Counted from the first letter of the stretch, positions 1-64,000 are shown. The stretch: 64,000 nucleotides of DNA from an uncultured Alphaproteobacteria bacterium (GCA_944389235.1 CALXLO010000001.1:26956-90955); one strand, 5' to 3'. The notes: generated from the sequence alone by a model not told the origin. Program-made: numbers and translations.

Positions 1-81
1 TCGTTAAAACTTCGTGTGGCACTCCTTTGCGTGAACTGTTCCGCTTCGGCTTGCCACCCGAAGCGTAGCAGACGCGAAGGG

Positions 82-155
82 TGGTTGGGGCGCACGGATT
101 CGAACCATGATAAAGAGAACCAAAATCTCTTGTCCTACCATTAGACGACACCCCA
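82..155 (-). tRNA. tRNA-Gln (anticodon UUG)
   Basis: The reverse complement reads TGGGGTGTCGTCTAATGGTAGGACAAGAGATTTTGGTTCTCTTTATCATGGTTCGAATCCGTGCGCCCCAACCA. It has a 7-bp acceptor stem and an anticodon stem AGAGA/TCTCT with loop TTTTGGT (anticodon TTG). It also has a GGTTCGAATCC T-arm and an encoded CCA. Confidence 0.9.
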
Positions 156-253
156 AATGTATGCTTGATTATATATGTCTTTACTTTTTTTGCAATAACA
201 ATTTTTATATTTTTTTGCACTTGAAAAAAACTTAATTGGCATTACATTTATCC

Positions 254-301
254 TTGCTTTTTATTTGTTAAAATATATAATCATTACGATTTTTAATGAT
301 T
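254..301 (+). promoter_or_regulatory. Putative sigma70 promoter and palindromic operator upstream of the marR-efflux operon
   Basis: TTGCTT (254-259), a 16-nt spacer, then TATAAT (276-281). The perfect inverted repeat AATCATTA-N7-TAATGATT (279-286 / 294-301) overlaps the -10 box, about 30 nt upstream of the marR ATG. Confidence 0.35.
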
Positions 302-330
302 GGCATAAAAAACAATAAAAGGGTTCTGTT

Positions 331-780
331 ATGGCACGCAAAGAATTTGTTAAATTATTTGAACAAAACATTTTATTATTCGATAGATTGTCTGATAAAT
401 TAAAGCGCGCGCCTGCGTTTTTGGCTGGTTTCCCGCGCCAGCAATTAAGTGTTCTGGTGCGTTTGCATCTGGGGGGACCTGATTTATTAAAGGAAATTGC
501 TCGGCGTGAAATGCTGACCGCGCCGAATTTATGCGCTGTGTTTCGTAAATTGGAACATGATGGTCTGGTTGCGCGCAGAATTGATGAAAAAGACAGACGC
601 AATACTTGGTATTCTGTGACCGATGCGGGCGAAAAAGTTGCGACCCAGGCGATGGATGTGATGCGTGATGCAATCAGTAATTTATTCGCAGGTATTTCGC
701 GCGAAGATGAATTGGCACTGACCGGTGCAATGAAAACAATTAATGATATTTTAACACGGATGGAGATTGCAAATGCGTAA
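331..780 (+). CDS. MarR-family transcriptional regulator
   Basis: 149-aa ORF with a winged-HTH MarR pattern (...LSVLVRLHLGGPDLLKEIARREMLTAPNLCAVFRKLEHDGLVARRIDEKDRRNTWYSVTDAGEK...). It is the first gene of an efflux operon. Confidence 0.85.
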   Translation: MARKEFVKLFEQNILLFDRLSDKLKRAPAFLAGFPRQQLSVLVRLHLGGPDLLKEIARREMLTAPNLCAVFRKLEHDGLVARRIDEKDRRNTWYSVTDAGEKVATQAMDVMRDAISNLFAGISREDELALTGAMKTINDILTRMEIANA

Positions 781-2110
781 ATTAAATTTGTTCGTGGCTG
801 CTTTATGTGCGATTGTGGTACTTGCGCCAGATGCGTTTGCGCTGGATTTGTCGCTGAATAATGCTGTTGATATGATTCTGGCAGAATCGCAAGACCTGAA
901 AAAAGCCGCTGCAAATGTAAAAAAAGCCGAAGCATCGTTAGATGCAGTTAATGCTAATCGCTGGTTTAAGCTGGAAGGTACCGCGACATACATGAATATA
1001 GTTGATATGGAAAATCCGTTGAAATCATACAGTATTGATTTGCCACCTCAGATTATTGGATTAGTTGCGGCAACCACTGGAAAACCAATCAGTAATCCAA
1101 TGGAAATCCCAGACAACATGTTTATGGCCGGCGTAACATTGACCCAGCCTATTTATACTTTTGGTAAAATTGGTAATGCTGTCCAAGGGGTAAAGTCTGC
1201 AATAAAAATGGCACAAGCATCCCAGGAAATAACCCGTCGTGAAGTGCGGTATAGCGCGGTGGATTTATATTGGACTGCCAAGATGACGGATGAAATCGTA
1301 AAAATATCCCAGTCTGATTTGAATGCCGCCCGCGCAGCGAAAAAAAGTCTGACATCGGCGGGACGCGCTAATCGCAGTAATTTGGTAAAAATAGAATCTG
1401 ATATTGCGACCAAGGAAATTAATTTGTCTAATGCAAAGTTTAATCGTGATACTGCGCACAGGATGCTGAAAATTCTGGCGGGAATTGATATTAACGAAGA
1501 ATTAAATTTGACAGACGAATTTCCAAAAACTTTCGCGGAATTGGATGCGGGTGAATTAACATCTACGCCACAGTGGGATGCGTTGAACGAACAAGTGCAA
1601 ATGTATGAACGCAATGCGCGGTCAAAACGCGCAAACGCACTGCCAACATTGGCGGCAACTGCGTCATATAATTATCTTACAATGGACAGTGATTTTTCTA
1701 ATTTGTTCCACAGCGATAGTATTAATACCCAGACTGGATATTGGGGTGTTGCGCTGCAAGTGCCAATTTTCAGTGGTGGGGTAAATATGGCAAACGCCAC
1801 CATAGAGGCAATGAATGCCGAAGCTGCGCGTCAAGACCTGGACAAAGCGAAAAAATTAACCACCGAAGAATATAATCGTGCGATTGACCAATATAATCAT
1901 TTGCGTGGAAACTTAAAGACATTGCAGAACGCGCGTGATTTAGCCGCCAAAGCATACGAATTTTCCAGTGGCCGTTTTGCCGCCGGTCAAACATCTGCGG
2001 TTGAACTGGCCGAAGTTTCAGCGGGCTTGTATCAGCTGGATATGGCGTTGTTGAATGCAAAATATAATATCTTGATGTCTGCGGAATCTGTAAAAAAGTT
2101 AGGTGAATAA
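767..2110 (+). CDS. TolC-like outer membrane efflux protein
   Basis: 447 aa with a signal peptide (...VVLAPDAFA) and the internally duplicated coiled-coil/beta pattern typical of outer-membrane efflux factors. It overlaps the marR stop by 14 nt and precedes the adaptor and RND pump. Confidence 0.8.
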   Translation: MQMRKLNLFVAALCAIVVLAPDAFALDLSLNNAVDMILAESQDLKKAAANVKKAEASLDAVNANRWFKLEGTATYMNIVDMENPLKSYSIDLPPQIIGLVAATTGKPISNPMEIPDNMFMAGVTLTQPIYTFGKIGNAVQGVKSAIKMAQASQEITRREVRYSAVDLYWTAKMTDEIVKISQSDLNAARAAKKSLTSAGRANRSNLVKIESDIATKEINLSNAKFNRDTAHRMLKILAGIDINEELNLTDEFPKTFAELDAGELTSTPQWDALNEQVQMYERNARSKRANALPTLAATASYNYLTMDSDFSNLFHSDSINTQTGYWGVALQVPIFSGGVNMANATIEAMNAEAARQDLDKAKKLTTEEYNRAIDQYNHLRGNLKTLQNARDLAAKAYEFSSGRFAAGQTSAVELAEVSAGLYQLDMALLNAKYNILMSAESVKKLGE

Positions 2111-2111
2111 A

Positions 2112-2708
2112 ATGAAAAAAATAGAAACACAATTAAAATCTCAAAAAGTTAAAAATATTTTATATGGCGCATGTGTGTTCGCGTTGTGTGGATGGTGTGT
2201 GTTTCGTTTTGCCGCCATTGGCGCAGAAAATGCGCGGGCGGTATTTAATCCAGCACGCAATGCATTGGATGTTGGTGCGCCTGTTTATGCGATGGAAATG
2301 CAGCAAAGTGCAGGTGTTTTGCGTGAACCGTTGGAAATTAATAACAATCGCGCGTTAATATCTGGTACGCGTGTCGGTAAATTAGCCGCAGGTCAACGCG
2401 TTGGCAATGGTCAGATTGTATCTGTATCAAATGATATTGACTTGAATACAGGTATGTTTGTTGTTCGTACACGCGGTGCGTCTGATGGTTTGCAATATGC
2501 AGAATTTCAGGCAGACGGGTATTTCGTTCCTTTGTATGCGATTAATGATAATACAGTTATGGTAAATGAAAACGGCATTGCCACGCCACGCAATATCACC
2601 ATTGTTCGTCAGGATGCAGAACTGGCGATGGTTGACGGTCTGAATGATGGCGATGTTGTTATATTATCGCATGTTAATGCTGGGGATAAAGTTCAAATTA
2701 AAAAATAA
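2112..2708 (+). CDS. Unusually short periplasmic adaptor-like protein (membrane-fusion-protein position in the RND operon)
   Basis: The ATG at 2112 is preceded by AGGTGA (2101-2106); the track ORF starts at GTG 2103. It has an N-terminal TM anchor and a beta-rich C-terminal part resembling the barrel/membrane-proximal end of HlyD/AcrA adaptors (...GDVVILSHVNAGDKVQIK). It lies between the TolC-like and AcrB-like genes. Confidence 0.55.
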   Translation: MKKIETQLKSQKVKNILYGACVFALCGWCVFRFAAIGAENARAVFNPARNALDVGAPVYAMEMQQSAGVLREPLEINNNRALISGTRVGKLAAGQRVGNGQIVSVSNDIDLNTGMFVVRTRGASDGLQYAEFQADGYFVPLYAINDNTVMVNENGIATPRNITIVRQDAELAMVDGLNDGDVVILSHVNAGDKVQIKK

Positions 2709-2743
2709 TTAGCGCTTAAATTAGATTACGGGGAGTTTCCAAA

Positions 2744-5700
2744 ATGTTAAAATTTTTTGTACGCAGACCTGTTACAACGGTCATGTTTGTTTTATTCTGG
2801 GTTGTTTTGGGTTTAGTATCGTTCCCAAAGATGAATATAGAACGCACGCCGTCTATTGATTTACCAATGGTTACAGCAACATTTATATATCCGGGTGCGT
2901 CCCCCGCTGAAATAGAATCGCAAATCGTCAAGCGCGCCGAAGATGCGATATCTGAAGTTTCTGAAATTAAAAAAATAACATCACAAGCGTTCGAAAATGG
3001 TGGCTTTGTTATGGCTGAATTTAATATCGGCGTTGATGTTAATGACAAAGCAACCGAAGTAAAAACAAAACTGGATTCATTAATATCTGAATTTCCCGAA
3101 GATATGGAACAACCAGTCGTAGAAAAACTGAATCCGCTGGAACAGCCGGTTGTTGATATAATGATTGCTGGGGACGATTTACGCGAACTGCAAGAATATG
3201 CAGATAATATATTATCTAACAAGTTAACTGGTATTGCCGGGGTTGCCAGTGTTTCTGTATTTGGTGGTGAAACGCGTGCAATTCGTGTCGCGGTTAATCC
3301 AGATTTATTGGCGGCCAACGGTGCGACACTGATTGATGTCGTATCTGCGTTGGGTGCGCATAATTTGAATGTGCCAGGTGGCAAGATTGAATACGGTATG
3401 GATTCATCCAGTGTGCGATTTGTTGGTGAATTTAGCAGTGTTGATGAAATTGCGAATTTACAATTAACTACTATGGAAGGCCAAACATTCAAATTGCGTG
3501 ATGTTGCATCAGTAGCCGATGTTGCACGCGATATTGAAAATGGTGCCCGTTATAATGGTCAAGAAGTTATTATTGCATCTGTGGTAAAATCGTCAGATGG
3601 TAATGCAATAAATGTATCGCGCGCGCTGCGTGAACGCATGCCGGAATTACAAGCAGACCTGGAATCACGCTTTCCGGGTGCGACAATGGAAATAATTTCC
3701 GATTCATCTGTTTCTGTTGCTGATGAAACATACAGCACCATAGAAGGTATTATTCTGGGGGTGTTGTTTACTATATTGGTGTTGTTGGTATTTACACGCA
3801 ACTGGCGTTCAACAATTATCGCAGGGGTTGTTATACCTGCATCATTAATTGCTGGGTTCTTTTTTATGGATTTCAGTAATTTTACAATTAACGCAATGAC
3901 ATTGTTGGCATATTCATCTGCGTTGGGAACATTGGTATCCAATGCGATTATTTTGATTGAATCTGCGTTGCAAGAAATGCGGGCCGGCAAGAACCCCGAA
4001 GATGCCGCAATTGACGGTACAAAAAAAGTCTGGGTTTCTGTGCTGGCGGGTGTTGGAACAAATGTTGTCGTGTTCTTGCCATTGGCATTTATGGGTGGAA
4101 TTGCTGGTCAATTTATGAATCAATTTGGTCTGACAGTTGTTTATTTAACATTATTATCTTTATTATTCTCGTTTACATTAACCCCAATGATGATTGCGCA
4201 GTTTTTGCGCTTGTCAGAAAACAAGAAACAAAACAAGAAATCAGCCGCAAAAACTGTTTCTGCAAAAGTAATATCAAACGAAAAATCTGTGCGTCCATCG
4301 CGTCTGCGTCGTTGGTTTGATTATCAACATTCGCATCCGTGGCGCGTTGTCGCAATTGCTGTGGCAGTGTTAATTGGTTCTGTAATGCTAATGCGATTTG
4401 TTGGTAATGAATTTACCCCAGCCACAGATACAAATGAAATAAATATAACTGTGCGTGCGCCAATGGGTGCGACATACGAAAAATCGTCTGAAATTGCTGA
4501 ACAGATTGAATCCAGGCTGACCGGAATTGACGAAGTCCAGGCTGTGTCTGTAAAAATTGGTGAACGCGGATTGCAAAATATTGCAGTTAAATTAACACTG
4601 GCAGATATCGCAGACCGCAAAAAGTCTGACCAAGAATTAGCGCGTGAAATAATGCCGTTATTATCAGATATCCCAGATGCAGAAATTCAAATAAAAGCCG
4701 GCATGGCAATATCTGCTGGGGCATCATCTGCGGATATCGTGTTAAATGTATATGGCGCAGACGATGCAAAACGCAACGCGTATGCAAATCAGATTTTGGA
4801 CATGATAAATCAAATACCAGAGGTTCAAAGTGCTGTCTTGGCGCAACAGGCCCCAGGTAAAGAAACACGCTTTGTCCCAGACCAAGACAAAATGAATTTC
4901 TGGGGGGTCAGTAATTCGTATGCTGGCATGACTTTGCGTACAGCATTGTATGGTAATGACAGTTATAAATACAAAGAAAATGGTGAAGAATATCCGATAA
5001 TTTTGGAACTGGCAGAACCGTTCAAGACAATGAACATGTTTGACGATGTTTTTGTAAATTCGCAAAAAGGCATGGTTGCTTTGTCTGACCTGGGGTCAAT
5101 TCAGATTGTTGATGCAACCCCAAATATCAGTCGTATTGATAAAAACAGAATAACAGAAATTGATGTTAATATCGGCAAATCAACAATGGGACCAGTCCAG
5201 AAAAAAATAGAAGCCGCATTGGCAAAAATAGACTGGGAATCCGGATATCGTGCTGAATTTGGTGGTATGTCTGAAATCCAAGATGAAACCACCAGTGAAA
5301 TAGGCATGGCATTCTTGCTGGCGGTAATTCTGACATATATGTTATTGGCGGCGATAATGGATTCTTTGGCGCATCCGTTTACGATTGCGACATCTATAAT
5401 AACCAGTTTTGTTGGTGTGTTTGCATTAATGTTTTTATCTGGTTCGTCAATGAATGTTGGTGCGATGTTGGCTTTTGTTATGCTGGTTGGATTGGTGGTT
5501 AATAATAATATTTTGGTATTACAGCCAACAATCAGTCGCATTAAAAATGGTGAACGCGCATACGATGCACTGTGGTCAGAATTAAAATCTAAACAGTCTA
5601 TGATTTTGATGACATCTATTGCGGTTATGACAGGAATGCTGCCACAATTATGGAGTGCCGATGGCTTGAAAGTTGCAATGGCAGCGGTTATGATTGGCGG

Positions 5701-5797
5701 CATGTTTGCCAGTATGGTGTTTACATTTGTTCTGACACCTGCGTTATTCTTTTTAGTGGAACGCGCGCGTCAAAAATTAAAACGCCATCGTAAATAA
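2744..5797 (+). CDS. RND efflux transporter, AcrB/AcrD/AcrF family
   Basis: 1017 aa with two large periplasmic loops and 12 predicted TM segments. N-terminus MLKFFVRRPVTTVMFVLFWVVLGLVSF is typical of the family. Confidence 0.92.
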   Translation: MLKFFVRRPVTTVMFVLFWVVLGLVSFPKMNIERTPSIDLPMVTATFIYPGASPAEIESQIVKRAEDAISEVSEIKKITSQAFENGGFVMAEFNIGVDVNDKATEVKTKLDSLISEFPEDMEQPVVEKLNPLEQPVVDIMIAGDDLRELQEYADNILSNKLTGIAGVASVSVFGGETRAIRVAVNPDLLAANGATLIDVVSALGAHNLNVPGGKIEYGMDSSSVRFVGEFSSVDEIANLQLTTMEGQTFKLRDVASVADVARDIENGARYNGQEVIIASVVKSSDGNAINVSRALRERMPELQADLESRFPGATMEIISDSSVSVADETYSTIEGIILGVLFTILVLLVFTRNWRSTIIAGVVIPASLIAGFFFMDFSNFTINAMTLLAYSSALGTLVSNAIILIESALQEMRAGKNPEDAAIDGTKKVWVSVLAGVGTNVVVFLPLAFMGGIAGQFMNQFGLTVVYLTLLSLLFSFTLTPMMIAQFLRLSENKKQNKKSAAKTVSAKVISNEKSVRPSRLRRWFDYQHSHPWRVVAIAVAVLIGSVMLMRFVGNEFTPATDTNEINITVRAPMGATYEKSSEIAEQIESRLTGIDEVQAVSVKIGERGLQNIAVKLTLADIADRKKSDQELAREIMPLLSDIPDAEIQIKAGMAISAGASSADIVLNVYGADDAKRNAYANQILDMINQIPEVQSAVLAQQAPGKETRFVPDQDKMNFWGVSNSYAGMTLRTALYGNDSYKYKENGEEYPIILELAEPFKTMNMFDDVFVNSQKGMVALSDLGSIQIVDATPNISRIDKNRITEIDVNIGKSTMGPVQKKIEAALAKIDWESGYRAEFGGMSEIQDETTSEIGMAFLLAVILTYMLLAAIMDSLAHPFTIATSIITSFVGVFALMFLSGSSMNVGAMLAFVMLVGLVVNNNILVLQPTISRIKNGERAYDALWSELKSKQSMILMTSIAVMTGMLPQLWSADGLKVAMAAVMIGGMFASMVFTFVLTPALFFLVERARQKLKRHRK

Positions 5798-5800
5798 CAG

Positions 5801-5826
5801 CAGGGTGAAAAGCCCTGTTTTTATTT
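5801..5826 (+). terminator. Intrinsic terminator after the RND gene
   Basis: CAGGG-tgaaaag-CCCTG hairpin followed by TTTTTATTT. Confidence 0.6.
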
Positions 5827-5876
5827 GATAATGATATTTTCAATATGTATAATCAACAAAAACAAAGGTTGTTTAC

Positions 5877-6479
5877 ATGTTAAGAAAAGAAGATGTTGTT
5901 GTGTTTGATTTTGATGGCACTTTGTCTGCGCATGATTCAAACATAGAATTTGCAAAATATTGTTTTCGTAATTCTGGTCGTCCATGGTTGTTTTTACCGC
6001 TGATGGGTTTTGTTGCGATTGTGCGTATGTTGAATCCGGCGGGTATATGGTGGCGGCAAATGATGCGCCGCTTTTTAACGGCAGATATGGTGCGTCGTTT
6101 TGGACCAGATTTTATAAAACAACATCGCCGTGAACGATTTGGCTGGGCTGTGGACCAGGTTAATAAAGAACGCGCTGCTGGGCGCATGGTTATCTTGGTT
6201 TCTGCCAGTCCGGATTATTTAGTTCGTGCATTGGTACGCGATATGAATTTTGATGCAGTTCTGTGTTCGCGTATGGATGATATAAAACCATGGAAGTATG
6301 ACTTTTTGTGTTGGGGTAAAAATAAAGTAATTGCGATGGACGAATGGGCAAAAAAGAATAAAATAATTCCGCATGTCGTGCGTTCTTATTCAGACAGTCG
6401 GTCTGATATGCCGATGATGGAAATCGCGGACGAAGCTGTTTGGGTTGACCGCAAAACAGGGCTAAGAAAATCTGCCTAG
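5877..6479 (+). CDS. HAD-superfamily hydrolase (subfamily IB, SerB-like)
   Basis: 200 aa with HAD motif I VVFDFDGTL at the N-terminus and ...YSDSRSDMPMM (motif IV-like) near the C-terminus. Confidence 0.7.
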   Translation: MLRKEDVVVFDFDGTLSAHDSNIEFAKYCFRNSGRPWLFLPLMGFVAIVRMLNPAGIWWRQMMRRFLTADMVRRFGPDFIKQHRRERFGWAVDQVNKERAAGRMVILVSASPDYLVRALVRDMNFDAVLCSRMDDIKPWKYDFLCWGKNKVIAMDEWAKKNKIIPHVVRSYSDSRSDMPMMEIADEAVWVDRKTGLRKSA

Positions 6480-6512
6480 TGCAAAAATAAATATATCCGT
6501 TATAATCGCATC

Positions 6513-6752
6513 ATGGTTATAACGGATGTTTTATATGATTTAACGGTTGGTACATCTGGCGCAGTTATGGGCGCATTAATAATGTTATTATTTAATACGC
6601 GTAAAACGCGGCGCATGGCAAATGAAATAATTTTACGCCGTCATGACTTGGAAGATTTGCGTCTTGAAAATAATCGTTTGATATCAACCATCAAAGACCG
6701 TGAAAACGAAATCCTGAAATTACAGAAAAAGATTTTGAAACAGAAAAAATGA
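6513..6752 (+). CDS. Hypothetical small membrane-anchored coiled-coil protein
   Basis: 79-aa ORF with one TM (GAVMGALIMLLF) followed by a charged heptad-like segment. No clear RBS. Confidence 0.35.
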   Translation: MVITDVLYDLTVGTSGAVMGALIMLLFNTRKTRRMANEIILRRHDLEDLRLENNRLISTIKDRENEILKLQKKILKQKK

Positions 6753-6758
6753 GTGTTT

Positions 6759-7304
6759 TTATCGTGAATTATTTGTGCCATTAATATAGTTTTGATGTAA
6801 TGTTTGCATTATTTTTTGCACAGTTGCACGCAATACATCTGGTGGGGTAATTGTTGTGTTATGCTGTCCTTTGTTGCGTATGTTGTATTTGGCGGTTATA
6901 GTGTTAATTGTATTTAGTGCCGATGTTGTATCTGTGGCAATTTGTGTGTTCCATTGACGGATTTTTTCTGGTGCAGATTTTATTACATCATCACGATGCG
7001 GACTGGTCATCATTTGGCGTGATATGTTTGCACGATGGGCGGCAAAAACCTGACGCAGGTACATAATAACTGGATTGTCAGGATTTTTCGACATTATAAA
7101 TTGTTTTGTTTGTTGCAATGCTTTATACCATGCCGCACCCAGTGTATTGCCACGCATCCAGTGCGCCGCCGCCAGACTGTTAAACATTTGCAAAAAAGCC
7201 GCCACGATTTGTTCGCAGTCTGTGGCATCAATTTGATTTTTATTAGATGTTTGTGGTTCTTGACCAGAAATTAATTGCATATAATTATTAAATTCATTGT
7301 TCAT
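6759..7304 (-). CDS. Hypothetical protein (no signal peptide)
   Basis: 181-aa ORF with an AAGGA RBS about 8 nt upstream of the ATG. I recognise no motif. Confidence 0.55.
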   Translation of the reverse strand: MNNEFNNYMQLISGQEPQTSNKNQIDATDCEQIVAAFLQMFNSLAAAHWMRGNTLGAAWYKALQQTKQFIMSKNPDNPVIMYLRQVFAAHRANISRQMMTSPHRDDVIKSAPEKIRQWNTQIATDTTSALNTINTITAKYNIRNKGQHNTTITPPDVLRATVQKIMQTLHQNYINGTNNSR

Positions 7305-7458
7305 TTTGACATCCTTTTTATTGTTTTCATGATGCCATCATGGACATCACATAAATATAGTACAAAAATTTACGGTTTCAATATGTGGATAAAATTATTT
7401 TGACTTTATTCCTGTTATATTGCAAGATTCGGACGGCTGAATCACAAACAACGCACTG

Positions 7459-7509
7459 TTGCCAATAATGGGCGGGGCGGATTTAGCCCGCGTTCTTGCC
7501 AATAATGGG
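7459..7509 (+). repeat. Two copies of the 14-nt direct repeat TTGCCAATAATGGG
   Basis: Identical 14-mers at 7459-7472 and 7496-7509 (37-nt period), 40-90 nt upstream of the OMP start at 7546. Confidence 0.8.
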
Positions 7510-7545
7510 GGACGCGTATTTCATCACAAAACATTGAAGGAGTAT

Positions 7546-8529
7546 ATGATGAAAAAAAGTTTGAAATTGGCGGTGGCGGCATCGGTTTTGGCGACACCGG
7601 CAATTGCGGGTAATGTTGAAAATCCGCTGTATTTACCAACATCTGGTGAATTTTATTCAAAAACATCTGCGGGGCTGATGGTAAAGATTGCTGACCATTC
7701 AGTTGCGCACGAGAAAAAAGGTCATGCAGGCGCAACAGAATTTCCGATTTGGCGCGTCCAAGAAGACTTGGGTATCGGTATTACAGACCGTTTGGCAGTT
7801 CGTGGTGCGTTTGCGTACACACATGACGATGATATTAATCGCAAAGGCATGAATCATGGTCGTATTGGTTTGATTTGGCGACCGGTTCAAACGCTGGATA
7901 ATGTTGTTCTAGATATCTATGCCGACGCGCATTTGGGTGGTATAAATAAGATGCGTGGCGCGTATACATCAAATGGTTTCCAGTATGATAACTATTCCAA
8001 CGGTCGTTGGGGCTTTGACGCTGGGGTTCGCTTTGGTAAGACTTGGAGCAAATTAACCACCAGTGCGTTTGTAGAAGTCTTGCAAACATTCGGCAACAGC
8101 CATAATGTTATTGATGTGTCCAGTCTGGGATTGTCGACCGTTGGTGTTCCAGATGAAATTTCTGTGAACTTGAAATCCACGACAGAGGTTAATTTTGGTC
8201 TGAACGCGTTTTATCAGATTGATGACCGTTGGTCTTGGGGTGCCGGTTTCAAATATAATCATCATGCAGACAATGGCGTAAGAAGTCTGGCAACCGAAAT
8301 CAGCAACCCAATGGGTCAGATGGTTGCAAATAAAATGATTGCAGAGTTAGCCGATATGCAAGATGGCTTTGATGAATACATCATCACGCTGTCGGCGGCA
8401 AATCAATTAACAGAATATGCCCAGGTTGTCTTGTATGGCGAATATACATTTGACACGGCACATCCTATGTCGCAAAACGGTACGGATGTCAAAGCCGAAG
8501 TAGGCTTGCGCTTGAACTTAGCGTTCTAG
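7546..8529 (+). CDS. Outer-membrane beta-barrel protein (porin-like)
   Basis: The ATG at 7546 is preceded by GAAGGAG. It has a signal peptide (MMKKSLKLAVAASVLATPAIAG), alternating beta-strand pattern and a C-terminal aromatic signature ...GLRLNLAF. Confidence 0.8.
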   Translation: MMKKSLKLAVAASVLATPAIAGNVENPLYLPTSGEFYSKTSAGLMVKIADHSVAHEKKGHAGATEFPIWRVQEDLGIGITDRLAVRGAFAYTHDDDINRKGMNHGRIGLIWRPVQTLDNVVLDIYADAHLGGINKMRGAYTSNGFQYDNYSNGRWGFDAGVRFGKTWSKLTTSAFVEVLQTFGNSHNVIDVSSLGLSTVGVPDEISVNLKSTTEVNFGLNAFYQIDDRWSWGAGFKYNHHADNGVRSLATEISNPMGQMVANKMIAELADMQDGFDEYIITLSAANQLTEYAQVVLYGEYTFDTAHPMSQNGTDVKAEVGLRLNLAF

Positions 8530-8573
8530 GCATAAAAACAAAGCATAAAAATTAACTAAATATATTGGACATT

Positions 8574-8604
8574 AATCCCGCCGGTATCGGCGGGATTATT
8601 TTTT
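8574..8604 (+). terminator. Intrinsic terminator
   Basis: AATCCCGCCG-gtat-CGGCGGGATT followed by ATTTTTTG. Confidence 0.75.
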
Positions 8605-8679
8605 GATGTTATTTTTACTAAATGCTTTTATCGGACTGGTTTTTATGGTATAATAATTCAAAAGGAAAATGGAAAGGCA

Positions 8680-9765
8680 ATGAAAAAAGTCAGCATTCTT
8701 GCTGCATTGACTGGGGTTTGTTTGATTGCGCCAAGTGCGGCGTTGGCAACCGTGTATCCGGTTTATACTGGGTACCAAGGCACAACAGCCCAGGGGCAGG
8801 TTGTGTACTTGCCAACAAATGCCGGCACCACCAATATTGTTCAAACAGCAAACGCAAACAACGCAGCCAGCCCGACCCGTGTTACTGGTGCATTACCGCG
8901 TGTTGGGTCAAATACGACAAACGCTGGGCGGCAATATTATGAACCGACTGACTTTGACCGATTGGCAGACAGTGGTTTGTATGTTGGTCTGGGTGTTGGC
9001 TATTCTGCCAGTGTCAGTGGCGCTATGTCGGCAGATTATGCCAACGAACAGGGCGGACAATTTGTGCCGGGGGCGTTTCAACCGGCAAACTTTAATACGG
9101 ACACAGTTATACCATTACAATTATCGGTTGGTGCATCAATAAATAACGATTTGCGTGTTGACTTTTCATATTTGCGCTATTCCGGAATCAGTTATCCAAA
9201 CCAGGTTCAATCTGCTGATGGTGTTGGCGGTTTTGTTACTGCCACTGTCGAAGGTGGTGCCGTTACATCAAATGCAACAATGTTAAATTTGTATTATAAC
9301 ATTGACGCGTATACCGGATATTTGGCGGGCGGTATGTTGCGACCGTATATTGGTGCCGGTGTTGGTATCGCGCTGAATACAATTGCAGACTATGTTGTAT
9401 ACGATAATACATTTTATTCTGAAAAAAATCCATCAAACGCGCTGGCGGGTCAGTTAACGGGTATTTCTGATGTGTATGCGTATCATAATGGTGGAACATC
9501 TGAACAATTGGCATTTATGGTCGAAGGTGGTCTGACCACTGATTTAGACGGCGGTATTATATTAGACTTTTTTGTGCGGTACACTAATTTGGGCCAGGTC
9601 AGAACATCAGGCAGTATTATTGTATCCCAGACGGAATGGCTGGGTGATGGTGCCGGTGGTGAATATGCGGCCCCGTATGACAGTGTTTATCATTATACCA
9701 ATTGGTACGAAAGTGCACGGTTAAGCACCATAGATATTGGTATCAGATTAAGATTACAGTTCTAG
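8680..9765 (+). CDS. Outer-membrane beta-barrel protein
   Basis: 361 aa with a signal peptide (...LIAPSAALA), a Gly/aromatic-rich beta pattern and a C-terminal ...GIRLRLQF. Confidence 0.8.
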   Translation: MKKVSILAALTGVCLIAPSAALATVYPVYTGYQGTTAQGQVVYLPTNAGTTNIVQTANANNAASPTRVTGALPRVGSNTTNAGRQYYEPTDFDRLADSGLYVGLGVGYSASVSGAMSADYANEQGGQFVPGAFQPANFNTDTVIPLQLSVGASINNDLRVDFSYLRYSGISYPNQVQSADGVGGFVTATVEGGAVTSNATMLNLYYNIDAYTGYLAGGMLRPYIGAGVGIALNTIADYVVYDNTFYSEKNPSNALAGQLTGISDVYAYHNGGTSEQLAFMVEGGLTTDLDGGIILDFFVRYTNLGQVRTSGSIIVSQTEWLGDGAGGEYAAPYDSVYHYTNWYESARLSTIDIGIRLRLQF

Positions 9766-9823
9766 GTGTTATTAATAACGCACGGCACATTGGTGCATAA
9801 TCTGCATGTGCGTACGCGGATGG

Positions 9824-11533
9824 ATGAAAAATATGAAAAATAAATATTCTATCATCAGTTGTTCTGTGTTGGCGGCATTGGTATGTATTGCGCCTGATGC
9901 GGCATATTCTGCATTGCGTGTTGGTAATCATTCACGCAGTTATGCCGACGCATACGGCCAGGTTAACGCATTGCGTGCCCAGGCAGATGCTGCAACCCAG
10001 TCGGTGGAACAAACGGTGCCACTGGCAACAACTGCATCAGCAGATGCAGATACAGGCTTGCCGGTGCGCGTTGCAGATGCAAATTTAGCAAACCAGATTG
10101 CGTCTGGGGCGACAGATACGCCGGTTGGTTATAATCAACTGGACGCGTGCGCAATGATATATCCAAATGGCGAATTTGCATGGGATACACCAACGCTGGG
10201 GCGCGGCGCTGGTGGTGCCGGTACATGTGTCGCAGTTGTTGAAATGCGCGGATATCAAATGGGTGAAAATGGTCAAGATGTTGTCTTGGCGCGTGCAAAT
10301 TTGGCGGCGGGTGATTCTGTAAAGTGCAATATTTCCGAATTTCCAGAATATTCATATACCGCAGCCGCGGGAAATATAGTCTTTCCGGCAGATACGGCCC
10401 CAACAATGGACGATGTTGTTGATGTAATGAACCAGGAACAAAAGAAAAATGCTGGTATCAAGATTGCCGCGGGCGCACTGATTGGCGCATTGGGTGGCAA
10501 TATGGCGGGTGAAAACGATGTTGGCAATACATCATTGCTGGGAACAGACAAAGGCAAATTACAAGGTACCGCCATTGGCGCACTGTCTGGTGCTGCGGTA
10601 ATGGCGGGTAATGCGTATGCCGGCAAAGTCGGCGGTGATATTATACTGTCAACGGGGGTGAATGCTGCGGCGGGTGGTGTTGTTGGCAATATGGCGGGAA
10701 CCGGTGAATCTGTGTTGCGCATAGAAGATTGTGATATAGACGGGCGTTCAACGCGTTGCTTGTGGGGGATGGTTGTAACAAATACGCCGTTAAGGGTCGA
10801 TGAACATGCGTTTTTTAATATTTCTGATGGCGGTACAACCTATGTATGTGATGTGAATGACAATAATTGCAAATTAACGGAATTGGTTGCTATTGAATTG
10901 GATGCATATCCAGGAATGAACATAGACGAAGTCAGCGAATTGCAATTTGAAAACATAGAATTAAACAGTAATCTGCAATATCATTTGCAAGAAAATTCCG
11001 ATGGTACGCGTCAAATGGTATTGGGACCGGGAACTGGGAATGCGGCGATATATGCGAAAATATCCAGTGCTGGTCGTATTGACCGCCAAATTCCTGCGAT
11101 GGTTGAAATTAAAAACGAACGCAATTATGGCGTGTCTATGACGCGTGATGATTGGCGCAGTTGGCGTAATGTATATGGTGTAAATACAACGGTGTATCAG
11201 CGGGCTGCCCGTGGTGATGTTGGACCTGTGCTGGACAGTGAATCATACAGTTTTGATAATTTTTATCCAATGTACCAAGATGCATCAGATGGTCGTTTAA
11301 TTGATTTAGGGAACAAAGCGCGCCTAAGAAGTACATTAATTGGTGCAGGTGCGGGCGGTGCAATGGGTGCATTTACAGCGTACCAAGGTGCACAGAATGA
11401 TATTGAAAATCGCTGGGTAACGGCAGTGCGCGAATATAATGATTCATTGCAAAAAGTATATTGTATCACCGGCGACAGATTCTTGGGATATTATAACGAC
11501 GATATTTATATTCCTGCACTAAACCAGCAATAA
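9824..11533 (+). CDS. Secreted protein with glycine-zipper segments
   Basis: Signal peptide MKNMKNKYSIISCSVLAALVCIAPDAAYS. The central part has GxxxG/A zipper runs (AAGALIGALGGNMAG...GTAIGALSGAAVMAGNAYAGKVGG...AAAGGVVGNMAG). A second run lies near the C-terminus (LIGAGAGGAMGAF), as in glycine-zipper surface antigens. The rest is unrecognised. Confidence 0.65.
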   Translation: MKNMKNKYSIISCSVLAALVCIAPDAAYSALRVGNHSRSYADAYGQVNALRAQADAATQSVEQTVPLATTASADADTGLPVRVADANLANQIASGATDTPVGYNQLDACAMIYPNGEFAWDTPTLGRGAGGAGTCVAVVEMRGYQMGENGQDVVLARANLAAGDSVKCNISEFPEYSYTAAAGNIVFPADTAPTMDDVVDVMNQEQKKNAGIKIAAGALIGALGGNMAGENDVGNTSLLGTDKGKLQGTAIGALSGAAVMAGNAYAGKVGGDIILSTGVNAAAGGVVGNMAGTGESVLRIEDCDIDGRSTRCLWGMVVTNTPLRVDEHAFFNISDGGTTYVCDVNDNNCKLTELVAIELDAYPGMNIDEVSELQFENIELNSNLQYHLQENSDGTRQMVLGPGTGNAAIYAKISSAGRIDRQIPAMVEIKNERNYGVSMTRDDWRSWRNVYGVNTTVYQRAARGDVGPVLDSESYSFDNFYPMYQDASDGRLIDLGNKARLRSTLIGAGAGGAMGAFTAYQGAQNDIENRWVTAVREYNDSLQKVYCITGDRFLGYYNDDIYIPALNQQ

Positions 11534-11538
11534 TTAAA

Positions 11539-11562
11539 ATCAGCGTGTAAATGCACGCTGAT
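11539..11562. terminator. Bidirectional hairpin between convergent genes
   Basis: ATCAGCGTG-taaatg-CACGCTGAT, flanked by A-rich sequence upstream and T-rich sequence downstream. Confidence 0.6.
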
Positions 11563-12444
11563 TTATTCATCGTTGCCGAAATCCATGCCACGCAGTTTTT
11601 CTGCGCGCGGTGTTATTTTGCCAATCGATGTTTGTAATTGTTCTATGTCTGTGTTTGCCTGGGCAAAATGTTGCTGGACACGCGCGGCGCGTTCGCTTAA
11701 CCGTCCCAGGTCAGTCAATAATAAATCTAATTCGCGTTTTATCTTATCTGCAACGCGTTTTATTTTTATATCAGATAATACCGCGCGAATTGTATTCAAA
11801 CTGGCCCACAATGTCGATGGCGATACGATAAAAACTTTTCTGCGGGCAGCGTATTCAACCGTTGCCGGAAATTCACGATGTAATGTTTCAAATATTGATT
11901 CAGACGCAATAAACATCATTGCTGATTCTGCTGTTTTCCCAGAAATGATATATTTATCAGCAATGGCATCAATATGCTTGCGTACATCCAGTTCAAATTG
12001 CTTGCGTGCCATGCCGTCATTATCCGCAGATGTCATGCGATTATAACTTTCCAATGGAAATTTGCTGTCAATAATCATATCGCCCGGCGGATATGGCAGT
12101 TTTATCACACAGTCTGGACGCACGCCAGTATCCAATACACATTGAAATTCGTATGTTTCAGGGGGCATGATATCTGCAACCAAATCTTCCAGTTGGCGTT
12201 CGCCAAATGTGCCGCGTGCTTGCTTGTTCCCCATCAAGATATTTTTGAAATTTGCAATATCGCCACTGATGTTTTTTAACTCTATTGCATTTTGACTAAG
12301 TGCGCCCAGTCGTTCTGCCAATCTTTCACGCAATCTGGCATTGTCTTCGCGCAGGGCGGATATATCAACTGTTGGACGACGAATTAATAACGCAATTAAT
12401 AATACAATAATTATGCCTAATAATACAAAAATATAAGTTGTCAT
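11563..12444 (-). CDS. rmuC: DNA recombination protein RmuC (short form)
   Basis: 293 aa with an N-terminal TM, a short coiled coil and the conserved RmuC core (...GTFGERQLEDLV...DCVIKLP...IIDSKFPLESY...MFIASESIF...). Confidence 0.85.
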   Translation of the reverse strand: MTTYIFVLLGIIIVLLIALLIRRPTVDISALREDNARLRERLAERLGALSQNAIELKNISGDIANFKNILMGNKQARGTFGERQLEDLVADIMPPETYEFQCVLDTGVRPDCVIKLPYPPGDMIIDSKFPLESYNRMTSADNDGMARKQFELDVRKHIDAIADKYIISGKTAESAMMFIASESIFETLHREFPATVEYAARRKVFIVSPSTLWASLNTIRAVLSDIKIKRVADKIKRELDLLLTDLGRLSERAARVQQHFAQANTDIEQLQTSIGKITPRAEKLRGMDFGNDE

Positions 12445-12486
12445 TTATAATTCCTTTGATAAAATCCATTATAAAAGGATTTGAAT

Positions 12487-12987
12487 ATGTTGCAAATGAA
12501 ACTTTGCGGTGATTTGATTTTGCGTGAAAAATGTGAACCGATTACAGAAATTACCACGGATGTTTTGGATATAATGGACGAAATGGTAAATATGATGCAT
12601 GACCAATCGGGTGTTGGGCTGGCTGCGCCCCAGGTTGGACAGTTAAAACGGTTCTTGGTTATGATGAACCCAGATGATAATCATGTATTCAAAATGATAA
12701 ATCCAAAAATTTTATCACGCAGTGATGATGTTTGCACCATGGAAGAAGGGTGTTTGTCTGTTCTGGGCAACGATAATTTGCCGGTGTATGCAAATGTTAC
12801 GCGACCGTCGTCTGTTGATGTTGAATGGACAGATGAAAATGGTAAATCCATGCGGGCAGAAATGACGGGGCTGCCGGCGCGAATTGTTCAACATGAAACA
12901 GACCATTTGGATGGTGTTTTGTTTATTGACTATCTATCCCCAGTACATCGTGAAATGCTGATGCGCAAGGTAAGGAAACGCAAATGA
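12487..12987 (+). CDS. def: Peptide deformylase
   Basis: Carries the three Def motifs GVGLAAPQVG, EGCLS and HETDHLDG. The track ORF begins at TTG 12481; the first ATG is at 12487. Confidence 0.95.
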   Translation: MLQMKLCGDLILREKCEPITEITTDVLDIMDEMVNMMHDQSGVGLAAPQVGQLKRFLVMMNPDDNHVFKMINPKILSRSDDVCTMEEGCLSVLGNDNLPVYANVTRPSSVDVEWTDENGKSMRAEMTGLPARIVQHETDHLDGVLFIDYLSPVHREMLMRKVRKRK

Positions 12988-13790
12988 AATTAGTTTTAAT
13001 GGGGACAAATGATTTTGTCGTTCCAATTTTTGATGCTGTGCGTCGTGATGGGCATAAAATTATTGCGGTATTTACACGCGCCCCGCGTCCTGTTGGACGG
13101 CACCAAATAATGACACCGTCGCCGGTGCATGCGTGGGCTGTGTCGCATAATTTGCCTGTTTATACTAATATTCATGATTATAATTTTTCGCCGGATATGG
13201 TTGTTGTTGTATCTTATGGTGTAATTTTACGCGATAATGTTTTGTTGTCTGCACCATGTGTGAATATTCACCCCAGTGATTTACCCCGCTATCGTGGGCC
13301 ATCACCAATTCGCAGTGCGATTTATAATGGCGATAGTAAGTCAGCTGTTTGCTTGATGCAAATGACACCTGATTTAGATGCTGGTGATATTTATATGCGT
13401 CGTGAATTTGATATTGGTGAAAACGATACAAACGCCGATGTTGAAAAACAAGTATCTGAAATCGGTGCAGAAATGCTGGTTAAATATTTGCAAAATCCGT
13501 CTGAATATGTCCCAACGCATCAGATTGGTGAACCAACATATACGCGAAAATTTACCAGTGCGGATGAAATAATAGATTGGTCGCGTGGTGCGCGTGCAAT
13601 TCATAATCAAATTCGTGCGATTGGGGGCGGGCGGACAAAAATCAATGGCGTGGATGTAAAGATTCTGGAAACGCGTATTGAAAACGATGAATTGAAAGTT
13701 TTGCGTATCCAGCCGGCTGGGAAAAAGCCTATGGATTGGAAAAGTTTTATAAATGGTCTGCATGGGGCGGAAATAAAATTTGGTGAATAA
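12984..13790 (+). CDS. fmt: Methionyl-tRNA formyltransferase (short C-terminal domain)
   Basis: 268 aa. It overlaps the def stop (ATGA) and has the N-terminal formyltransferase fold with ...NIHPSDLPRYRGPSPI... Confidence 0.9.
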   Translation: MKLVLMGTNDFVVPIFDAVRRDGHKIIAVFTRAPRPVGRHQIMTPSPVHAWAVSHNLPVYTNIHDYNFSPDMVVVVSYGVILRDNVLLSAPCVNIHPSDLPRYRGPSPIRSAIYNGDSKSAVCLMQMTPDLDAGDIYMRREFDIGENDTNADVEKQVSEIGAEMLVKYLQNPSEYVPTHQIGEPTYTRKFTSADEIIDWSRGARAIHNQIRAIGGGRTKINGVDVKILETRIENDELKVLRIQPAGKKPMDWKSFINGLHGAEIKFGE

Positions 13791-13804
13791 AGGATGTAAA
13801 AGTA

Positions 13805-14086
13805 ATGTATAAAGAAGTATTTTGTAAGTATAAAAATCGTAAAGTTATATTAAATGAATTTAATATGGGCTGCGTTTGTGCGCATTGTCATCAAGAAAAT
13901 TGCAACCGGGTCGCGTCTTTAACCACGATGAATGACTGTCAAGAAAGAATTATGTTAAAGATAAATTATAATTATAAATTGGCCAAGGCGTACAGATGTC
14001 GGTTGTGCGCCCGCATGTCCGCCAGTGTACAAGAAAACGAACCAAGTCATGAGATAATTCGCGTCCGCCGCGCACGCACCAGATAA
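13805..14086 (+). CDS. Possible small Cys-containing protein (uncertain)
   Basis: 93-aa ORF with AGGA 10 nt upstream and CxxC pairs (CAHC ... CRLC). Its composition shifts from AT-rich to GC-rich along its length, so it may be non-coding. Confidence 0.25.
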   Translation: MYKEVFCKYKNRKVILNEFNMGCVCAHCHQENCNRVASLTTMNDCQERIMLKINYNYKLAKAYRCRLCARMSASVQENEPSHEIIRVRRARTR

Positions 14087-14087
14087 A

Positions 14088-14867
14088 ATGGCACGATATA
14101 AAATAACTCTTGAATATGATGGAACAGATTTAATCGGTTGGCAACAAAATCGCCAAGGGCCGTCTGTGCAATCTTTGTTAATGGACGCAATCGAGAAATT
14201 TTGTGGTATGCGACCAGATGTTGTTGCCGCGGGGCGTACTGACGCGGGGGTGCATGCGATTGCGATGCCGGCACATTTTGATTTACCCAATGCGGCTGAT
14301 GCAAATACTGTTATGCGTGCAATGAATTTTTATTTAACAAATTCGCCGGTTTCAGTACTGGATTGCGAAATTGTGCCTGGTGATTTTAATGCGCGTTTTT
14401 CGTGTACTGCGCGTCATTACAAGTATGTTGTTTTGAATCGTGGTGCAGCACCAGCATTGGAAAAAAATCGCGTATGGTGGGTGCCAGGCAAACTGAATGT
14501 TTCTGCAATGTGTCGTGCAGCCATGCGACTGGTTGGTAATCATGATTTTACCAGTTTTCGCGCCACCCAGTGCCAAGCAAAAAGTCCGATAAAAACATTG
14601 GATTCTGTTAAAATTACTCGACGCGGTGATGCTATTATATTTGAATTTTCTGCCCGTTCGTTTTTACATCACCAGGTTCGTAATATGGTTGGTACTTTGG
14701 TTGAAATCGGTCGTGGTAAACCGTATGATATTGATGAAATTTTTGCGGCGTGTAATCGCAGTGCTGCGGGACCAACCGCGCCTGCGTCGGGTCTGTATTT
14801 TATTCGCGCGGATTATGCCACGGACGGTTATGGTGTACATACTGTACCCGACCAGACCCATAAATAA
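14088..14867 (+). CDS. truA: tRNA pseudouridine(38-40) synthase
   Basis: 259 aa starting MARYKITLEYDGTDLIGWQ, with the catalytic GRTDAGVHA motif. Confidence 0.93.
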   Translation: MARYKITLEYDGTDLIGWQQNRQGPSVQSLLMDAIEKFCGMRPDVVAAGRTDAGVHAIAMPAHFDLPNAADANTVMRAMNFYLTNSPVSVLDCEIVPGDFNARFSCTARHYKYVVLNRGAAPALEKNRVWWVPGKLNVSAMCRAAMRLVGNHDFTSFRATQCQAKSPIKTLDSVKITRRGDAIIFEFSARSFLHHQVRNMVGTLVEIGRGKPYDIDEIFAACNRSAAGPTAPASGLYFIRADYATDGYGVHTVPDQTHK

Positions 14868-16776
14868 CAAATCCACCGCGTAAAATTTTATGATTACATT
14901 TTGGGGCATCAACATCAAAATATGATACGATGTAGTCTATGTCTTTATCATCACACAATTTTTCTATATTTTTCATCAGTGGAACAAATTTTTGAATATA
15001 TGCCAATGTAAAATTTTGTGTTTCATATATCCATATACCGTCTGTGTGTTTGCGGCGACGATTTGGTGTTTGTGTTGGTTGACCATTAATTTGCTTCCAT
15101 GTGTCAAATGTAAAGTAATGATTTGATGCGCGGGATTTACTAAATTCCAGATTACCGTCCTGTCCAACAAATGCGACCAGTTCGTGGTCGTTTGTTGCAT
15201 AAAATACTGGTTTTGGGGTGTATATTACTATAAAAATGCCAATCGCAATACAGATTGCGCCGACTATATAGTTAATTTTGATGCGTATTGGCTTAATGAA
15301 CATTACGCATAATATCCCGATTATTGTCCAGCAAAGCGCGATATTTGCAATATGTGGCATATTAATGGTCGCCATCGGTAAATGTGCAATATGTTCTGCA
15401 ACGATATATGTTGCATCGTATATTGATTCTGCGATGTTCAGTGGGTAATTCCATCCAAACAGCGCAGTAATAATTCCGATGATTACCAGTGGCATAATTG
15501 CAACAGAAAATATAGGCAGCAATATCAAATTTCCAATCAGACTGTAAACAGGTATGCTGTAAAAATGCGCAATGACAAATGGTGCTGTGAATACAGTTGC
15601 CACCAGTGATGTCAGTATTGCGGCATAAATTGTTTTTAGTATTTTATTCTTTGGCATTTTAGGGTTTATGCCGTTCCACAACCACACCAATCCGAATATC
15701 GCAGCAAAAGATAACTGGAATCCTGGCTGCATAACATAGTGCGGATTCATTAAAAATATTATACAAAATGCAACACATACATTGCGCATAGAAATCGCAT
15801 TTCGTCCAAATATAAACGCCATAAATACTAATGTCGCCATTAAAAATGCGCGAACAGTTGCGACATCACATCCAGATAAAAACAAATAAAACAGTAAACC
15901 AATCCATGCACATATCAATGCTGGTATACGCGCAGGTACACGCCGTGTAATTGGTGCGATTAGGCGGAATATGAAATAAAAAATTGTAAACAACCACGCA
16001 GAAACCAGTGTTATATGAAACCCACTGATAGACCATACATGACCAACGCCGGTTGCTGTCCATATTTCACCATCTGATTTTGGAATTGCATTTTTATATC
16101 CCAGAACTAATGTGTCTGCCAAGAAAGATTTTGCACGGTTGTGTATATTGTTGCGCAGCACAGCAATTCCGCCATCATTCGCATTTGTGGTTGTATCATA
16201 ACTGTTTATATATCCTGTGGCAGTCAGTCCATTAAAATATGCCCATCTGGCATAGTCAAATGATTCTGGGGCATCTGGTCCATCGGGGCGAAATAATCCA
16301 ATTTGTGCGCGAATTTCGTCGCCAATATCTGGTGGGGTAATATCTGCCTTGGCAGAAACGCGAACGATGGCACGACCAACCCCGGCATTAATATCGTCGG
16401 CATTTATATTTAAGTATAATCTGGTTTTGTTATTTGTATAATCAATATGTTCAACTGTTGCGGGAATATCCAGTCCGTGTAATCCATGCGGAATTTGTGG
16501 TGTATTAATTATAAATGTAAATACAGCCGCATAACAAAATCCGAACACAAACAGTGAAACTGCGCGAACCAGAACATTTGTTTGTAACCAGCATAATATA
16601 ATTGCAACAAATCCGAATATTGCACATAAAATAATATTTGGTTCTGTTCCCAGATTAAAATACAATCCGGCACCAAAGGCCATTAAAAATGGCACCCATA
16701 AAAATAAATTTCCTGATTGATTTCGCCATAAATCAAGCATGCAAAAATTATAGGAATTTATTTCATTGCACCGCAA
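14800..16776 (-). CDS. comEC: ComEC/Rec2-family membrane channel protein (no metallo-beta-lactamase domain visible)
   Basis: 658 aa, polytopic. It has the competence-domain pattern (...GVGHVWSISGFHITLV...) and no HxHxDH motif in the C-terminal part. The start codon is uncertain (alternative M at 16740). Confidence 0.8.
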   Translation of the reverse strand: MRCNEINSYNFCMLDLWRNQSGNLFLWVPFLMAFGAGLYFNLGTEPNIILCAIFGFVAIILCWLQTNVLVRAVSLFVFGFCYAAVFTFIINTPQIPHGLHGLDIPATVEHIDYTNNKTRLYLNINADDINAGVGRAIVRVSAKADITPPDIGDEIRAQIGLFRPDGPDAPESFDYARWAYFNGLTATGYINSYDTTTNANDGGIAVLRNNIHNRAKSFLADTLVLGYKNAIPKSDGEIWTATGVGHVWSISGFHITLVSAWLFTIFYFIFRLIAPITRRVPARIPALICAWIGLLFYLFLSGCDVATVRAFLMATLVFMAFIFGRNAISMRNVCVAFCIIFLMNPHYVMQPGFQLSFAAIFGLVWLWNGINPKMPKNKILKTIYAAILTSLVATVFTAPFVIAHFYSIPVYSLIGNLILLPIFSVAIMPLVIIGIITALFGWNYPLNIAESIYDATYIVAEHIAHLPMATINMPHIANIALCWTIIGILCVMFIKPIRIKINYIVGAICIAIGIFIVIYTPKPVFYATNDHELVAFVGQDGNLEFSKSRASNHYFTFDTWKQINGQPTQTPNRRRKHTDGIWIYETQNFTLAYIQKFVPLMKNIEKLCDDKDIDYIVSYFDVDAPKCNHKILRGGFVIYGSGRVQYVHHNRPWHNPRE

Positions 16777-16821
16777 TTAAAAATTTCGTATGATAAAAGT
16801 CCATAAGAGGAGATATTTCTT

Positions 16822-18399
16822 ATGGCAAAATATATTTTTATCACCGGTGGTGTTGTTTCCAGTTTAGGCAAGGGCGTTGCAGCAGCAAGTTGTAGCGCCC
16901 TTCTTCAATCACGCGGGTATACTGTTCATGCGCGAAAGTTTGACCCATATTTGAATATTGACCCGGGCACCATGTCGCCTTTTCAGCATGGCGAGGTTTA
17001 TGTAACAGATGACGGTTTTGAAACAGATTTAGATTTAGGATATTACGAACGATTCTTGGGCATAAAATTAACGCGTAATGATTCTGTGTCTGGCGGTCGA
17101 ATTTATTGGGATGTATTAAACGCAGAACGCCGCGGGGATTACTTGGGGGCAACAGTTCAAATGATTCCGCATGTCAGTAATAAAATCAAAGAATATATTG
17201 CGGCACCGACAAATACAGACTTTGTTGTGTGCGAAATTGGTGGTACTGTTGGCGATATCGAAGGAAAAATATTCTTGGAATCTATACGCCAATTTGCGAA
17301 CGATGTCGGTCGTAAAAATGTTATGTTTGTTCATTTAACTTTGGCACCGTATTTGGAAAAAAGTGGCGAATTAAAAACCAAGCCAACACAAATGTCTGTG
17401 CGTGAATTGTTGGAAAATGGTATCCAGGCAGATATGTTGATTGTTCGTACGCCACGCGTTTTATCTGCGGATGAACGGGCGAAAATTGGTATGTTCTGTA
17501 ATTTGCCGGCAAAAAATGTCATCAGCGGAATTGATGTTGATAATATATATAAAATACCATTGGCATACGATGCGCAACATGTGTTTGATATAATCGCAGA
17601 CCATTTTGATTTGCCAAGTGCTGTCGGTAATATGGACAAGTTTCAGCGCATAGAACATTACCTGGGTGCAGACCTGCCGCGGGTTGTAATTGGTGTCGTT
17701 GGTAAATATTTTGATGTGCCAGATGCGTATAAATCATTGAACGAAGCGTTGTTCCATGCGGGTATGCAAAATAATGTTCATGTTGAATTAAAGAAAATAA
17801 ACGCCGAAACATTTACCCCAGATGATGCCATTGATGTTGATGGCATATTGGTGCCGGGTGGGTTTGGTACACGCGGTGTGTCTGGTAAAATCGCGGCGGC
17901 CGGGTATGCGCGTGAAAATAAAATTCCATATATGGGAATATGTCTGGGAATGCAGGTCGCAGTCATAGATTTTGCACGCAATGTTTTGGGAATTTCTGAT
18001 GCAGATTCCACAGAATTTTCTAAAAATTGTACGCCGATTATAAATATAATGCCAGACCATAATTCTGGAAATATGGGCGGTACATTACGCTTGGGCGCAT
18101 ATCCGTGTGTTATTAAACCGAACACATTGGCACATCAAATATATGGCACAGATAATATATCTGAACGCCATCGTCATAGATATGAAATGGATATATCATG
18201 GGCAGATAAATTCGCAGATGCCGGAATGATAATATCTGGACGCAGTCCGGATGGGCGTTTACCAGAAATGATAGAATTAACAGACCATCCGTTTTTCATC
18301 GCGGGTCAGTTCCATCCAGAATTTCAATCCAGCCCGTATACAGGTCATCCTATGTTCAACGCATTTATTGCGGCGGCTGCAAAACATACGGTAAAATAA
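16822..18399 (+). CDS. pyrG: CTP synthase
   Basis: 525 aa starting MAKYIFITGGVVSSLGKG. The glutamine amidotransferase domain has GICLGMQ and ...HRHRYE... Confidence 0.97.
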   Translation: MAKYIFITGGVVSSLGKGVAAASCSALLQSRGYTVHARKFDPYLNIDPGTMSPFQHGEVYVTDDGFETDLDLGYYERFLGIKLTRNDSVSGGRIYWDVLNAERRGDYLGATVQMIPHVSNKIKEYIAAPTNTDFVVCEIGGTVGDIEGKIFLESIRQFANDVGRKNVMFVHLTLAPYLEKSGELKTKPTQMSVRELLENGIQADMLIVRTPRVLSADERAKIGMFCNLPAKNVISGIDVDNIYKIPLAYDAQHVFDIIADHFDLPSAVGNMDKFQRIEHYLGADLPRVVIGVVGKYFDVPDAYKSLNEALFHAGMQNNVHVELKKINAETFTPDDAIDVDGILVPGGFGTRGVSGKIAAAGYARENKIPYMGICLGMQVAVIDFARNVLGISDADSTEFSKNCTPIINIMPDHNSGNMGGTLRLGAYPCVIKPNTLAHQIYGTDNISERHRHRYEMDISWADKFADAGMIISGRSPDGRLPEMIELTDHPFFIAGQFHPEFQSSPYTGHPMFNAFIAAAAKHTVK

Positions 18400-18400
18400 A

Positions 18401-18428
18401 AATCCCCCATTAACAGGGGGATTTTGTT
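18401..18428. terminator. Hairpin between convergent pyrG and the DUF2312 gene
   Basis: AATCCCCC-attaaca-GGGGGATT followed by TTGTTG. Confidence 0.65.
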
Positions 18429-18441
18429 GCATACTTGTATA

Positions 18442-18705
18442 TCACAAACCCAATGCGTTACGATACATTTGCGTTAATTCATCTGCCTCATCCAATTCGT
18501 CTGGGTCCATCTTGCGCAGCCGTATCATTTGGCGAATATATTTTGGGTCAAATCCTGCGGATTTAGCCTCGCTATAAATTTCTTTGATATCTGCGGCAAT
18601 TGCGGCGGTTTCTTCGTTTAATTTTTCAATTCTTTCAATGATGCTTAATAATTGTTGATTATCAATTGCACCGTGATTTGCATTTTTCATCATACTTTCC
18701 CCCAT
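18442..18705 (-). CDS. DUF2312/UPF0335 family protein
   Basis: 87 aa. The segment ...QLLSIIERIEKLNEETAAIAADIKEIYSEAKSAGFDPKYIRQMIRLRKMDPDE... matches the alphaproteobacterial UPF0335 pattern. Confidence 0.85.
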   Translation of the reverse strand: MGESMMKNANHGAIDNQQLLSIIERIEKLNEETAAIAADIKEIYSEAKSAGFDPKYIRQMIRLRKMDPDELDEADELTQMYRNALGL

Positions 18706-18743
18706 TTTTAATAAGTTTTATGATATATCATAAATATTAAAAA

Positions 18744-18902
18744 TCAAGAAAAAGACCGTATTAGAAAATAAATTATAATCGGGGTAAATATAAATAAATT
18801 GATAAACACCAATACATTAATACTGCTATTTAATTTTTCAATTCCATTGATTATGCTGTTTGTATTTAGCTGGTTAACCGATTTGTTTGCTGGTTTGGTC
18901 AT
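18744..18902 (-). CDS. Small tail-anchored membrane protein (hypothetical)
   Basis: 52-aa ORF from the internal ATG (18902), preceded by AAGGAG at about 8 nt. It has a C-terminal TM (VLVFINLFIFTPIIIYFLI). Confidence 0.45.
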   Translation of the reverse strand: MTKPANKSVNQLNTNSIINGIEKLNSSINVLVFINLFIFTPIIIYFLIRSFS

Positions 18903-18981
18903 GGTGTTTTCTCCTTGTTTTTTTGCCCATATTATGATATAAAAGAAATCGCAAAAAATCAAGAATGTATGGGATTATTTC

Positions 18982-20352
18982 ATGAACAGATTTACAAAAA
19001 TAACTGCGTCCATCGGACCGAAATGTGATAACCGTGAAACATTAACTAAAATGATTCAGGCCGGGGTTAATATTTGCCGCCTGAATTTCAGTCATGATAC
19101 CGGCGATGTCCAGGGACAAAAAATTGACTTGATACGCGACATATCACATGAATTGCATACACCTGTGGCAATAATGATTGACTTGCAGGGGCCAAAGCAT
19201 CGTATTGGTAATTTTGCAACAGATGAAAAATATCATTTGCGCGCAGGTCAAAAATTTACTTTTGATTCTGACCCAACGCCTGGTGATGAAACGCGTGTAT
19301 ATTTGCCAGATTCTGATGTTATAAATTCGTTAAATGTTGGCGACCGAATTTTATTAAATGACGGTAAAATAGAAATGCGCGTAGATGCTGCGTTTCCTGA
19401 CAAAATTGTTGCCGTTGTTGCGCATGATGCTGATATTTGGTCGCGTCGTGGGTTTAACTTGCCAGATACAGAAATTGCAACATCTGTTTTGACGGACAAA
19501 GACCGTGCAGATTTAGAATATGCAATTACTAAACAGCCTGATTGGGTGGCGATTTCGTTCGTCCAGCGACCCGAAGATGTGGCCGAAGTGCGTGATTTTA
19601 TTACTGCGCGTACATCGCATCCAATAAAAATTATTGCGAAAATAGAACGGCCAAATGCGGTTGACAGAATTACCGATATCGCCGCTGCGGCTGATGGTAT
19701 AATGATTGCCCGCGGTGATTTAGCAGTAGAGGTTCCTTTTGAACAAGTCCCTGCGATTTCACGCCGTATTATTCGTGAATGTCGCAAATTAAATCGTCCG
19801 GTAATTGTTGCGACACAAATGTTGGGCAGCATGGTTGATAACGATTTTCCAACCCGTGCAGAAATCAGTGATGTTGCAAATACTGCATATTTGCGCGCAG
19901 ATTCTGCAATGACATCCGAAGAAACGACAATTGGTATGCATCCGGTTGATGTTATAAACACAATGAACAAGATTTTATCGTATGCAGATTCAGATGCGAT
20001 TGCCAATCCGTATGATTGGTCGCGTGTTGAAAATGTGCCGGAAAATGATTGGTCGCGCAGTGTTGCATCAATGGCATATTTGAACCGCGCAGCGGCAATT
20101 GTTGTGTTTGCGCGTGATGCAGATATTGCAACACAAATTGCATGTCGTAAACCAGATATCCCAATTTTGGCGGTATGCAGTGAATATGTTGTTGCAAATC
20201 ATTTATGTTTGTTGCGTGGGGTGTTTCCTGTATGTGATACCCAGTTGTTTGCCCAGCGCGACGCGTTTAATGCTGCGCGGCAATTTGGTATAAATATTGG
20301 TCGTTTGGTAATTGTTGATGAAGATAAAATCAGTCTGCGTACCATTGGGTAA
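18982..20352 (+). CDS. pyk: Pyruvate kinase
   Basis: 456 aa with TKITASIGP, ...NICRLNFSH..., ...IIAKIERP... and ...MIARGDLAVE... motifs. Confidence 0.95.
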   Translation: MNRFTKITASIGPKCDNRETLTKMIQAGVNICRLNFSHDTGDVQGQKIDLIRDISHELHTPVAIMIDLQGPKHRIGNFATDEKYHLRAGQKFTFDSDPTPGDETRVYLPDSDVINSLNVGDRILLNDGKIEMRVDAAFPDKIVAVVAHDADIWSRRGFNLPDTEIATSVLTDKDRADLEYAITKQPDWVAISFVQRPEDVAEVRDFITARTSHPIKIIAKIERPNAVDRITDIAAAADGIMIARGDLAVEVPFEQVPAISRRIIRECRKLNRPVIVATQMLGSMVDNDFPTRAEISDVANTAYLRADSAMTSEETTIGMHPVDVINTMNKILSYADSDAIANPYDWSRVENVPENDWSRSVASMAYLNRAAAIVVFARDADIATQIACRKPDIPILAVCSEYVVANHLCLLRGVFPVCDTQLFAQRDAFNAARQFGINIGRLVIVDEDKISLRTIG

Positions 20353-20374
20353 ATCAGACCGATTTTTAATGTAT

Positions 20375-20414
20375 GGCGGTGGGAAAATAGTATTGACCAC
20401 CGCCGTGTTTTTTT
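20375..20414 (+). terminator. Intrinsic terminator after pyk
   Basis: GGCGGTGG-14 nt-CCACCGCC followed by GTGTTTTTTT. Confidence 0.7.
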
Positions 20415-20432
20415 ATTAAAATTACAAACGAA

Positions 20433-21620
20433 ATGAAGCGTCTGATAAGTGTGTTTTTTGCGTGTTTCATGCTGGCGATACCTGCGTTTGGGGCGCAATA
20501 TCGGGCGGCATTGGTGGCTGATATGGATTCTGGGTTAATATTATACCAAGAACATGCCGACGACCAAAATTATCCCGCCAGTTTAACAAAAATTATGACC
20601 TTGTATCTGACATTTGATGCATTGGAACATGGGCGGCTGCATCTGGATGATTATTTAATTGTTTCAAAATCTGCGGCGGCGGCGGAACCTGTAAAACTGG
20701 GCGTTGCCGCCGGCAGTAAAATAAAGGTAGAAGATGCAATAAAGGCACTAACCGTGCTTAGTGCGAATGATGTTGCGCGCGTGTTGGCGGAAAACTTAAA
20801 GGGTGGTCGCGAAGGCAATTTTGCAGATTTAATGACACGCGTGGCTGGTGAAATTGGTTTGTCTGGGACGAATTTTGAAAATTCATCTGGACTGCCAAAT
20901 GACGACCATTTATCAACGGCGCGTGATATTGCGCTGTTGGCAATGGCGGTGTATAAGCATTTTCCACAATATTGGCACTATTTTTCTATCAAGACATGGA
21001 CATATAACGGTAAAACATATACTAATGGTAATCGTTTGTTGGGAACATATCCGGGTTGCGATGGCATGAAAACAGGATATACACGCAAATCGCGGTATTC
21101 TTTGGTGGCAACCGCAAAGCGCGATGGTCGGCATTTGATGTCTGTGGTGCTGGGCGCAGAAAGCAAGGATGTGCGCGCAAATGTTTCAACGCGTATGCTG
21201 AACAAGGGTTTTGAAATGTTGGCAACAGGGGCGACCCCAGTTGTTGTTAATTCAGATGTACCCAGTTTACCACAAAATATTAATAATAATTCTGGGGTAA
21301 AATCGTCTGGGGCGGCGGCACCAACATTTGCATCGGCATATAATGCGGCGCGTGGTGCAATTGTTCCGAAATATTCGACGGCGAATACATCTGGGAATGC
21401 GCCCGGTAATGCAGGTGTACAATTTGGTGCGTTTTCATCACGCGCATCGGCACAAAGCCAGGTTCAAAATGTCTTGAACCAAATTGGGGTTAATACAGTT
21501 ATTGAAACTGCGCCAAATGGGATGTTTCGTGTGCGGGTAAATAATTTGTCAGAATCTGCGGCACAGAATATTCGCAATCGTGCACAAAATGCTGGTATAG
21601 ACTGTTATGTTTTTCATTAA
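20433..21620 (+). CDS. D-alanyl-D-alanine carboxypeptidase (PBP5/6 class) with C-terminal SPOR domain
   Basis: Signal peptide plus the SxxK (SLTKIMT), SxN (SAND) and KTG (KTGYT) motifs. The last 70 aa or so, GVQFGAFSSRASAQSQ...MFRVRVNNLSESAAQNIRNRAQNAGIDCYVF, form a classical SPOR pattern. Confidence 0.9.
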   Translation: MKRLISVFFACFMLAIPAFGAQYRAALVADMDSGLILYQEHADDQNYPASLTKIMTLYLTFDALEHGRLHLDDYLIVSKSAAAAEPVKLGVAAGSKIKVEDAIKALTVLSANDVARVLAENLKGGREGNFADLMTRVAGEIGLSGTNFENSSGLPNDDHLSTARDIALLAMAVYKHFPQYWHYFSIKTWTYNGKTYTNGNRLLGTYPGCDGMKTGYTRKSRYSLVATAKRDGRHLMSVVLGAESKDVRANVSTRMLNKGFEMLATGATPVVVNSDVPSLPQNINNNSGVKSSGAAAPTFASAYNAARGAIVPKYSTANTSGNAPGNAGVQFGAFSSRASAQSQVQNVLNQIGVNTVIETAPNGMFRVRVNNLSESAAQNIRNRAQNAGIDCYVFH

Positions 21621-21638
21621 TTTGGTGTGATACGGGAA

Positions 21639-22238
21639 ATGAATCCAAAAATTGAACATTTAATAAAACAATTTGCGCGATTACCACGATTGGGCGCGCG
21701 TGCAGGTCAGCGCATAGTTTTGGCTTTGTTGCAAGATAATTCAGGTCGCGCAGAAAAGTTGGCAAATGCTTTGTTGGATGCGTCTGCGACAATTCGACCG
21801 TGTCCGATTTGTGGGGTTTTGACGGATGTGGCGGCACCATCGTGCGAGTTTTGTCGCGATGCGTCGCGTGCAAATGGACAATTGTGCATTGTGCGTGATT
21901 TATCTGATGTTTTGACATTGGAAAAATCTGCGGTGTTTCATGGGCGATATCATATATTGGGTGGATTATTGTCTGGTACAGCGGGCACTTTGCCAGATGA
22001 TTTACATATTACTGGATTGCCAGAACGGATAAAAATCGAAAATATTACCGAAGTTATTTTTGCTTTACCAAATACCATAGAAGGTAAAACAACACAACAC
22101 TATGTTATGTCTGTTATTGGTGATGCCAATGGTGTGCGTTTTTCAGAATTGGCATCTGGGGTGCCATTGGGTGGTGATTTAGATTATCTGGATGATGGCA
22201 CATTAACATTGGCATTTGGGGGGCGCAAAGAATTATGA
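21639..22238 (+). CDS. recR: Recombination protein RecR
   Basis: Has a helix-hairpin-helix N-terminus (LPRLGARAGQRI), a C4 zinc finger (CPICG...CEFC) and a Toprim segment. The track ORF starts at GTG 21627. Confidence 0.93.
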   Translation: MNPKIEHLIKQFARLPRLGARAGQRIVLALLQDNSGRAEKLANALLDASATIRPCPICGVLTDVAAPSCEFCRDASRANGQLCIVRDLSDVLTLEKSAVFHGRYHILGGLLSGTAGTLPDDLHITGLPERIKIENITEVIFALPNTIEGKTTQHYVMSVIGDANGVRFSELASGVPLGGDLDYLDDGTLTLAFGGRKEL

Positions 22239-23062
22239 CATGCGACAATATAAAATCTTTGCCGCCAGTATCCGAAATGATGCGCAATGTTGGATTAACA
22301 CCCAAAAAGCAGTTTGGTCAGAATTTTTTATTTGATTTGAATTTAACCGGTCGTATTGCGCGCAGTGTCCCCGATATTGAACACACTGATGTCATAGAGG
22401 TTGGACCCGGTCCTGGTGGATTAACCCGCGCGTTATTAATGGCCGGTGCGCGTCGCGTTATTGCAATTGAAAAAGATAAAACCACTGCACCAATTTTAGA
22501 TAAAATTGTGGCGGCATCTGGTGGACGCTTAGCGGTTATATATGGCGATGCATTGCGGGTTAATTTGTCTGAATATATAAACGGTGAATATGCAATATGT
22601 TCTAATTTGCCGTATAATGTTGGGACTGAATTGTTAACCCATTGGTTGATAGATGCCGCGCATGGCGCACTGATAAAATCAATGACATTAATGTTTCAAC
22701 GCGAAGTTGCTGAACGCATTGTTGCGCAATGTTCTGATAACCAATATGGGCGGTTGGCGGTATTAGTATCATTGGTTGCAGATGCACGAATATTGTTTGA
22801 TGTTCCAAATACTGCATTTGTGCCGCGTCCACGCGTACAGAGTGCGGTTGTTCAAATAATTCCGAACCGTGAAAAAATCAGCAAAATTTCAGATATTAAT
22901 CGCGTTGAAAAAATTACAGGGAAATTATTTGGTCAACGCCGCAAGATGATACGCGGTATTATACCGAATATAGATTGGTCGCAATTTGGATTGACCGGAA
23001 CAGAACGGGCTGAACAAATTGCACCTGAAACATTTGCGCAAATGGCACGCGTTTTGGTATAA
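22235..23062 (+). CDS. rsmA: 16S rRNA (adenine1518/1519-N6)-dimethyltransferase
   Basis: Has KKQFGQNFL, the SAM motif VIEVGPGPGGLT and NLPYNVGT. Its ATG overlaps the recR stop. Confidence 0.95.
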   Translation: MTCDNIKSLPPVSEMMRNVGLTPKKQFGQNFLFDLNLTGRIARSVPDIEHTDVIEVGPGPGGLTRALLMAGARRVIAIEKDKTTAPILDKIVAASGGRLAVIYGDALRVNLSEYINGEYAICSNLPYNVGTELLTHWLIDAAHGALIKSMTLMFQREVAERIVAQCSDNQYGRLAVLVSLVADARILFDVPNTAFVPRPRVQSAVVQIIPNREKISKISDINRVEKITGKLFGQRRKMIRGIIPNIDWSQFGLTGTERAEQIAPETFAQMARVLV

Positions 23063-23102
23063 TTAAATTAACAAGGGCAATCAAGGGAGAGAGGGTATAT
23101 AC

Positions 23103-24809
23103 ATGACAGCAGCCATTTTAATATTTTTTGCTATATTGTTTGTATTAATGTGTATATTGCGCATGGCCAAGATAGGTGCATTGGTTGCGTTTTTATTTGC
23201 AGGTATAATTTCTGGACCGTATGTCTTGGATTTATTTCAATTAAGTGATACTTGGACATTTTTAGGTGATTTAGGAATTCTGTTTTTATGGTTTAACATG
23301 GGGCTGGAAATTAATATGCGGCATTTATGGGGAATGCGTCGTACTATATTTGGATTTGGCGCAACCCAGGTTTTAATGGTTGCAATAATGTTATTTCCAA
23401 TATTGGCCACTGTGACCCCGTGGACTATGCTGGGGTGCATAATGGTTGCGCTGTTGTTGGCGATGTCCAGTACATCCGAAGATATCCAGTTATTAACCGA
23501 CAGAAATCAACTGAATACAAATATGGGGCGGCAAAGTTTTTCTATATTATTATTTCAAGACTTGCTGGCAATACCGCTGTTGGCAATGTTGCCGGTTTTT
23601 GCAGGGAAAAGTTTTAATCTGGGTGCCAGTGCGATAGATATTCTGGTATTGTCAATTGCATTAATTGTTGGTGTTGTGATTATTGGTCGGTTTATATTAA
23701 ACCCGATGATGCGGCTGGTCGCAAAATTAAAATCCAAAGAGGCTTTTTTACTGGCCATCATGCTGTTGATTGTTGTTTGTGCATTTGGGGCACAATTTGC
23801 CGGATTACCCGCAGGATTGGGGGCGTTCTTGGCGGGAATGTTGTTGTCGGAAACAATATATCGGCACCAGGTCAGCGCAGAAATAACCCCGTATTCAATG
23901 TTGTTCTTGGCGTTTTTCTTTATTGCGCTGGGGATGGGATTAAATATAAATTTCTTGGGTCAATATTGGTATATAGTTTTAGCGGGTGTTGTTGGTCTGG
24001 TTGTTATAAAGTTTTTAGCGATATTTATTGTTGCGCGTGTGCGTCATGTATCTGTACCAGATGCGTCTATGATTGCGCTGTTGCTGGCCCAGGGCGGCGA
24101 ATTTGGCTTATTAATGTTGCAGACGATGAAATCGTCTGGAATTGATGCACTGCCATCGGCGCACCAAGAAATATTAACAGCAATAATAATTGTATCAATT
24201 ATGCTGACACCAATATTAATGACGGTGTTTGATTTCTTGCGTCGTCGGGGCAAGATATTATCACACTATCCATTGCGTACGACCGATGACATTGAAAAAA
24301 GTGTTCGTCCGGCTGTTATAATATGCGGGTTTGGTCGTGTTGGGCGCACTGTGGCGACGATGCTGGACGCAAAGAATATACCATATATTGCGATTGATTT
24401 AGATGTTAATTCTGTAATGTTGGGGCGTGAACAAGGATATAATGTAGTATACGGTAATACATGCAGTGATGCAGTATTGCGTGATTTTGGGTTAATGCCG
24501 CGTCGTACGCGTGCGGTTGTGGTTGCGCTGGATAATGTTGCGCATGCGCGCAATACAATCTTGACAGTGCGAAATGTCGCGCCACGGGTCAAGATTTTTG
24601 CCCGTGCGCGTAATATTGCGGATTCTGAGATTTTGTTAAAAGAAGGTGCCACTGTGGCTATGCCTGAAACGATTGAATCTTCGTTCTTTTTAGGTTCTGG
24701 GGTATTGTCGCACTTGGGGGTGTCAGAAAATCAGATAAAAACATTATTAAATTCTATGCGTTCAGATAATTATTCTGGGATAAAAAAACTGGGCACAGAA
24801 AATGGATAA
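23103..24809 (+). CDS. CPA2-family monovalent cation:proton antiporter with C-terminal RCK/TrkA-N domain (KefB/KefC-like)
   Basis: 568 aa with about 12 TM segments followed by the Rossmann motif VIICGFGRVGRTVA. Confidence 0.85.
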   Translation: MTAAILIFFAILFVLMCILRMAKIGALVAFLFAGIISGPYVLDLFQLSDTWTFLGDLGILFLWFNMGLEINMRHLWGMRRTIFGFGATQVLMVAIMLFPILATVTPWTMLGCIMVALLLAMSSTSEDIQLLTDRNQLNTNMGRQSFSILLFQDLLAIPLLAMLPVFAGKSFNLGASAIDILVLSIALIVGVVIIGRFILNPMMRLVAKLKSKEAFLLAIMLLIVVCAFGAQFAGLPAGLGAFLAGMLLSETIYRHQVSAEITPYSMLFLAFFFIALGMGLNINFLGQYWYIVLAGVVGLVVIKFLAIFIVARVRHVSVPDASMIALLLAQGGEFGLLMLQTMKSSGIDALPSAHQEILTAIIIVSIMLTPILMTVFDFLRRRGKILSHYPLRTTDDIEKSVRPAVIICGFGRVGRTVATMLDAKNIPYIAIDLDVNSVMLGREQGYNVVYGNTCSDAVLRDFGLMPRRTRAVVVALDNVAHARNTILTVRNVAPRVKIFARARNIADSEILLKEGATVAMPETIESSFFLGSGVLSHLGVSENQIKTLLNSMRSDNYSGIKKLGTENG

Positions 24810-24866
24810 TGTTTTGTATTTGATTTTACCCGTCGGTATGTTATATTGCGTGAAACGGGGAATATA

Positions 24867-25412
24867 ATGCGAAATAAAATATTAAAATACTTGTCTGTTA
24901 TTTTTGGTGCAATACTGTTGGACCAATTGACCAAGGGCATTTTATTATACCTGATTACTGGTGGTGTACCGGCTTTTGGGCCGGCGTGGGAAATTGTGCC
25001 TGTGCCGTATTTGATGGCTGGGGTATGTGATTTCTTTAATATTGTGTTTACATGGAATCCGGGCGCATCGTTTTCAATGCTGCGTGATATTGGCGAAGCT
25101 GCCCCGATAGTAATGATTATTGCGACTGGTTTTATAATCGGGTTTATTGCGTATTATTTATTTGCGCGTGCCAAATCGTATGAGAGATTGCCATTAGCAT
25201 TAATTGTTGGTGGTGCGGTTGGTAATTTGATTGACCGCATTCGTTTTGGCGCAGTTATTGATTTCTTGGATTTTCATATTGGTGGGTGGCACTATCCTGC
25301 GTTTAATATTGCAGATATGTGTATTGTAATTGGCGTAATTTTATTTATATTAAATTGGTACTTGGCGCGTCGTCGTTGCCTGGATGCGTGCAAATCAGAT
25401 AAAGGAAAATAA
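24867..25412 (+). CDS. lspA: Lipoprotein signal peptidase (signal peptidase II)
   Basis: Four TM segments with conserved ...NPGASFSML... and ...GGAVGNLIDRIRFGAVIDFLDF...FNIAD. The track ORF starts at TTG 24846. Confidence 0.92.
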   Translation: MRNKILKYLSVIFGAILLDQLTKGILLYLITGGVPAFGPAWEIVPVPYLMAGVCDFFNIVFTWNPGASFSMLRDIGEAAPIVMIIATGFIIGFIAYYLFARAKSYERLPLALIVGGAVGNLIDRIRFGAVIDFLDFHIGGWHYPAFNIADMCIVIGVILFILNWYLARRRCLDACKSDKGK

Positions 25413-25415
25413 CAA

Positions 25416-26996
25416 ATGGTAAAATATATGGATAATAATTCCGGATTCCGGCAATGGAACGCTGCGCGTGATGCAGCCCAGCCAAAATCGCGTTGGGGCG
25501 GTATTTTATGGTGGTTTATATTATTTTTGGCATCTTGGTGGTTGCTGTCATGGTGGCTGGCACCGACAACCCCTGCAACCAGCGATACTAATTCTGTTGC
25601 AACAGAACATGCAGATTTAACAAATGTTCCGGTCTATGAAATAAAGTCAGATAATTTAACAGCAGATGTCCAAGGTTTGCGTATATCAAACATAGAACTG
25701 TTGAAATACGCGGCGGACCCATCTGATAAAGAAAATACTGCCCCCATCACATTGTTGGGAACTGATGGTGCATTTGCAGAAATTGGAATGGTTGCTGTTG
25801 GAACGACTGCACCGACGGCTGAAACAGTTTGGCGCGTCAATGGCGATGAATATAATTGGCGCAATCCAGACGGCATAGAATTTACGCGTAAAATTACAAC
25901 AGATGGTTATATCATATCTGTTGCAGATACTGTGCATAACGCGTCTGATTCAGAAATTACTGTTGCGCCATACGGTCGCATAGTTCGTGCAAACGATATG
26001 GCATCGTCGGCGGGTGTATATTCTGGGTCTGTGGCGTTTGTTAATTCTGACCTGGAACACGAAGATTGGGCACGCTTGGCAGATAATAAATCGTTTGCAT
26101 ATACAACCTCTGGCGGTTTTGTTGGTTTTGTTGACCAATATTGGGAAACAATTTTGTCTGTGGACAGTGCAGACCAAACCATGCGCATAAAACCGCTGGG
26201 GACATTATTCCAGGCAGATACCGCCGCCGCGGCGATATCTGTGGCACCAGGCGCAGAACATACAATAACAACAAATTTATATATGGGACCGCGCGACCAG
26301 CAGATTTTATCTGGGGCAGATGCGGTAATACCTGGTCTGGATGAAACAGTTGATTATGGTTGGTTCTGGTTCTTTGTCCAGCCGATTTTGTGGTTGCTGA
26401 ACATACTTAATTCATTTGTTATGAATTATGGTGTGGCAATAATTATAATGACATTATTATTGCGCTTGGCAATGTGGCCATTGACGCGTAAATCGTATGT
26501 GTCAATGATGGCAATGCAAAAGATGCAGCCTGAAATGATGCGTATTCAAAAATTGTATGCTAATGATAAAGCACGCCTGCAAATAGAAATGATGCGTCTG
26601 TATCAAACGCACAAGACTTCGCCAATGTCTGGATGTTTGCCAATGTTAATCCAGATTCCGATTTTCTTTGCGTTGTACAAAGCGTTGCTGATATCTGTTC
26701 AAATGCGCAGTGCACAATTTTTATGGATATCTGATTTGGCATCAATGGACCCATATTTTATATTACCGATATTAATGGGTGCGACAATGTGGCTGCAACA
26801 GTATTTACAGACACCAAGCACCGCCGGAACATCAAATAATGATGCCGTGGCCCAGACCCAGAAAGTAATGAAATGGATGCCGTTGATATTTACAGTAATG
26901 TTTGCATGGATGCCTGCCGGATTGGTTTTGTACTGGACAATTTCAAATATCTTTGGCATTGGACAAATGTATTATATCAAACGGTTAAAGAAATAA
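25416..26996 (+). CDS. yidC: Membrane protein insertase YidC
   Basis: 526 aa with an N-terminal TM, a large periplasmic domain and the conserved C-terminal core (...GVAIIIMTLLLRLAMWPLT...GCLPMLIQIPIFFALY...). Confidence 0.95.
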   Translation: MVKYMDNNSGFRQWNAARDAAQPKSRWGGILWWFILFLASWWLLSWWLAPTTPATSDTNSVATEHADLTNVPVYEIKSDNLTADVQGLRISNIELLKYAADPSDKENTAPITLLGTDGAFAEIGMVAVGTTAPTAETVWRVNGDEYNWRNPDGIEFTRKITTDGYIISVADTVHNASDSEITVAPYGRIVRANDMASSAGVYSGSVAFVNSDLEHEDWARLADNKSFAYTTSGGFVGFVDQYWETILSVDSADQTMRIKPLGTLFQADTAAAAISVAPGAEHTITTNLYMGPRDQQILSGADAVIPGLDETVDYGWFWFFVQPILWLLNILNSFVMNYGVAIIIMTLLLRLAMWPLTRKSYVSMMAMQKMQPEMMRIQKLYANDKARLQIEMMRLYQTHKTSPMSGCLPMLIQIPIFFALYKALLISVQMRSAQFLWISDLASMDPYFILPILMGATMWLQQYLQTPSTAGTSNNDAVAQTQKVMKWMPLIFTVMFAWMPAGLVLYWTISNIFGIGQMYYIKRLKK

Positions 26997-27000
26997 ACGA

Positions 27001-27024
27001 CACCGGCAAATGCCGGTGTTTTTT
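27001..27024. terminator. Intrinsic terminator after yidC
   Basis: CACCGGCA-aa-TGCCGGTG followed by TTTTTT. The 23-nt core is identical to the hairpin at 52784-52806. Confidence 0.75.
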
Positions 27025-27072
27025 ATAAAAAACTAACAGGGGTGAACAAGATAGTTAAATATAATATTATTG

Positions 27073-27459
27073 TCAGACTGTTTGACCATTCGGCGCATTA
27101 AATTGTGCGGATGATGTGCGTAATTTTTTATACATTTGTCTGGGGGTAATTATATACGGTGCACGAATATTGACGGCAATTTTGCACAGTGTAACACATG
27201 ATGCCGCGTAATATGCGCGGCGCATAAAATCGTGCGGGATTTTACGGTTTATTTTTATAAATATCCACCCGTGTGCACTCAGCAGCCGGATTGTTCGTGG
27301 GGTCAGTGAAATTTGTGCAATATATTTACGCCGGACAAATTGATACATTATATAATGTTCATCAGATACGCATATAATCGGCGCACAGTGTCGGGGCGCA
27401 CGGCATAATAGCTGTGGCAGTTTTTTTGATGTATTTGGTGCAAATGCAATAATTATCAT
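27073..27459 (-). CDS. Hypothetical protein
   Basis: 128-aa basic ORF with AGGA 9 nt upstream of the ATG. I recognise no motif. Confidence 0.45.
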   Translation of the reverse strand: MIIIAFAPNTSKKLPQLLCRAPRHCAPIICVSDEHYIMYQFVRRKYIAQISLTPRTIRLLSAHGWIFIKINRKIPHDFMRRAYYAASCVTLCKIAVNIRAPYIITPRQMYKKLRTSSAQFNAPNGQTV

Positions 27460-27472
27460 TGTGGTTTATCCT

Positions 27473-27482
27473 GGGGGGGGGG
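27473..27482. repeat. G10 (C10 on the coding strand) homopolymer tract
   Basis: Ten consecutive G residues counted directly. The tract abuts the AGGA RBS of the 27459 ORF and follows the upstream gene's terminator. Confidence 0.95.
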
Positions 27483-27487
27483 TAATA

Positions 27488-27508
27488 AAACGGGGCAGTG
27501 CCCCGTTT
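27488..27508 (-). terminator. Intrinsic terminator or attenuator after the 115-aa ORF
   Basis: On the minus strand: AAACGGGGC-act-GCCCCGTTT followed by TATTA, then C10. Confidence 0.55.
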
Positions 27509-27509
27509 G

Positions 27510-27857
27510 TTATTCAATCCATCCGTTTTCTTTGGCTGCGTTGCCAATAATTTCCATTGCGCTGTGCCACAATGCAGCATCATGGTTTTCTGACCATATA
27601 TATTGATGTGGGGCGCGCCGCCGGTCGCCGTATTTTTTCATAACAGATAATTGGGCATCTGATAATCGTCCGGCCAGATACAGTTTAGTAATTAATGTTT
27701 CAACATCCAGCAATTCGCACACGCGTCGGGTTGCCGCATTGCGTATGCGTGAAAATCCATTTTGAACAGATTTTGAATACAAAAACCAGAACCACAGTTG
27801 TTCAGCACTTTGGAACTTTTCTGCTGGATATATGATTTGTGTATTTTGTGATGTCAT
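27510..27857 (-). CDS. Hypothetical protein (possible helix-turn-helix C-terminal half)
   Basis: 115-aa ORF with a strong AAGGAG RBS 8 nt upstream. The segment ...LYLAGRLSDAQLSVMKKYG... is reminiscent of sigma-70 region-4/LuxR-type HTHs, but the similarity is weak. Confidence 0.6.
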   Translation of the reverse strand: MTSQNTQIIYPAEKFQSAEQLWFWFLYSKSVQNGFSRIRNAATRRVCELLDVETLITKLYLAGRLSDAQLSVMKKYGDRRRAPHQYIWSENHDAALWHSAMEIIGNAAKENGWIE

Positions 27858-28030
27858 GTACTTTTTCTCCTTTTTATATTTGTATCTGTTTTATCTGAAT
27901 GGATATATATACCAAGAATTGCAATCTGTAAAAGATTACAACCCATGGTTGAAATACGAATCAGTTTTCCGATTCATTTATCGTTTTTGTTTTATTGTGC
28001 CCGAATCGCAAAAATATGTTTTTTCGGGTA

Positions 28031-28058
28031 AAAATAAAAACGCGCGCAATATGCGCGC
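28031..28058 (-). terminator. Second intrinsic terminator downstream of virB10
   Basis: GCGCGCA-ata-TGCGCGC hairpin, followed on the minus strand by GTTTTTATTTT. Confidence 0.45.
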
Positions 28059-28125
28059 AAAAAAGTATATCAAGATTATAGTTTAGTATATAGTGTACAC
28101 TCCCTTGGTTTTTCAATACCTGGTT

Positions 28126-28157
28126 AAAAACAAACCCGCCATTTTGGCGGGTTTGTT
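28126..28157 (-). terminator. Intrinsic terminator immediately after virB10
   Basis: On the minus strand: AACAAACCCGCC-aaaat-GGCGGGTTTGTT followed by TTTAACC. It starts 2 nt after the stop codon. Confidence 0.75.
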
Positions 28158-28158
28158 A

Positions 28159-30627
28159 TCATAGTATCGGCGGGAAACAGTCGCCCCCCGATTCTGGACA
28201 ACAGTTAAAACCCTGGTCGCCCATATCTGTATATATTTCACCCGGGCAGCAACCAAATTCATCCGGTGCAATGCCCCCGTCGCATGTTATTGCAGCATCT
28301 GTGGTTGCTGTGGTATCTGTTGTGGTGTCGGTGGATGCAAACGGATTTTGAATTGTGCCCGCGTCAGTATATGTCAGCCCCAAGATATCTTGATTATATG
28401 CCTGTTGTTGTTCTGCGGTTTGATTTGCTGCTGTTCCGTATGTACTTTGGAATGCCTGTTGCTGACTTTGAGAATATGCTTCTTGTTGGGCATTGCTGAT
28501 TGCCTGGTAATTCAATGATTGACAATATGCCAAAACAGTTCTGTAATCATAACCTGATTCTTGTATATCTTGTTCTTGGTCTGGTTTTATATCCCAAACG
28601 CCGCTAGAATCAGTTTGACAAAATTTTTCCAGACTAAATGAACGCACTTGACCTTCCCATGAACCATCAGAGTAGTTTGGTTCTGGTACATGTTCCATCC
28701 ATGATTCATTGCGTTTATTTCTGCTTTTTTCTTCGGCTGCGAAACCAGTTGCAGCCTTTACTTTGTTAACAGAACATTCTTTACTGTCATCTGTGCCACA
28801 TGTTATAACCAAGTCTTGTGGGGAATACACTGTTATACGGGTGCCCGCAGCAATGGAAAACGGCGGTACGGTATTGTCCATTGCATCAACCAGTAATTTT
28901 TGTGCAACCTGGTTCCATGCAGAAATGATTTCTTGTTTTGCCAATTCAGATGAACGCATTGTACCCGATTGCACAACTGTATTATTATCTAAATCAATTT
29001 GATTAACAAACACATCTGATATTGGCGCAATCATATTTACCGCGGCGGGTACAATTGCCGTTAACATCGGCATAACCAATTGTTCAACATAATCCGTACT
29101 GCCGTATCCGGGAATGCCAACGCGCCCCTGGGAATCGCCTGAAAACGGCGTATTATTACCATTAAAGTTAAATTCAACGCCACTGGGTAATATGAATTGA
29201 TACCAATTTATATCCATGCGCCCAATTGTTGTATATGGACCGGGTAATGTACCTGTGACATACCCCAGCATCAGTGTACCCGTTGGAATTATAACTGTGC
29301 GTCCATCATCTGCGTATACATTGCGGTCAACCGTTGCGCGTACTGGTAATGTTTGACCTTGTTTGTACAGTGATGGGTCGGCGCGTACCTCTGATACAAT
29401 GGTGGCAGGAATTGGTTTGTATTGCCGTAATACAAATTTTCTGTCAAATGGGTCAGATGAAAATACCGCTGTGCCACTGGTACCGACAATAACATCACTT
29501 TGTGGTGCAGGGGTCAGGTTTATACCAGGGGCTTTTGTCGTGTCTTCTGGGATTGGTGCCGCCATTAATTCCGCCGTAGTTAACTGTGTTGCTTTATATA
29601 CTTCGGTTTTTGTTGCCGGATTAGATAATTGCGGCAAAGTGCCATTTTGTATTGTTGTGTATCCGATGTGTTCTGCATCTGTACCGATTTTTTGTGCCGC
29701 GTTATCAATATCTGTAATCAACCCGTTATCAGGGTTATATACCCCAGTTGGCGAATTGCATTCTGTATCAGAAAATGGGTGAAAATAATATGTTCCACCG
29801 CTGGGGCGAATCCATCCGCTTTGCACACCAGACAAATTATAACCCGGCATGGCGAAATCAGAACATGCATCAGACGGGGTGGGGGCAGATGTTGTTTGCG
29901 TCATAACAGATGTATCTGATTCAATATCGTCAAATAATAAATCATCGTCCGGTGCAATTTCATTTATTTCTGATTGTATTTGTTGCGAAATTGTGGCAAC
30001 AGGTTCCGGTTTTTGCGTGATAACCGGTTCTGGTTCCACAACAGGTTCCGGTTTTGGTTCGGGCGCTGGTTCTGGTTCGGGTTCGGGTTCAGCCACAGGT
30101 TCTGGTTCCGCCACAGGTTCTGTGGCACCGACAATTGCGACAATTTTATCTTGCTTTTTCATTGCATCTGGTTCATTTACACCGCGCCAGTCAATAAATA
30201 TATTTGCAGATTGCGGTTTTGCCGCTGCACTGGGGGCGTATGTTAACACAATCGTGCATGAATTTTGGTCATCAATGCGTTCCAGTGTTGTGCATGTTTC
30301 TTGCTTGCTTAATCCTGGAATATCAGCATCTATGTTAATGTCTATAATTTTAGCCGGCGCATTTGCAGAAATTCTGAATGTTTCTGATTTTGCGTCGTCA
30401 ACCATAACCGATGGCCATTCAACAGTTTCTGGTGTAATTGCCAGATTTATTGCGATGTCATCTGTGTTTTCTATTTCTTGATTATCATTGCTGTTATTGG
30501 TCAGCAACAATGTTAATAATATCAAAACGACAACAAACGCCGCCGCCAACAGCAACCATTGCACATTCTTTGGCGTGTTTTTACGCATATCAGAAAATTG
30601 TTTTTTTATATTCAGTTTCATTTGCAA
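28159..30627 (-). CDS. virB10: VirB10/TrbI-family T4SS protein, greatly expanded (822 aa)
   Basis: N-terminal TM (aa 24-43) and a Pro-rich PEP/PEPV tract (aa 169-210). The TrbI/VirB10 core lies at about aa 395-608 (...IPATIVSEVRADPS...VRATVDRNVYADDGRTVIIPTGTLMLGYV...GRVGIPGYGSTDYVEQLVMPMLTAIV...AAGTRITVYSPQDL). There is an extra domain at aa 55-165 and a 214-aa C-terminal extension. Confidence 0.85.
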   Translation of the reverse strand: MQMKLNIKKQFSDMRKNTPKNVQWLLLAAAFVVVLILLTLLLTNNSNDNQEIENTDDIAINLAITPETVEWPSVMVDDAKSETFRISANAPAKIIDINIDADIPGLSKQETCTTLERIDDQNSCTIVLTYAPSAAAKPQSANIFIDWRGVNEPDAMKKQDKIVAIVGATEPVAEPEPVAEPEPEPEPAPEPKPEPVVEPEPVITQKPEPVATISQQIQSEINEIAPDDDLLFDDIESDTSVMTQTTSAPTPSDACSDFAMPGYNLSGVQSGWIRPSGGTYYFHPFSDTECNSPTGVYNPDNGLITDIDNAAQKIGTDAEHIGYTTIQNGTLPQLSNPATKTEVYKATQLTTAELMAAPIPEDTTKAPGINLTPAPQSDVIVGTSGTAVFSSDPFDRKFVLRQYKPIPATIVSEVRADPSLYKQGQTLPVRATVDRNVYADDGRTVIIPTGTLMLGYVTGTLPGPYTTIGRMDINWYQFILPSGVEFNFNGNNTPFSGDSQGRVGIPGYGSTDYVEQLVMPMLTAIVPAAVNMIAPISDVFVNQIDLDNNTVVQSGTMRSSELAKQEIISAWNQVAQKLLVDAMDNTVPPFSIAAGTRITVYSPQDLVITCGTDDSKECSVNKVKAATGFAAEEKSRNKRNESWMEHVPEPNYSDGSWEGQVRSFSLEKFCQTDSSGVWDIKPDQEQDIQESGYDYRTVLAYCQSLNYQAISNAQQEAYSQSQQQAFQSTYGTAANQTAEQQQAYNQDILGLTYTDAGTIQNPFASTDTTTDTTATTDAAITCDGGIAPDEFGCCPGEIYTDMGDQGFNCCPESGGDCFPPIL
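29998..30123 (-). repeat. Short tandem GGTTCN-type repeats encoding the VirB10 (E/K)P tract
   Basis: The plus strand reads ...ggttccggttttggttcgggcgctggttctggttcgggttcgggttcagccacaggttctggttccgccacaggttctgtggca... It contains imperfect hexamer and 18-mer repeats. Confidence 0.8.
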
Positions 30628-30636
30628 CCATCAATA

Positions 30637-32169
30637 TTATTGTATGCGTACCACACTGCAACTGGTGCCGCTGAATTCCAGCAGTTTGTTGCATAATTCT
30701 TGGGCGGTATTAATATCGCTTAACGGGCCAATGCGCAGACGATATAACCGCGCCGCAGATGATTCAGCCCCCAGTTCACCAACACCCTGTTCATCAACCG
30801 CAAAGAACACCATGTCTTTGTATGGGGTTAATATACCTTGACCGTCATCACCGCTGAATTTCGCCAGCAGGTTTGCCCAATAATCATCCAGTGCCTTGAC
30901 CGAAGTATCAGATTTCAGTTCAACCGCAACCCCGGTTTGATTACTGGTAATCAGTGGAATATTTGATTGTGGCAAGAAAGAACCGGCGGTTATTCGTTCT
31001 GTGGGTACCATTGTAACCCCAGAACCACCGCTGGCACCACTATATACCGCGGTTGGCATTGCGTACCCAGCCGGCGCATAATAGCCAGTTGTTGAACCCG
31101 CAGGGGCATTACCAATCATCATCGGTGTTGTTGTGTATCCATTCGCCGATGCGTTAATTGCGGCCTGGTTCGCACTGTATGCCAAATTATTTAATGATTG
31201 ACCAGACATAATACTTTGTGCAACATTCGCCTCGGCCAATGCCATAACAGACGCGGTGTCTGCAATCAAGAACGGCTTTTCGCGCTTTTTAATACATACC
31301 AGACGCTGACCACTGCGCAGAACCATATCACCGACAGCCTCAACAATTAACAAGCGACCGTCTTCGCCATCTGTGCGGAAACCGACCGGGGATTCGCCAC
31401 CTTCTATTAATAATGAAACCACAGGTCGCTGGGTCATGGAAATAACCTTGTCCCCAAAATCGATATATGTAAATATCTGGTCGCGCCATACGCGTTCAGG
31501 GGCAATTACATAATCGTCTGGGTTGGGAACAAAAATATCCAAATCAAAGCGAAATTCTGATGGGTCAATCTTCATAGATTTTATCCAACCGTAATCTTCG
31601 CCATCAACACCAACAGTATTTGCTGTATTTGTTGCCTTTTTGAATATTGACGCAGACCCCCCAGATGCTGGTGTTGGTGTTGCAGACGCAGACAATGTGG
31701 AATTGCCGTCCAGCATAACATCAACCTGGGAATATGTAATTTCACTGGAATTAGATGGTTCACTGCGTAAATAAAACACATATTGGTTTCCTGATTCACC
31801 AGACACAATCAGGTTTGTATCAGAACCCTGGTTGCTGGTTACCGGTGTAATAAACATAGTGTTTCCGCCCTGGGTCGCATCGATAGAAAACAGGCTGCTG
31901 TTGCCGACAACCGCGTCGGCGATTTTTTCACCATTCGGCATGGTTATTAATGTTGTCATTCCATTGCGCAGTTTAACGGGCAAAACACTGCCCTTGGACC
32001 AAGTTAATTGGGCGTATCCAGGTTTAACACTGCCCGCTGCCATGTTTGCGGTTGGATTATCCCACGCGCTTTGCACGCCATAGTTTGTGCCCGCCGCCAA
32101 TGCAGTACCACATAACATTGTTAAGCATAATATAGATGCGTTCAGTCGCAGTGCGTTAAAAACTGTCAT
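30637..32169 (-). CDS. virB9: VirB9/CagX/TrbG-family T4SS protein with C-terminal SPOR-like domain (510 aa)
   Basis: Signal peptide (...LCGTALAAG) and a VirB9 N-domain (...VLPVKLRNGMTTLITMPNGEKIADAVVGNSSLFSID...NLIVSGESGNQYVFYL). The VirB9 C-domain reads ...PERVWRDQIFTYIDFGDK...PVVSLLIEGGESPVGFRTDGEDGRLLIVEAVGDMVLRSGQRLVCIKK. This is followed by a low-complexity linker and ...LYRLRIGPLSDINTAQELCNKL... Confidence 0.85.
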   Translation of the reverse strand: MTVFNALRLNASILCLTMLCGTALAAGTNYGVQSAWDNPTANMAAGSVKPGYAQLTWSKGSVLPVKLRNGMTTLITMPNGEKIADAVVGNSSLFSIDATQGGNTMFITPVTSNQGSDTNLIVSGESGNQYVFYLRSEPSNSSEITYSQVDVMLDGNSTLSASATPTPASGGSASIFKKATNTANTVGVDGEDYGWIKSMKIDPSEFRFDLDIFVPNPDDYVIAPERVWRDQIFTYIDFGDKVISMTQRPVVSLLIEGGESPVGFRTDGEDGRLLIVEAVGDMVLRSGQRLVCIKKREKPFLIADTASVMALAEANVAQSIMSGQSLNNLAYSANQAAINASANGYTTTPMMIGNAPAGSTTGYYAPAGYAMPTAVYSGASGGSGVTMVPTERITAGSFLPQSNIPLITSNQTGVAVELKSDTSVKALDDYWANLLAKFSGDDGQGILTPYKDMVFFAVDEQGVGELGAESSAARLYRLRIGPLSDINTAQELCNKLLEFSGTSCSVVRIQ

Positions 32170-32192
32170 GCCTTTACCCTTTCCATTTCTTT

Positions 32193-32957
32193 TTACATCT
32201 GTTCATTGACACTGGCCAGATATCCTGTATCCAACGGGTCGCCATTATCGGATTCAATTATATATTCCGAAACGCGTATCCCCAACGGATTATTCAATCG
32301 TTCATCCCAACGGATTGTGGCATTGTCATCAATATCCAGTTTTATTCTTATTTTATACTCTTTTTTATCCATCTGTCTATTACTATCTGAACAGAAATAG
32401 CGAAAACTGATAGTATATTCTGTACCAGCTAAATCAACAGGCTCTATTGCGCCATTGTCAAATTCCACAGAACAAGAAAATTCAAAATCGGGAACGCCAC
32501 TCATCCACGCGTTCCACATATTTGTTTGCGTAAATGCGTTATATACATCTTGGGTTGACCATGCGTGTATTACACCGTTTTCATCGTTATTCCATTTTTT
32601 GCGCATTTCTGCGACATCTGGCACAATTTCATTGCGTGCGCGGATATATTCGCGAATAAATGACCGTTTGAAATTGCCCATATTTTCATCAACAGGTACC
32701 ATTTCACGCAACACGACCGGCAAATCATCTTTGGGTGCGGTCATTAAAAAGAACACTTGCGGTCGGTTAGTTGGAAACATATTGTACAGTGCAAACAGCA
32801 TCGCAACCAGCACAACCAGCATTGCGGCAAACACAAATGCCATCAATCTAGACAGTAAAATTGGCGGTTCTACGCGGTCTTGCAAGGTATTACTCTCTCG
32901 GTTATATATGTGGATTGTAGACAAAAATGCGACGCGTACGCAAGTGAAAAAGTACAT
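32193..32957 (-). CDS. virB8: VirB8-family T4SS protein
   Basis: Has a single TM (LMAFVFAAMLVVLVAMLFALY) and a periplasmic NTF2-like part (...FKRSFIREYIRARNEI...YNAF...YKIRIKLDID...). The start is uncertain: an internal TTG preceded by GAGAGAG is an alternative. Confidence 0.75.
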   Translation of the reverse strand: MYFFTCVRVAFLSTIHIYNRESNTLQDRVEPPILLSRLMAFVFAAMLVVLVAMLFALYNMFPTNRPQVFFLMTAPKDDLPVVLREMVPVDENMGNFKRSFIREYIRARNEIVPDVAEMRKKWNNDENGVIHAWSTQDVYNAFTQTNMWNAWMSGVPDFEFSCSVEFDNGAIEPVDLAGTEYTISFRYFCSDSNRQMDKKEYKIRIKLDIDDNATIRWDERLNNPLGIRVSEYIIESDNGDPLDTGYLASVNEQM

Positions 32958-33107
32958 AAACTAAATTTTGTGGATTTCACTTTTCACTTGCGCAGACATA
33001 ATTAAAACTTTATAATAAATTCCGCTTGATTTTCCGTATAAGTGTGGTACTGTATCGCAGAATATTGGGGTCAAGCGGTATACGACAGGTAAAAATACTG
33101 ATAACCT

Positions 33108-33181
33108 AGGGGCATAGTTCAACGGTAGAATATCGGTCTCCAAAACCGCGGATGAGGGTTCGATTCCTTCTGCCCCTGCCA
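33108..33181 (+). tRNA. tRNA-Trp (anticodon CCA)
   Basis: AGGGGCATAGTTCAACGGTAGAATATCGGTCTCCAAAACCGCGGATGAGGGTTCGATTCCTTCTGCCCCTGCCA. The anticodon loop is CTCCAAA and CCA is encoded. It sits in the conserved position upstream of secE-nusG. Confidence 0.92.
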
Positions 33182-33250
33182 CAGAATTTCGTTGTTAGTA
33201 TTGCTGGCGACGGATTTTTGTGAAAACAGATTTGTACAGGTATAAATTAT

Positions 33251-33430
33251 ATGAAAAAAATACTGGAATATATCAAGTCGGTTCGCAGCGAATGGTTCAA
33301 AATTGTGTGGCCATCGCGCGATGCTGTTATTCGCGCAACAATTATGATTTTGATATTTTCCGGACTGGCGGCGTTGTTCTTTTTTGTGGTGGACAGTATT
33401 TTGAATGCGCTGGTTGGGTGGATATTCTAA
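33251..33430 (+). CDS. secE: Preprotein translocase subunit SecE
   Basis: 59-aa ORF that is not in the supplied track (too short). Sequence: MKKILEYIKSVRSEWFKIVWPSRDAVIRATIMILIFSGLAALFFFVVDSILNALVGWIF. It has the conserved VxxExxKVxWPxxxE-like motif, a single TM and the canonical position before nusG. Confidence 0.88.
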   Translation: MKKILEYIKSVRSEWFKIVWPSRDAVIRATIMILIFSGLAALFFFVVDSILNALVGWIF

Positions 33431-33451
33431 AAACATACACGGCCAAAGGGG

Positions 33452-33994
33452 ATGGTTGCAATGGATGATAAAATGCAGTGGTTTGTTGTTAATGTGCACA
33501 CCGGATGCGAAGACAAGGTTGCACGCAATCTGCGCGAACAAATTGACAAACGGCGCTTGAACGCATATTTTGGCGAAATATTGGTCCCAACACGCGAAGT
33601 TATGGAAATCAAGGCCGGTAAACGCGTTAAGTCTGAAAAGAAGTTTTTTCCAGGATATATCGTTGTTCAAATGGTTATGAATAACGAAACTTTTTCATTG
33701 GTAAAATTAATGCCCCAGGTTGTAATGTTCTTGGGTGCAAAAAATAAACCAATCGCTGTCAGCGAAGAAGAAGCGCGTCGTTTGTTAAAACAGGTCGAAG
33801 AAGGCAGTGTCGTTGCCGACGATATTACATACGAAGTTGGACAAGAAGTTCATGTTATTGACGGACCATTTGCTGGATTTAATGGCGTTGTTTCCGAGGT
33901 GGATAATGTAAAACAAAAAATGACTGCTACGATTTTGGTATTCGGTCGTGAAACCAGTGTTGAACTGGATTTTGAACAGGTAGAAAGGGTGTAA
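33452..33994 (+). CDS. nusG: Transcription termination/antitermination factor NusG
   Basis: Has MQWFVVNVHTGCEDKV..., an NGN domain and a KOW motif (...GQEVHVIDGPFAGFNGVV...). An alternative ATG lies at 33461. Confidence 0.95.
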   Translation: MVAMDDKMQWFVVNVHTGCEDKVARNLREQIDKRRLNAYFGEILVPTREVMEIKAGKRVKSEKKFFPGYIVVQMVMNNETFSLVKLMPQVVMFLGAKNKPIAVSEEEARRLLKQVEEGSVVADDITYEVGQEVHVIDGPFAGFNGVVSEVDNVKQKMTATILVFGRETSVELDFEQVERV

Positions 33995-34207
33995 ATTGGC
34001 ACTGTACAGGCTTAACTGGGAAAATGAAACAGTTGATTGCTAAAACAGGTGCTGAACGGTGTTAATGGATTAATAAATTGGTGTCCAAATATGGGGCACG
34101 ACAAAAATAAGTTTTTGGATTTTTGTGGCAGATGCCAATAAAAATCCGCCCGTGGTAGATGCGCCACATCGTACCACGAACACTAACCAAGAAAATGGAG
34201 TGAACAA

Positions 34208-34639
34208 ATGGCAAAAAAAGAAGTTAAGGGAGTGGTCAAACTGGTCGTTCCCGCAAAGCAAGCGAATCCTGCGCCACCAATCGGACCGGCGTTGGGTGCG
34301 GCTGGTGTTAATATTGCAGAATTTTGCAAACAGTTTAACGACAAGACGGCTGATAAAGAACCGGGTATGCCAATTCCGTGCATAATTACTGTTTATACAG
34401 ACCGCAGTTTTGATTTTATAATGAAACTGCCGCCGGTGTCGTATTATATTAAAAAGGCATTAAAACTGAAAATTGGTTCGCACAAACCTGGTCGTGATTT
34501 TGTCGGTACAATCACCCAGGCACAAATCCGCGAAATTGCAGAAAATAAAATGCCGGACTTAAATTGCTCTACCATTGAATCCGCGATGAAAATAGTTGCT
34601 GGTCAATGCCGTTCCATGGGCGTAAAGGTGGAGGAATAA
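34208..34639 (+). CDS. rplK: 50S ribosomal protein L11
   Basis: [44 protein letters not shown]... Confidence 0.98.
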
Positions 34640-34642
34640 GAC

Positions 34643-35317
34643 ATGAAAATCACAAAAAGACAAAAAACATGGGCGAATTTAGACCGCAACCAAGTTTATT
34701 CTGTTGCAGATGCAATTGATGCGTTGCGTGAATATTCATCCAAAAAATTTGATGAAAGTCTGGAAGTTGCAGTTCGTTTGGGAATTGATGTAACCAAGGC
34801 TGACCAAAATATCCGTGGTATGTTGTCTTTGCCAAATGGTACTGGCAAGACTGTTCGGGTTGCTGTGTTTACAACAGGCAGCGCAGATGAAGCCAAAAAA
34901 GCCGGCGCAGATGTTGTTGGTGGCGACGATTTAATTGAACGCGTTGCGGGCGGTGAAATTAATTTTGACCGTGTTATTGCAACACCGGATATGATGCCGA
35001 AAATGTCCAAGGTTGCGCGTATTTTGGGACCAAAAGGTCTGATGCCGAATCCAAAATTGGGCACGGTTACAAACAATGTCGCAGATGCAGTTGCCACAGC
35101 CAAGGCAGGGCAAATTGAATATCGTGCGGAAAAGAACGGTATTATTCATGCCGCAGTTGGTAAAATGTCATTTCCGACAGAAAAATTGGTTGAAAATGTA
35201 AACGCATTAATTGACCAGTTAAAGAAAGTTAAACCGACATCGGTCAAGGGACAATATATCTTGGCGGTGGCGGTTGCAACAACCCAAGGCCCAGGTCTGA
35301 AAGTTGATGCAAAATAA
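34643..35317 (+). CDS. rplA: 50S ribosomal protein L1
   Basis: 224 aa with ...FDESLEVAVRLGIDVTKADQNIRG...LPNGTGK... Confidence 0.98.
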   Translation: MKITKRQKTWANLDRNQVYSVADAIDALREYSSKKFDESLEVAVRLGIDVTKADQNIRGMLSLPNGTGKTVRVAVFTTGSADEAKKAGADVVGGDDLIERVAGGEINFDRVIATPDMMPKMSKVARILGPKGLMPNPKLGTVTNNVADAVATAKAGQIEYRAEKNGIIHAAVGKMSFPTEKLVENVNALIDQLKKVKPTSVKGQYILAVAVATTQGPGLKVDAK

Positions 35318-35535
35318 TTAAATCGCGGCGGGGGATTTTTCCTTTGACCGCGATTAACAAGATTTCTGTCCAAGACTGATGGTGCCCGGTGCGCCGGACT
35401 TAATTGCCATCATAGACAAAGAAAAATTCTTTGGGGCAGAATCAGGCCCCACCCGGTAAATGTATCGGATGGAAAGTTTAACAAGAACAGGGATTTTGAA
35501 ATTCGTTTCAAAATCTTGCAGATAAGGGTAAAGAT
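35318..35535 (+). promoter_or_regulatory. rplA-rplJ spacer, candidate L10 (rplJL) leader
   Basis: 218-nt non-coding spacer with stable hairpins (for example AATCGCGG...CCGCGATT at about 35323-35357). The call is by position, since L10/L12 autoregulatory leaders are widespread, and no covariance model was run. Confidence 0.3.
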
Positions 35536-36012
35536 ATGAGACGCGAAGAAAAATCAGATTTGATTTCTGCGTTGCAATCGTCCTTGAAAGATGCAAACGG
35601 TGTTTTCGTTATTGAAAATCATGGTTTGACGGTTAAAGAATTTGAAACACTGCGCAATGAATTGCGTCCGTTGGTTTCTTTGTTCAAAGTTGTCAAAAAC
35701 CGTTTGATGAAGTTGGCGCTGCAAGGCACTGACTTTGAACCCGTATCCGACATGATGAAGCGGCCAACCGCTGTTGCTGTTGCAACAGATGGCTTGGCGG
35801 TAACCAAGGTATTGGCTAAATTCGCTGATGAACATCCGAATATAACCATTATCGGCGGTAAAATGGATTCAGGGGTTTTAAGCAAAGACGATATTTTGCA
35901 ATTATCCAAACTGCCGTCCCTGTTGGAAATCCGTGGCAAAATTGCGCGTATATTGGTGGAACCTGCATCGCGTATCGCCCGCGTTTCCGCAGAGTATGGA
36001 AAAAAGAATTAA
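35536..36012 (+). CDS. rplJ: 50S ribosomal protein L10
   Basis: 158 aa in the canonical position between rplA and rplL. Confidence 0.95.
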   Translation: MRREEKSDLISALQSSLKDANGVFVIENHGLTVKEFETLRNELRPLVSLFKVVKNRLMKLALQGTDFEPVSDMMKRPTAVAVATDGLAVTKVLAKFADEHPNITIIGGKMDSGVLSKDDILQLSKLPSLLEIRGKIARILVEPASRIARVSAEYGKKN

Positions 36013-36057
36013 AACAAAACCAGAACAATATGTTCTGATTACATTAGGAGCAAAAAA

Positions 36058-36423
36058 ATGGCAGACATTCAAAAATTAGTTGAAGAATTGTCAAAATTGA
36101 CCGTTATGGAAGCGGTCGAATTGTCCAAGGCATTAGAAGAAACTTGGGGCGTTAGCGCAGCAGCAGCAGTCGCAGTTGCAGCCGGTGCACCAGCCGCCGC
36201 AGCCGAAGAAAAAACAGAATTTGATGTTGTATTGGCCGAAGCCGGTGCAAACAAATTGGCTGTTATCAAGGCTGTCAAAGACATCACAGGTCTGGGATTG
36301 GGCGAAGCCAAAGCATTGGTTGAATCTGCACCCAAGACCGTAAAAGAAGCCGTTGCCAAAGATGAAGCTGAAAAAATGAAGGCGACATTAGAAGCAGCCG
36401 GTGCCAAGGTTGAATTGAAATAA
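36058..36423 (+). CDS. rplL: 50S ribosomal protein L7/L12
   Basis: Has ...[30 protein letters not shown]..., an Ala-rich hinge and a conserved C-terminal domain (...[27 protein letters not shown]...). Confidence 0.98.
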
Positions 36424-36586
36424 TATTCACCCAGAAACCGTACGGTTTCAAAAAATCAAAAAGTCGCGGCAATATGTCGCGCAGCCAATGGCCCACATGG
36501 GGATATTTCCCTGTGTGGGCGCAAAGGCGTAAATACATATAAAACTGTTTTGTTTGCAAAACGCATAAAAAAAAGGATTGATACCC

Positions 36587-39500
36587 ATGGCAGTTATCCA
36601 GAAATTCAGAAAATCTTTTGGAAAAAGTTTTTTGCAAACCCCACTTCCTGATTTGGTTGAAATTCAGTATAATTCCTATAAAGATTTTTTGCAGGCTGAT
36701 GTTGCGCCAGAAAACAGAAAAAATATCGGGTTGCAGAATGTGTTTTCTTCTATGTTCCCAATCAAAGATTATGCCGGCATAGCGGATTTGGAATTTGTTG
36801 AATATTCTTTGGACAAGCCTGTATACAATGTAAAAGAATGTATGTTGCGCAATTTAACATATTCCAGCAAATTGAAATTAAAATTGCGTTTGATTTTGTG
36901 GGATGTTGCCGAAGACGGTAAAAAGACTTTGCGCGATATCAAAGAACAAGAAATATTTATGGGCGATGTGCCGTTAATGACTGAACGCGGCAGTTTTATT
37001 GCCGCCGGCGTTGAACGCGTAATTGTTTCACAAATGCATCGTGCCCAAGGCGTTGTATTTGCCACAACCAAAGAAGCCAAGGTTGCAGGTAATCCAATTA
37101 CATATACTGCGCGTATCATTCCAGAACACGGCAGTTGGATTGACTTTGAAGAATACAAGGGCGTAATTTATGTTCGCATTGACCGCCATCGTAAAATTCC
37201 AGCAACGGTGTTATTGCGCTGTTTGCCGGCCGCCGAAGATGAAAAGAAATGGGCGGCTGACCCACGCAAGGCAACAATTCGTGGCATGGACGATACAGAA
37301 ATTTTATCCGCATTTTACAAGCGTATTCCGTTAAAGTTTGACGGCAATATGTGGATTGGTGAAACTGCATCTTTCCAAGGTCTGGATAAATATCGTTTGA
37401 ATTATGATTTAATTAATCCAAAAAATAAACAGCCATTGGCATCCAAAGGCGACCGTATGAACGCTAAACGCTTGGCCAAGGTTATGGATACATCCAAAGA
37501 ATTTGGTATTATCCCAGACAGTTTAGTTGGTGAATACCTGTTTGACCCGATTTTAGATGCAGAAAATAATGTCGTTTATCGTGCCGGTACTGAAATTACC
37601 GAAGAAGTGTTGTCTGATTTAGAAAAAATGAATATTCGTGAAATATCATTAATTTCTATTGATAACACAACGATAACCGCACATATTCGCAATACATTGA
37701 TGGCAGATAAAACCGTCAATCGCGAAGAAGCATTAATTGAAATATATAATATTATTCGTCCGGGTGAACGCCCAACACTGGAAGCGGCGATAAATCTGTT
37801 TATGCGTCAAGGATTTGACCCTGCATACTATGATTTGTCGGCGGTTGGTCGGTTCAAGATGAACAAGCGTTTGAAAATTGATTCTGGTAAAAAACCAGAA
37901 GATGACCGTTTGTTGTCTAAATCTGATTTCTTGGCGGTGTTAAAGACTTTGACCAATATTATTGACCACAAAGATACGGTTGATGATATTGATAATTTGT
38001 CAAATCGTCGTGTTCGCACAGTTGGTGAATTATTGGAACAAAATTTCCGCACAGGCATGGTTCGTATTGAACGCTTGGTTCGTGAAAGTTTGTCGTCGCC
38101 AAATATTGCAAACATGCAGCCCCAAGATGTTATTAATGTAAAACCGTTAATGTCGCTGATATCAGAATTTTTGGGTACATCGCAATTATCACAATTTATG
38201 GATGCGTATAACCCATTGGCAGAATTGGAACATAAACGCCGTATTTCTGCGTTGGGACCGGGTGGGTTGAATCGTGAACGCGCGGGAATTGATGTCCGCG
38301 ATGTGCACCCAACACATTATGGTCGTCTGTGCCCAATTCATACACCCGAAGGTGCAAATATCGGTTTGATTAACCATCTGGCGACATACGCGCGGGTTAA
38401 TCCATACGGATTTATTGAAACACCATACTATGTTGTTGAAAACAGCAAAATTACCGACAAGATGGTATACTTGACGGCAGATGAAGAACTGGGGCACAAA
38501 ATCGCCCAGGGAAATACCCCGACAACAGACAAAGGTGTTTTGTCCGAAGATATGGTAACAGCGCGTGTTGATGGCGAATTTACCATGGTACCCAAAGAAG
38601 AAATTGACCTGATTGATGTGGAACCACGCCAGGTGGTATCTATTGCAACTGGGTTGATTCCGTTCGTTGAAAATGATGACGCGAACCGCGCTTTGATGGG
38701 TTCAAACATGCAACGCCAGGCAATACCACTGTTGCGTGTCCAGGCACCATTGGTTGGTACCGGAATTGAACGCGAAGTGGCGCGTGATTCACGCACGGGC
38801 AAGGTTGCAAAGCACAGTGGTGTTGTTGAATCTGTGGATGCAAATCGCATTGTGGTTAAGTGCATGAACAGCCGCAATGTTGTAACAGGTGTTGATATTT
38901 ACAATCTGGAAAAATTTGAACGCAGCAACAGTGAAACACTGGTTCATCAAAAACCATTGGTCAAGGTTGGCGACCGTGTATCAGCCGGCGATGTTATTGC
39001 AGATGGTTCATCAATGAACTATGGCGAACTGGCGTTGGGTCGTAATGTGTTGGTGGCATTTGTGCCATGGCGTGGATATAACTATGAAGATTCAATTGTT
39101 ATTTCCGAACGCATTTCACGCGACGATGTGTTCACATCTGTCAAGATTGTTGAAAAAGAATTCAAAGTTCGTGATACTCAGTTGGGACCAGAAAGCCTGA
39201 CACGCGATATCCCAAATGTCAGCGAAGAAGCTTTAAAGAACTTGGATGAATCCGGCATTATTTATGTTGGTGCGCGTGTGAAACAGGGCGACATATTGGT
39301 CGGGCGCGTTTCACCGAAATCTGAAACATTGCTGACCCCCGAAGAAGCGTTGTTGCGCAACATATTTGGCGAAAAGGCATTAAATGTCAAAGATACATCT
39401 TTGCGCGTTGGTCCAAACGAAGAAGGAACTGTCATTGGTGTAAATGTTCTGACCCGTCATGGTGTCAAGAAAGATGAACGCACACAAATGATAGAACTGC

Positions 39501-40726
39501 AAAAGATTGAAAAAATCAATAAAGACCGCGAAGAAGAAACATCTATTATGGAACGCGGTTTTGCAGACCAAGTATTCCAAATTGCCGAAGGTCAAGTTAT
39601 TGATTCAGCTGCGGGCAGTTTGAAACCTTTTGTTGGTAAAAAATTAACGCAAGAGGTTTTTGAAGGTATCCGTCCGGCTGATATTAAAAAGTTGGTCGTA
39701 CGCAACAAAGAAGCCCAGGCGAAAATTGATGAATTGCGTGAACAGCATCTGGCAAAGTTAAAGGCACTGAACGAAAAAGCAGATGCCGAAGTCGCCAAAG
39801 CAACAGAAACCAATTCGTTGGGTGCAGGCGTGTTAAAAGAAGTCAAGGTCTATATCGCCCACAAGATGAAATTACAGCCGGGTGATAAAATGGCTGGTCG
39901 TCATGGAAACAAGGGTATTGTATCCAAAGTTGTTCCAATTGAAGATATGCCATATATGGAAGATGGTACCCCAGTTGATTTGGTGTTAAATCCGTTGGGT
40001 GTGCCATCGCGTATGAATATCGGTCAGATTTTGGAAACGCACTTGGGTATGGCGGCGCGTACATTGGGGCAACAAATTGGCGCAGTGTTGGACGAAGTTC
40101 GTCAAAAACGCGCGGTTACGGACGATTTGCGTGCCACTATTGGCAAGATTTACGGCAAAGAAGTATCTGAAAAATTAGAAAAAATGACAGATACCGATGT
40201 TCGTGCCGAAGCAGCGTTATTGCGCGATGGCGTTCCAATGGCAACACCAACATTTGATGGTGCAACACCAGACGATATTGCGCGTATGCTGAAATTAGCC
40301 AATTTGCCTGAAACAGGTCAGTTCACATTATATGACGGCATGACCGGCGAAAAGTTTGCCCGTCCGGTAACGGTTGGCGTTATGTATATGTTGAAACTGC
40401 ATCACTTGGTTGATGAAAAGATACACGCGCGTTCTATTGGAAATTACTCGTTGGTTACTCAACAGCCGTTGTCTGGCAAGGCCCACATGGGTGGTCAGCG
40501 TTTGGGCGAAATGGAAGTATGGGCACTGGAAGCACATGGTGCTGCACATCTGTTGCGCGAAATGCTGACTGTGAAATCAGACGATATTACCGGTCGTACT
40601 AAAATGTACGAAGCGATTATATCCGGCAATAATGATTTCCAAACCGGCACGCCAGAGGCATTTAATGTATTTGTTCGCGAACTGCGCGGGCTGGGGTTGG
40701 CGTTGACACCAAAGAAAATGGATTAA
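36587..40726 (+). CDS. rpoB: DNA-directed RNA polymerase subunit beta
   Basis: About 1380 aa with conserved blocks (...GRFKMNKRL..., ...NPLAELEHKRRISALGPGGL..., ...MGSNMQRQA..., ...GDKMAGRHGNKGI..., ...MGGQRLGEMEVWALEAHGAA...). The track ORF starts at TTG 36578; the ATG at 36587 follows AAGGA. Confidence 0.98.
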   Translation: MAVIQKFRKSFGKSFLQTPLPDLVEIQYNSYKDFLQADVAPENRKNIGLQNVFSSMFPIKDYAGIADLEFVEYSLDKPVYNVKECMLRNLTYSSKLKLKLRLILWDVAEDGKKTLRDIKEQEIFMGDVPLMTERGSFIAAGVERVIVSQMHRAQGVVFATTKEAKVAGNPITYTARIIPEHGSWIDFEEYKGVIYVRIDRHRKIPATVLLRCLPAAEDEKKWAADPRKATIRGMDDTEILSAFYKRIPLKFDGNMWIGETASFQGLDKYRLNYDLINPKNKQPLASKGDRMNAKRLAKVMDTSKEFGIIPDSLVGEYLFDPILDAENNVVYRAGTEITEEVLSDLEKMNIREISLISIDNTTITAHIRNTLMADKTVNREEALIEIYNIIRPGERPTLEAAINLFMRQGFDPAYYDLSAVGRFKMNKRLKIDSGKKPEDDRLLSKSDFLAVLKTLTNIIDHKDTVDDIDNLSNRRVRTVGELLEQNFRTGMVRIERLVRESLSSPNIANMQPQDVINVKPLMSLISEFLGTSQLSQFMDAYNPLAELEHKRRISALGPGGLNRERAGIDVRDVHPTHYGRLCPIHTPEGANIGLINHLATYARVNPYGFIETPYYVVENSKITDKMVYLTADEELGHKIAQGNTPTTDKGVLSEDMVTARVDGEFTMVPKEEIDLIDVEPRQVVSIATGLIPFVENDDANRALMGSNMQRQAIPLLRVQAPLVGTGIEREVARDSRTGKVAKHSGVVESVDANRIVVKCMNSRNVVTGVDIYNLEKFERSNSETLVHQKPLVKVGDRVSAGDVIADGSSMNYGELALGRNVLVAFVPWRGYNYEDSIVISERISRDDVFTSVKIVEKEFKVRDTQLGPESLTRDIPNVSEEALKNLDESGIIYVGARVKQGDILVGRVSPKSETLLTPEEALLRNIFGEKALNVKDTSLRVGPNEEGTVIGVNVLTRHGVKKDERTQMIELQKIEKINKDREEETSIMERGFADQVFQIAEGQVIDSAAGSLKPFVGKKLTQEVFEGIRPADIKKLVVRNKEAQAKIDELREQHLAKLKALNEKADAEVAKATETNSLGAGVLKEVKVYIAHKMKLQPGDKMAGRHGNKGIVSKVVPIEDMPYMEDGTPVDLVLNPLGVPSRMNIGQILETHLGMAARTLGQQIGAVLDEVRQKRAVTDDLRATIGKIYGKEVSEKLEKMTDTDVRAEAALLRDGVPMATPTFDGATPDDIARMLKLANLPETGQFTLYDGMTGEKFARPVTVGVMYMLKLHHLVDEKIHARSIGNYSLVTQQPLSGKAHMGGQRLGEMEVWALEAHGAAHLLREMLTVKSDDITGRTKMYEAIISGNNDFQTGTPEAFNVFVRELRGLGLALTPKKMD

Positions 40727-40801
40727 GTTATGTTTGTCTGGGTGCCAATACGGGCATTCAGACATATAACTGATTTATAGCGACTGAAAGGAGCAAAATA
40801 T

Positions 40802-43800
40802 ATGACCAATATGTTGCAAAAAATATTCGGACAAATTGAAACCAAGGAACAATTTGACGCGCTGCGCATTACAATTGCGTCGCCCGAAGAAATATTGTCT
40901 TGGTCCCATGGCGAAGTCAAAAAGCCCGAAACCATAAACTATCATTCATTAAAGCCAGAGCCAGAGGGACTGTTCTGCCAACAGATTTTTGGCCCTGTCA
41001 AAGACTATGAATGCGCATGTGGTAAATATAAAAGAATTAAATTCCGTGGCGTTGTTTGTGAACGCTGTGGGGTAGAAGTTGGTCCGTCAACCGTGCGCCG
41101 TGAACGCATGGGGCATATTAAATTGGCAATGCCTGTTGCGCATACTTGGTTTTTGCGCGAAGGTAAAATTGCCACATTGTTAAATAACTTGCCGCAAAAG
41201 AAATTGGAACAGGTTATTTCATACGATGCGTATATTGTTATTGAACCAGGTTTAACAAACTTGAAACAATACGATGTTATCAGCGAAGACGAATACCAAA
41301 ACGCAGTTGAAGAATTTGGTGCAGATGCGTTTCATGTTGGCATTGGTGCCGAAGGTGTACGCAGCATTATCGCAAATCTGGATATGGGCGATGAACGCAC
41401 CCGTCTGCGCGCAGAATTGGCGGAAACTAAATCCGAAGCTAAACGCAAAGGATTGATTAAGCAACTGAAATTGGTTGAATCGTTCTTGGATTCTAAAACA
41501 GACCCTGCATGGATGTTGCCAGATGTTATTCCGGTAATTCCGCCAGATATGCGTCCGTTAGTAACACTGGATGCGGGACATGTTGCGGCATCTGATTTGA
41601 ACGATTTGTATCGTCGTGTTATTATTCGTAATAATCGTTTGAAACGGTTTATTGAAATGCATGCGCCTGAAATCATTGTTCGCAATGAAAAACGCATGTT
41701 GCAAGAAGCGGTCGATTCTTTGTTTGATAATGGGCACAAGGCGCGCCCGATGGTGTCGCAAAATCGCCGTCCGTTGAAATCGTTGTCGGATTCTTTGCGT
41801 GGCAAGTCTGGGCGTTTCCGTATGAACCTGTTAGGCAAGCGTGTAGATTATTCCGGCCGCAGTGTTATTGTGTCTGGACCGTCGTTAAAATTGCACCAGG
41901 TCGGTTTGCCAAAAACAATGGCACTGGAATTGTTCAAGCCGTTTGTGTATGCGCGACTGATGGCGGGCGATTATGCAAACACATTAAAGACTGCGCGTAA
42001 AATGGTTGAAAATGGCGAAGATGTTGTGTGGGAAATCTTGGAAAAGGTTATACACCAGCATCCAGTATTATTAAACCGTGCGCCAACGCTGCACAGATTA
42101 TCACTGTTGGCGTTTGAACCAGTGTTAATAGAAGGCAAGGCAATTCGTCTGCATCCATTGGTCTGCAAAGGATTTAATGCAGACTTTGACGGCGACCAGA
42201 TGTCAGTGCATGTTCCAATTTCACTGGAAGCACAATTAGAAGCGCGCACATTAATGTTATCATCAAATAATGTTCTGTCGCCGGCAAATGGTGAACCAAT
42301 GATTGTGCCGTCCCAAGACATGGTGTTGGGTGTGTACTATATTTCATTGATTAATGGCGAACATACTGATAAATCACCGCGCTTTGCCAATATGGACGAA
42401 GTGAAAATGGCGTTGGAAAACAAATCCATCACATTGCACACGCCAATTGTCGCGCGCATCAATGGCAAGATTTACAAGACAACCGCTGGTCGTATGATTC
42501 TGGGCGAATTATTGCCGAAATCTGACAATATGCCATTTGATTTGGTGAACAAGGTTATGCCTGTTGGTGAAATCAAGGCGTTATTGGCAACAACATACGA
42601 ACGCTGTGGCGACAAGGCGATGATATTGTTGGCGGACGCGTTAAAAGATACTGGTTTTGAACAGGCGGCACGCAGTGGTATTTCCATCGGGTACGAAGAC
42701 ATTGTTGTCCCAGCAGAAAAGGAAGACATTATTGCCGCCACTGAAAAAGAAGCCGAAGAAATCGAACAGCAATATCAAAACGGTTTGCTGTCCAGTGGTG
42801 AACGCCATAACAAGTTAATCGACTTGTGGCAGAAAACAACCGATAAAATCGGTGATATGGCGTATGCTGCATTGGGCAAGAATACCGGTGATAACTGGAA
42901 TTCTGTGTTGATGATGGCATTGTCTGGGGCGCGTGGTTCTAAACGCCAGATTCAGCAGGTCGCTGGGATGCGTGGTATGATGCAGAAACCAGACGGTTCG
43001 ATTATAGAAGTTCCGATTATTTCAAACTTCAAAGAAGGCTTGACCATGTCGGAATACTTTACATCAACCCACGGTGCGCGCAAGGGTATGTCGGATACTG
43101 CGTTGAAAACTGCGGACGCGGGATATTTAACCCGTCGTTTGGTTGAATTGGCGCAGAATACTGTTATTACTGAACATGATTGTGGTACAACGGAATATAT
43201 CACTGCTAAACCGGTATACCAAGGCAGCACATTGGCGGTACCATTGGGCGATGTTGTTTTGGGTCGTACGGCGGCACATGATATTGTGCACCCAATTACC
43301 AAGGAAGTTATTGTCCCAGCGGGGGAATTAATTACCAAGGTTGCCGCGCGTCAGATTAATGAATCTGGATTGCCATCGGTTGATGTGCGCAGTGTTTTGA
43401 CATGCCACAGTGATGGATTGTGTGCGAAATGCTATGGTATGGATTTGTCGCGTAATGCGCTGGTTCATGTTGGCGAAGCGGTTGGTGTTATCGCGGGTCA
43501 GTCCATTGGTGAACCTGGAACCCAGTTGACATTGCGTACTTTCCACATTGGTGGTGTTGCATCTGGTGGTGCAGAAAGCCACTTTATAGAAGTCCCAGTC
43601 GCCGGTACCATAAAACTGTCCGGTGTTAACACGATTAAAAATTCGGCTGGTCGCGTGGTTGTTCTGTCGCGCAATGGCGAATTGTCTGTGGTTGATGCCA
43701 AGGGCGAAAAATTATTTACCAGCAATCTGCCGTATGCGTCTATGCTGATTGTAAATGATGGCGACACCGTTGAAAAAGGTGCCAAGGTTGCAGAATGGGA

Positions 43801-44911
43801 TCCGTATTCCAATACAATCATTGCAGAAAAGGGCGGTATAGTTCAATTCCAAGACTTGATTGAAAATGTTTCATACCAAGAAGAAGTTGATTCTATGACC
43901 GGCATTGTTTCGCGCAAGGTTATAAACTGGAAAGCGAATACCAAGAAAGCACTGAATCCAGCCATTACATTGGTTGATGAAAAAGGCGAAATAATATCAC
44001 TGGGCGGCAAAAAAATTGCAGAATACTTGTTGCCGACATATTCTGTATTAAATGTGTCAAACGGTGCAACTGTTGCCGCGGGTGATGTGTTGGCGCGCAT
44101 TCCTGTTCAGACCAAGCGTACGGGCGATATTACCGGTGGTCTGCCGCGTGTTAACGAATTGTTGGAAGTGCGTCGTCCATCTAATCCGGCGTTATTGGCG
44201 GAAATTGATGGCACCATTGAATTGGAAGATGCAAAATCCAAGATTATTATTCGCATCGTTCCAGATGATGGTACTGCACCAGTTGAATATGCTGTACCAA
44301 AGGGAACAAACTTGCTGGTGCGCAGCGGCGATGTTGTGAAAAAGGCCGAAAAGTTGATTGATGGCGACCCTGTACCCCAAGATATATTGCGTATATTGGG
44401 GCAAAAGGCGCTGGCAACATTTATGGTTGAACAGATACAACAGGTTTATCGTCTGCAAGGCGTGGTTATAAACGACAAGCATATTGAAATCTTGATTCGT
44501 GAAATGACCCGTCGTGTAGAAATTACGAATCCGGGTGATACAGGGTTCTTGATGGGCCAGGTTGTTGACCGTGTTGACTTTGAAGAAGAAAACGCCCGCG
44601 CGGTTCGCGATGGCGGTCGTCCAGCCGAAGCGTCGCAGGTATTGGTTGGTTTAACCCGTGCATCATTAACATCGCGGTCATTTATATCTAATGCATCGTT
44701 CCAGCAAACAACCAAGGTTTTGGTTGATGCGGCAATCAGTGGCGCGACAGATAAACTGGTCGGCATAAATGAAAATCTGATTGTTGGTCGTCTGATACCG
44801 GTTGGTACTGGTGCGTATGTGCGTCGTGTGCGCGAAATCGCCAAAGAAGAAGAACGCGCAGAAAAACTGGCGCGCGAAGGTGCAACCCAGCAGCAGTTGC
44901 TGGATATATAA
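40802..44911 (+). CDS. rpoC: DNA-directed RNA polymerase subunit beta'
   Basis: 1369 aa with zinc-binding Cys residues (CACGKY...CERCGV) and the catalytic NADFDGDQM motif. Confidence 0.98.
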   Translation: MTNMLQKIFGQIETKEQFDALRITIASPEEILSWSHGEVKKPETINYHSLKPEPEGLFCQQIFGPVKDYECACGKYKRIKFRGVVCERCGVEVGPSTVRRERMGHIKLAMPVAHTWFLREGKIATLLNNLPQKKLEQVISYDAYIVIEPGLTNLKQYDVISEDEYQNAVEEFGADAFHVGIGAEGVRSIIANLDMGDERTRLRAELAETKSEAKRKGLIKQLKLVESFLDSKTDPAWMLPDVIPVIPPDMRPLVTLDAGHVAASDLNDLYRRVIIRNNRLKRFIEMHAPEIIVRNEKRMLQEAVDSLFDNGHKARPMVSQNRRPLKSLSDSLRGKSGRFRMNLLGKRVDYSGRSVIVSGPSLKLHQVGLPKTMALELFKPFVYARLMAGDYANTLKTARKMVENGEDVVWEILEKVIHQHPVLLNRAPTLHRLSLLAFEPVLIEGKAIRLHPLVCKGFNADFDGDQMSVHVPISLEAQLEARTLMLSSNNVLSPANGEPMIVPSQDMVLGVYYISLINGEHTDKSPRFANMDEVKMALENKSITLHTPIVARINGKIYKTTAGRMILGELLPKSDNMPFDLVNKVMPVGEIKALLATTYERCGDKAMILLADALKDTGFEQAARSGISIGYEDIVVPAEKEDIIAATEKEAEEIEQQYQNGLLSSGERHNKLIDLWQKTTDKIGDMAYAALGKNTGDNWNSVLMMALSGARGSKRQIQQVAGMRGMMQKPDGSIIEVPIISNFKEGLTMSEYFTSTHGARKGMSDTALKTADAGYLTRRLVELAQNTVITEHDCGTTEYITAKPVYQGSTLAVPLGDVVLGRTAAHDIVHPITKEVIVPAGELITKVAARQINESGLPSVDVRSVLTCHSDGLCAKCYGMDLSRNALVHVGEAVGVIAGQSIGEPGTQLTLRTFHIGGVASGGAESHFIEVPVAGTIKLSGVNTIKNSAGRVVVLSRNGELSVVDAKGEKLFTSNLPYASMLIVNDGDTVEKGAKVAEWDPYSNTIIAEKGGIVQFQDLIENVSYQEEVDSMTGIVSRKVINWKANTKKALNPAITLVDEKGEIISLGGKKIAEYLLPTYSVLNVSNGATVAAGDVLARIPVQTKRTGDITGGLPRVNELLEVRRPSNPALLAEIDGTIELEDAKSKIIIRIVPDDGTAPVEYAVPKGTNLLVRSGDVVKKAEKLIDGDPVPQDILRILGQKALATFMVEQIQQVYRLQGVVINDKHIEILIREMTRRVEITNPGDTGFLMGQVVDRVDFEEENARAVRDGGRPAEASQVLVGLTRASLTSRSFISNASFQQTTKVLVDAAISGATDKLVGINENLIVGRLIPVGTGAYVRRVREIAKEEERAEKLAREGATQQQLLDI

Positions 44912-44926
44912 CCCAGGGGGATGCAA

Positions 44927-44972
44927 TGTTTTGCCCGGTGTTCCGATGTTGGTGCACCGGGCATTGCACGAA
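44927..44972 (+). terminator. Hairpin downstream of rpoC (possible terminator)
   Basis: GCAAT-gtttt-GCCCGGTG ...14 nt... CACCGGGC-ATTGC. The downstream T-tract is weak. Confidence 0.4.
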
Positions 44973-45040
44973 TAAAGTTTTCCTTGCAAATACGCAATAT
45001 TTTAATAAAATAGCAAATTGTAAATAAAAAGGATTATAAA

Positions 45041-45190
45041 ATGGCAACGCCAAAAAGCAAAACAAGTAAAGCCCGTTCAGCACAACGCCGTTCACACGAC
45101 GCGCTGGATATTATGCCATGTACTGTATGTAAAAAGTGTGGCGAAAAGAAACGCCCACATCATATTTGTCCGGCATGTGGCGCAAAATAA
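45041..45190 (+). CDS. rpmF: 50S ribosomal protein L32
   Basis: 49-aa ORF that is not in the supplied track. Sequence: MATPKSKTSKARSAQRRSHDALDIMPCTVCKKCGEKKRPHHICPACGAK. It has the typical L32 N-terminus and a CxxC...CxxC zinc ribbon, directly upstream of plsX. Confidence 0.9.
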   Translation: MATPKSKTSKARSAQRRSHDALDIMPCTVCKKCGEKKRPHHICPACGAK

Positions 45191-45271
45191 TATGTCCCAG
45201 AAAATATAAACGGCAGAAATTGGCGCTGAGATATGCCGCCATTCTGCTTTTTTTAATATAATTAAATTATT

Positions 45272-46339
45272 ATGTCAGTGGCAAAGAAAATTATAGCAAT
45301 AGACGCAATGGGCGGCGACAAAGGACCAAACGCTGTGTTGGGTGGTCTGAACCAATTTTTATACCAGAATGGTGAAAATGCGGTTTCGTTTCGTCTGTTT
45401 GGACCGGCGGCTGAATTGAATCAATTATTGGTTAAATATCCGCGTGTTGCCCGTAATTGTGTCGTAATTGATGCCCCAGATGTTATCAAGGGTACAGACA
45501 AAATTCGCGAAGTTGTGCGGCATGCACAAAATACATCTATGTATATGGCAATCAAAGATGTGCGCGATGGAAATTCCGCCGCGATTATCAGTGCAGGCAA
45601 TACCGGTATTTTGATGTCTTTATCAAAATTATCGTTAAAGACGGTTGACGGTATATCGCGTCCAGCAATTACGACAATGTTGCCATCGGGCGGTGGTGAT
45701 TCACGCGTGGTTGTACTGGATTTAGGGGCAAATGTCCACTGTGATGAAGGCGATTTGTTTGATTTCTCTATCTTGGGCAGTGTGTATGCCGAAGTTATCG
45801 GTAAAATGCCACATCCCAAGGTTGGGGTGCTGAACATCGGGGAAGAGGCCACCAAAGGAAATGAAACCCTGCAAAATCTGAACAAAATACTGACAGAAAA
45901 CAAAGACCGGTTGCCGTATGAATATATCGGATTTGTTGAGGGTAATGATATCGGCGGCGGTAATGTCCAGGTTGTTGTAACAGACGGCTTTACCGGAAAT
46001 ATAGTTCTGAAAACTGTCGAAGGTACTGCAAAATTAATCAAGCGCGTTTTGGTCGATAATTTGAAAAAGTCAATATTGGCAATTATTGGTGCGTTTTTCT
46101 TGGTTCATGTTTTCAAGCGTTTGAAAAACAAAATTGACCCGCGTTCTTATGCAGGTGCAACATTTTTGGGACTGAACGGGTTTGCGGTCAAGACCCACGG
46201 CAACAGTGATGCATTGGCATTTGCAAACGCGATAAAATATGCCGCGGATATGACCGGTGCAAATTTGAACGATGTTATTGCGGCGCGCGCACATTCGGTT
46301 GCGGATATTCGCGCAAAAATTGGTGCCTATGCCCGTTAA
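45272..46339 (+). CDS. plsX: Phosphate acyltransferase PlsX
   Basis: 355 aa with ...IAIDAMGGDKGP..., ...ISAGNTGILM... and ...VVTDGFTGNIVLKTVEG... Confidence 0.95.
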   Translation: MSVAKKIIAIDAMGGDKGPNAVLGGLNQFLYQNGENAVSFRLFGPAAELNQLLVKYPRVARNCVVIDAPDVIKGTDKIREVVRHAQNTSMYMAIKDVRDGNSAAIISAGNTGILMSLSKLSLKTVDGISRPAITTMLPSGGGDSRVVVLDLGANVHCDEGDLFDFSILGSVYAEVIGKMPHPKVGVLNIGEEATKGNETLQNLNKILTENKDRLPYEYIGFVEGNDIGGGNVQVVVTDGFTGNIVLKTVEGTAKLIKRVLVDNLKKSILAIIGAFFLVHVFKRLKNKIDPRSYAGATFLGLNGFAVKTHGNSDALAFANAIKYAADMTGANLNDVIAARAHSVADIRAKIGAYAR

Positions 46340-46422
46340 CGCTGATAACATGCCTGTGCCGGTATGACGGGCGTGTTAGTATTACTGACATATTATGCAC
46401 ACAACTGGCAATTGTTGCGATC

Positions 46423-54229: not shown

Positions 54230-54559
54230 ATGAAAAACAAAGCTGTAAAGATTGGAATTATTGCCAGTATATTGCCACATTTGTTTTGTTGTGTGCTGCC
54301 GATTGTGCTGTCCGTGCTTAGTTTATTTGCGCCAGAATTTGCGCATACAGAAATTGTGCCACATTGGATAGAACCATGGTTATTTGTGTTTTCTGGGTTA
54401 ATGTTATGTTTATCATGGTATTTGGTTATTCGCGATTGTCGATGCGATTGCGACCATTGCCATGGCGGGCATAATCACCGTACACAAAAAATCATAGTTG
54501 GTGTAATTACTGTGATATTTGTTGTTAGTATAATTTTACATTTAATGGCACATCATTAA
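54230..54559 (+). CDS. MerT-like three-TM membrane protein with a Cys/His-rich loop
   Basis: 109 aa. TM1 carries a vicinal CC followed by Pro (LPHLFCCVLPIV). After TM2 comes the loop RDCRCDCDHCHGGHNHR, then TM3. This is the same topology and Cys placement as the mercuric transport protein MerT. Confidence 0.4.
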   Translation: MKNKAVKIGIIASILPHLFCCVLPIVLSVLSLFAPEFAHTEIVPHWIEPWLFVFSGLMLCLSWYLVIRDCRCDCDHCHGGHNHRTQKIIVGVITVIFVVSIILHLMAHH

Positions 54560-54566
54560 ATAAAAG

Positions 54567-54592
54567 AAACGCCCCAGAAATGGGGCGTTTTG
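54567..54592. terminator. Bidirectional hairpin between convergent genes
   Basis: AACGCCCCA-gaaa-TGGGGCGTT followed by TTG; it is A-rich upstream. Confidence 0.7.
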
Positions 54593-54593
54593 A

Positions 54594-55553
54594 TTAAAAA
54601 CGATACATAAATCCCAATTTTATAATCGGATAAAATGTTAATTTATCTAATTCATTTTGGGCCTCGGCCAGTGCAGTTCTTTTTGCCTGGTCCAGTTGGT
54701 CTTCGAACACTGGGCTGTTTTTCACAGGTTGCCAGTTGCCGCCTTCGTATACTTGCAGATTATCCAACGGTATATCCAGCCCCAGTTGCGCAGTGCGACT
54801 GGTGAATACGACACCGGCATCCAGGTATATTTTTAATCCTGCGAACAAACCTAAATCAAATCCGGCACCCAGGTATGGACCACTGGTGTTCCAATTCATG
54901 TTTGCAGATGCGGAAATCTGGTTGCCTGTATATCTATAATCTTTCCCGTCCAGCGAGAACGAAAATCCTTCGCCTGGCATATCACTTATTTCGCCACTTA
55001 GACGCGCACTTAGTTCTAAATCGCCCCAGTAATAACCACCACTGATGCGCAATCCGCCCAAGAACCAAGTATTGCCGAACGGATATATGTCAATCAAAGC
55101 AGCAAAATGTTGGGCACCGATACCTGCATCTGTAATTGCCATACCGTCGCCAAAATCAATGCCGTCGCCCATTATTGAATCAATACCAGAATTTATCAAA
55201 GACTTTACTGGTGCTGTTCCTGCAAAATCCAAACGCACCCCTAAACGCTTTAACCAAAAAGAATCCAAATCTTTATTTGCATATCCAACAAATCCGTTCA
55301 GACCACTGGTTGCGGATATACCAATACCAAATTGCAGACCATGGGGAAACTTTGCCTCTGGCTGGTCAAAGATACCGGTTTTCGCGGGTTCTGTGGATGT
55401 TTCTGTTGTTGCGGTTGCATCTTCGCCGGTCTGGTCAGACGAAACAGATGTTTCAGTTGATGGTATGTTTTCATCTTGTAAAGTATTATCATCTGTTGCG
55501 TATGCTGGCACGGTCAGCATCATTAATGCAGCAAGTGTATAAATTTTTTTCAT
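54594..55553 (-). CDS. Outer-membrane beta-barrel protein
   Basis: Signal peptide MKKIYTLAALMMLTVPAYA, an acidic Thr/Glu-rich linker, a beta-barrel pattern and a C-terminal ...KLGFMYRF. The AAAGGAAAA RBS supports the internal ATG at 55553. Confidence 0.75.
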   Translation of the reverse strand: MKKIYTLAALMMLTVPAYATDDNTLQDENIPSTETSVSSDQTGEDATATTETSTEPAKTGIFDQPEAKFPHGLQFGIGISATSGLNGFVGYANKDLDSFWLKRLGVRLDFAGTAPVKSLINSGIDSIMGDGIDFGDGMAITDAGIGAQHFAALIDIYPFGNTWFLGGLRISGGYYWGDLELSARLSGEISDMPGEGFSFSLDGKDYRYTGNQISASANMNWNTSGPYLGAGFDLGLFAGLKIYLDAGVVFTSRTAQLGLDIPLDNLQVYEGGNWQPVKNSPVFEDQLDQAKRTALAEAQNELDKLTFYPIIKLGFMYRF

Positions 55554-55672
55554 ATTTGTTTTCCTTTTGTTAGTCTGTGTTCGCATTATAACAATATGCG
55601 GAATAAAATCTCAACAATAAAGTATATAAATTTGTATTCAAAAAGATTTTATTTTGTGATATTATTCAATAT

Positions 55673-57061
55673 ATGAAAAACAGAATATATATTTTTTCGG
55701 CGCTGGCATGCTTGTGCGGGGCGACAACTGTGTTTGCATCTGATTGCATTGGCGACGGCTGTCGCATTGAACCGATGCCGCGTCCGGTGGTTTCAACCCC
55801 GACCGTAATGGGTGGCGCACCAATGGTGCCTGTGGTGCCGAAATATGCCAAACAAAACAATAATCAATACATGGGATATATGCCCACGCGCCAGGTAAAG
55901 TTGTTGTCTATTAAACCGGTGCCGGATGAACCGCGCCCGCCACTGTGGGACGGCACGACCAGTGAATATGAAATGACGGGTTTTGACAAGACGGTTGATT
56001 GGCGTGATGGTGTACCAATTTGGGATGATTCTGTATCCAGTTATAAATACAAAGATTACAGTGATTGGTTCTTGGAACCAATGCCAGAATTATATATACG
56101 CGATGTTTCCGCGCCGATGCAGCCCGCTGCAACAGTCGTTGCACAAAAATCAGACCATCCGCGTGATATAGATGTTGTTAATTTGTATAAAAAAAATATG
56201 GCAGATGCCGCTGCGACCCGCGCCCGGGTAGAAGCGTTATTGGCACCCAAAAAACCAACAGAAAATCTGTGGGTGTCTGATACAACAGAAACAATAACTG
56301 TGGATGCCGATTGTGGCGATGCAGATGTTGCAACAATAACCACGGAACAAAATGTTTCGGTTATTGATACGGATAATGAACAACATATATCTTTGCCTGC
56401 GCCACGGCCTGAATTTACCGCCCAAGATATGATAGAAATTGTTAATATGACATTTGGGCGCAGCGATGGTTGCCCGTTTGAAACAGAAACAGAATGCGAA
56501 ATTTGGCGCAGAAAACCAATTGTTCGTGAAACTGTTTCACCACGCAGTCCAAAGATTCGTGATGACAAGATGTATGAATTTATTGCGGCGGCAAAGTGCG
56601 ACGAAGATATTACTGCAAATCATCCGTTGGCGGCACCGTTGCTGGATAGATATAAAATGTTGATGCAGTCTGCAAATGCGTGCTGTACAGATGGTATGGC
56701 GTATTCATTGCGTTCGGCGGGTGCGTCAAATGGTTTGATATATAAATTCTTGTCTGATGATGCAAACTTTTATGGTTTTGGTGCGCGTTGTCTGATGATG
56801 ACAGATGAAGAACTGGATACAAAATATCCGAATACTGCAACTGCGGCGGTGGCGGCGGATGTTCGTAATGGATGTCTGTGTCGTGGGCGGCAATGGTTCT
56901 ATGCGATGTTGGCACCGTTCCAAGACGCGTATAAAATAATGCCTGAATTTGCAGACTATAAATTCTTTTATACATATACAGATGGTTTGCAACGCGAAAT
57001 AACCGTATCGGTGAATAACGATGTTCAAAATGTGTTAAATCAATTGGCTTTGTGTCCATAA
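55673..57061 (+). CDS. Secreted hypothetical protein (Cys-containing)
   Basis: 462 aa with signal peptide MKNRIYIFSALACLCGATTVFA. I recognise no family. Confidence 0.65.
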   Translation: MKNRIYIFSALACLCGATTVFASDCIGDGCRIEPMPRPVVSTPTVMGGAPMVPVVPKYAKQNNNQYMGYMPTRQVKLLSIKPVPDEPRPPLWDGTTSEYEMTGFDKTVDWRDGVPIWDDSVSSYKYKDYSDWFLEPMPELYIRDVSAPMQPAATVVAQKSDHPRDIDVVNLYKKNMADAAATRARVEALLAPKKPTENLWVSDTTETITVDADCGDADVATITTEQNVSVIDTDNEQHISLPAPRPEFTAQDMIEIVNMTFGRSDGCPFETETECEIWRRKPIVRETVSPRSPKIRDDKMYEFIAAAKCDEDITANHPLAAPLLDRYKMLMQSANACCTDGMAYSLRSAGASNGLIYKFLSDDANFYGFGARCLMMTDEELDTKYPNTATAAVAADVRNGCLCRGRQWFYAMLAPFQDAYKIMPEFADYKFFYTYTDGLQREITVSVNNDVQNVLNQLALCP

Positions 57062-57090
57062 AAGAAAACCGCAATTGCGGTTTTCTTTTA
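57062..57090. terminator. Bidirectional hairpin between convergent genes
   Basis: GAAAACCGC-aatt-GCGGTTTTC followed by TTTTATATTT. Confidence 0.7.
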
Positions 57091-57093
57091 TAT

Positions 57094-57540
57094 TTATGCA
57101 ATAGTCAAATTTGGTCGCGTGCCCCGTAAATTGTTTAATGATTTTTCTTGGGCGGCACGAAATGCCCCAGGATTCCATATTTGAAAACTGTTTCCGCGTC
57201 CAACAAATATGGCGGTGTCGGTAATGCCGGCGTGTTTCAGCATGTCGGCTGGTATAACAATACGACCGGTTACATCGAATGCCAACGGTCGCGCGTCTGC
57301 AAACAGCATTGCGGTCAAGTCATCCAGTTCACTGTCAAATACGCCCATTTTATCAGTCGCTGCTGCTAATTGTTCCATGCGCGACATTGATAATCCTTCT
57401 ATGCAATTGTTGGTAAAAGAACGATACAGAACGACACCCGCAAATTTATCAGATGCAACCGAAGCCCGAAAGGGTGCCGGCACGGATATGCGCCCTTTGG
57501 TATCCAAACGATTTTCATAAGATGAGAGAAACAATGACAT
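57094..57540 (-). CDS. mraZ: Transcriptional regulator MraZ
   Basis: 148 aa starting MSLFLSSYENRLDTKGRISVPAPFR, with a second SpoVT/AbrB-like repeat (...AFDVTGRIVIPADMLKHAGI...). Confidence 0.9.
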   Translation of the reverse strand: MSLFLSSYENRLDTKGRISVPAPFRASVASDKFAGVVLYRSFTNNCIEGLSMSRMEQLAAATDKMGVFDSELDDLTAMLFADARPLAFDVTGRIVIPADMLKHAGITDTAIFVGRGNSFQIWNPGAFRAAQEKSLNNLRGTRPNLTIA

Positions 57541-57604
57541 TTTCGCTTCTTACTTTATAAAAGTGGCATCTGCGCCGTTTCCCCTTTCTTGTGGCTTCAT
57601 GGGT

Positions 57605-57669
57605 AATGTAGCATGGTGATTTATGGTTGTCAATGACAATTTATGGTTATTTTATGGTACTTTATGGTT
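57605..57669 (-). promoter_or_regulatory. Putative mraZ promoter and phased ATGGT/TTATGGT repeats (candidate MraZ operators)
   Basis: On the minus strand: TTGACA (57633-57628), a 17-nt spacer, then TACATT (57610-57605). On the plus strand, ATGGT occurs at 57613, 57623, 57643, 57654 and 57664 (spacings 10/20/11/10 nt), and four copies extend to TTATGGT. Confidence 0.4.
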
Positions 57670-57928
57670 TTTGCAGTAAAATCATATAAATTAAAAATAA
57701 AATAAAAATATTTGTATTTTATGCTTGACCTGCGATTCGTTTTTGTTCTAAGATGTTTGTATAGACAAGGAGAAAAGAGTTAAAAGCCCCAGAAAACCGC
57801 AAAAAACCGGATTTCTGGTAAAAAATAAAAATCAACCAAAAGATTAATTCTGAATTTTTGTAAATACACTGTGTACATACAAAAAAGAAAGAATCTTTTA
57901 TCAAAACCCGAAAAGGAGGGAACGCACA

Positions 57929-58261
57929 ATGTCAAAGTCTATCAAAGAAATCATGATTGCCCTGAACAAAGTTTTAACAACAACCGTTTGGGTTAACGAA
58001 GACCGCCAGATTATATCTTTGGCTGATGAATTACAAATTGGTCATAATAACGCCCCGCGTTCTATTGAAGATTTATCGCGTCCGTCATTGGTTGGTGCGT
58101 ATGTGTCATTGCAAATTCGTACAGATAATTTCGATGTTGCCGCCGAAGGATTAGAAACCAAGGTATTGGCACTGCGTGTCAAAGAAATGGTATTTGCCGA
58201 AGCGAAAAAGATAATGGATGCCGCCGATGGCGATGCGTCCCGTGTTGCCCGTGCCGCATAA
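57929..58261 (+). CDS. Hypothetical protein
   Basis: 110-aa ORF with a strong AAAGGAGGG RBS. I recognise no motif. Confidence 0.6.
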   Translation: MSKSIKEIMIALNKVLTTTVWVNEDRQIISLADELQIGHNNAPRSIEDLSRPSLVGAYVSLQIRTDNFDVAAEGLETKVLALRVKEMVFAEAKKIMDAADGDASRVARAA

Positions 58262-58330
58262 TTATTAATTTTGCATTGTGCGGTTTGTTATGGGGCATAC
58301 CAAGTTTCTGGGAAACCAGAAGGAGGGGAG

Positions 58331-58368
58331 AAACCACCGCTGTGTAAACAGCGGCGGTTTTGTTTTTT
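58331..58368 (+). terminator. Intrinsic terminator
   Basis: AAACCACCGCTG-tgtaaa-CAGCGGCGGTTT (one mismatch) followed by TGTTTTTT. Confidence 0.7.
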
Positions 58369-58373
58369 ATGTA

Positions 58374-61085
58374 TCAGAATTTTGCTATACCGCTGATGCC
58401 GATTGTATAATTTTGATACCCATCACGAAATTCTGCATTTGCGTTAATTTGTATTTCACTGTTTTTGCCGAATTGCATGCGGGCTGTAATATCGCCGTAT
58501 GCGGCGGTTCGCCCCAGTCGTGCAGATGATATTTCGTATGTTTGGTTGTTTATATTAACCAATGCGTTATCTTTATCTGAGCGCATATCGTATGATGCCC
58601 CGATATTTAATTCTGGGATAATATTAATACCGAAAATATTTATGTTTTTTAATCCGGTTGTTATGCCGGCGTGCGCGGTTATAAATTGCGTGTCGCCAGA
58701 TGATATAAACTGTGTCGCGCTGTCGGTCGAAGATGTGCGATGTATGTTTATATATCTTATTCCGCCGCGTGGAACAAATTGTATATTTTTGACTGCAAAT
58801 TTATATCCGATATCAGACCATGCACCAAATGTATATAGTAATGGATTATTATATATATTTATGTTCGCAACATATTTTGTTTCGTCCATATCTGTATAAA
58901 ATGCAGCGGCTTTGCTGCGCCATATTATGTGGTCTGAATCATATTCTGCATACAGTCCGACACCTGCTGTTGGTGCATAGATATTGCGCGACCAACTGGA
59001 CATTTCGTCATATTGGTATGTATATGCGGCACCAATGACCCATTTGTTGCGACCAAATTCTGCACCTATGGTGCCACCGTATCCGCTGATATCAAAGTCT
59101 GCGTAATATTCTGTACCGTCCAGTTGTCCATCGTCTAGAAAGCCATTTATCCATATTACGCCGTGGTTGGCATCACGCGCACGCCTGTCGTTAATATTGA
59201 TTGACGCATCAAATCTGTCAATAACAGATGTGCCGATAATTTGAACCAGTGGCGCTGTTGCGGGTGCCAGTGCCGTCAGTGCATGAACATACGCGATACC
59301 ATCTGTTTGCATCAACGCATTCATACGGTTGTATACTGCGCGGCCTGTGTTGTTTTCCAGCATAGGTCCTTGTTGGTGCCATGCGGCCGCAGTATTTTGA
59401 TTGTTTTGGGTGCCACCATATATTTTGATAACATCTGAATAATTACCCGTCTGGTTAATTTCGTACCAGCCATTACCAATTTTTGTAAAAGAATATATAT
59501 TGTTGTTTATGTGCGGGGTAAATGTATCGCTGGTTATGCCGCCACGCAACAGCTGTATACGCATAGAATTTTGATTGTTCATGGCATTTGGACTTAATGT
59601 AATATCTAAAATTGCCCCAGATGCCACAGACCAAGAATTTGCAGATAAAAATCCGTATGTTGTATCATTGTTTACAGTAATTGCCAATGTTGAATCATCT
59701 GAAAAACTGGCGTTGTTTGCATTGACAGATTTTGTTCCTATATCTAATATTCCGCCGACGACATTCAAATTATCTGCATCAAAAAAAGTTCCACTATCGC
59801 CCAGTTTTACGGTGCCGTTATAAATACTGATATTGCCGGAAAAACCGGACATACTATTGTCTAAAATGATTGTGCCACCGGTTGGTACATTTGTTTCATT
59901 AAATATATATGGGCGATTGAATATAATTTCGCCTGTGCCAGCGATAGAATCGCTGAAAGTTATTGTATTATTTGTATTTGCGTTCATATTAATTGTGCCG
60001 CTGGATTCTATGGCGTTTGATACACCATTTAATGTATTGCCATTGAACATAACATCTTTGTTGTTTGCGATAATATATAATTCAGATAAGTTAAATATTG
60101 CGCCACCACCGCTGGTTGCCGAATTGTTTGTAAAATTACTGTCGATAACATAAATATCATCCCAGTTATAAATTGCGCCACCATATTCTGCGGTGTTATT
60201 AGAAAATTCTGAATTACTTATTACGGAATACAAGGTATCGCCAATTATTCCGTAATTACCAATTGCACCACCTGTTTCACCAGAATTATTTTCAAACACA
60301 CCATCAGATAAATTCATATCGCCAGTCGTGTAAATTGCACCCGCCCCAGAATTTGCGGTGTTTTCACGAAATACAACATTTGTTAGATTCATAGTATTAG
60401 AATTGTATAATGCACCGCCGTTGGACGCAGTATTAGATATAAATGTCGCATCTGATATATTCAGTGTACCGTCATTAAATGCAACACCGCCGTAATCGCT
60501 GGCTGAATTAGACAAGAAATATACTGTATTAAATGTTGCGGTTGTTTCATATTCGTTATATATAACCCCACCATCACCATGTGTGGCGTGATTATTACCG
60601 AATGCGTTGTTTGTTGCGTTCAGTGTCGCATTGTTATTCTGATAAAAAACGCCGCCGCCTTGTGCAGAAGAATTATTACTGAATGCGGAATTGTTAATTG
60701 CGACATTTCCGCCCAGATTAGATATAACACCGCCTTCGGGTGAGTTAGCAAATGAATTAAATGAATCATTCACAGATACTGTCGTGCCGTCTGATGTAAA
60801 CGCGCCGACATTGTTAACAGTAAAATTATATCCAGATGATATTGTGAATCCGGAAAATCTGCCACCGTTAAAATTAAAACCGCCACCATTGATAATTGTA
60901 TTTTCTGCACCTGGCACACTTATCAGACGCGTTGCGGTTATGTCGCCTGTTATTGTTATGTCATTTTGTGTATCGGCTGTTTTATACAGTGAATAAAATG
61001 TATTGAAATCTGGTGCGTCGGCTGCCAGTGTTGGTATTGACCAACATGTTGCAATTACTATTAATGTTGGATTTTTTATTCGCAT
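58374..61085 (-). CDS. Autotransporter with polymorphic-membrane-protein (Pmp) type GGA(I/L/V)/FxxN repeats
   Basis: 903 aa with signal peptide (...IPTLAADAP). At least 8 repeats follow the pattern FSNNSSAQGGGVFYQ / FISNTASNGGALYN / FSNNTAEYGGAIYN / FTNNSATSGGGAIFN. The C-terminal beta-barrel domain ends ...GISGIAKF. Confidence 0.85.
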   Translation of the reverse strand: MRIKNPTLIVIATCWSIPTLAADAPDFNTFYSLYKTADTQNDITITGDITATRLISVPGAENTIINGGGFNFNGGRFSGFTISSGYNFTVNNVGAFTSDGTTVSVNDSFNSFANSPEGGVISNLGGNVAINNSAFSNNSSAQGGGVFYQNNNATLNATNNAFGNNHATHGDGGVIYNEYETTATFNTVYFLSNSASDYGGVAFNDGTLNISDATFISNTASNGGALYNSNTMNLTNVVFRENTANSGAGAIYTTGDMNLSDGVFENNSGETGGAIGNYGIIGDTLYSVISNSEFSNNTAEYGGAIYNWDDIYVIDSNFTNNSATSGGGAIFNLSELYIIANNKDVMFNGNTLNGVSNAIESSGTINMNANTNNTITFSDSIAGTGEIIFNRPYIFNETNVPTGGTIILDNSMSGFSGNISIYNGTVKLGDSGTFFDADNLNVVGGILDIGTKSVNANNASFSDDSTLAITVNNDTTYGFLSANSWSVASGAILDITLSPNAMNNQNSMRIQLLRGGITSDTFTPHINNNIYSFTKIGNGWYEINQTGNYSDVIKIYGGTQNNQNTAAAWHQQGPMLENNTGRAVYNRMNALMQTDGIAYVHALTALAPATAPLVQIIGTSVIDRFDASININDRRARDANHGVIWINGFLDDGQLDGTEYYADFDISGYGGTIGAEFGRNKWVIGAAYTYQYDEMSSWSRNIYAPTAGVGLYAEYDSDHIIWRSKAAAFYTDMDETKYVANINIYNNPLLYTFGAWSDIGYKFAVKNIQFVPRGGIRYINIHRTSSTDSATQFISSGDTQFITAHAGITTGLKNINIFGINIIPELNIGASYDMRSDKDNALVNINNQTYEISSARLGRTAAYGDITARMQFGKNSEIQINANAEFRDGYQNYTIGISGIAKF

Positions 61086-61154
61086 GGTTTTATGTCCTTG
61101 GTTATGTTATTCCAAGGGTCATCAAAAACATAAAAAATATCAATACGACTGTAT

Positions 61155-61190
61155 TCCCAACAAAAAATCCTGCGTACCGCAGGATTTTGT
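61155..61190 (-). terminator. Intrinsic terminator after the M13 peptidase gene
   Basis: AAAATCCTGCG-gta-CGCAGGATTT followed by TTTGTTGGG on the minus strand. Confidence 0.7.
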
Positions 61191-61194
61191 TTTA

Positions 61195-63189
61195 TCACCA
61201 TATTTTCACGCGTTCATCCGGTGCCAGATATAATTTGTCTGTTGGTACAATTCCAAACGCATCATACCACGCATCAATATGGGGCAGTATTCCATTTACG
61301 CGCCACCGTGCCAAAGAATGTTCGTCCATTTTTGTTAAACGCAATACTTCGGCATCACGAATATTTTGCGCCCATGCACCAGCGTATGCGATAAAGAACC
61401 GCATATCATCTGACATGTTTTCAACAGCATCTGAATGTTCACCAAAGTTTTTATACGCGGTAAATGCAACTGTTATACCGCCATAGTCAGCCAGATTTTC
61501 ACCCAGTGTAAATTCACCATTTGCGTGTACACCTGGGGCGATTTCAATATTATCAAAGAATTTACGCATAACATTTGCACGGGTTGTAAATCGGTTGGCA
61601 TCATCTGGGGTCCACCAATCGCGCAGATTACCATCCGCATCAAATTGGCGACCGGAATCATCAAAGCCATGTGTCATTTCATGACCGATAATACTGCCGA
61701 TTGCGCCATAGTTAAACGCATCATCTGCGTTCATATCAAAGAACGGATATTGTAAAATTCCGGCCGGGAAACAAATTTCATTTGTTGACGGGTCATAATA
61801 CGCATTAATTTCATGCGCATTCATGTACCATATAGACGGGTCTTTTTTCTGACCAATTTTTTTAATCCAAAATTCGTCTTCAAATTCAGATACGCGAACG
61901 ATATTTTCCCACAGTGATGCGTCTTGGCTGATATTCAACGCGGAATAATCGCGCCATTTGTCGGGGTATCCTATTTTAGCATGAAAAGTATTTAATTTTT
62001 TCATTGCCTGTGATTTTGTTTCATCTGACATCCAGTTTAATTGTTCTATACGCATCCCCAGTGCGCGTTGTAAATTATGCACTAAATTCTGCATGCGTTC
62101 TTTGGCACCAGATGGAAAATATTTTTCTACATATAACCGACCGATTTCTTCGCCCAAAGACCCGTCCAGCAGTGCCACCGCCCGTTTCCAGCGTGGCTTT
62201 GGTTCTGGCTGACCCGCCATTGTGCGATTGTAAAAATCGAATGATATTTCGTATGTTTGGTCATCCAGTAATGTGTCTGCGGCACTGATGATGCGATATT
62301 TCAGATAATCACGAACCAGGTCAATATCTGTATCATTCATAATTGCGATAGATTCAGATATTGCCGCCGGTTGATTAATGTTTATTTCTGTGGCGGCGGT
62401 GGCACCGCGTGCTGTCAAGTACGCGTCCCAATCAAAGTCTGGGAATTGTTCGCGCACCTGGTCAATTGTCATTTTGTGGTAATTCGCCGCCGGGTTGCGC
62501 AGTTTTTCTTTTGGATAAAACGCATGCGCCATGCGCTGTTCCAGTTCGTAAATTTTATCTGCATTTGCATCAATACCAAAATTTTTTAATTGCCGTGCAA
62601 TAAATTCACGATACTTGGTGCGAATTTCAACGGACTTTTCATCGTCGTCAAAATAATAATCACGCGCCATGCCTATGCCACCTTGACCAATATTGTACAG
62701 GTAATATTCACTGTTTTTTTCATCCAGCGCAACCCCATCAGCCCAAAAAGCCGATGTGAATTTATGAACACGACCTAAATAAGATGGTAAATCAGTAATT
62801 GATTTTATCTTATCAATTTCATCCAGATATTTTTTAACAGGTGTTATACCATCTTGATTTAATTTATCTGCATCCATTGCGATTTTATACAGTGTGCCGA
62901 TTTTCCCAGTATCTGTTTCTGCAATTTCACGCACGCGCTGCATATTTATATCATTCAGTGTTTCGAACGCGCCATATCGTGTATAATCTGATGGAATAGG
63001 GTTGTTTTTCTGCCATCCGCCGGTTGCGTAATCATAAAAATCGTCGCCTGGACGAACAGATAAATCCATGTTTTCTGTTTTTATACCTGTGTTCATAATA
63101 TTCTCCTTGGGTGTGGTGATATGATATGCAATTACGATTGCAATTACAACTGCGATGATACCGATAATGTTTAATATTTTATGCTGCAT
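61195..63189 (-). CDS. M13-family zinc metallopeptidase (neprilysin/PepO-like), N-terminally membrane-anchored
   Basis: 664 aa with an N-terminal TM, HEMTHGFD (HExxH), NAYY and GENLADYGG motifs, and a C-terminal ...W. Confidence 0.9.
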   Translation of the reverse strand: MQHKILNIIGIIAVVIAIVIAYHITTPKENIMNTGIKTENMDLSVRPGDDFYDYATGGWQKNNPIPSDYTRYGAFETLNDINMQRVREIAETDTGKIGTLYKIAMDADKLNQDGITPVKKYLDEIDKIKSITDLPSYLGRVHKFTSAFWADGVALDEKNSEYYLYNIGQGGIGMARDYYFDDDEKSVEIRTKYREFIARQLKNFGIDANADKIYELEQRMAHAFYPKEKLRNPAANYHKMTIDQVREQFPDFDWDAYLTARGATAATEININQPAAISESIAIMNDTDIDLVRDYLKYRIISAADTLLDDQTYEISFDFYNRTMAGQPEPKPRWKRAVALLDGSLGEEIGRLYVEKYFPSGAKERMQNLVHNLQRALGMRIEQLNWMSDETKSQAMKKLNTFHAKIGYPDKWRDYSALNISQDASLWENIVRVSEFEDEFWIKKIGQKKDPSIWYMNAHEINAYYDPSTNEICFPAGILQYPFFDMNADDAFNYGAIGSIIGHEMTHGFDDSGRQFDADGNLRDWWTPDDANRFTTRANVMRKFFDNIEIAPGVHANGEFTLGENLADYGGITVAFTAYKNFGEHSDAVENMSDDMRFFIAYAGAWAQNIRDAEVLRLTKMDEHSLARWRVNGILPHIDAWYDAFGIVPTDKLYLAPDERVKIW

Positions 63190-63193
63190 GTTT

Positions 63194-64000
63194 TTACCTT
63201 ATCAAGTTCATGATTAAATCGTCCAGAACCAGCATGCCGCGTTCTGTGGCGGCAATACGGTTATCAGATGTTATACGCAATAATTCAGGATTTTGTTTTA
63301 CAAAATCTGTATTTATAACGCGACGTGTCATATCATCAATCTGTACACCACGCACTTGGCGCAGTCCAGTAATTATTCGTTCTGTGGCGCGTGTGTTATT
63401 GTCAATTTTTTTGAACAATTCGTTATTGCCCATTTGTTCGTACCATTGGTCATCAATTAATATACGACCCGCTGCGCCGCGCCCCAGTCCGATGTATGGC
63501 GCACCATCCCATATATTTTGATTATGGCGACATTCTGCACCATGGATGGCATAGTTAGATACTTCATAACGCGGTAAATTCAGTGTTTGACCAATTGCTG
63601 TATACATGTCTGCCATTTCATCATTTGTTGGCATATCTAAATTCATTTTGCCAAATGGTGTATTTGGTTCAATTGTTAATTCATACATAGAACAGTGCTG
63701 CAATCCCATAGAATTTATTTGTTTACATAAAACTGCAACAGTGTTTGTTGTGTCGCCGGGTATGCCGTATATGAAATCTGCGGACACAGATATACCACGC
63801 TGCATACATGCGTCTATTAATTTAATTGCGTCATTTACACTGTGTTGTCGACCCAAGAATTGCAATACTTCATTGCGCAGCGATTGAACGCCAACAGATA
63901 TTCGATTAACGCCAATGCGTAAAAAATCATCCAGTTTATTTTCATTAATTGTTCCTGGGTTTGATTCCAGTGTTATTTCACATTTATTTTGAATAGTAAA
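63194..64000 (-). CDS. hemW: Radical-SAM heme chaperone HemW / oxygen-independent coproporphyrinogen oxidase-like protein (5' end outside the window)
   Basis: The frame stays open to the window edge. My hand translation upstream of the track ORF gives ...EITLESNPGTINENKLDDFLRIGVNRISVGVQSLRNEVLQFLGRQHS..., then ...ADFIYGIPGDT... and a HemN_C-like tail. The N-terminal CxxxCxxC lies outside the window. Confidence 0.8.
   Translation of the reverse strand, partial: FTIQNKCEITLESNPGTINENKLDDFLRIGVNRISVGVQSLRNEVLQFLGRQHSVNDAIKLIDACMQRGISVSADFIYGIPGDTTNTVAVLCKQINSMGLQHCSMYELTIEPNTPFGKMNLDMPTNDEMADMYTAIGQTLNLPRYEVSNYAIHGAECRHNQNIWDGAPYIGLGRGAAGRILIDDQWYEQMGNNELFKKIDNNTRATERIITGLRQVRGVQIDDMTRRVINTDFVKQNPELLRITSDNRIAATERGMLVLDDLIMNLIR

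What the first reader, a model, noticed from the sequence alone, without database searches (positions are those of the whole stretch)
28159..32957. Stand-alone virB8-virB9-virB10 operon with no ATPase, pilin or VirB6 partner in 64 kb
Three tightly spaced ORFs (gaps of 23 and 9 nt) match VirB8, VirB9 and VirB10 by motif. A strong intrinsic terminator begins 2 nt after virB10, and a second follows about 70 nt later. None of VirB4, VirB11, VirD4, VirB6 or VirB2/3/5 is in the window, and the flanks are core genes (lspA-yidC; tRNA-Trp-secE-nusG). Split T4SS loci are known in Rickettsiales, but there virB8-9-10 normally continue into virB11-virD4. Here the module stops at virB10, and both VirB9 and VirB10 carry extra domains. 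This suggests a remodelled outer-membrane core complex, possibly with a function beyond a canonical T4SS.
Basis: partly seen in the sequence, partly recalled or inferred. Interest (0 to 1): 0.7.

Follow-up and report, generated by a model that had tools for sequence, protein, structure and literature searches.

The report
Remodelled T4SS core operon, gut symbiont
Three adjacent genes in an uncultured, tiny-genome gut bacterium (Candidatus Enterousia) encode the envelope-spanning scaffold of a type IV secretion machine with unusual extra domains, but the motor genes are not nearby and I could not check whether they exist elsewhere in the genome.

Summary
Window 32957..28159 (- strand) holds a three-gene operon. 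Its products pass the Pfam gathering cut-offs for VirB8, CagX/VirB9 and TrbI/VirB10, and it ends in the two intrinsic terminators described. No other T4SS gene lies in the window or in about 12 kb of added flank.

The organism is Candidatus Enterousia (Alphaproteobacteria, order Rs-D84), a 0.7-1.0 Mb gut bacterium predicted to depend on a partner. The operon sits at the same core-genome site (nusG | virB8-9-10 | orf115 orf128 | yidC) in all 88 related loci, with median dN/dS of 0.10-0.24. It is therefore neither a mobile element nor a pseudogene.

The extra domains are specific. VirB9 carries a C-terminal SPOR peptidoglycan-binding domain. VirB10 (about 820 aa) adds an ASH/PapD-like Ig domain, an unassigned conserved domain, and a C-terminal extension ending in a 6-Cys module shared with small membrane-anchored peptides.

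Distant lineages (GC 33-59%) carry the same three-gene block among housekeeping genes. A sister lineage continues into virB11.

Most likely this is the scaffold of a chromosomal P-type T4SS whose ATPase, VirB6 and pilin genes lie elsewhere, as in Rickettsia. That step is inferred: no whole-genome inventory was possible. An ATPase-less, co-opted complex remains possible (about 15%).

The parts
32193..32957 (-). virB8-like gene (254 aa as ORF). The product is a bitopic inner-membrane protein with its TM at residues 38-56. The true start may lie downstream, because conservation begins near residue 27.
   Evidence: Pfam VirB8 PF04335 at 40.1 bits, above GA 23.2. Single hydrophobic segment found. 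75 full-length orthologues with median dN/dS 0.24.
30637..32169 (-). virB9-like gene (510 aa): signal peptide, then the VirB9 N- and C-terminal domains, a variable linker, and a C-terminal SPOR domain.
   Evidence: Pfam CagX at 78.3 bits, above GA 34.2, residues 54-295. 68-100% identity across 88 loci. Median dN/dS 0.10. 38-40% identical over residues 32-297 to VirB9 of Sphingomonadales conjugative plasmids.
30640..30987 (-). C-terminal SPOR-type (peptidoglycan-binding) domain of VirB9, about residues 395-510.
   Evidence: The window copy scores 18.7 bits, just below GA 21. 24 of 25 orthologues match PF05036, best E 2.3e-5. Distant lineages L090, L095 and L091 score 26-29 bits, above GA. The domain is absent from the closest plasmid VirB9 proteins.
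28159..30627 (-). virB10-like gene (822 aa from TTG 30627; probably 820 aa from ATG 30621).
   Evidence: Pfam TrbI at 55.7 bits, above GA 35, residues 401-607. Profile search against PDB: ComB10 5.5e-10, CagY 2.7e-5, TrwE 1.6e-3, Xanthomonas VirB10 5.4e-3. Full-length orthologues in 88 of 88 loci with median dN/dS 0.21.
30499..30606 (-). VirB10 N-terminal cytoplasmic tail and transmembrane helix (residues 8-43), almost invariant across the clade.
   Evidence: Invariant columns K8..T43 in alignments A1 and A5. Hydrophobic segment at residues 25-43.
30124..30450 (-). VirB10 periplasmic Ig-like beta-sandwich domain (residues 60-168) of ASH/PapD/MSP type, with a conserved Cys112/Cys124 pair.
   Evidence: This is the only confident part of the AF2 model, at pLDDT about 80. 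Foldseek top hit is 6fvi, an ASH/PapD-like domain, at E 9.6e-6 and TM-target 0.58. There is a weak NCBIfam choice-of-anchor D hit.
29983..30123 (-). VirB10 Pro/Glu-rich (PEPEP) linker, residues 169-215. Its length varies between strains.
   Evidence: 15 Pro and 12 Glu/Asp in 47 residues. There are weak TonB-like hits. VirB10 is 812-821 aa in strains whose VirB9 is identical.
29593..29883 (-). VirB10 'domain X' (residues 249-345): a highly conserved domain with no family assignment (CSDFAMPGYNLSGVQSGWIRP...C...GTDAEHIGY...LPQLSNP).
   Evidence: Near-invariant block in A1 and A5. The core motif (C255, G267, GW272, C290, G295) is kept down to 22% overall identity. No Pfam or NCBIfam hit. The AF2 model is not confident here.
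28792..29475 (-). VirB10 TrbI beta-barrel domain (residues 385-612), including the hydrophobic antenna helix at residues 518-541.
   Evidence: Pfam TrbI. Hydrophobic segment VMPMLTAIVPAAVNMIAPI. Helices 514-541 and 561-583 in the model. Invariant across the clade.
28162..28791 (-). VirB10 C-terminal extension (residues 613-822): a Gln-rich helical region followed by a 6-Cys module at residues 782-822 (C-x9-GCC-x14-CC-x6-CFPP).
   Evidence: Conserved in orthologues. The module recurs in one to three copies in small secreted or TM-anchored proteins. No Pfam family covers it.
28126..28156 (-). Intrinsic terminator directly after virB10: 11-bp stem, 5-nt loop, T-run.
   Evidence: Read from the sequence. 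An equivalent perfect-stem terminator occurs in 74 of 88 loci.
28031..28059 (-). Second terminator-like hairpin plus T-run.
   Evidence: Consensus scan and the sequence itself.
27510..27857 (-). orf115: a conserved 115-aa gene with its own AGGAG ribosome-binding site and its own terminator. It is a separate transcription unit that is always next to the operon in Enterousia. Its function is unknown and a link to the T4SS is unproven.
   Evidence: 59-100% identity in 86 loci. Median dN/dS 0.17. No Pfam, NCBIfam or PDB relatives. Not related to the ORF in the same position in distant lineage L091.
27073..27459 (-). orf128: a conserved small protein with invariant C19, H24 and C88 and no signal peptide. 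Its function is unknown. It is a neighbour, not shown to be part of the system.
   Evidence: 31-100% identity in 81 loci. Median dN/dS 0.34. No Pfam or PDB hit. Not a known RNA.
32958..33107 (.). 150-nt intergenic region between tRNA-Trp (+ strand) and virB8. It presumably holds the operon promoter, which I did not map.
   Evidence: The promoter-like hits in this region are no more frequent than in shuffled sequence.

Best explanation
The operon encodes the envelope-spanning scaffold of a chromosomally fixed, vertically inherited P-type (VirB-like) type IV secretion system in Candidatus Enterousia.

Proposed roles of the three products:
- VirB8 is the bitopic inner-membrane assembly subunit.
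- VirB9 and VirB10 form the outer-membrane core complex.
- VirB10 bridges both membranes: an invariant cytoplasmic tail and TM helix, a Pro-rich spacer, then a TrbI barrel whose hydrophobic antenna helices line the outer-membrane pore.

The lineage has remodelled the complex in three ways:
- VirB9 is tethered to peptidoglycan through a fused SPOR domain. No VirB7-like lipoprotein gene is seen at the locus, and this domain may take over its anchoring role.
- VirB10 carries extra periplasmic modules: an ASH/PapD-like Ig domain and 'domain X'.
- VirB10 also carries a C-terminal extension that ends in a disulfide-rich 6-Cys module.

The energising and inner-membrane parts (VirB4, VirB3, VirB6, possibly VirB11 and VirD4) are expected to be encoded at other loci, as in the scattered rvh system of Rickettsia. 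The machine is probably used for contact-dependent exchange with the unknown partner or host on which this metabolically crippled bacterium depends.

Shown: family membership, domain architecture, operon boundaries, core-genome location, purifying selection, and absence of partners nearby.
Inferred: the existence of partner genes elsewhere, the assembly, the substrate and the direction of transport.
For: - Family membership: Pfam hits above the gathering cut-off for all three. Remote but significant profile matches to solved T4SS parts: ComB10, CagY, TrwE, Xanthomonas VirB10 and TrwF.
- Topology is as expected for a T4SS core.
- Location: the same site in 88 of 88 loci from at least 80 species, with core genes on both sides. 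GC content matches the flanks.
- Selection: median dN/dS 0.10-0.24 with intact ORFs.
- The cytoplasmic tail and TM helix of VirB10 are almost invariant, which argues for a conserved inner-membrane or cytoplasmic partner.
- The closest annotated relatives (VirB9 38-40% identical) are complete VirB2-B11/D4 clusters.
- A sister chromosomal lineage has VirB9 43% identical and a weak SPOR match. It runs VirB8-VirB8-VirB9-VirB10 into a VirB11 ATPase, so this T4SS type does work with ATPases.
- Split T4SS loci are established in Rickettsia (PMC2653234).
- The host organism is a 0.75-1.0 Mb predicted obligate symbiont or parasite that lacks standard nutrient transporters (PMC12306168).
Against: - No VirB4, VirB6, VirB3, VirB2, VirB11 or VirD4 was found anywhere I could look. 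That covers the window, about 12 kb of extra flank, +-10 kb of the operon in 88 loci, and about 40 kb of other regions from related genomes.
- The only genome paper on the clade does not mention a T4SS.
- The same three-gene block without ATPases also occurs in distant lineages, so long-term uncoupling from virB11/virD4 is real.
- The proteins are so divergent that they fall far below the NCBIfam equivalog cut-offs.
- No substrate, relaxase or effector is known.
Confidence: 0.6

Rival explanations
1. An ATPase-less, co-opted complex. The lineage has lost the T4SS motors and keeps only VirB8-VirB9-VirB10 as a peptidoglycan-anchored, TonB-like envelope-spanning structure. It could serve as an outer-membrane pore, an envelope tether or an adhesion platform, working passively or powered by something other than a T4SS ATPase.
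For: - The operon is sealed by conserved terminators.
- No partner gene was found in any DNA I sampled.
- The same isolated block occurs among housekeeping genes in lineages with GC 33-59%.
- The added domains (SPOR, Ig-like, 6-Cys module) are of anchoring or binding type.
- The clade's genome paper does not mention a T4SS.
Against: - Only about 10% of a genome was sampled.
- As far as I know, no functional VirB8-10 module without VirB4 has been described (my own knowledge, not tested here).
- VirB8 and the invariant cytoplasmic tail of VirB10 only make sense with inner-membrane partners.
- The sister lineage keeps virB11 next to virB10.
Confidence: 0.15
2. A ComB-like DNA-uptake T4SS. The module is the outer part of a competence system that brings DNA across the outer membrane to ComEC, as in Helicobacter pylori. 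There comB6-10 also lacks virB11/virD4 and comB2-4 is a separate operon. The imported DNA would supply nucleotides that the cell cannot make.
For: - The best solved-structure relative of the VirB10 family is ComB10 (E 5.5e-10, against 1.6e-3 for TrwE). There is also an NCBIfam ComB10 hit at 45.8 bits.
- The operon ends at virB10.
- ComEC is encoded 12 kb away at 14800-16776 and is conserved in relatives.
- The clade lacks nucleotide biosynthesis, and type IV pili were reported only for another lineage (PMC12306168).
Against: - NCBIfam scores VirB10 above ComB10 (56.8 against 45.8 bits), and both are far below their cut-offs.
- By tblastn, VirB9 is closest to alphaproteobacterial plasmid VirB9 rather than Helicobacter.
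- No ComB6 or ComB7 equivalents lie upstream of virB8.
- ComB4 is just as unverified as VirB4.
- The ComB10 preference may only reflect which fragment was crystallised.
Confidence: 0.12
3. A decaying remnant of an integrated conjugative element or plasmid T4SS that has no function.
For: The closest annotated relatives of VirB9 are on conjugative or mobilizable plasmids.
Against: - The operon occupies a fixed core-genome position in at least 80 species.
- ORFs are intact and median dN/dS is 0.10-0.24.
- GC content equals that of the flanks.
- No relaxase, integrase or repeats are seen at the locus.
- The lineage-specific extra domains are themselves conserved.
Confidence: 0.02

Closest known systems
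Rickettsiales vir homolog (rvh) T4SS (Gillespie et al. 2009, PMC2653234)
   Same: A chromosomal, vertically inherited P-type T4SS in a reduced-genome alphaproteobacterium. Its genes are scattered in separate islets among housekeeping genes, and no VirB5 or canonical VirB7 is seen nearby.
   Different: In the rvh system virB8-9-10 run on into virB11-virD4, and VirB8 and VirB9 are duplicated. Here the operon ends at virB10 with a conserved terminator, and VirB8 and VirB9 are single-copy. VirB9 has a SPOR domain, and VirB10 is about twice the usual length with an Ig-like domain, domain X and a Cys-rich tail. Whether the other islets exist is unknown.
VirB/D4 conjugative systems of Sphingomonadales plasmids (Sphingosinicella p1 NZ_CP035502.1; Erythrobacter aureus NZ_CP031358.1)
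   Same: These are the closest annotated sequences: VirB9 is 38-40% identical over residues 32-297 (E about 1e-47) and the VirB10 TrbI domain about 26%. The order VirB8-VirB9-VirB10 is the same.
   Different: The plasmid clusters are complete (VirB2, B3, B4, B5, B6, B8-B11, D4 and a MobA/MobL relaxase) and mobile. Their VirB9 (430 aa) has no SPOR hit and their VirB10 is 530-548 aa.
Helicobacter pylori ComB DNA-uptake T4SS (ComB10, PDB 2bhv)
   Same: It gives the best solved-structure match for the VirB10 family. As I recall, the comB6-10 operon likewise stops at the VirB10 homologue with no VirB11 or VirD4, and works with ComEC.
   Different: The similarity is remote. No ComB6 or ComB7 genes lie upstream here. 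ComB proteins lack the SPOR, Ig-like and Cys-rich additions.
Xanthomonas X-T4SS and H. pylori Cag outer-membrane core complexes (PDB 6gyb; CagX/CagY)
   Same: These are precedents for decorating the VirB7/9/10 core with lineage-specific extra domains, such as the VirB7 N0 domain and the CagY repeats. Profile matches to the Xanthomonas VirB10 and to CagY were found.
   Different: The added domains are different. Those systems are encoded in single large clusters together with their ATPases.
Giant-VirB10 chromosomal T4SS of other gut Alphaproteobacteria (loci L113-L116)
   Same: VirB9 is 43% identical, with a weak C-terminal SPOR hit. The cluster lies among housekeeping genes.
   Different: VirB10 is 644-2220 aa and VirB8 is duplicated. 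The cluster continues into a VirB11-type ATPase (T2SSE, E 1.2e-23).

Membership tests
VirB8 (PF04335) | Profile match above the curated cut-off | tested here: met
   40.1 bits against GA 23.2, residues 27-234 of 254.
VirB8 (PF04335) | Bitopic topology: short cytoplasmic N-terminus, one TM helix, periplasmic domain | tested here: met
   A single hydrophobic segment at residues 38-56. The fold of the periplasmic domain was not modelled.
VirB9 / CagX (PF03524) | Profile match above the curated cut-off that covers both VirB9 domains | tested here: met
   78.3 bits against GA 34.2, profile positions 5-197 of 198. All 25 of 25 orthologues match. The family profile matches TrwF at 8.7e-4.
VirB9 equivalog (TIGR02781) | Score above the NCBIfam equivalog cut-off | tested here: not met
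   57.9 bits against a cut-off of 217.7. It is a divergent member, not an equivalog of the characterised VirB9.
VirB10 / TrbI (PF03743) | Profile match above the curated cut-off | tested here: met
   55.7 bits against GA 35, profile positions 3-187 of 188. The family profile matches ComB10, CagY, TrwE and Xanthomonas VirB10.
VirB10 / TrbI (PF03743) | N-terminal TM helix, Pro-rich spacer, C-terminal barrel with hydrophobic antenna helices | tested here: met
   TM helix at residues 25-43, Pro/Glu region at 169-215, hydrophobic helix at 518-541 inside the TrbI domain.
VirB10 equivalog (NF038091) / ComB10 equivalog (NF038092) | Score above the NCBIfam cut-off | tested here: not met
   56.8 bits against 220, and 45.8 bits against 300.
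SPOR domain (PF05036) on VirB9 | Profile match above the curated cut-off | tested here: inconclusive
   The window copy scores 18.7 bits, below GA 21. However, 24 of 25 orthologues match at E<=0.01, and L090, L095 and L091 score 26-29 bits, above GA. The feature is met at family level. Peptidoglycan binding was not tested.
Complete P-type (VirB/D4, MPF-T) T4SS | A VirB4-family ATPase, which is the mandatory component | not testable with these tools
   Absent from the window, from its flanks and from every sampled locus. No whole Enterousia genome could be read.
Complete P-type (VirB/D4, MPF-T) T4SS | VirB6, VirB3 and VirB2 inner-membrane and pilus components | not testable with these tools
   No tblastn or Pfam hit in any held DNA. 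The genome-wide status is unknown.
Complete P-type (VirB/D4, MPF-T) T4SS | VirB11 and VirD4 ATPases | tested here: inconclusive
   Not adjacent to virB10 in any of the 88 loci. The search with the nearest VirB11 was saturated by that query's own clade.
Rickettsiales rvh T4SS | Contiguous virB8-virB9-virB10-virB11-virD4 islet | tested here: not met
   The operon ends at virB10 with a terminator, and the next genes are orf115, orf128 and yidC.
Rickettsiales rvh T4SS | Duplicated VirB8, VirB9 and VirB4, and an expanded VirB6 family | not testable with these tools
   The locus has single copies of VirB8 and VirB9. Paralogues elsewhere could not be searched.
ComB DNA-uptake system | comB6-comB7 directly upstream of comB8-10, and a separate comB2-4 operon | tested here: not met
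   tRNA-Trp and secE lie upstream of virB8, and no ORF lies in the 150-nt gap. The ComB4 part is untestable.
ComB DNA-uptake system | Partner inner-membrane DNA channel ComEC | tested here: met
   Competence plus DUF4131 protein at 14800-16776, conserved in L127. Its presence is not specific to ComB systems.

The most novel reading that the evidence does not exclude
Enterousia and its relatives have no T4SS ATPases at all. In that case the VirB8-VirB9(SPOR)-VirB10 trio would be a T4SS-derived, peptidoglycan-anchored envelope-spanning complex, kept on its own under purifying selection across a deep clade of sub-megabase genomes. It would have been repurposed as a motor-less or differently energised conduit or attachment organelle for taking DNA or nutrients from a partner cell.
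Probability: 0.15. Interest if true: 0.85.

Novelty: new variant of a known kind. Interest (0 to 1): 0.5.

Why it matters
Candidatus Enterousia (order Rs-D84) is widespread in animal and human guts. Its genomes are below 1 Mb and lack the central biosynthetic pathways and standard nutrient transporters. How it lives, and on whom, is unknown (PMC12306168).

A conserved, heavily remodelled T4SS core is the first concrete candidate for its partner-interaction machinery, and I found no mention of it in the literature. The VirB9-SPOR fusion and the long VirB10 define a chromosomal T4SS lineage that spans very different genomes (GC 33-59%). They also offer a natural experiment in how the outer-membrane core complex can be anchored without a VirB7 gene at the locus.

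If the ATPases prove to be absent, this would be the first T4SS scaffold known to be kept without its motors.

Tried and rejected
1. Whole-genome inventory of T4SS partners: not achievable.
   - The single genome-contig scan went on taxonomy and synteny.
   - Walking along contigs is blocked, because only window proteins or search hits may be looked up.
   - Two look-ups failed on start-codon or exact-match issues.
The 120 listed hits were all at least 65% identical members of L114's own clade, so the result is uninformative.
3. Sampling other genome regions through the 6-Cys module family. This found an ABC-exporter operon and housekeeping genes but no T4SS genes.
4. AF2 model of VirB10. Mean pLDDT was 45.6 and only the Ig-like domain is usable. 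The TrbI barrel, domain X and the C-terminal extension were not modelled with confidence.
5. orf128 as a hidden RNA gene: rejected. Rfam finds only three tRNAs in the window, and orf128 is conserved as a protein with dN/dS 0.34.
6. orf115 and orf128 as ancestral parts of the module: rejected. They are unrelated to the ORF that follows virB10 in L091, and they have no Pfam or PDB relatives.
7. A virB11 remnant downstream of virB10 in some species: none found. The 1.2-kb insertions in L029 and L030 have no convincing ORF.
8. Literature searches:
   - Enterousia or Rs-D84 together with T4SS: nothing.
   - VirB9 together with SPOR domain: nothing.
   - Hepatincolaceae: not relevant to this clade.
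9. Mobile-element origin: rejected on synteny, GC content and selection.

Full report
**The observation**

The three ORFs are on the minus strand at exactly the stated coordinates: 32957..32193 (254 aa), 32169..30637 (510 aa) and 30627..28159 (822 aa). The gaps between them are 23 and 9 nt. The VirB10 start is more probably the ATG at 30621, which public gene calls use.

All three proteins pass Pfam's curated cut-offs:
- VirB8: 40.1 bits against 23.2.
- CagX/VirB9: 78.3 bits against 34.2.
- TrbI/VirB10: 55.7 bits against 35.

They fall far below the NCBIfam equivalog cut-offs: VirB9 57.9 against 217.7, VirB10 56.8 against 220, ComB10 45.8 against 300. Single-sequence matches to solved T4SS structures are marginal. 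So they are true but very divergent family members.

The two terminators are in the sequence as described. The first is an 11-bp stem at 28156-28130 plus a T-run, starting 2 nt after the stop codon. The second is at 28059-28031.

The flanks are lspA-yidC on one side and tRNA-Trp-secE-nusG-rplKAJL-rpoBC on the other. orf115 (27857..27510) has its own Shine-Dalgarno sequence and its own terminator. orf128 lies at 27459..27073.

No other T4SS family is present in the window. Pfam covered the T4SS candidates and every ORF whose function was not obvious from its sequence, 34 in all. The remaining ORFs are ordinary core genes, read from their translations or from the Pfam tables. tblastn with VirB2/3/4/5/6/11/D4 from the closest annotated system also found nothing.

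**The organism**

A scan of species-representative genomes returned 80 loci that encode a full-length relative of VirB10 at 47-67% identity. Many are named Candidatus Enterousia and all come from animal or human gut MAGs. They include closed chromosomes of 958,618 bp and 716,531 bp. NCBI places the genus in Alphaproteobacteria incertae sedis, and GTDB places it in order Rs-D84 (PMC12306168). GapR lies nearby, which fits Alphaproteobacteria.

The one genomic study of the clade describes genomes of 0.75-1.0 Mb. They have no TCA cycle or respiration, incomplete glycolysis, no amino-acid, nucleotide or lipid biosynthesis, and no standard nutrient transporters. The authors propose an obligate symbiont or parasite lifestyle with an unknown partner. 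The paper does not mention a T4SS. I found no paper that links the clade to T4SS genes.

**A fixed, selected core-genome feature**

In all 88 loci held, the gene order is nusG | virB8 virB9 virB10 orf115 orf128 | yidC lspA ..., wherever the contig reaches that far. These loci are 8 metagenome contigs and 80 species representatives. Strains with identical VirB9 differ only in the length of the PEPEP repeat of VirB10.

Orthologues are intact. Median pairwise dN/dS values are:

| Gene | Median dN/dS |
|---|---|
| VirB8 | 0.24 |
| VirB9 | 0.10 |
| VirB10 | 0.21 |
| orf115 | 0.17 |
| orf128 | 0.34 |

A perfect-stem terminator directly after virB10 occurs in 74 of 88 loci. GC content does not differ from that of the flanks.

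**The extra domains**

VirB9 (alignment A4) consists of:
- a signal peptide;
- the two VirB9 domains, with residues 187-330 almost invariant;
- a variable linker;
- a C-terminal domain of about 115 residues.

In the window copy the C-terminal domain just misses the Pfam SPOR cut-off, at 18.7 against 21 bits. It matches SPOR in 24 of 25 orthologues. It scores 26-29 bits, above the cut-off, in three distant lineages. The closest plasmid VirB9 proteins lack it. No paper in the library mentions VirB9 together with a SPOR domain.

VirB10 (alignments A1, A5 and A6) consists of:
- an almost invariant cytoplasmic tail and TM helix (residues 8-43);
- a beta-sandwich at residues 60-168. This is the only confident part of the AF2 model (pLDDT about 80). 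It matches ASH/PapD/MSP Ig-like domains (6fvi, E 9.6e-6);
- a Pro/Glu-rich spacer at residues 169-215;
- a highly conserved, unassigned 'domain X' at residues 249-345;
- the TrbI barrel at residues 385-612, with a hydrophobic antenna helix at 518-541;
- a 210-residue C-terminal extension that ends in a 6-Cys module (C-x9-GCC-x14-CC-x6-CFPP).

The 6-Cys module recurs, in one to three copies, in small secreted or TM-anchored proteins. The small TM-anchored versions sit in a conserved operon with a MacB/FtsX-type ABC exporter.

**Relatives and evolutionary context**

An exhaustive HMMER search found only 641 representatives at E <= 1e-3, which shows how divergent this VirB10 is. Profile searches against PDB give the following:

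| Query family | Best solved relatives (E-value) |
|---|---|
| VirB10 | ComB10 (5.5e-10), CagY (2.7e-5), TrwE (1.6e-3), Xanthomonas VirB10 (5.4e-3) |
| VirB9 | TrwF (8.7e-4) |

The closest annotated genes are on Sphingomonadales plasmids, with VirB9 38-40% identical at E about 1e-47. They sit in complete VirB2-B11/D4 clusters with a MobA/MobL relaxase.

The long VirB10 architecture (TM helix, Ig-like domain, acidic linker, domain X, TrbI) persists down to 22% identity. Metagenome contigs that carry such distant members showed two patterns:

(a) Lineages with GC 59%, 52% and 33% (L090, L095, L091), plus L112, have VirB8-VirB9(SPOR)-VirB10. L112 begins within virB10, so only its downstream side is seen. 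The block is flanked directly by housekeeping genes: an ATP-synthase-type ATPase, LptD, IleRS, a porin, Obg, SodB, MiaB and dnaX. The operon therefore also stops at virB10 in these lineages.

(b) A lineage with giant VirB10 proteins of 644-2220 aa (L113-L116) has, in the one complete locus (L114), two VirB8 genes and a VirB9 that is 43% identical to ours with a weak SPOR hit. All four loci have a 325-329-aa VirB11-type ATPase (T2SSE, E 1.2e-23 for the L114 copy) directly after virB10. In L114 housekeeping genes follow it.

This T4SS type is therefore an old chromosomal lineage. At least one branch of it demonstrably keeps an ATPase next to the scaffold genes.

**The missing partners**

This is the crux, and I could not settle it. 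The regions I could examine were:
- the window (64 kb);
- about 10 kb to its right (L089) and about 2 kb to its left (L130);
- +-10 kb around the operon in 88 genomes;
- about 40 kb of other regions from related genomes, reached through the Cys-module proteins.

None of them contains VirB2/3/4/5/6/11/D4, by Pfam or by tblastn with the Sphingomonadales references. Together this is only about a tenth of a genome.

The remaining routes were closed. The search with the nearest VirB11 was saturated by that query's own clade. A negative result here therefore says little.

**Interpretation**

Most likely (about 0.6), the operon encodes the scaffold of a split, chromosomally fixed P-type T4SS, comprising VirB8 and the VirB9/VirB10 core complex. 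The VirB4, VirB6 and VirB3 genes, and possibly VirB11 and VirD4, would lie elsewhere. This is the arrangement established for Rickettsia, whose Vir genes are scattered in three to five islets (PMC2653234). The arguments are:
- VirB8 and the invariant cytoplasmic tail of VirB10 imply inner-membrane partners;
- the sister lineage retains virB11;
- the organism's predicted dependence on a partner makes a contact-dependent transporter plausible;
- to my knowledge, no functional VirB8-10 module without VirB4 has been described.

The function is inferred and not shown. It could be effector delivery, DNA uptake or nutrient uptake.

Two live rivals remain. The first is a ComB-like DNA-uptake system working with the nearby ComEC (about 0.12). 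It is suggested by the ComB10 preference, the missing virB11/virD4 and the lack of nucleotide synthesis. The second is a truly ATPase-less, co-opted, peptidoglycan-anchored envelope complex (about 0.15). A decaying mobile-element remnant is excluded.

**Verdict**

The finding is real and better than chance, and it is not an artefact. It is a new variant of a known kind: a divergent T4SS core with a VirB9-SPOR fusion and a multi-domain VirB10, in an unstudied and widespread gut lineage, and not reported in the literature I could search.

The headline claim of a stand-alone module with a function beyond a T4SS rests on 7% of a genome and remains untested. Interest is moderate (0.5). It would rise sharply if closed Enterousia genomes prove to lack VirB4.

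Noticed in passing
window 27510-27857 (-) and 27073-27459 (-): Two small genes of unknown function always follow the operon in Enterousia. orf115 is 59-100% identical across species and has its own ribosome-binding site and terminator. orf128 has invariant Cys19, His24 and Cys88 and no signal peptide. Neither has a Pfam, NCBIfam or PDB relative.
   Followed up: partly
window 28162-28284 (VirB10 residues 782-822); L118 4898-10987; proteins P0174, P0229, P0231, P0261, P0429, P0434, P0438: A module of about 40 residues with six Cys (C-x5-9-GCC-x14-CC-x5-6-C[FY]PP) has no Pfam family. It ends VirB10 and also occurs, in one to three copies, in small secreted or TM-anchored proteins. The 44-58-aa versions (P0438, P0433) sit in a conserved operon: 108 aa, 446 aa, FtsX/MacB permease, ABC ATPase, 238 aa, 223 aa, the peptide, 278 aa.
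   Followed up: partly
L114 895-12077; L115 4847-12504; L116 104-5163; L113 86-4548: A related gut alphaproteobacterial lineage encodes giant VirB10 homologues of up to 2,220 aa. The TrbI domain is at the C-terminus and a VirB11 ATPase follows. In L114 they are preceded by two VirB8 paralogues and a 611-aa VirB9. The protein upstream of VirB10 in L113 carries a 5-fold beta-flower domain.
   Followed up: partly
L090 7695-11917; L095 7556-12046; L091 160-4214; L112 55-1272: Lineages with GC 59%, 52% and 33% carry the same isolated VirB8-VirB9(SPOR)-VirB10 block between unrelated housekeeping genes. L112, whose contig begins within virB10, likewise has housekeeping genes directly downstream. Uncoupling from virB11/virD4 is therefore ancient and is not specific to Enterousia.
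   Followed up: partly
window 14800-16776 (-): A ComEC competence channel (Competence plus DUF4131) is encoded 12 kb from the operon and is conserved in relatives (L127). No type IV pilus genes are seen in the window. This raises the question of how DNA would cross the outer membrane.
   Followed up: no
window 46423-48162 (-), 48550-50130 (-), 50261-52501 (+), 58374-61085 (-), 7459-8529 (+): A cluster of likely surface or host-interaction proteins: a 579-aa protein with 52 cysteines and no Pfam hit, a PLD-family phospholipase, a 746-aa unknown protein, a 903-aa protein with Chlamydia PMP repeats, and an autotransporter-like protein.
   Followed up: no
window 29983-30123 (VirB10 residues 169-215); L001-L006: The PEPEP linker of VirB10 varies in length between strains whose VirB9 is 100% identical. 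VirB10 ranges from 812 to 822 aa.
   Followed up: no
L029 12530-13735; L030, same position: Two species have an insertion of about 1.2 kb between virB10 and orf115. It has no convincing ORF and its nature is unknown.
   Followed up: no
window 20433-21620 (+): The D-Ala-D-Ala carboxypeptidase of this genome also carries a C-terminal SPOR domain (34 bits). SPOR is therefore used more than once in this small genome.
   Followed up: no
window 32961-33182 (-): A 73-aa ORF called as a gene in some public records (L004, L006) is simply the antisense strand of tRNA-Trp. It is almost certainly a spurious call.
   Followed up: yes
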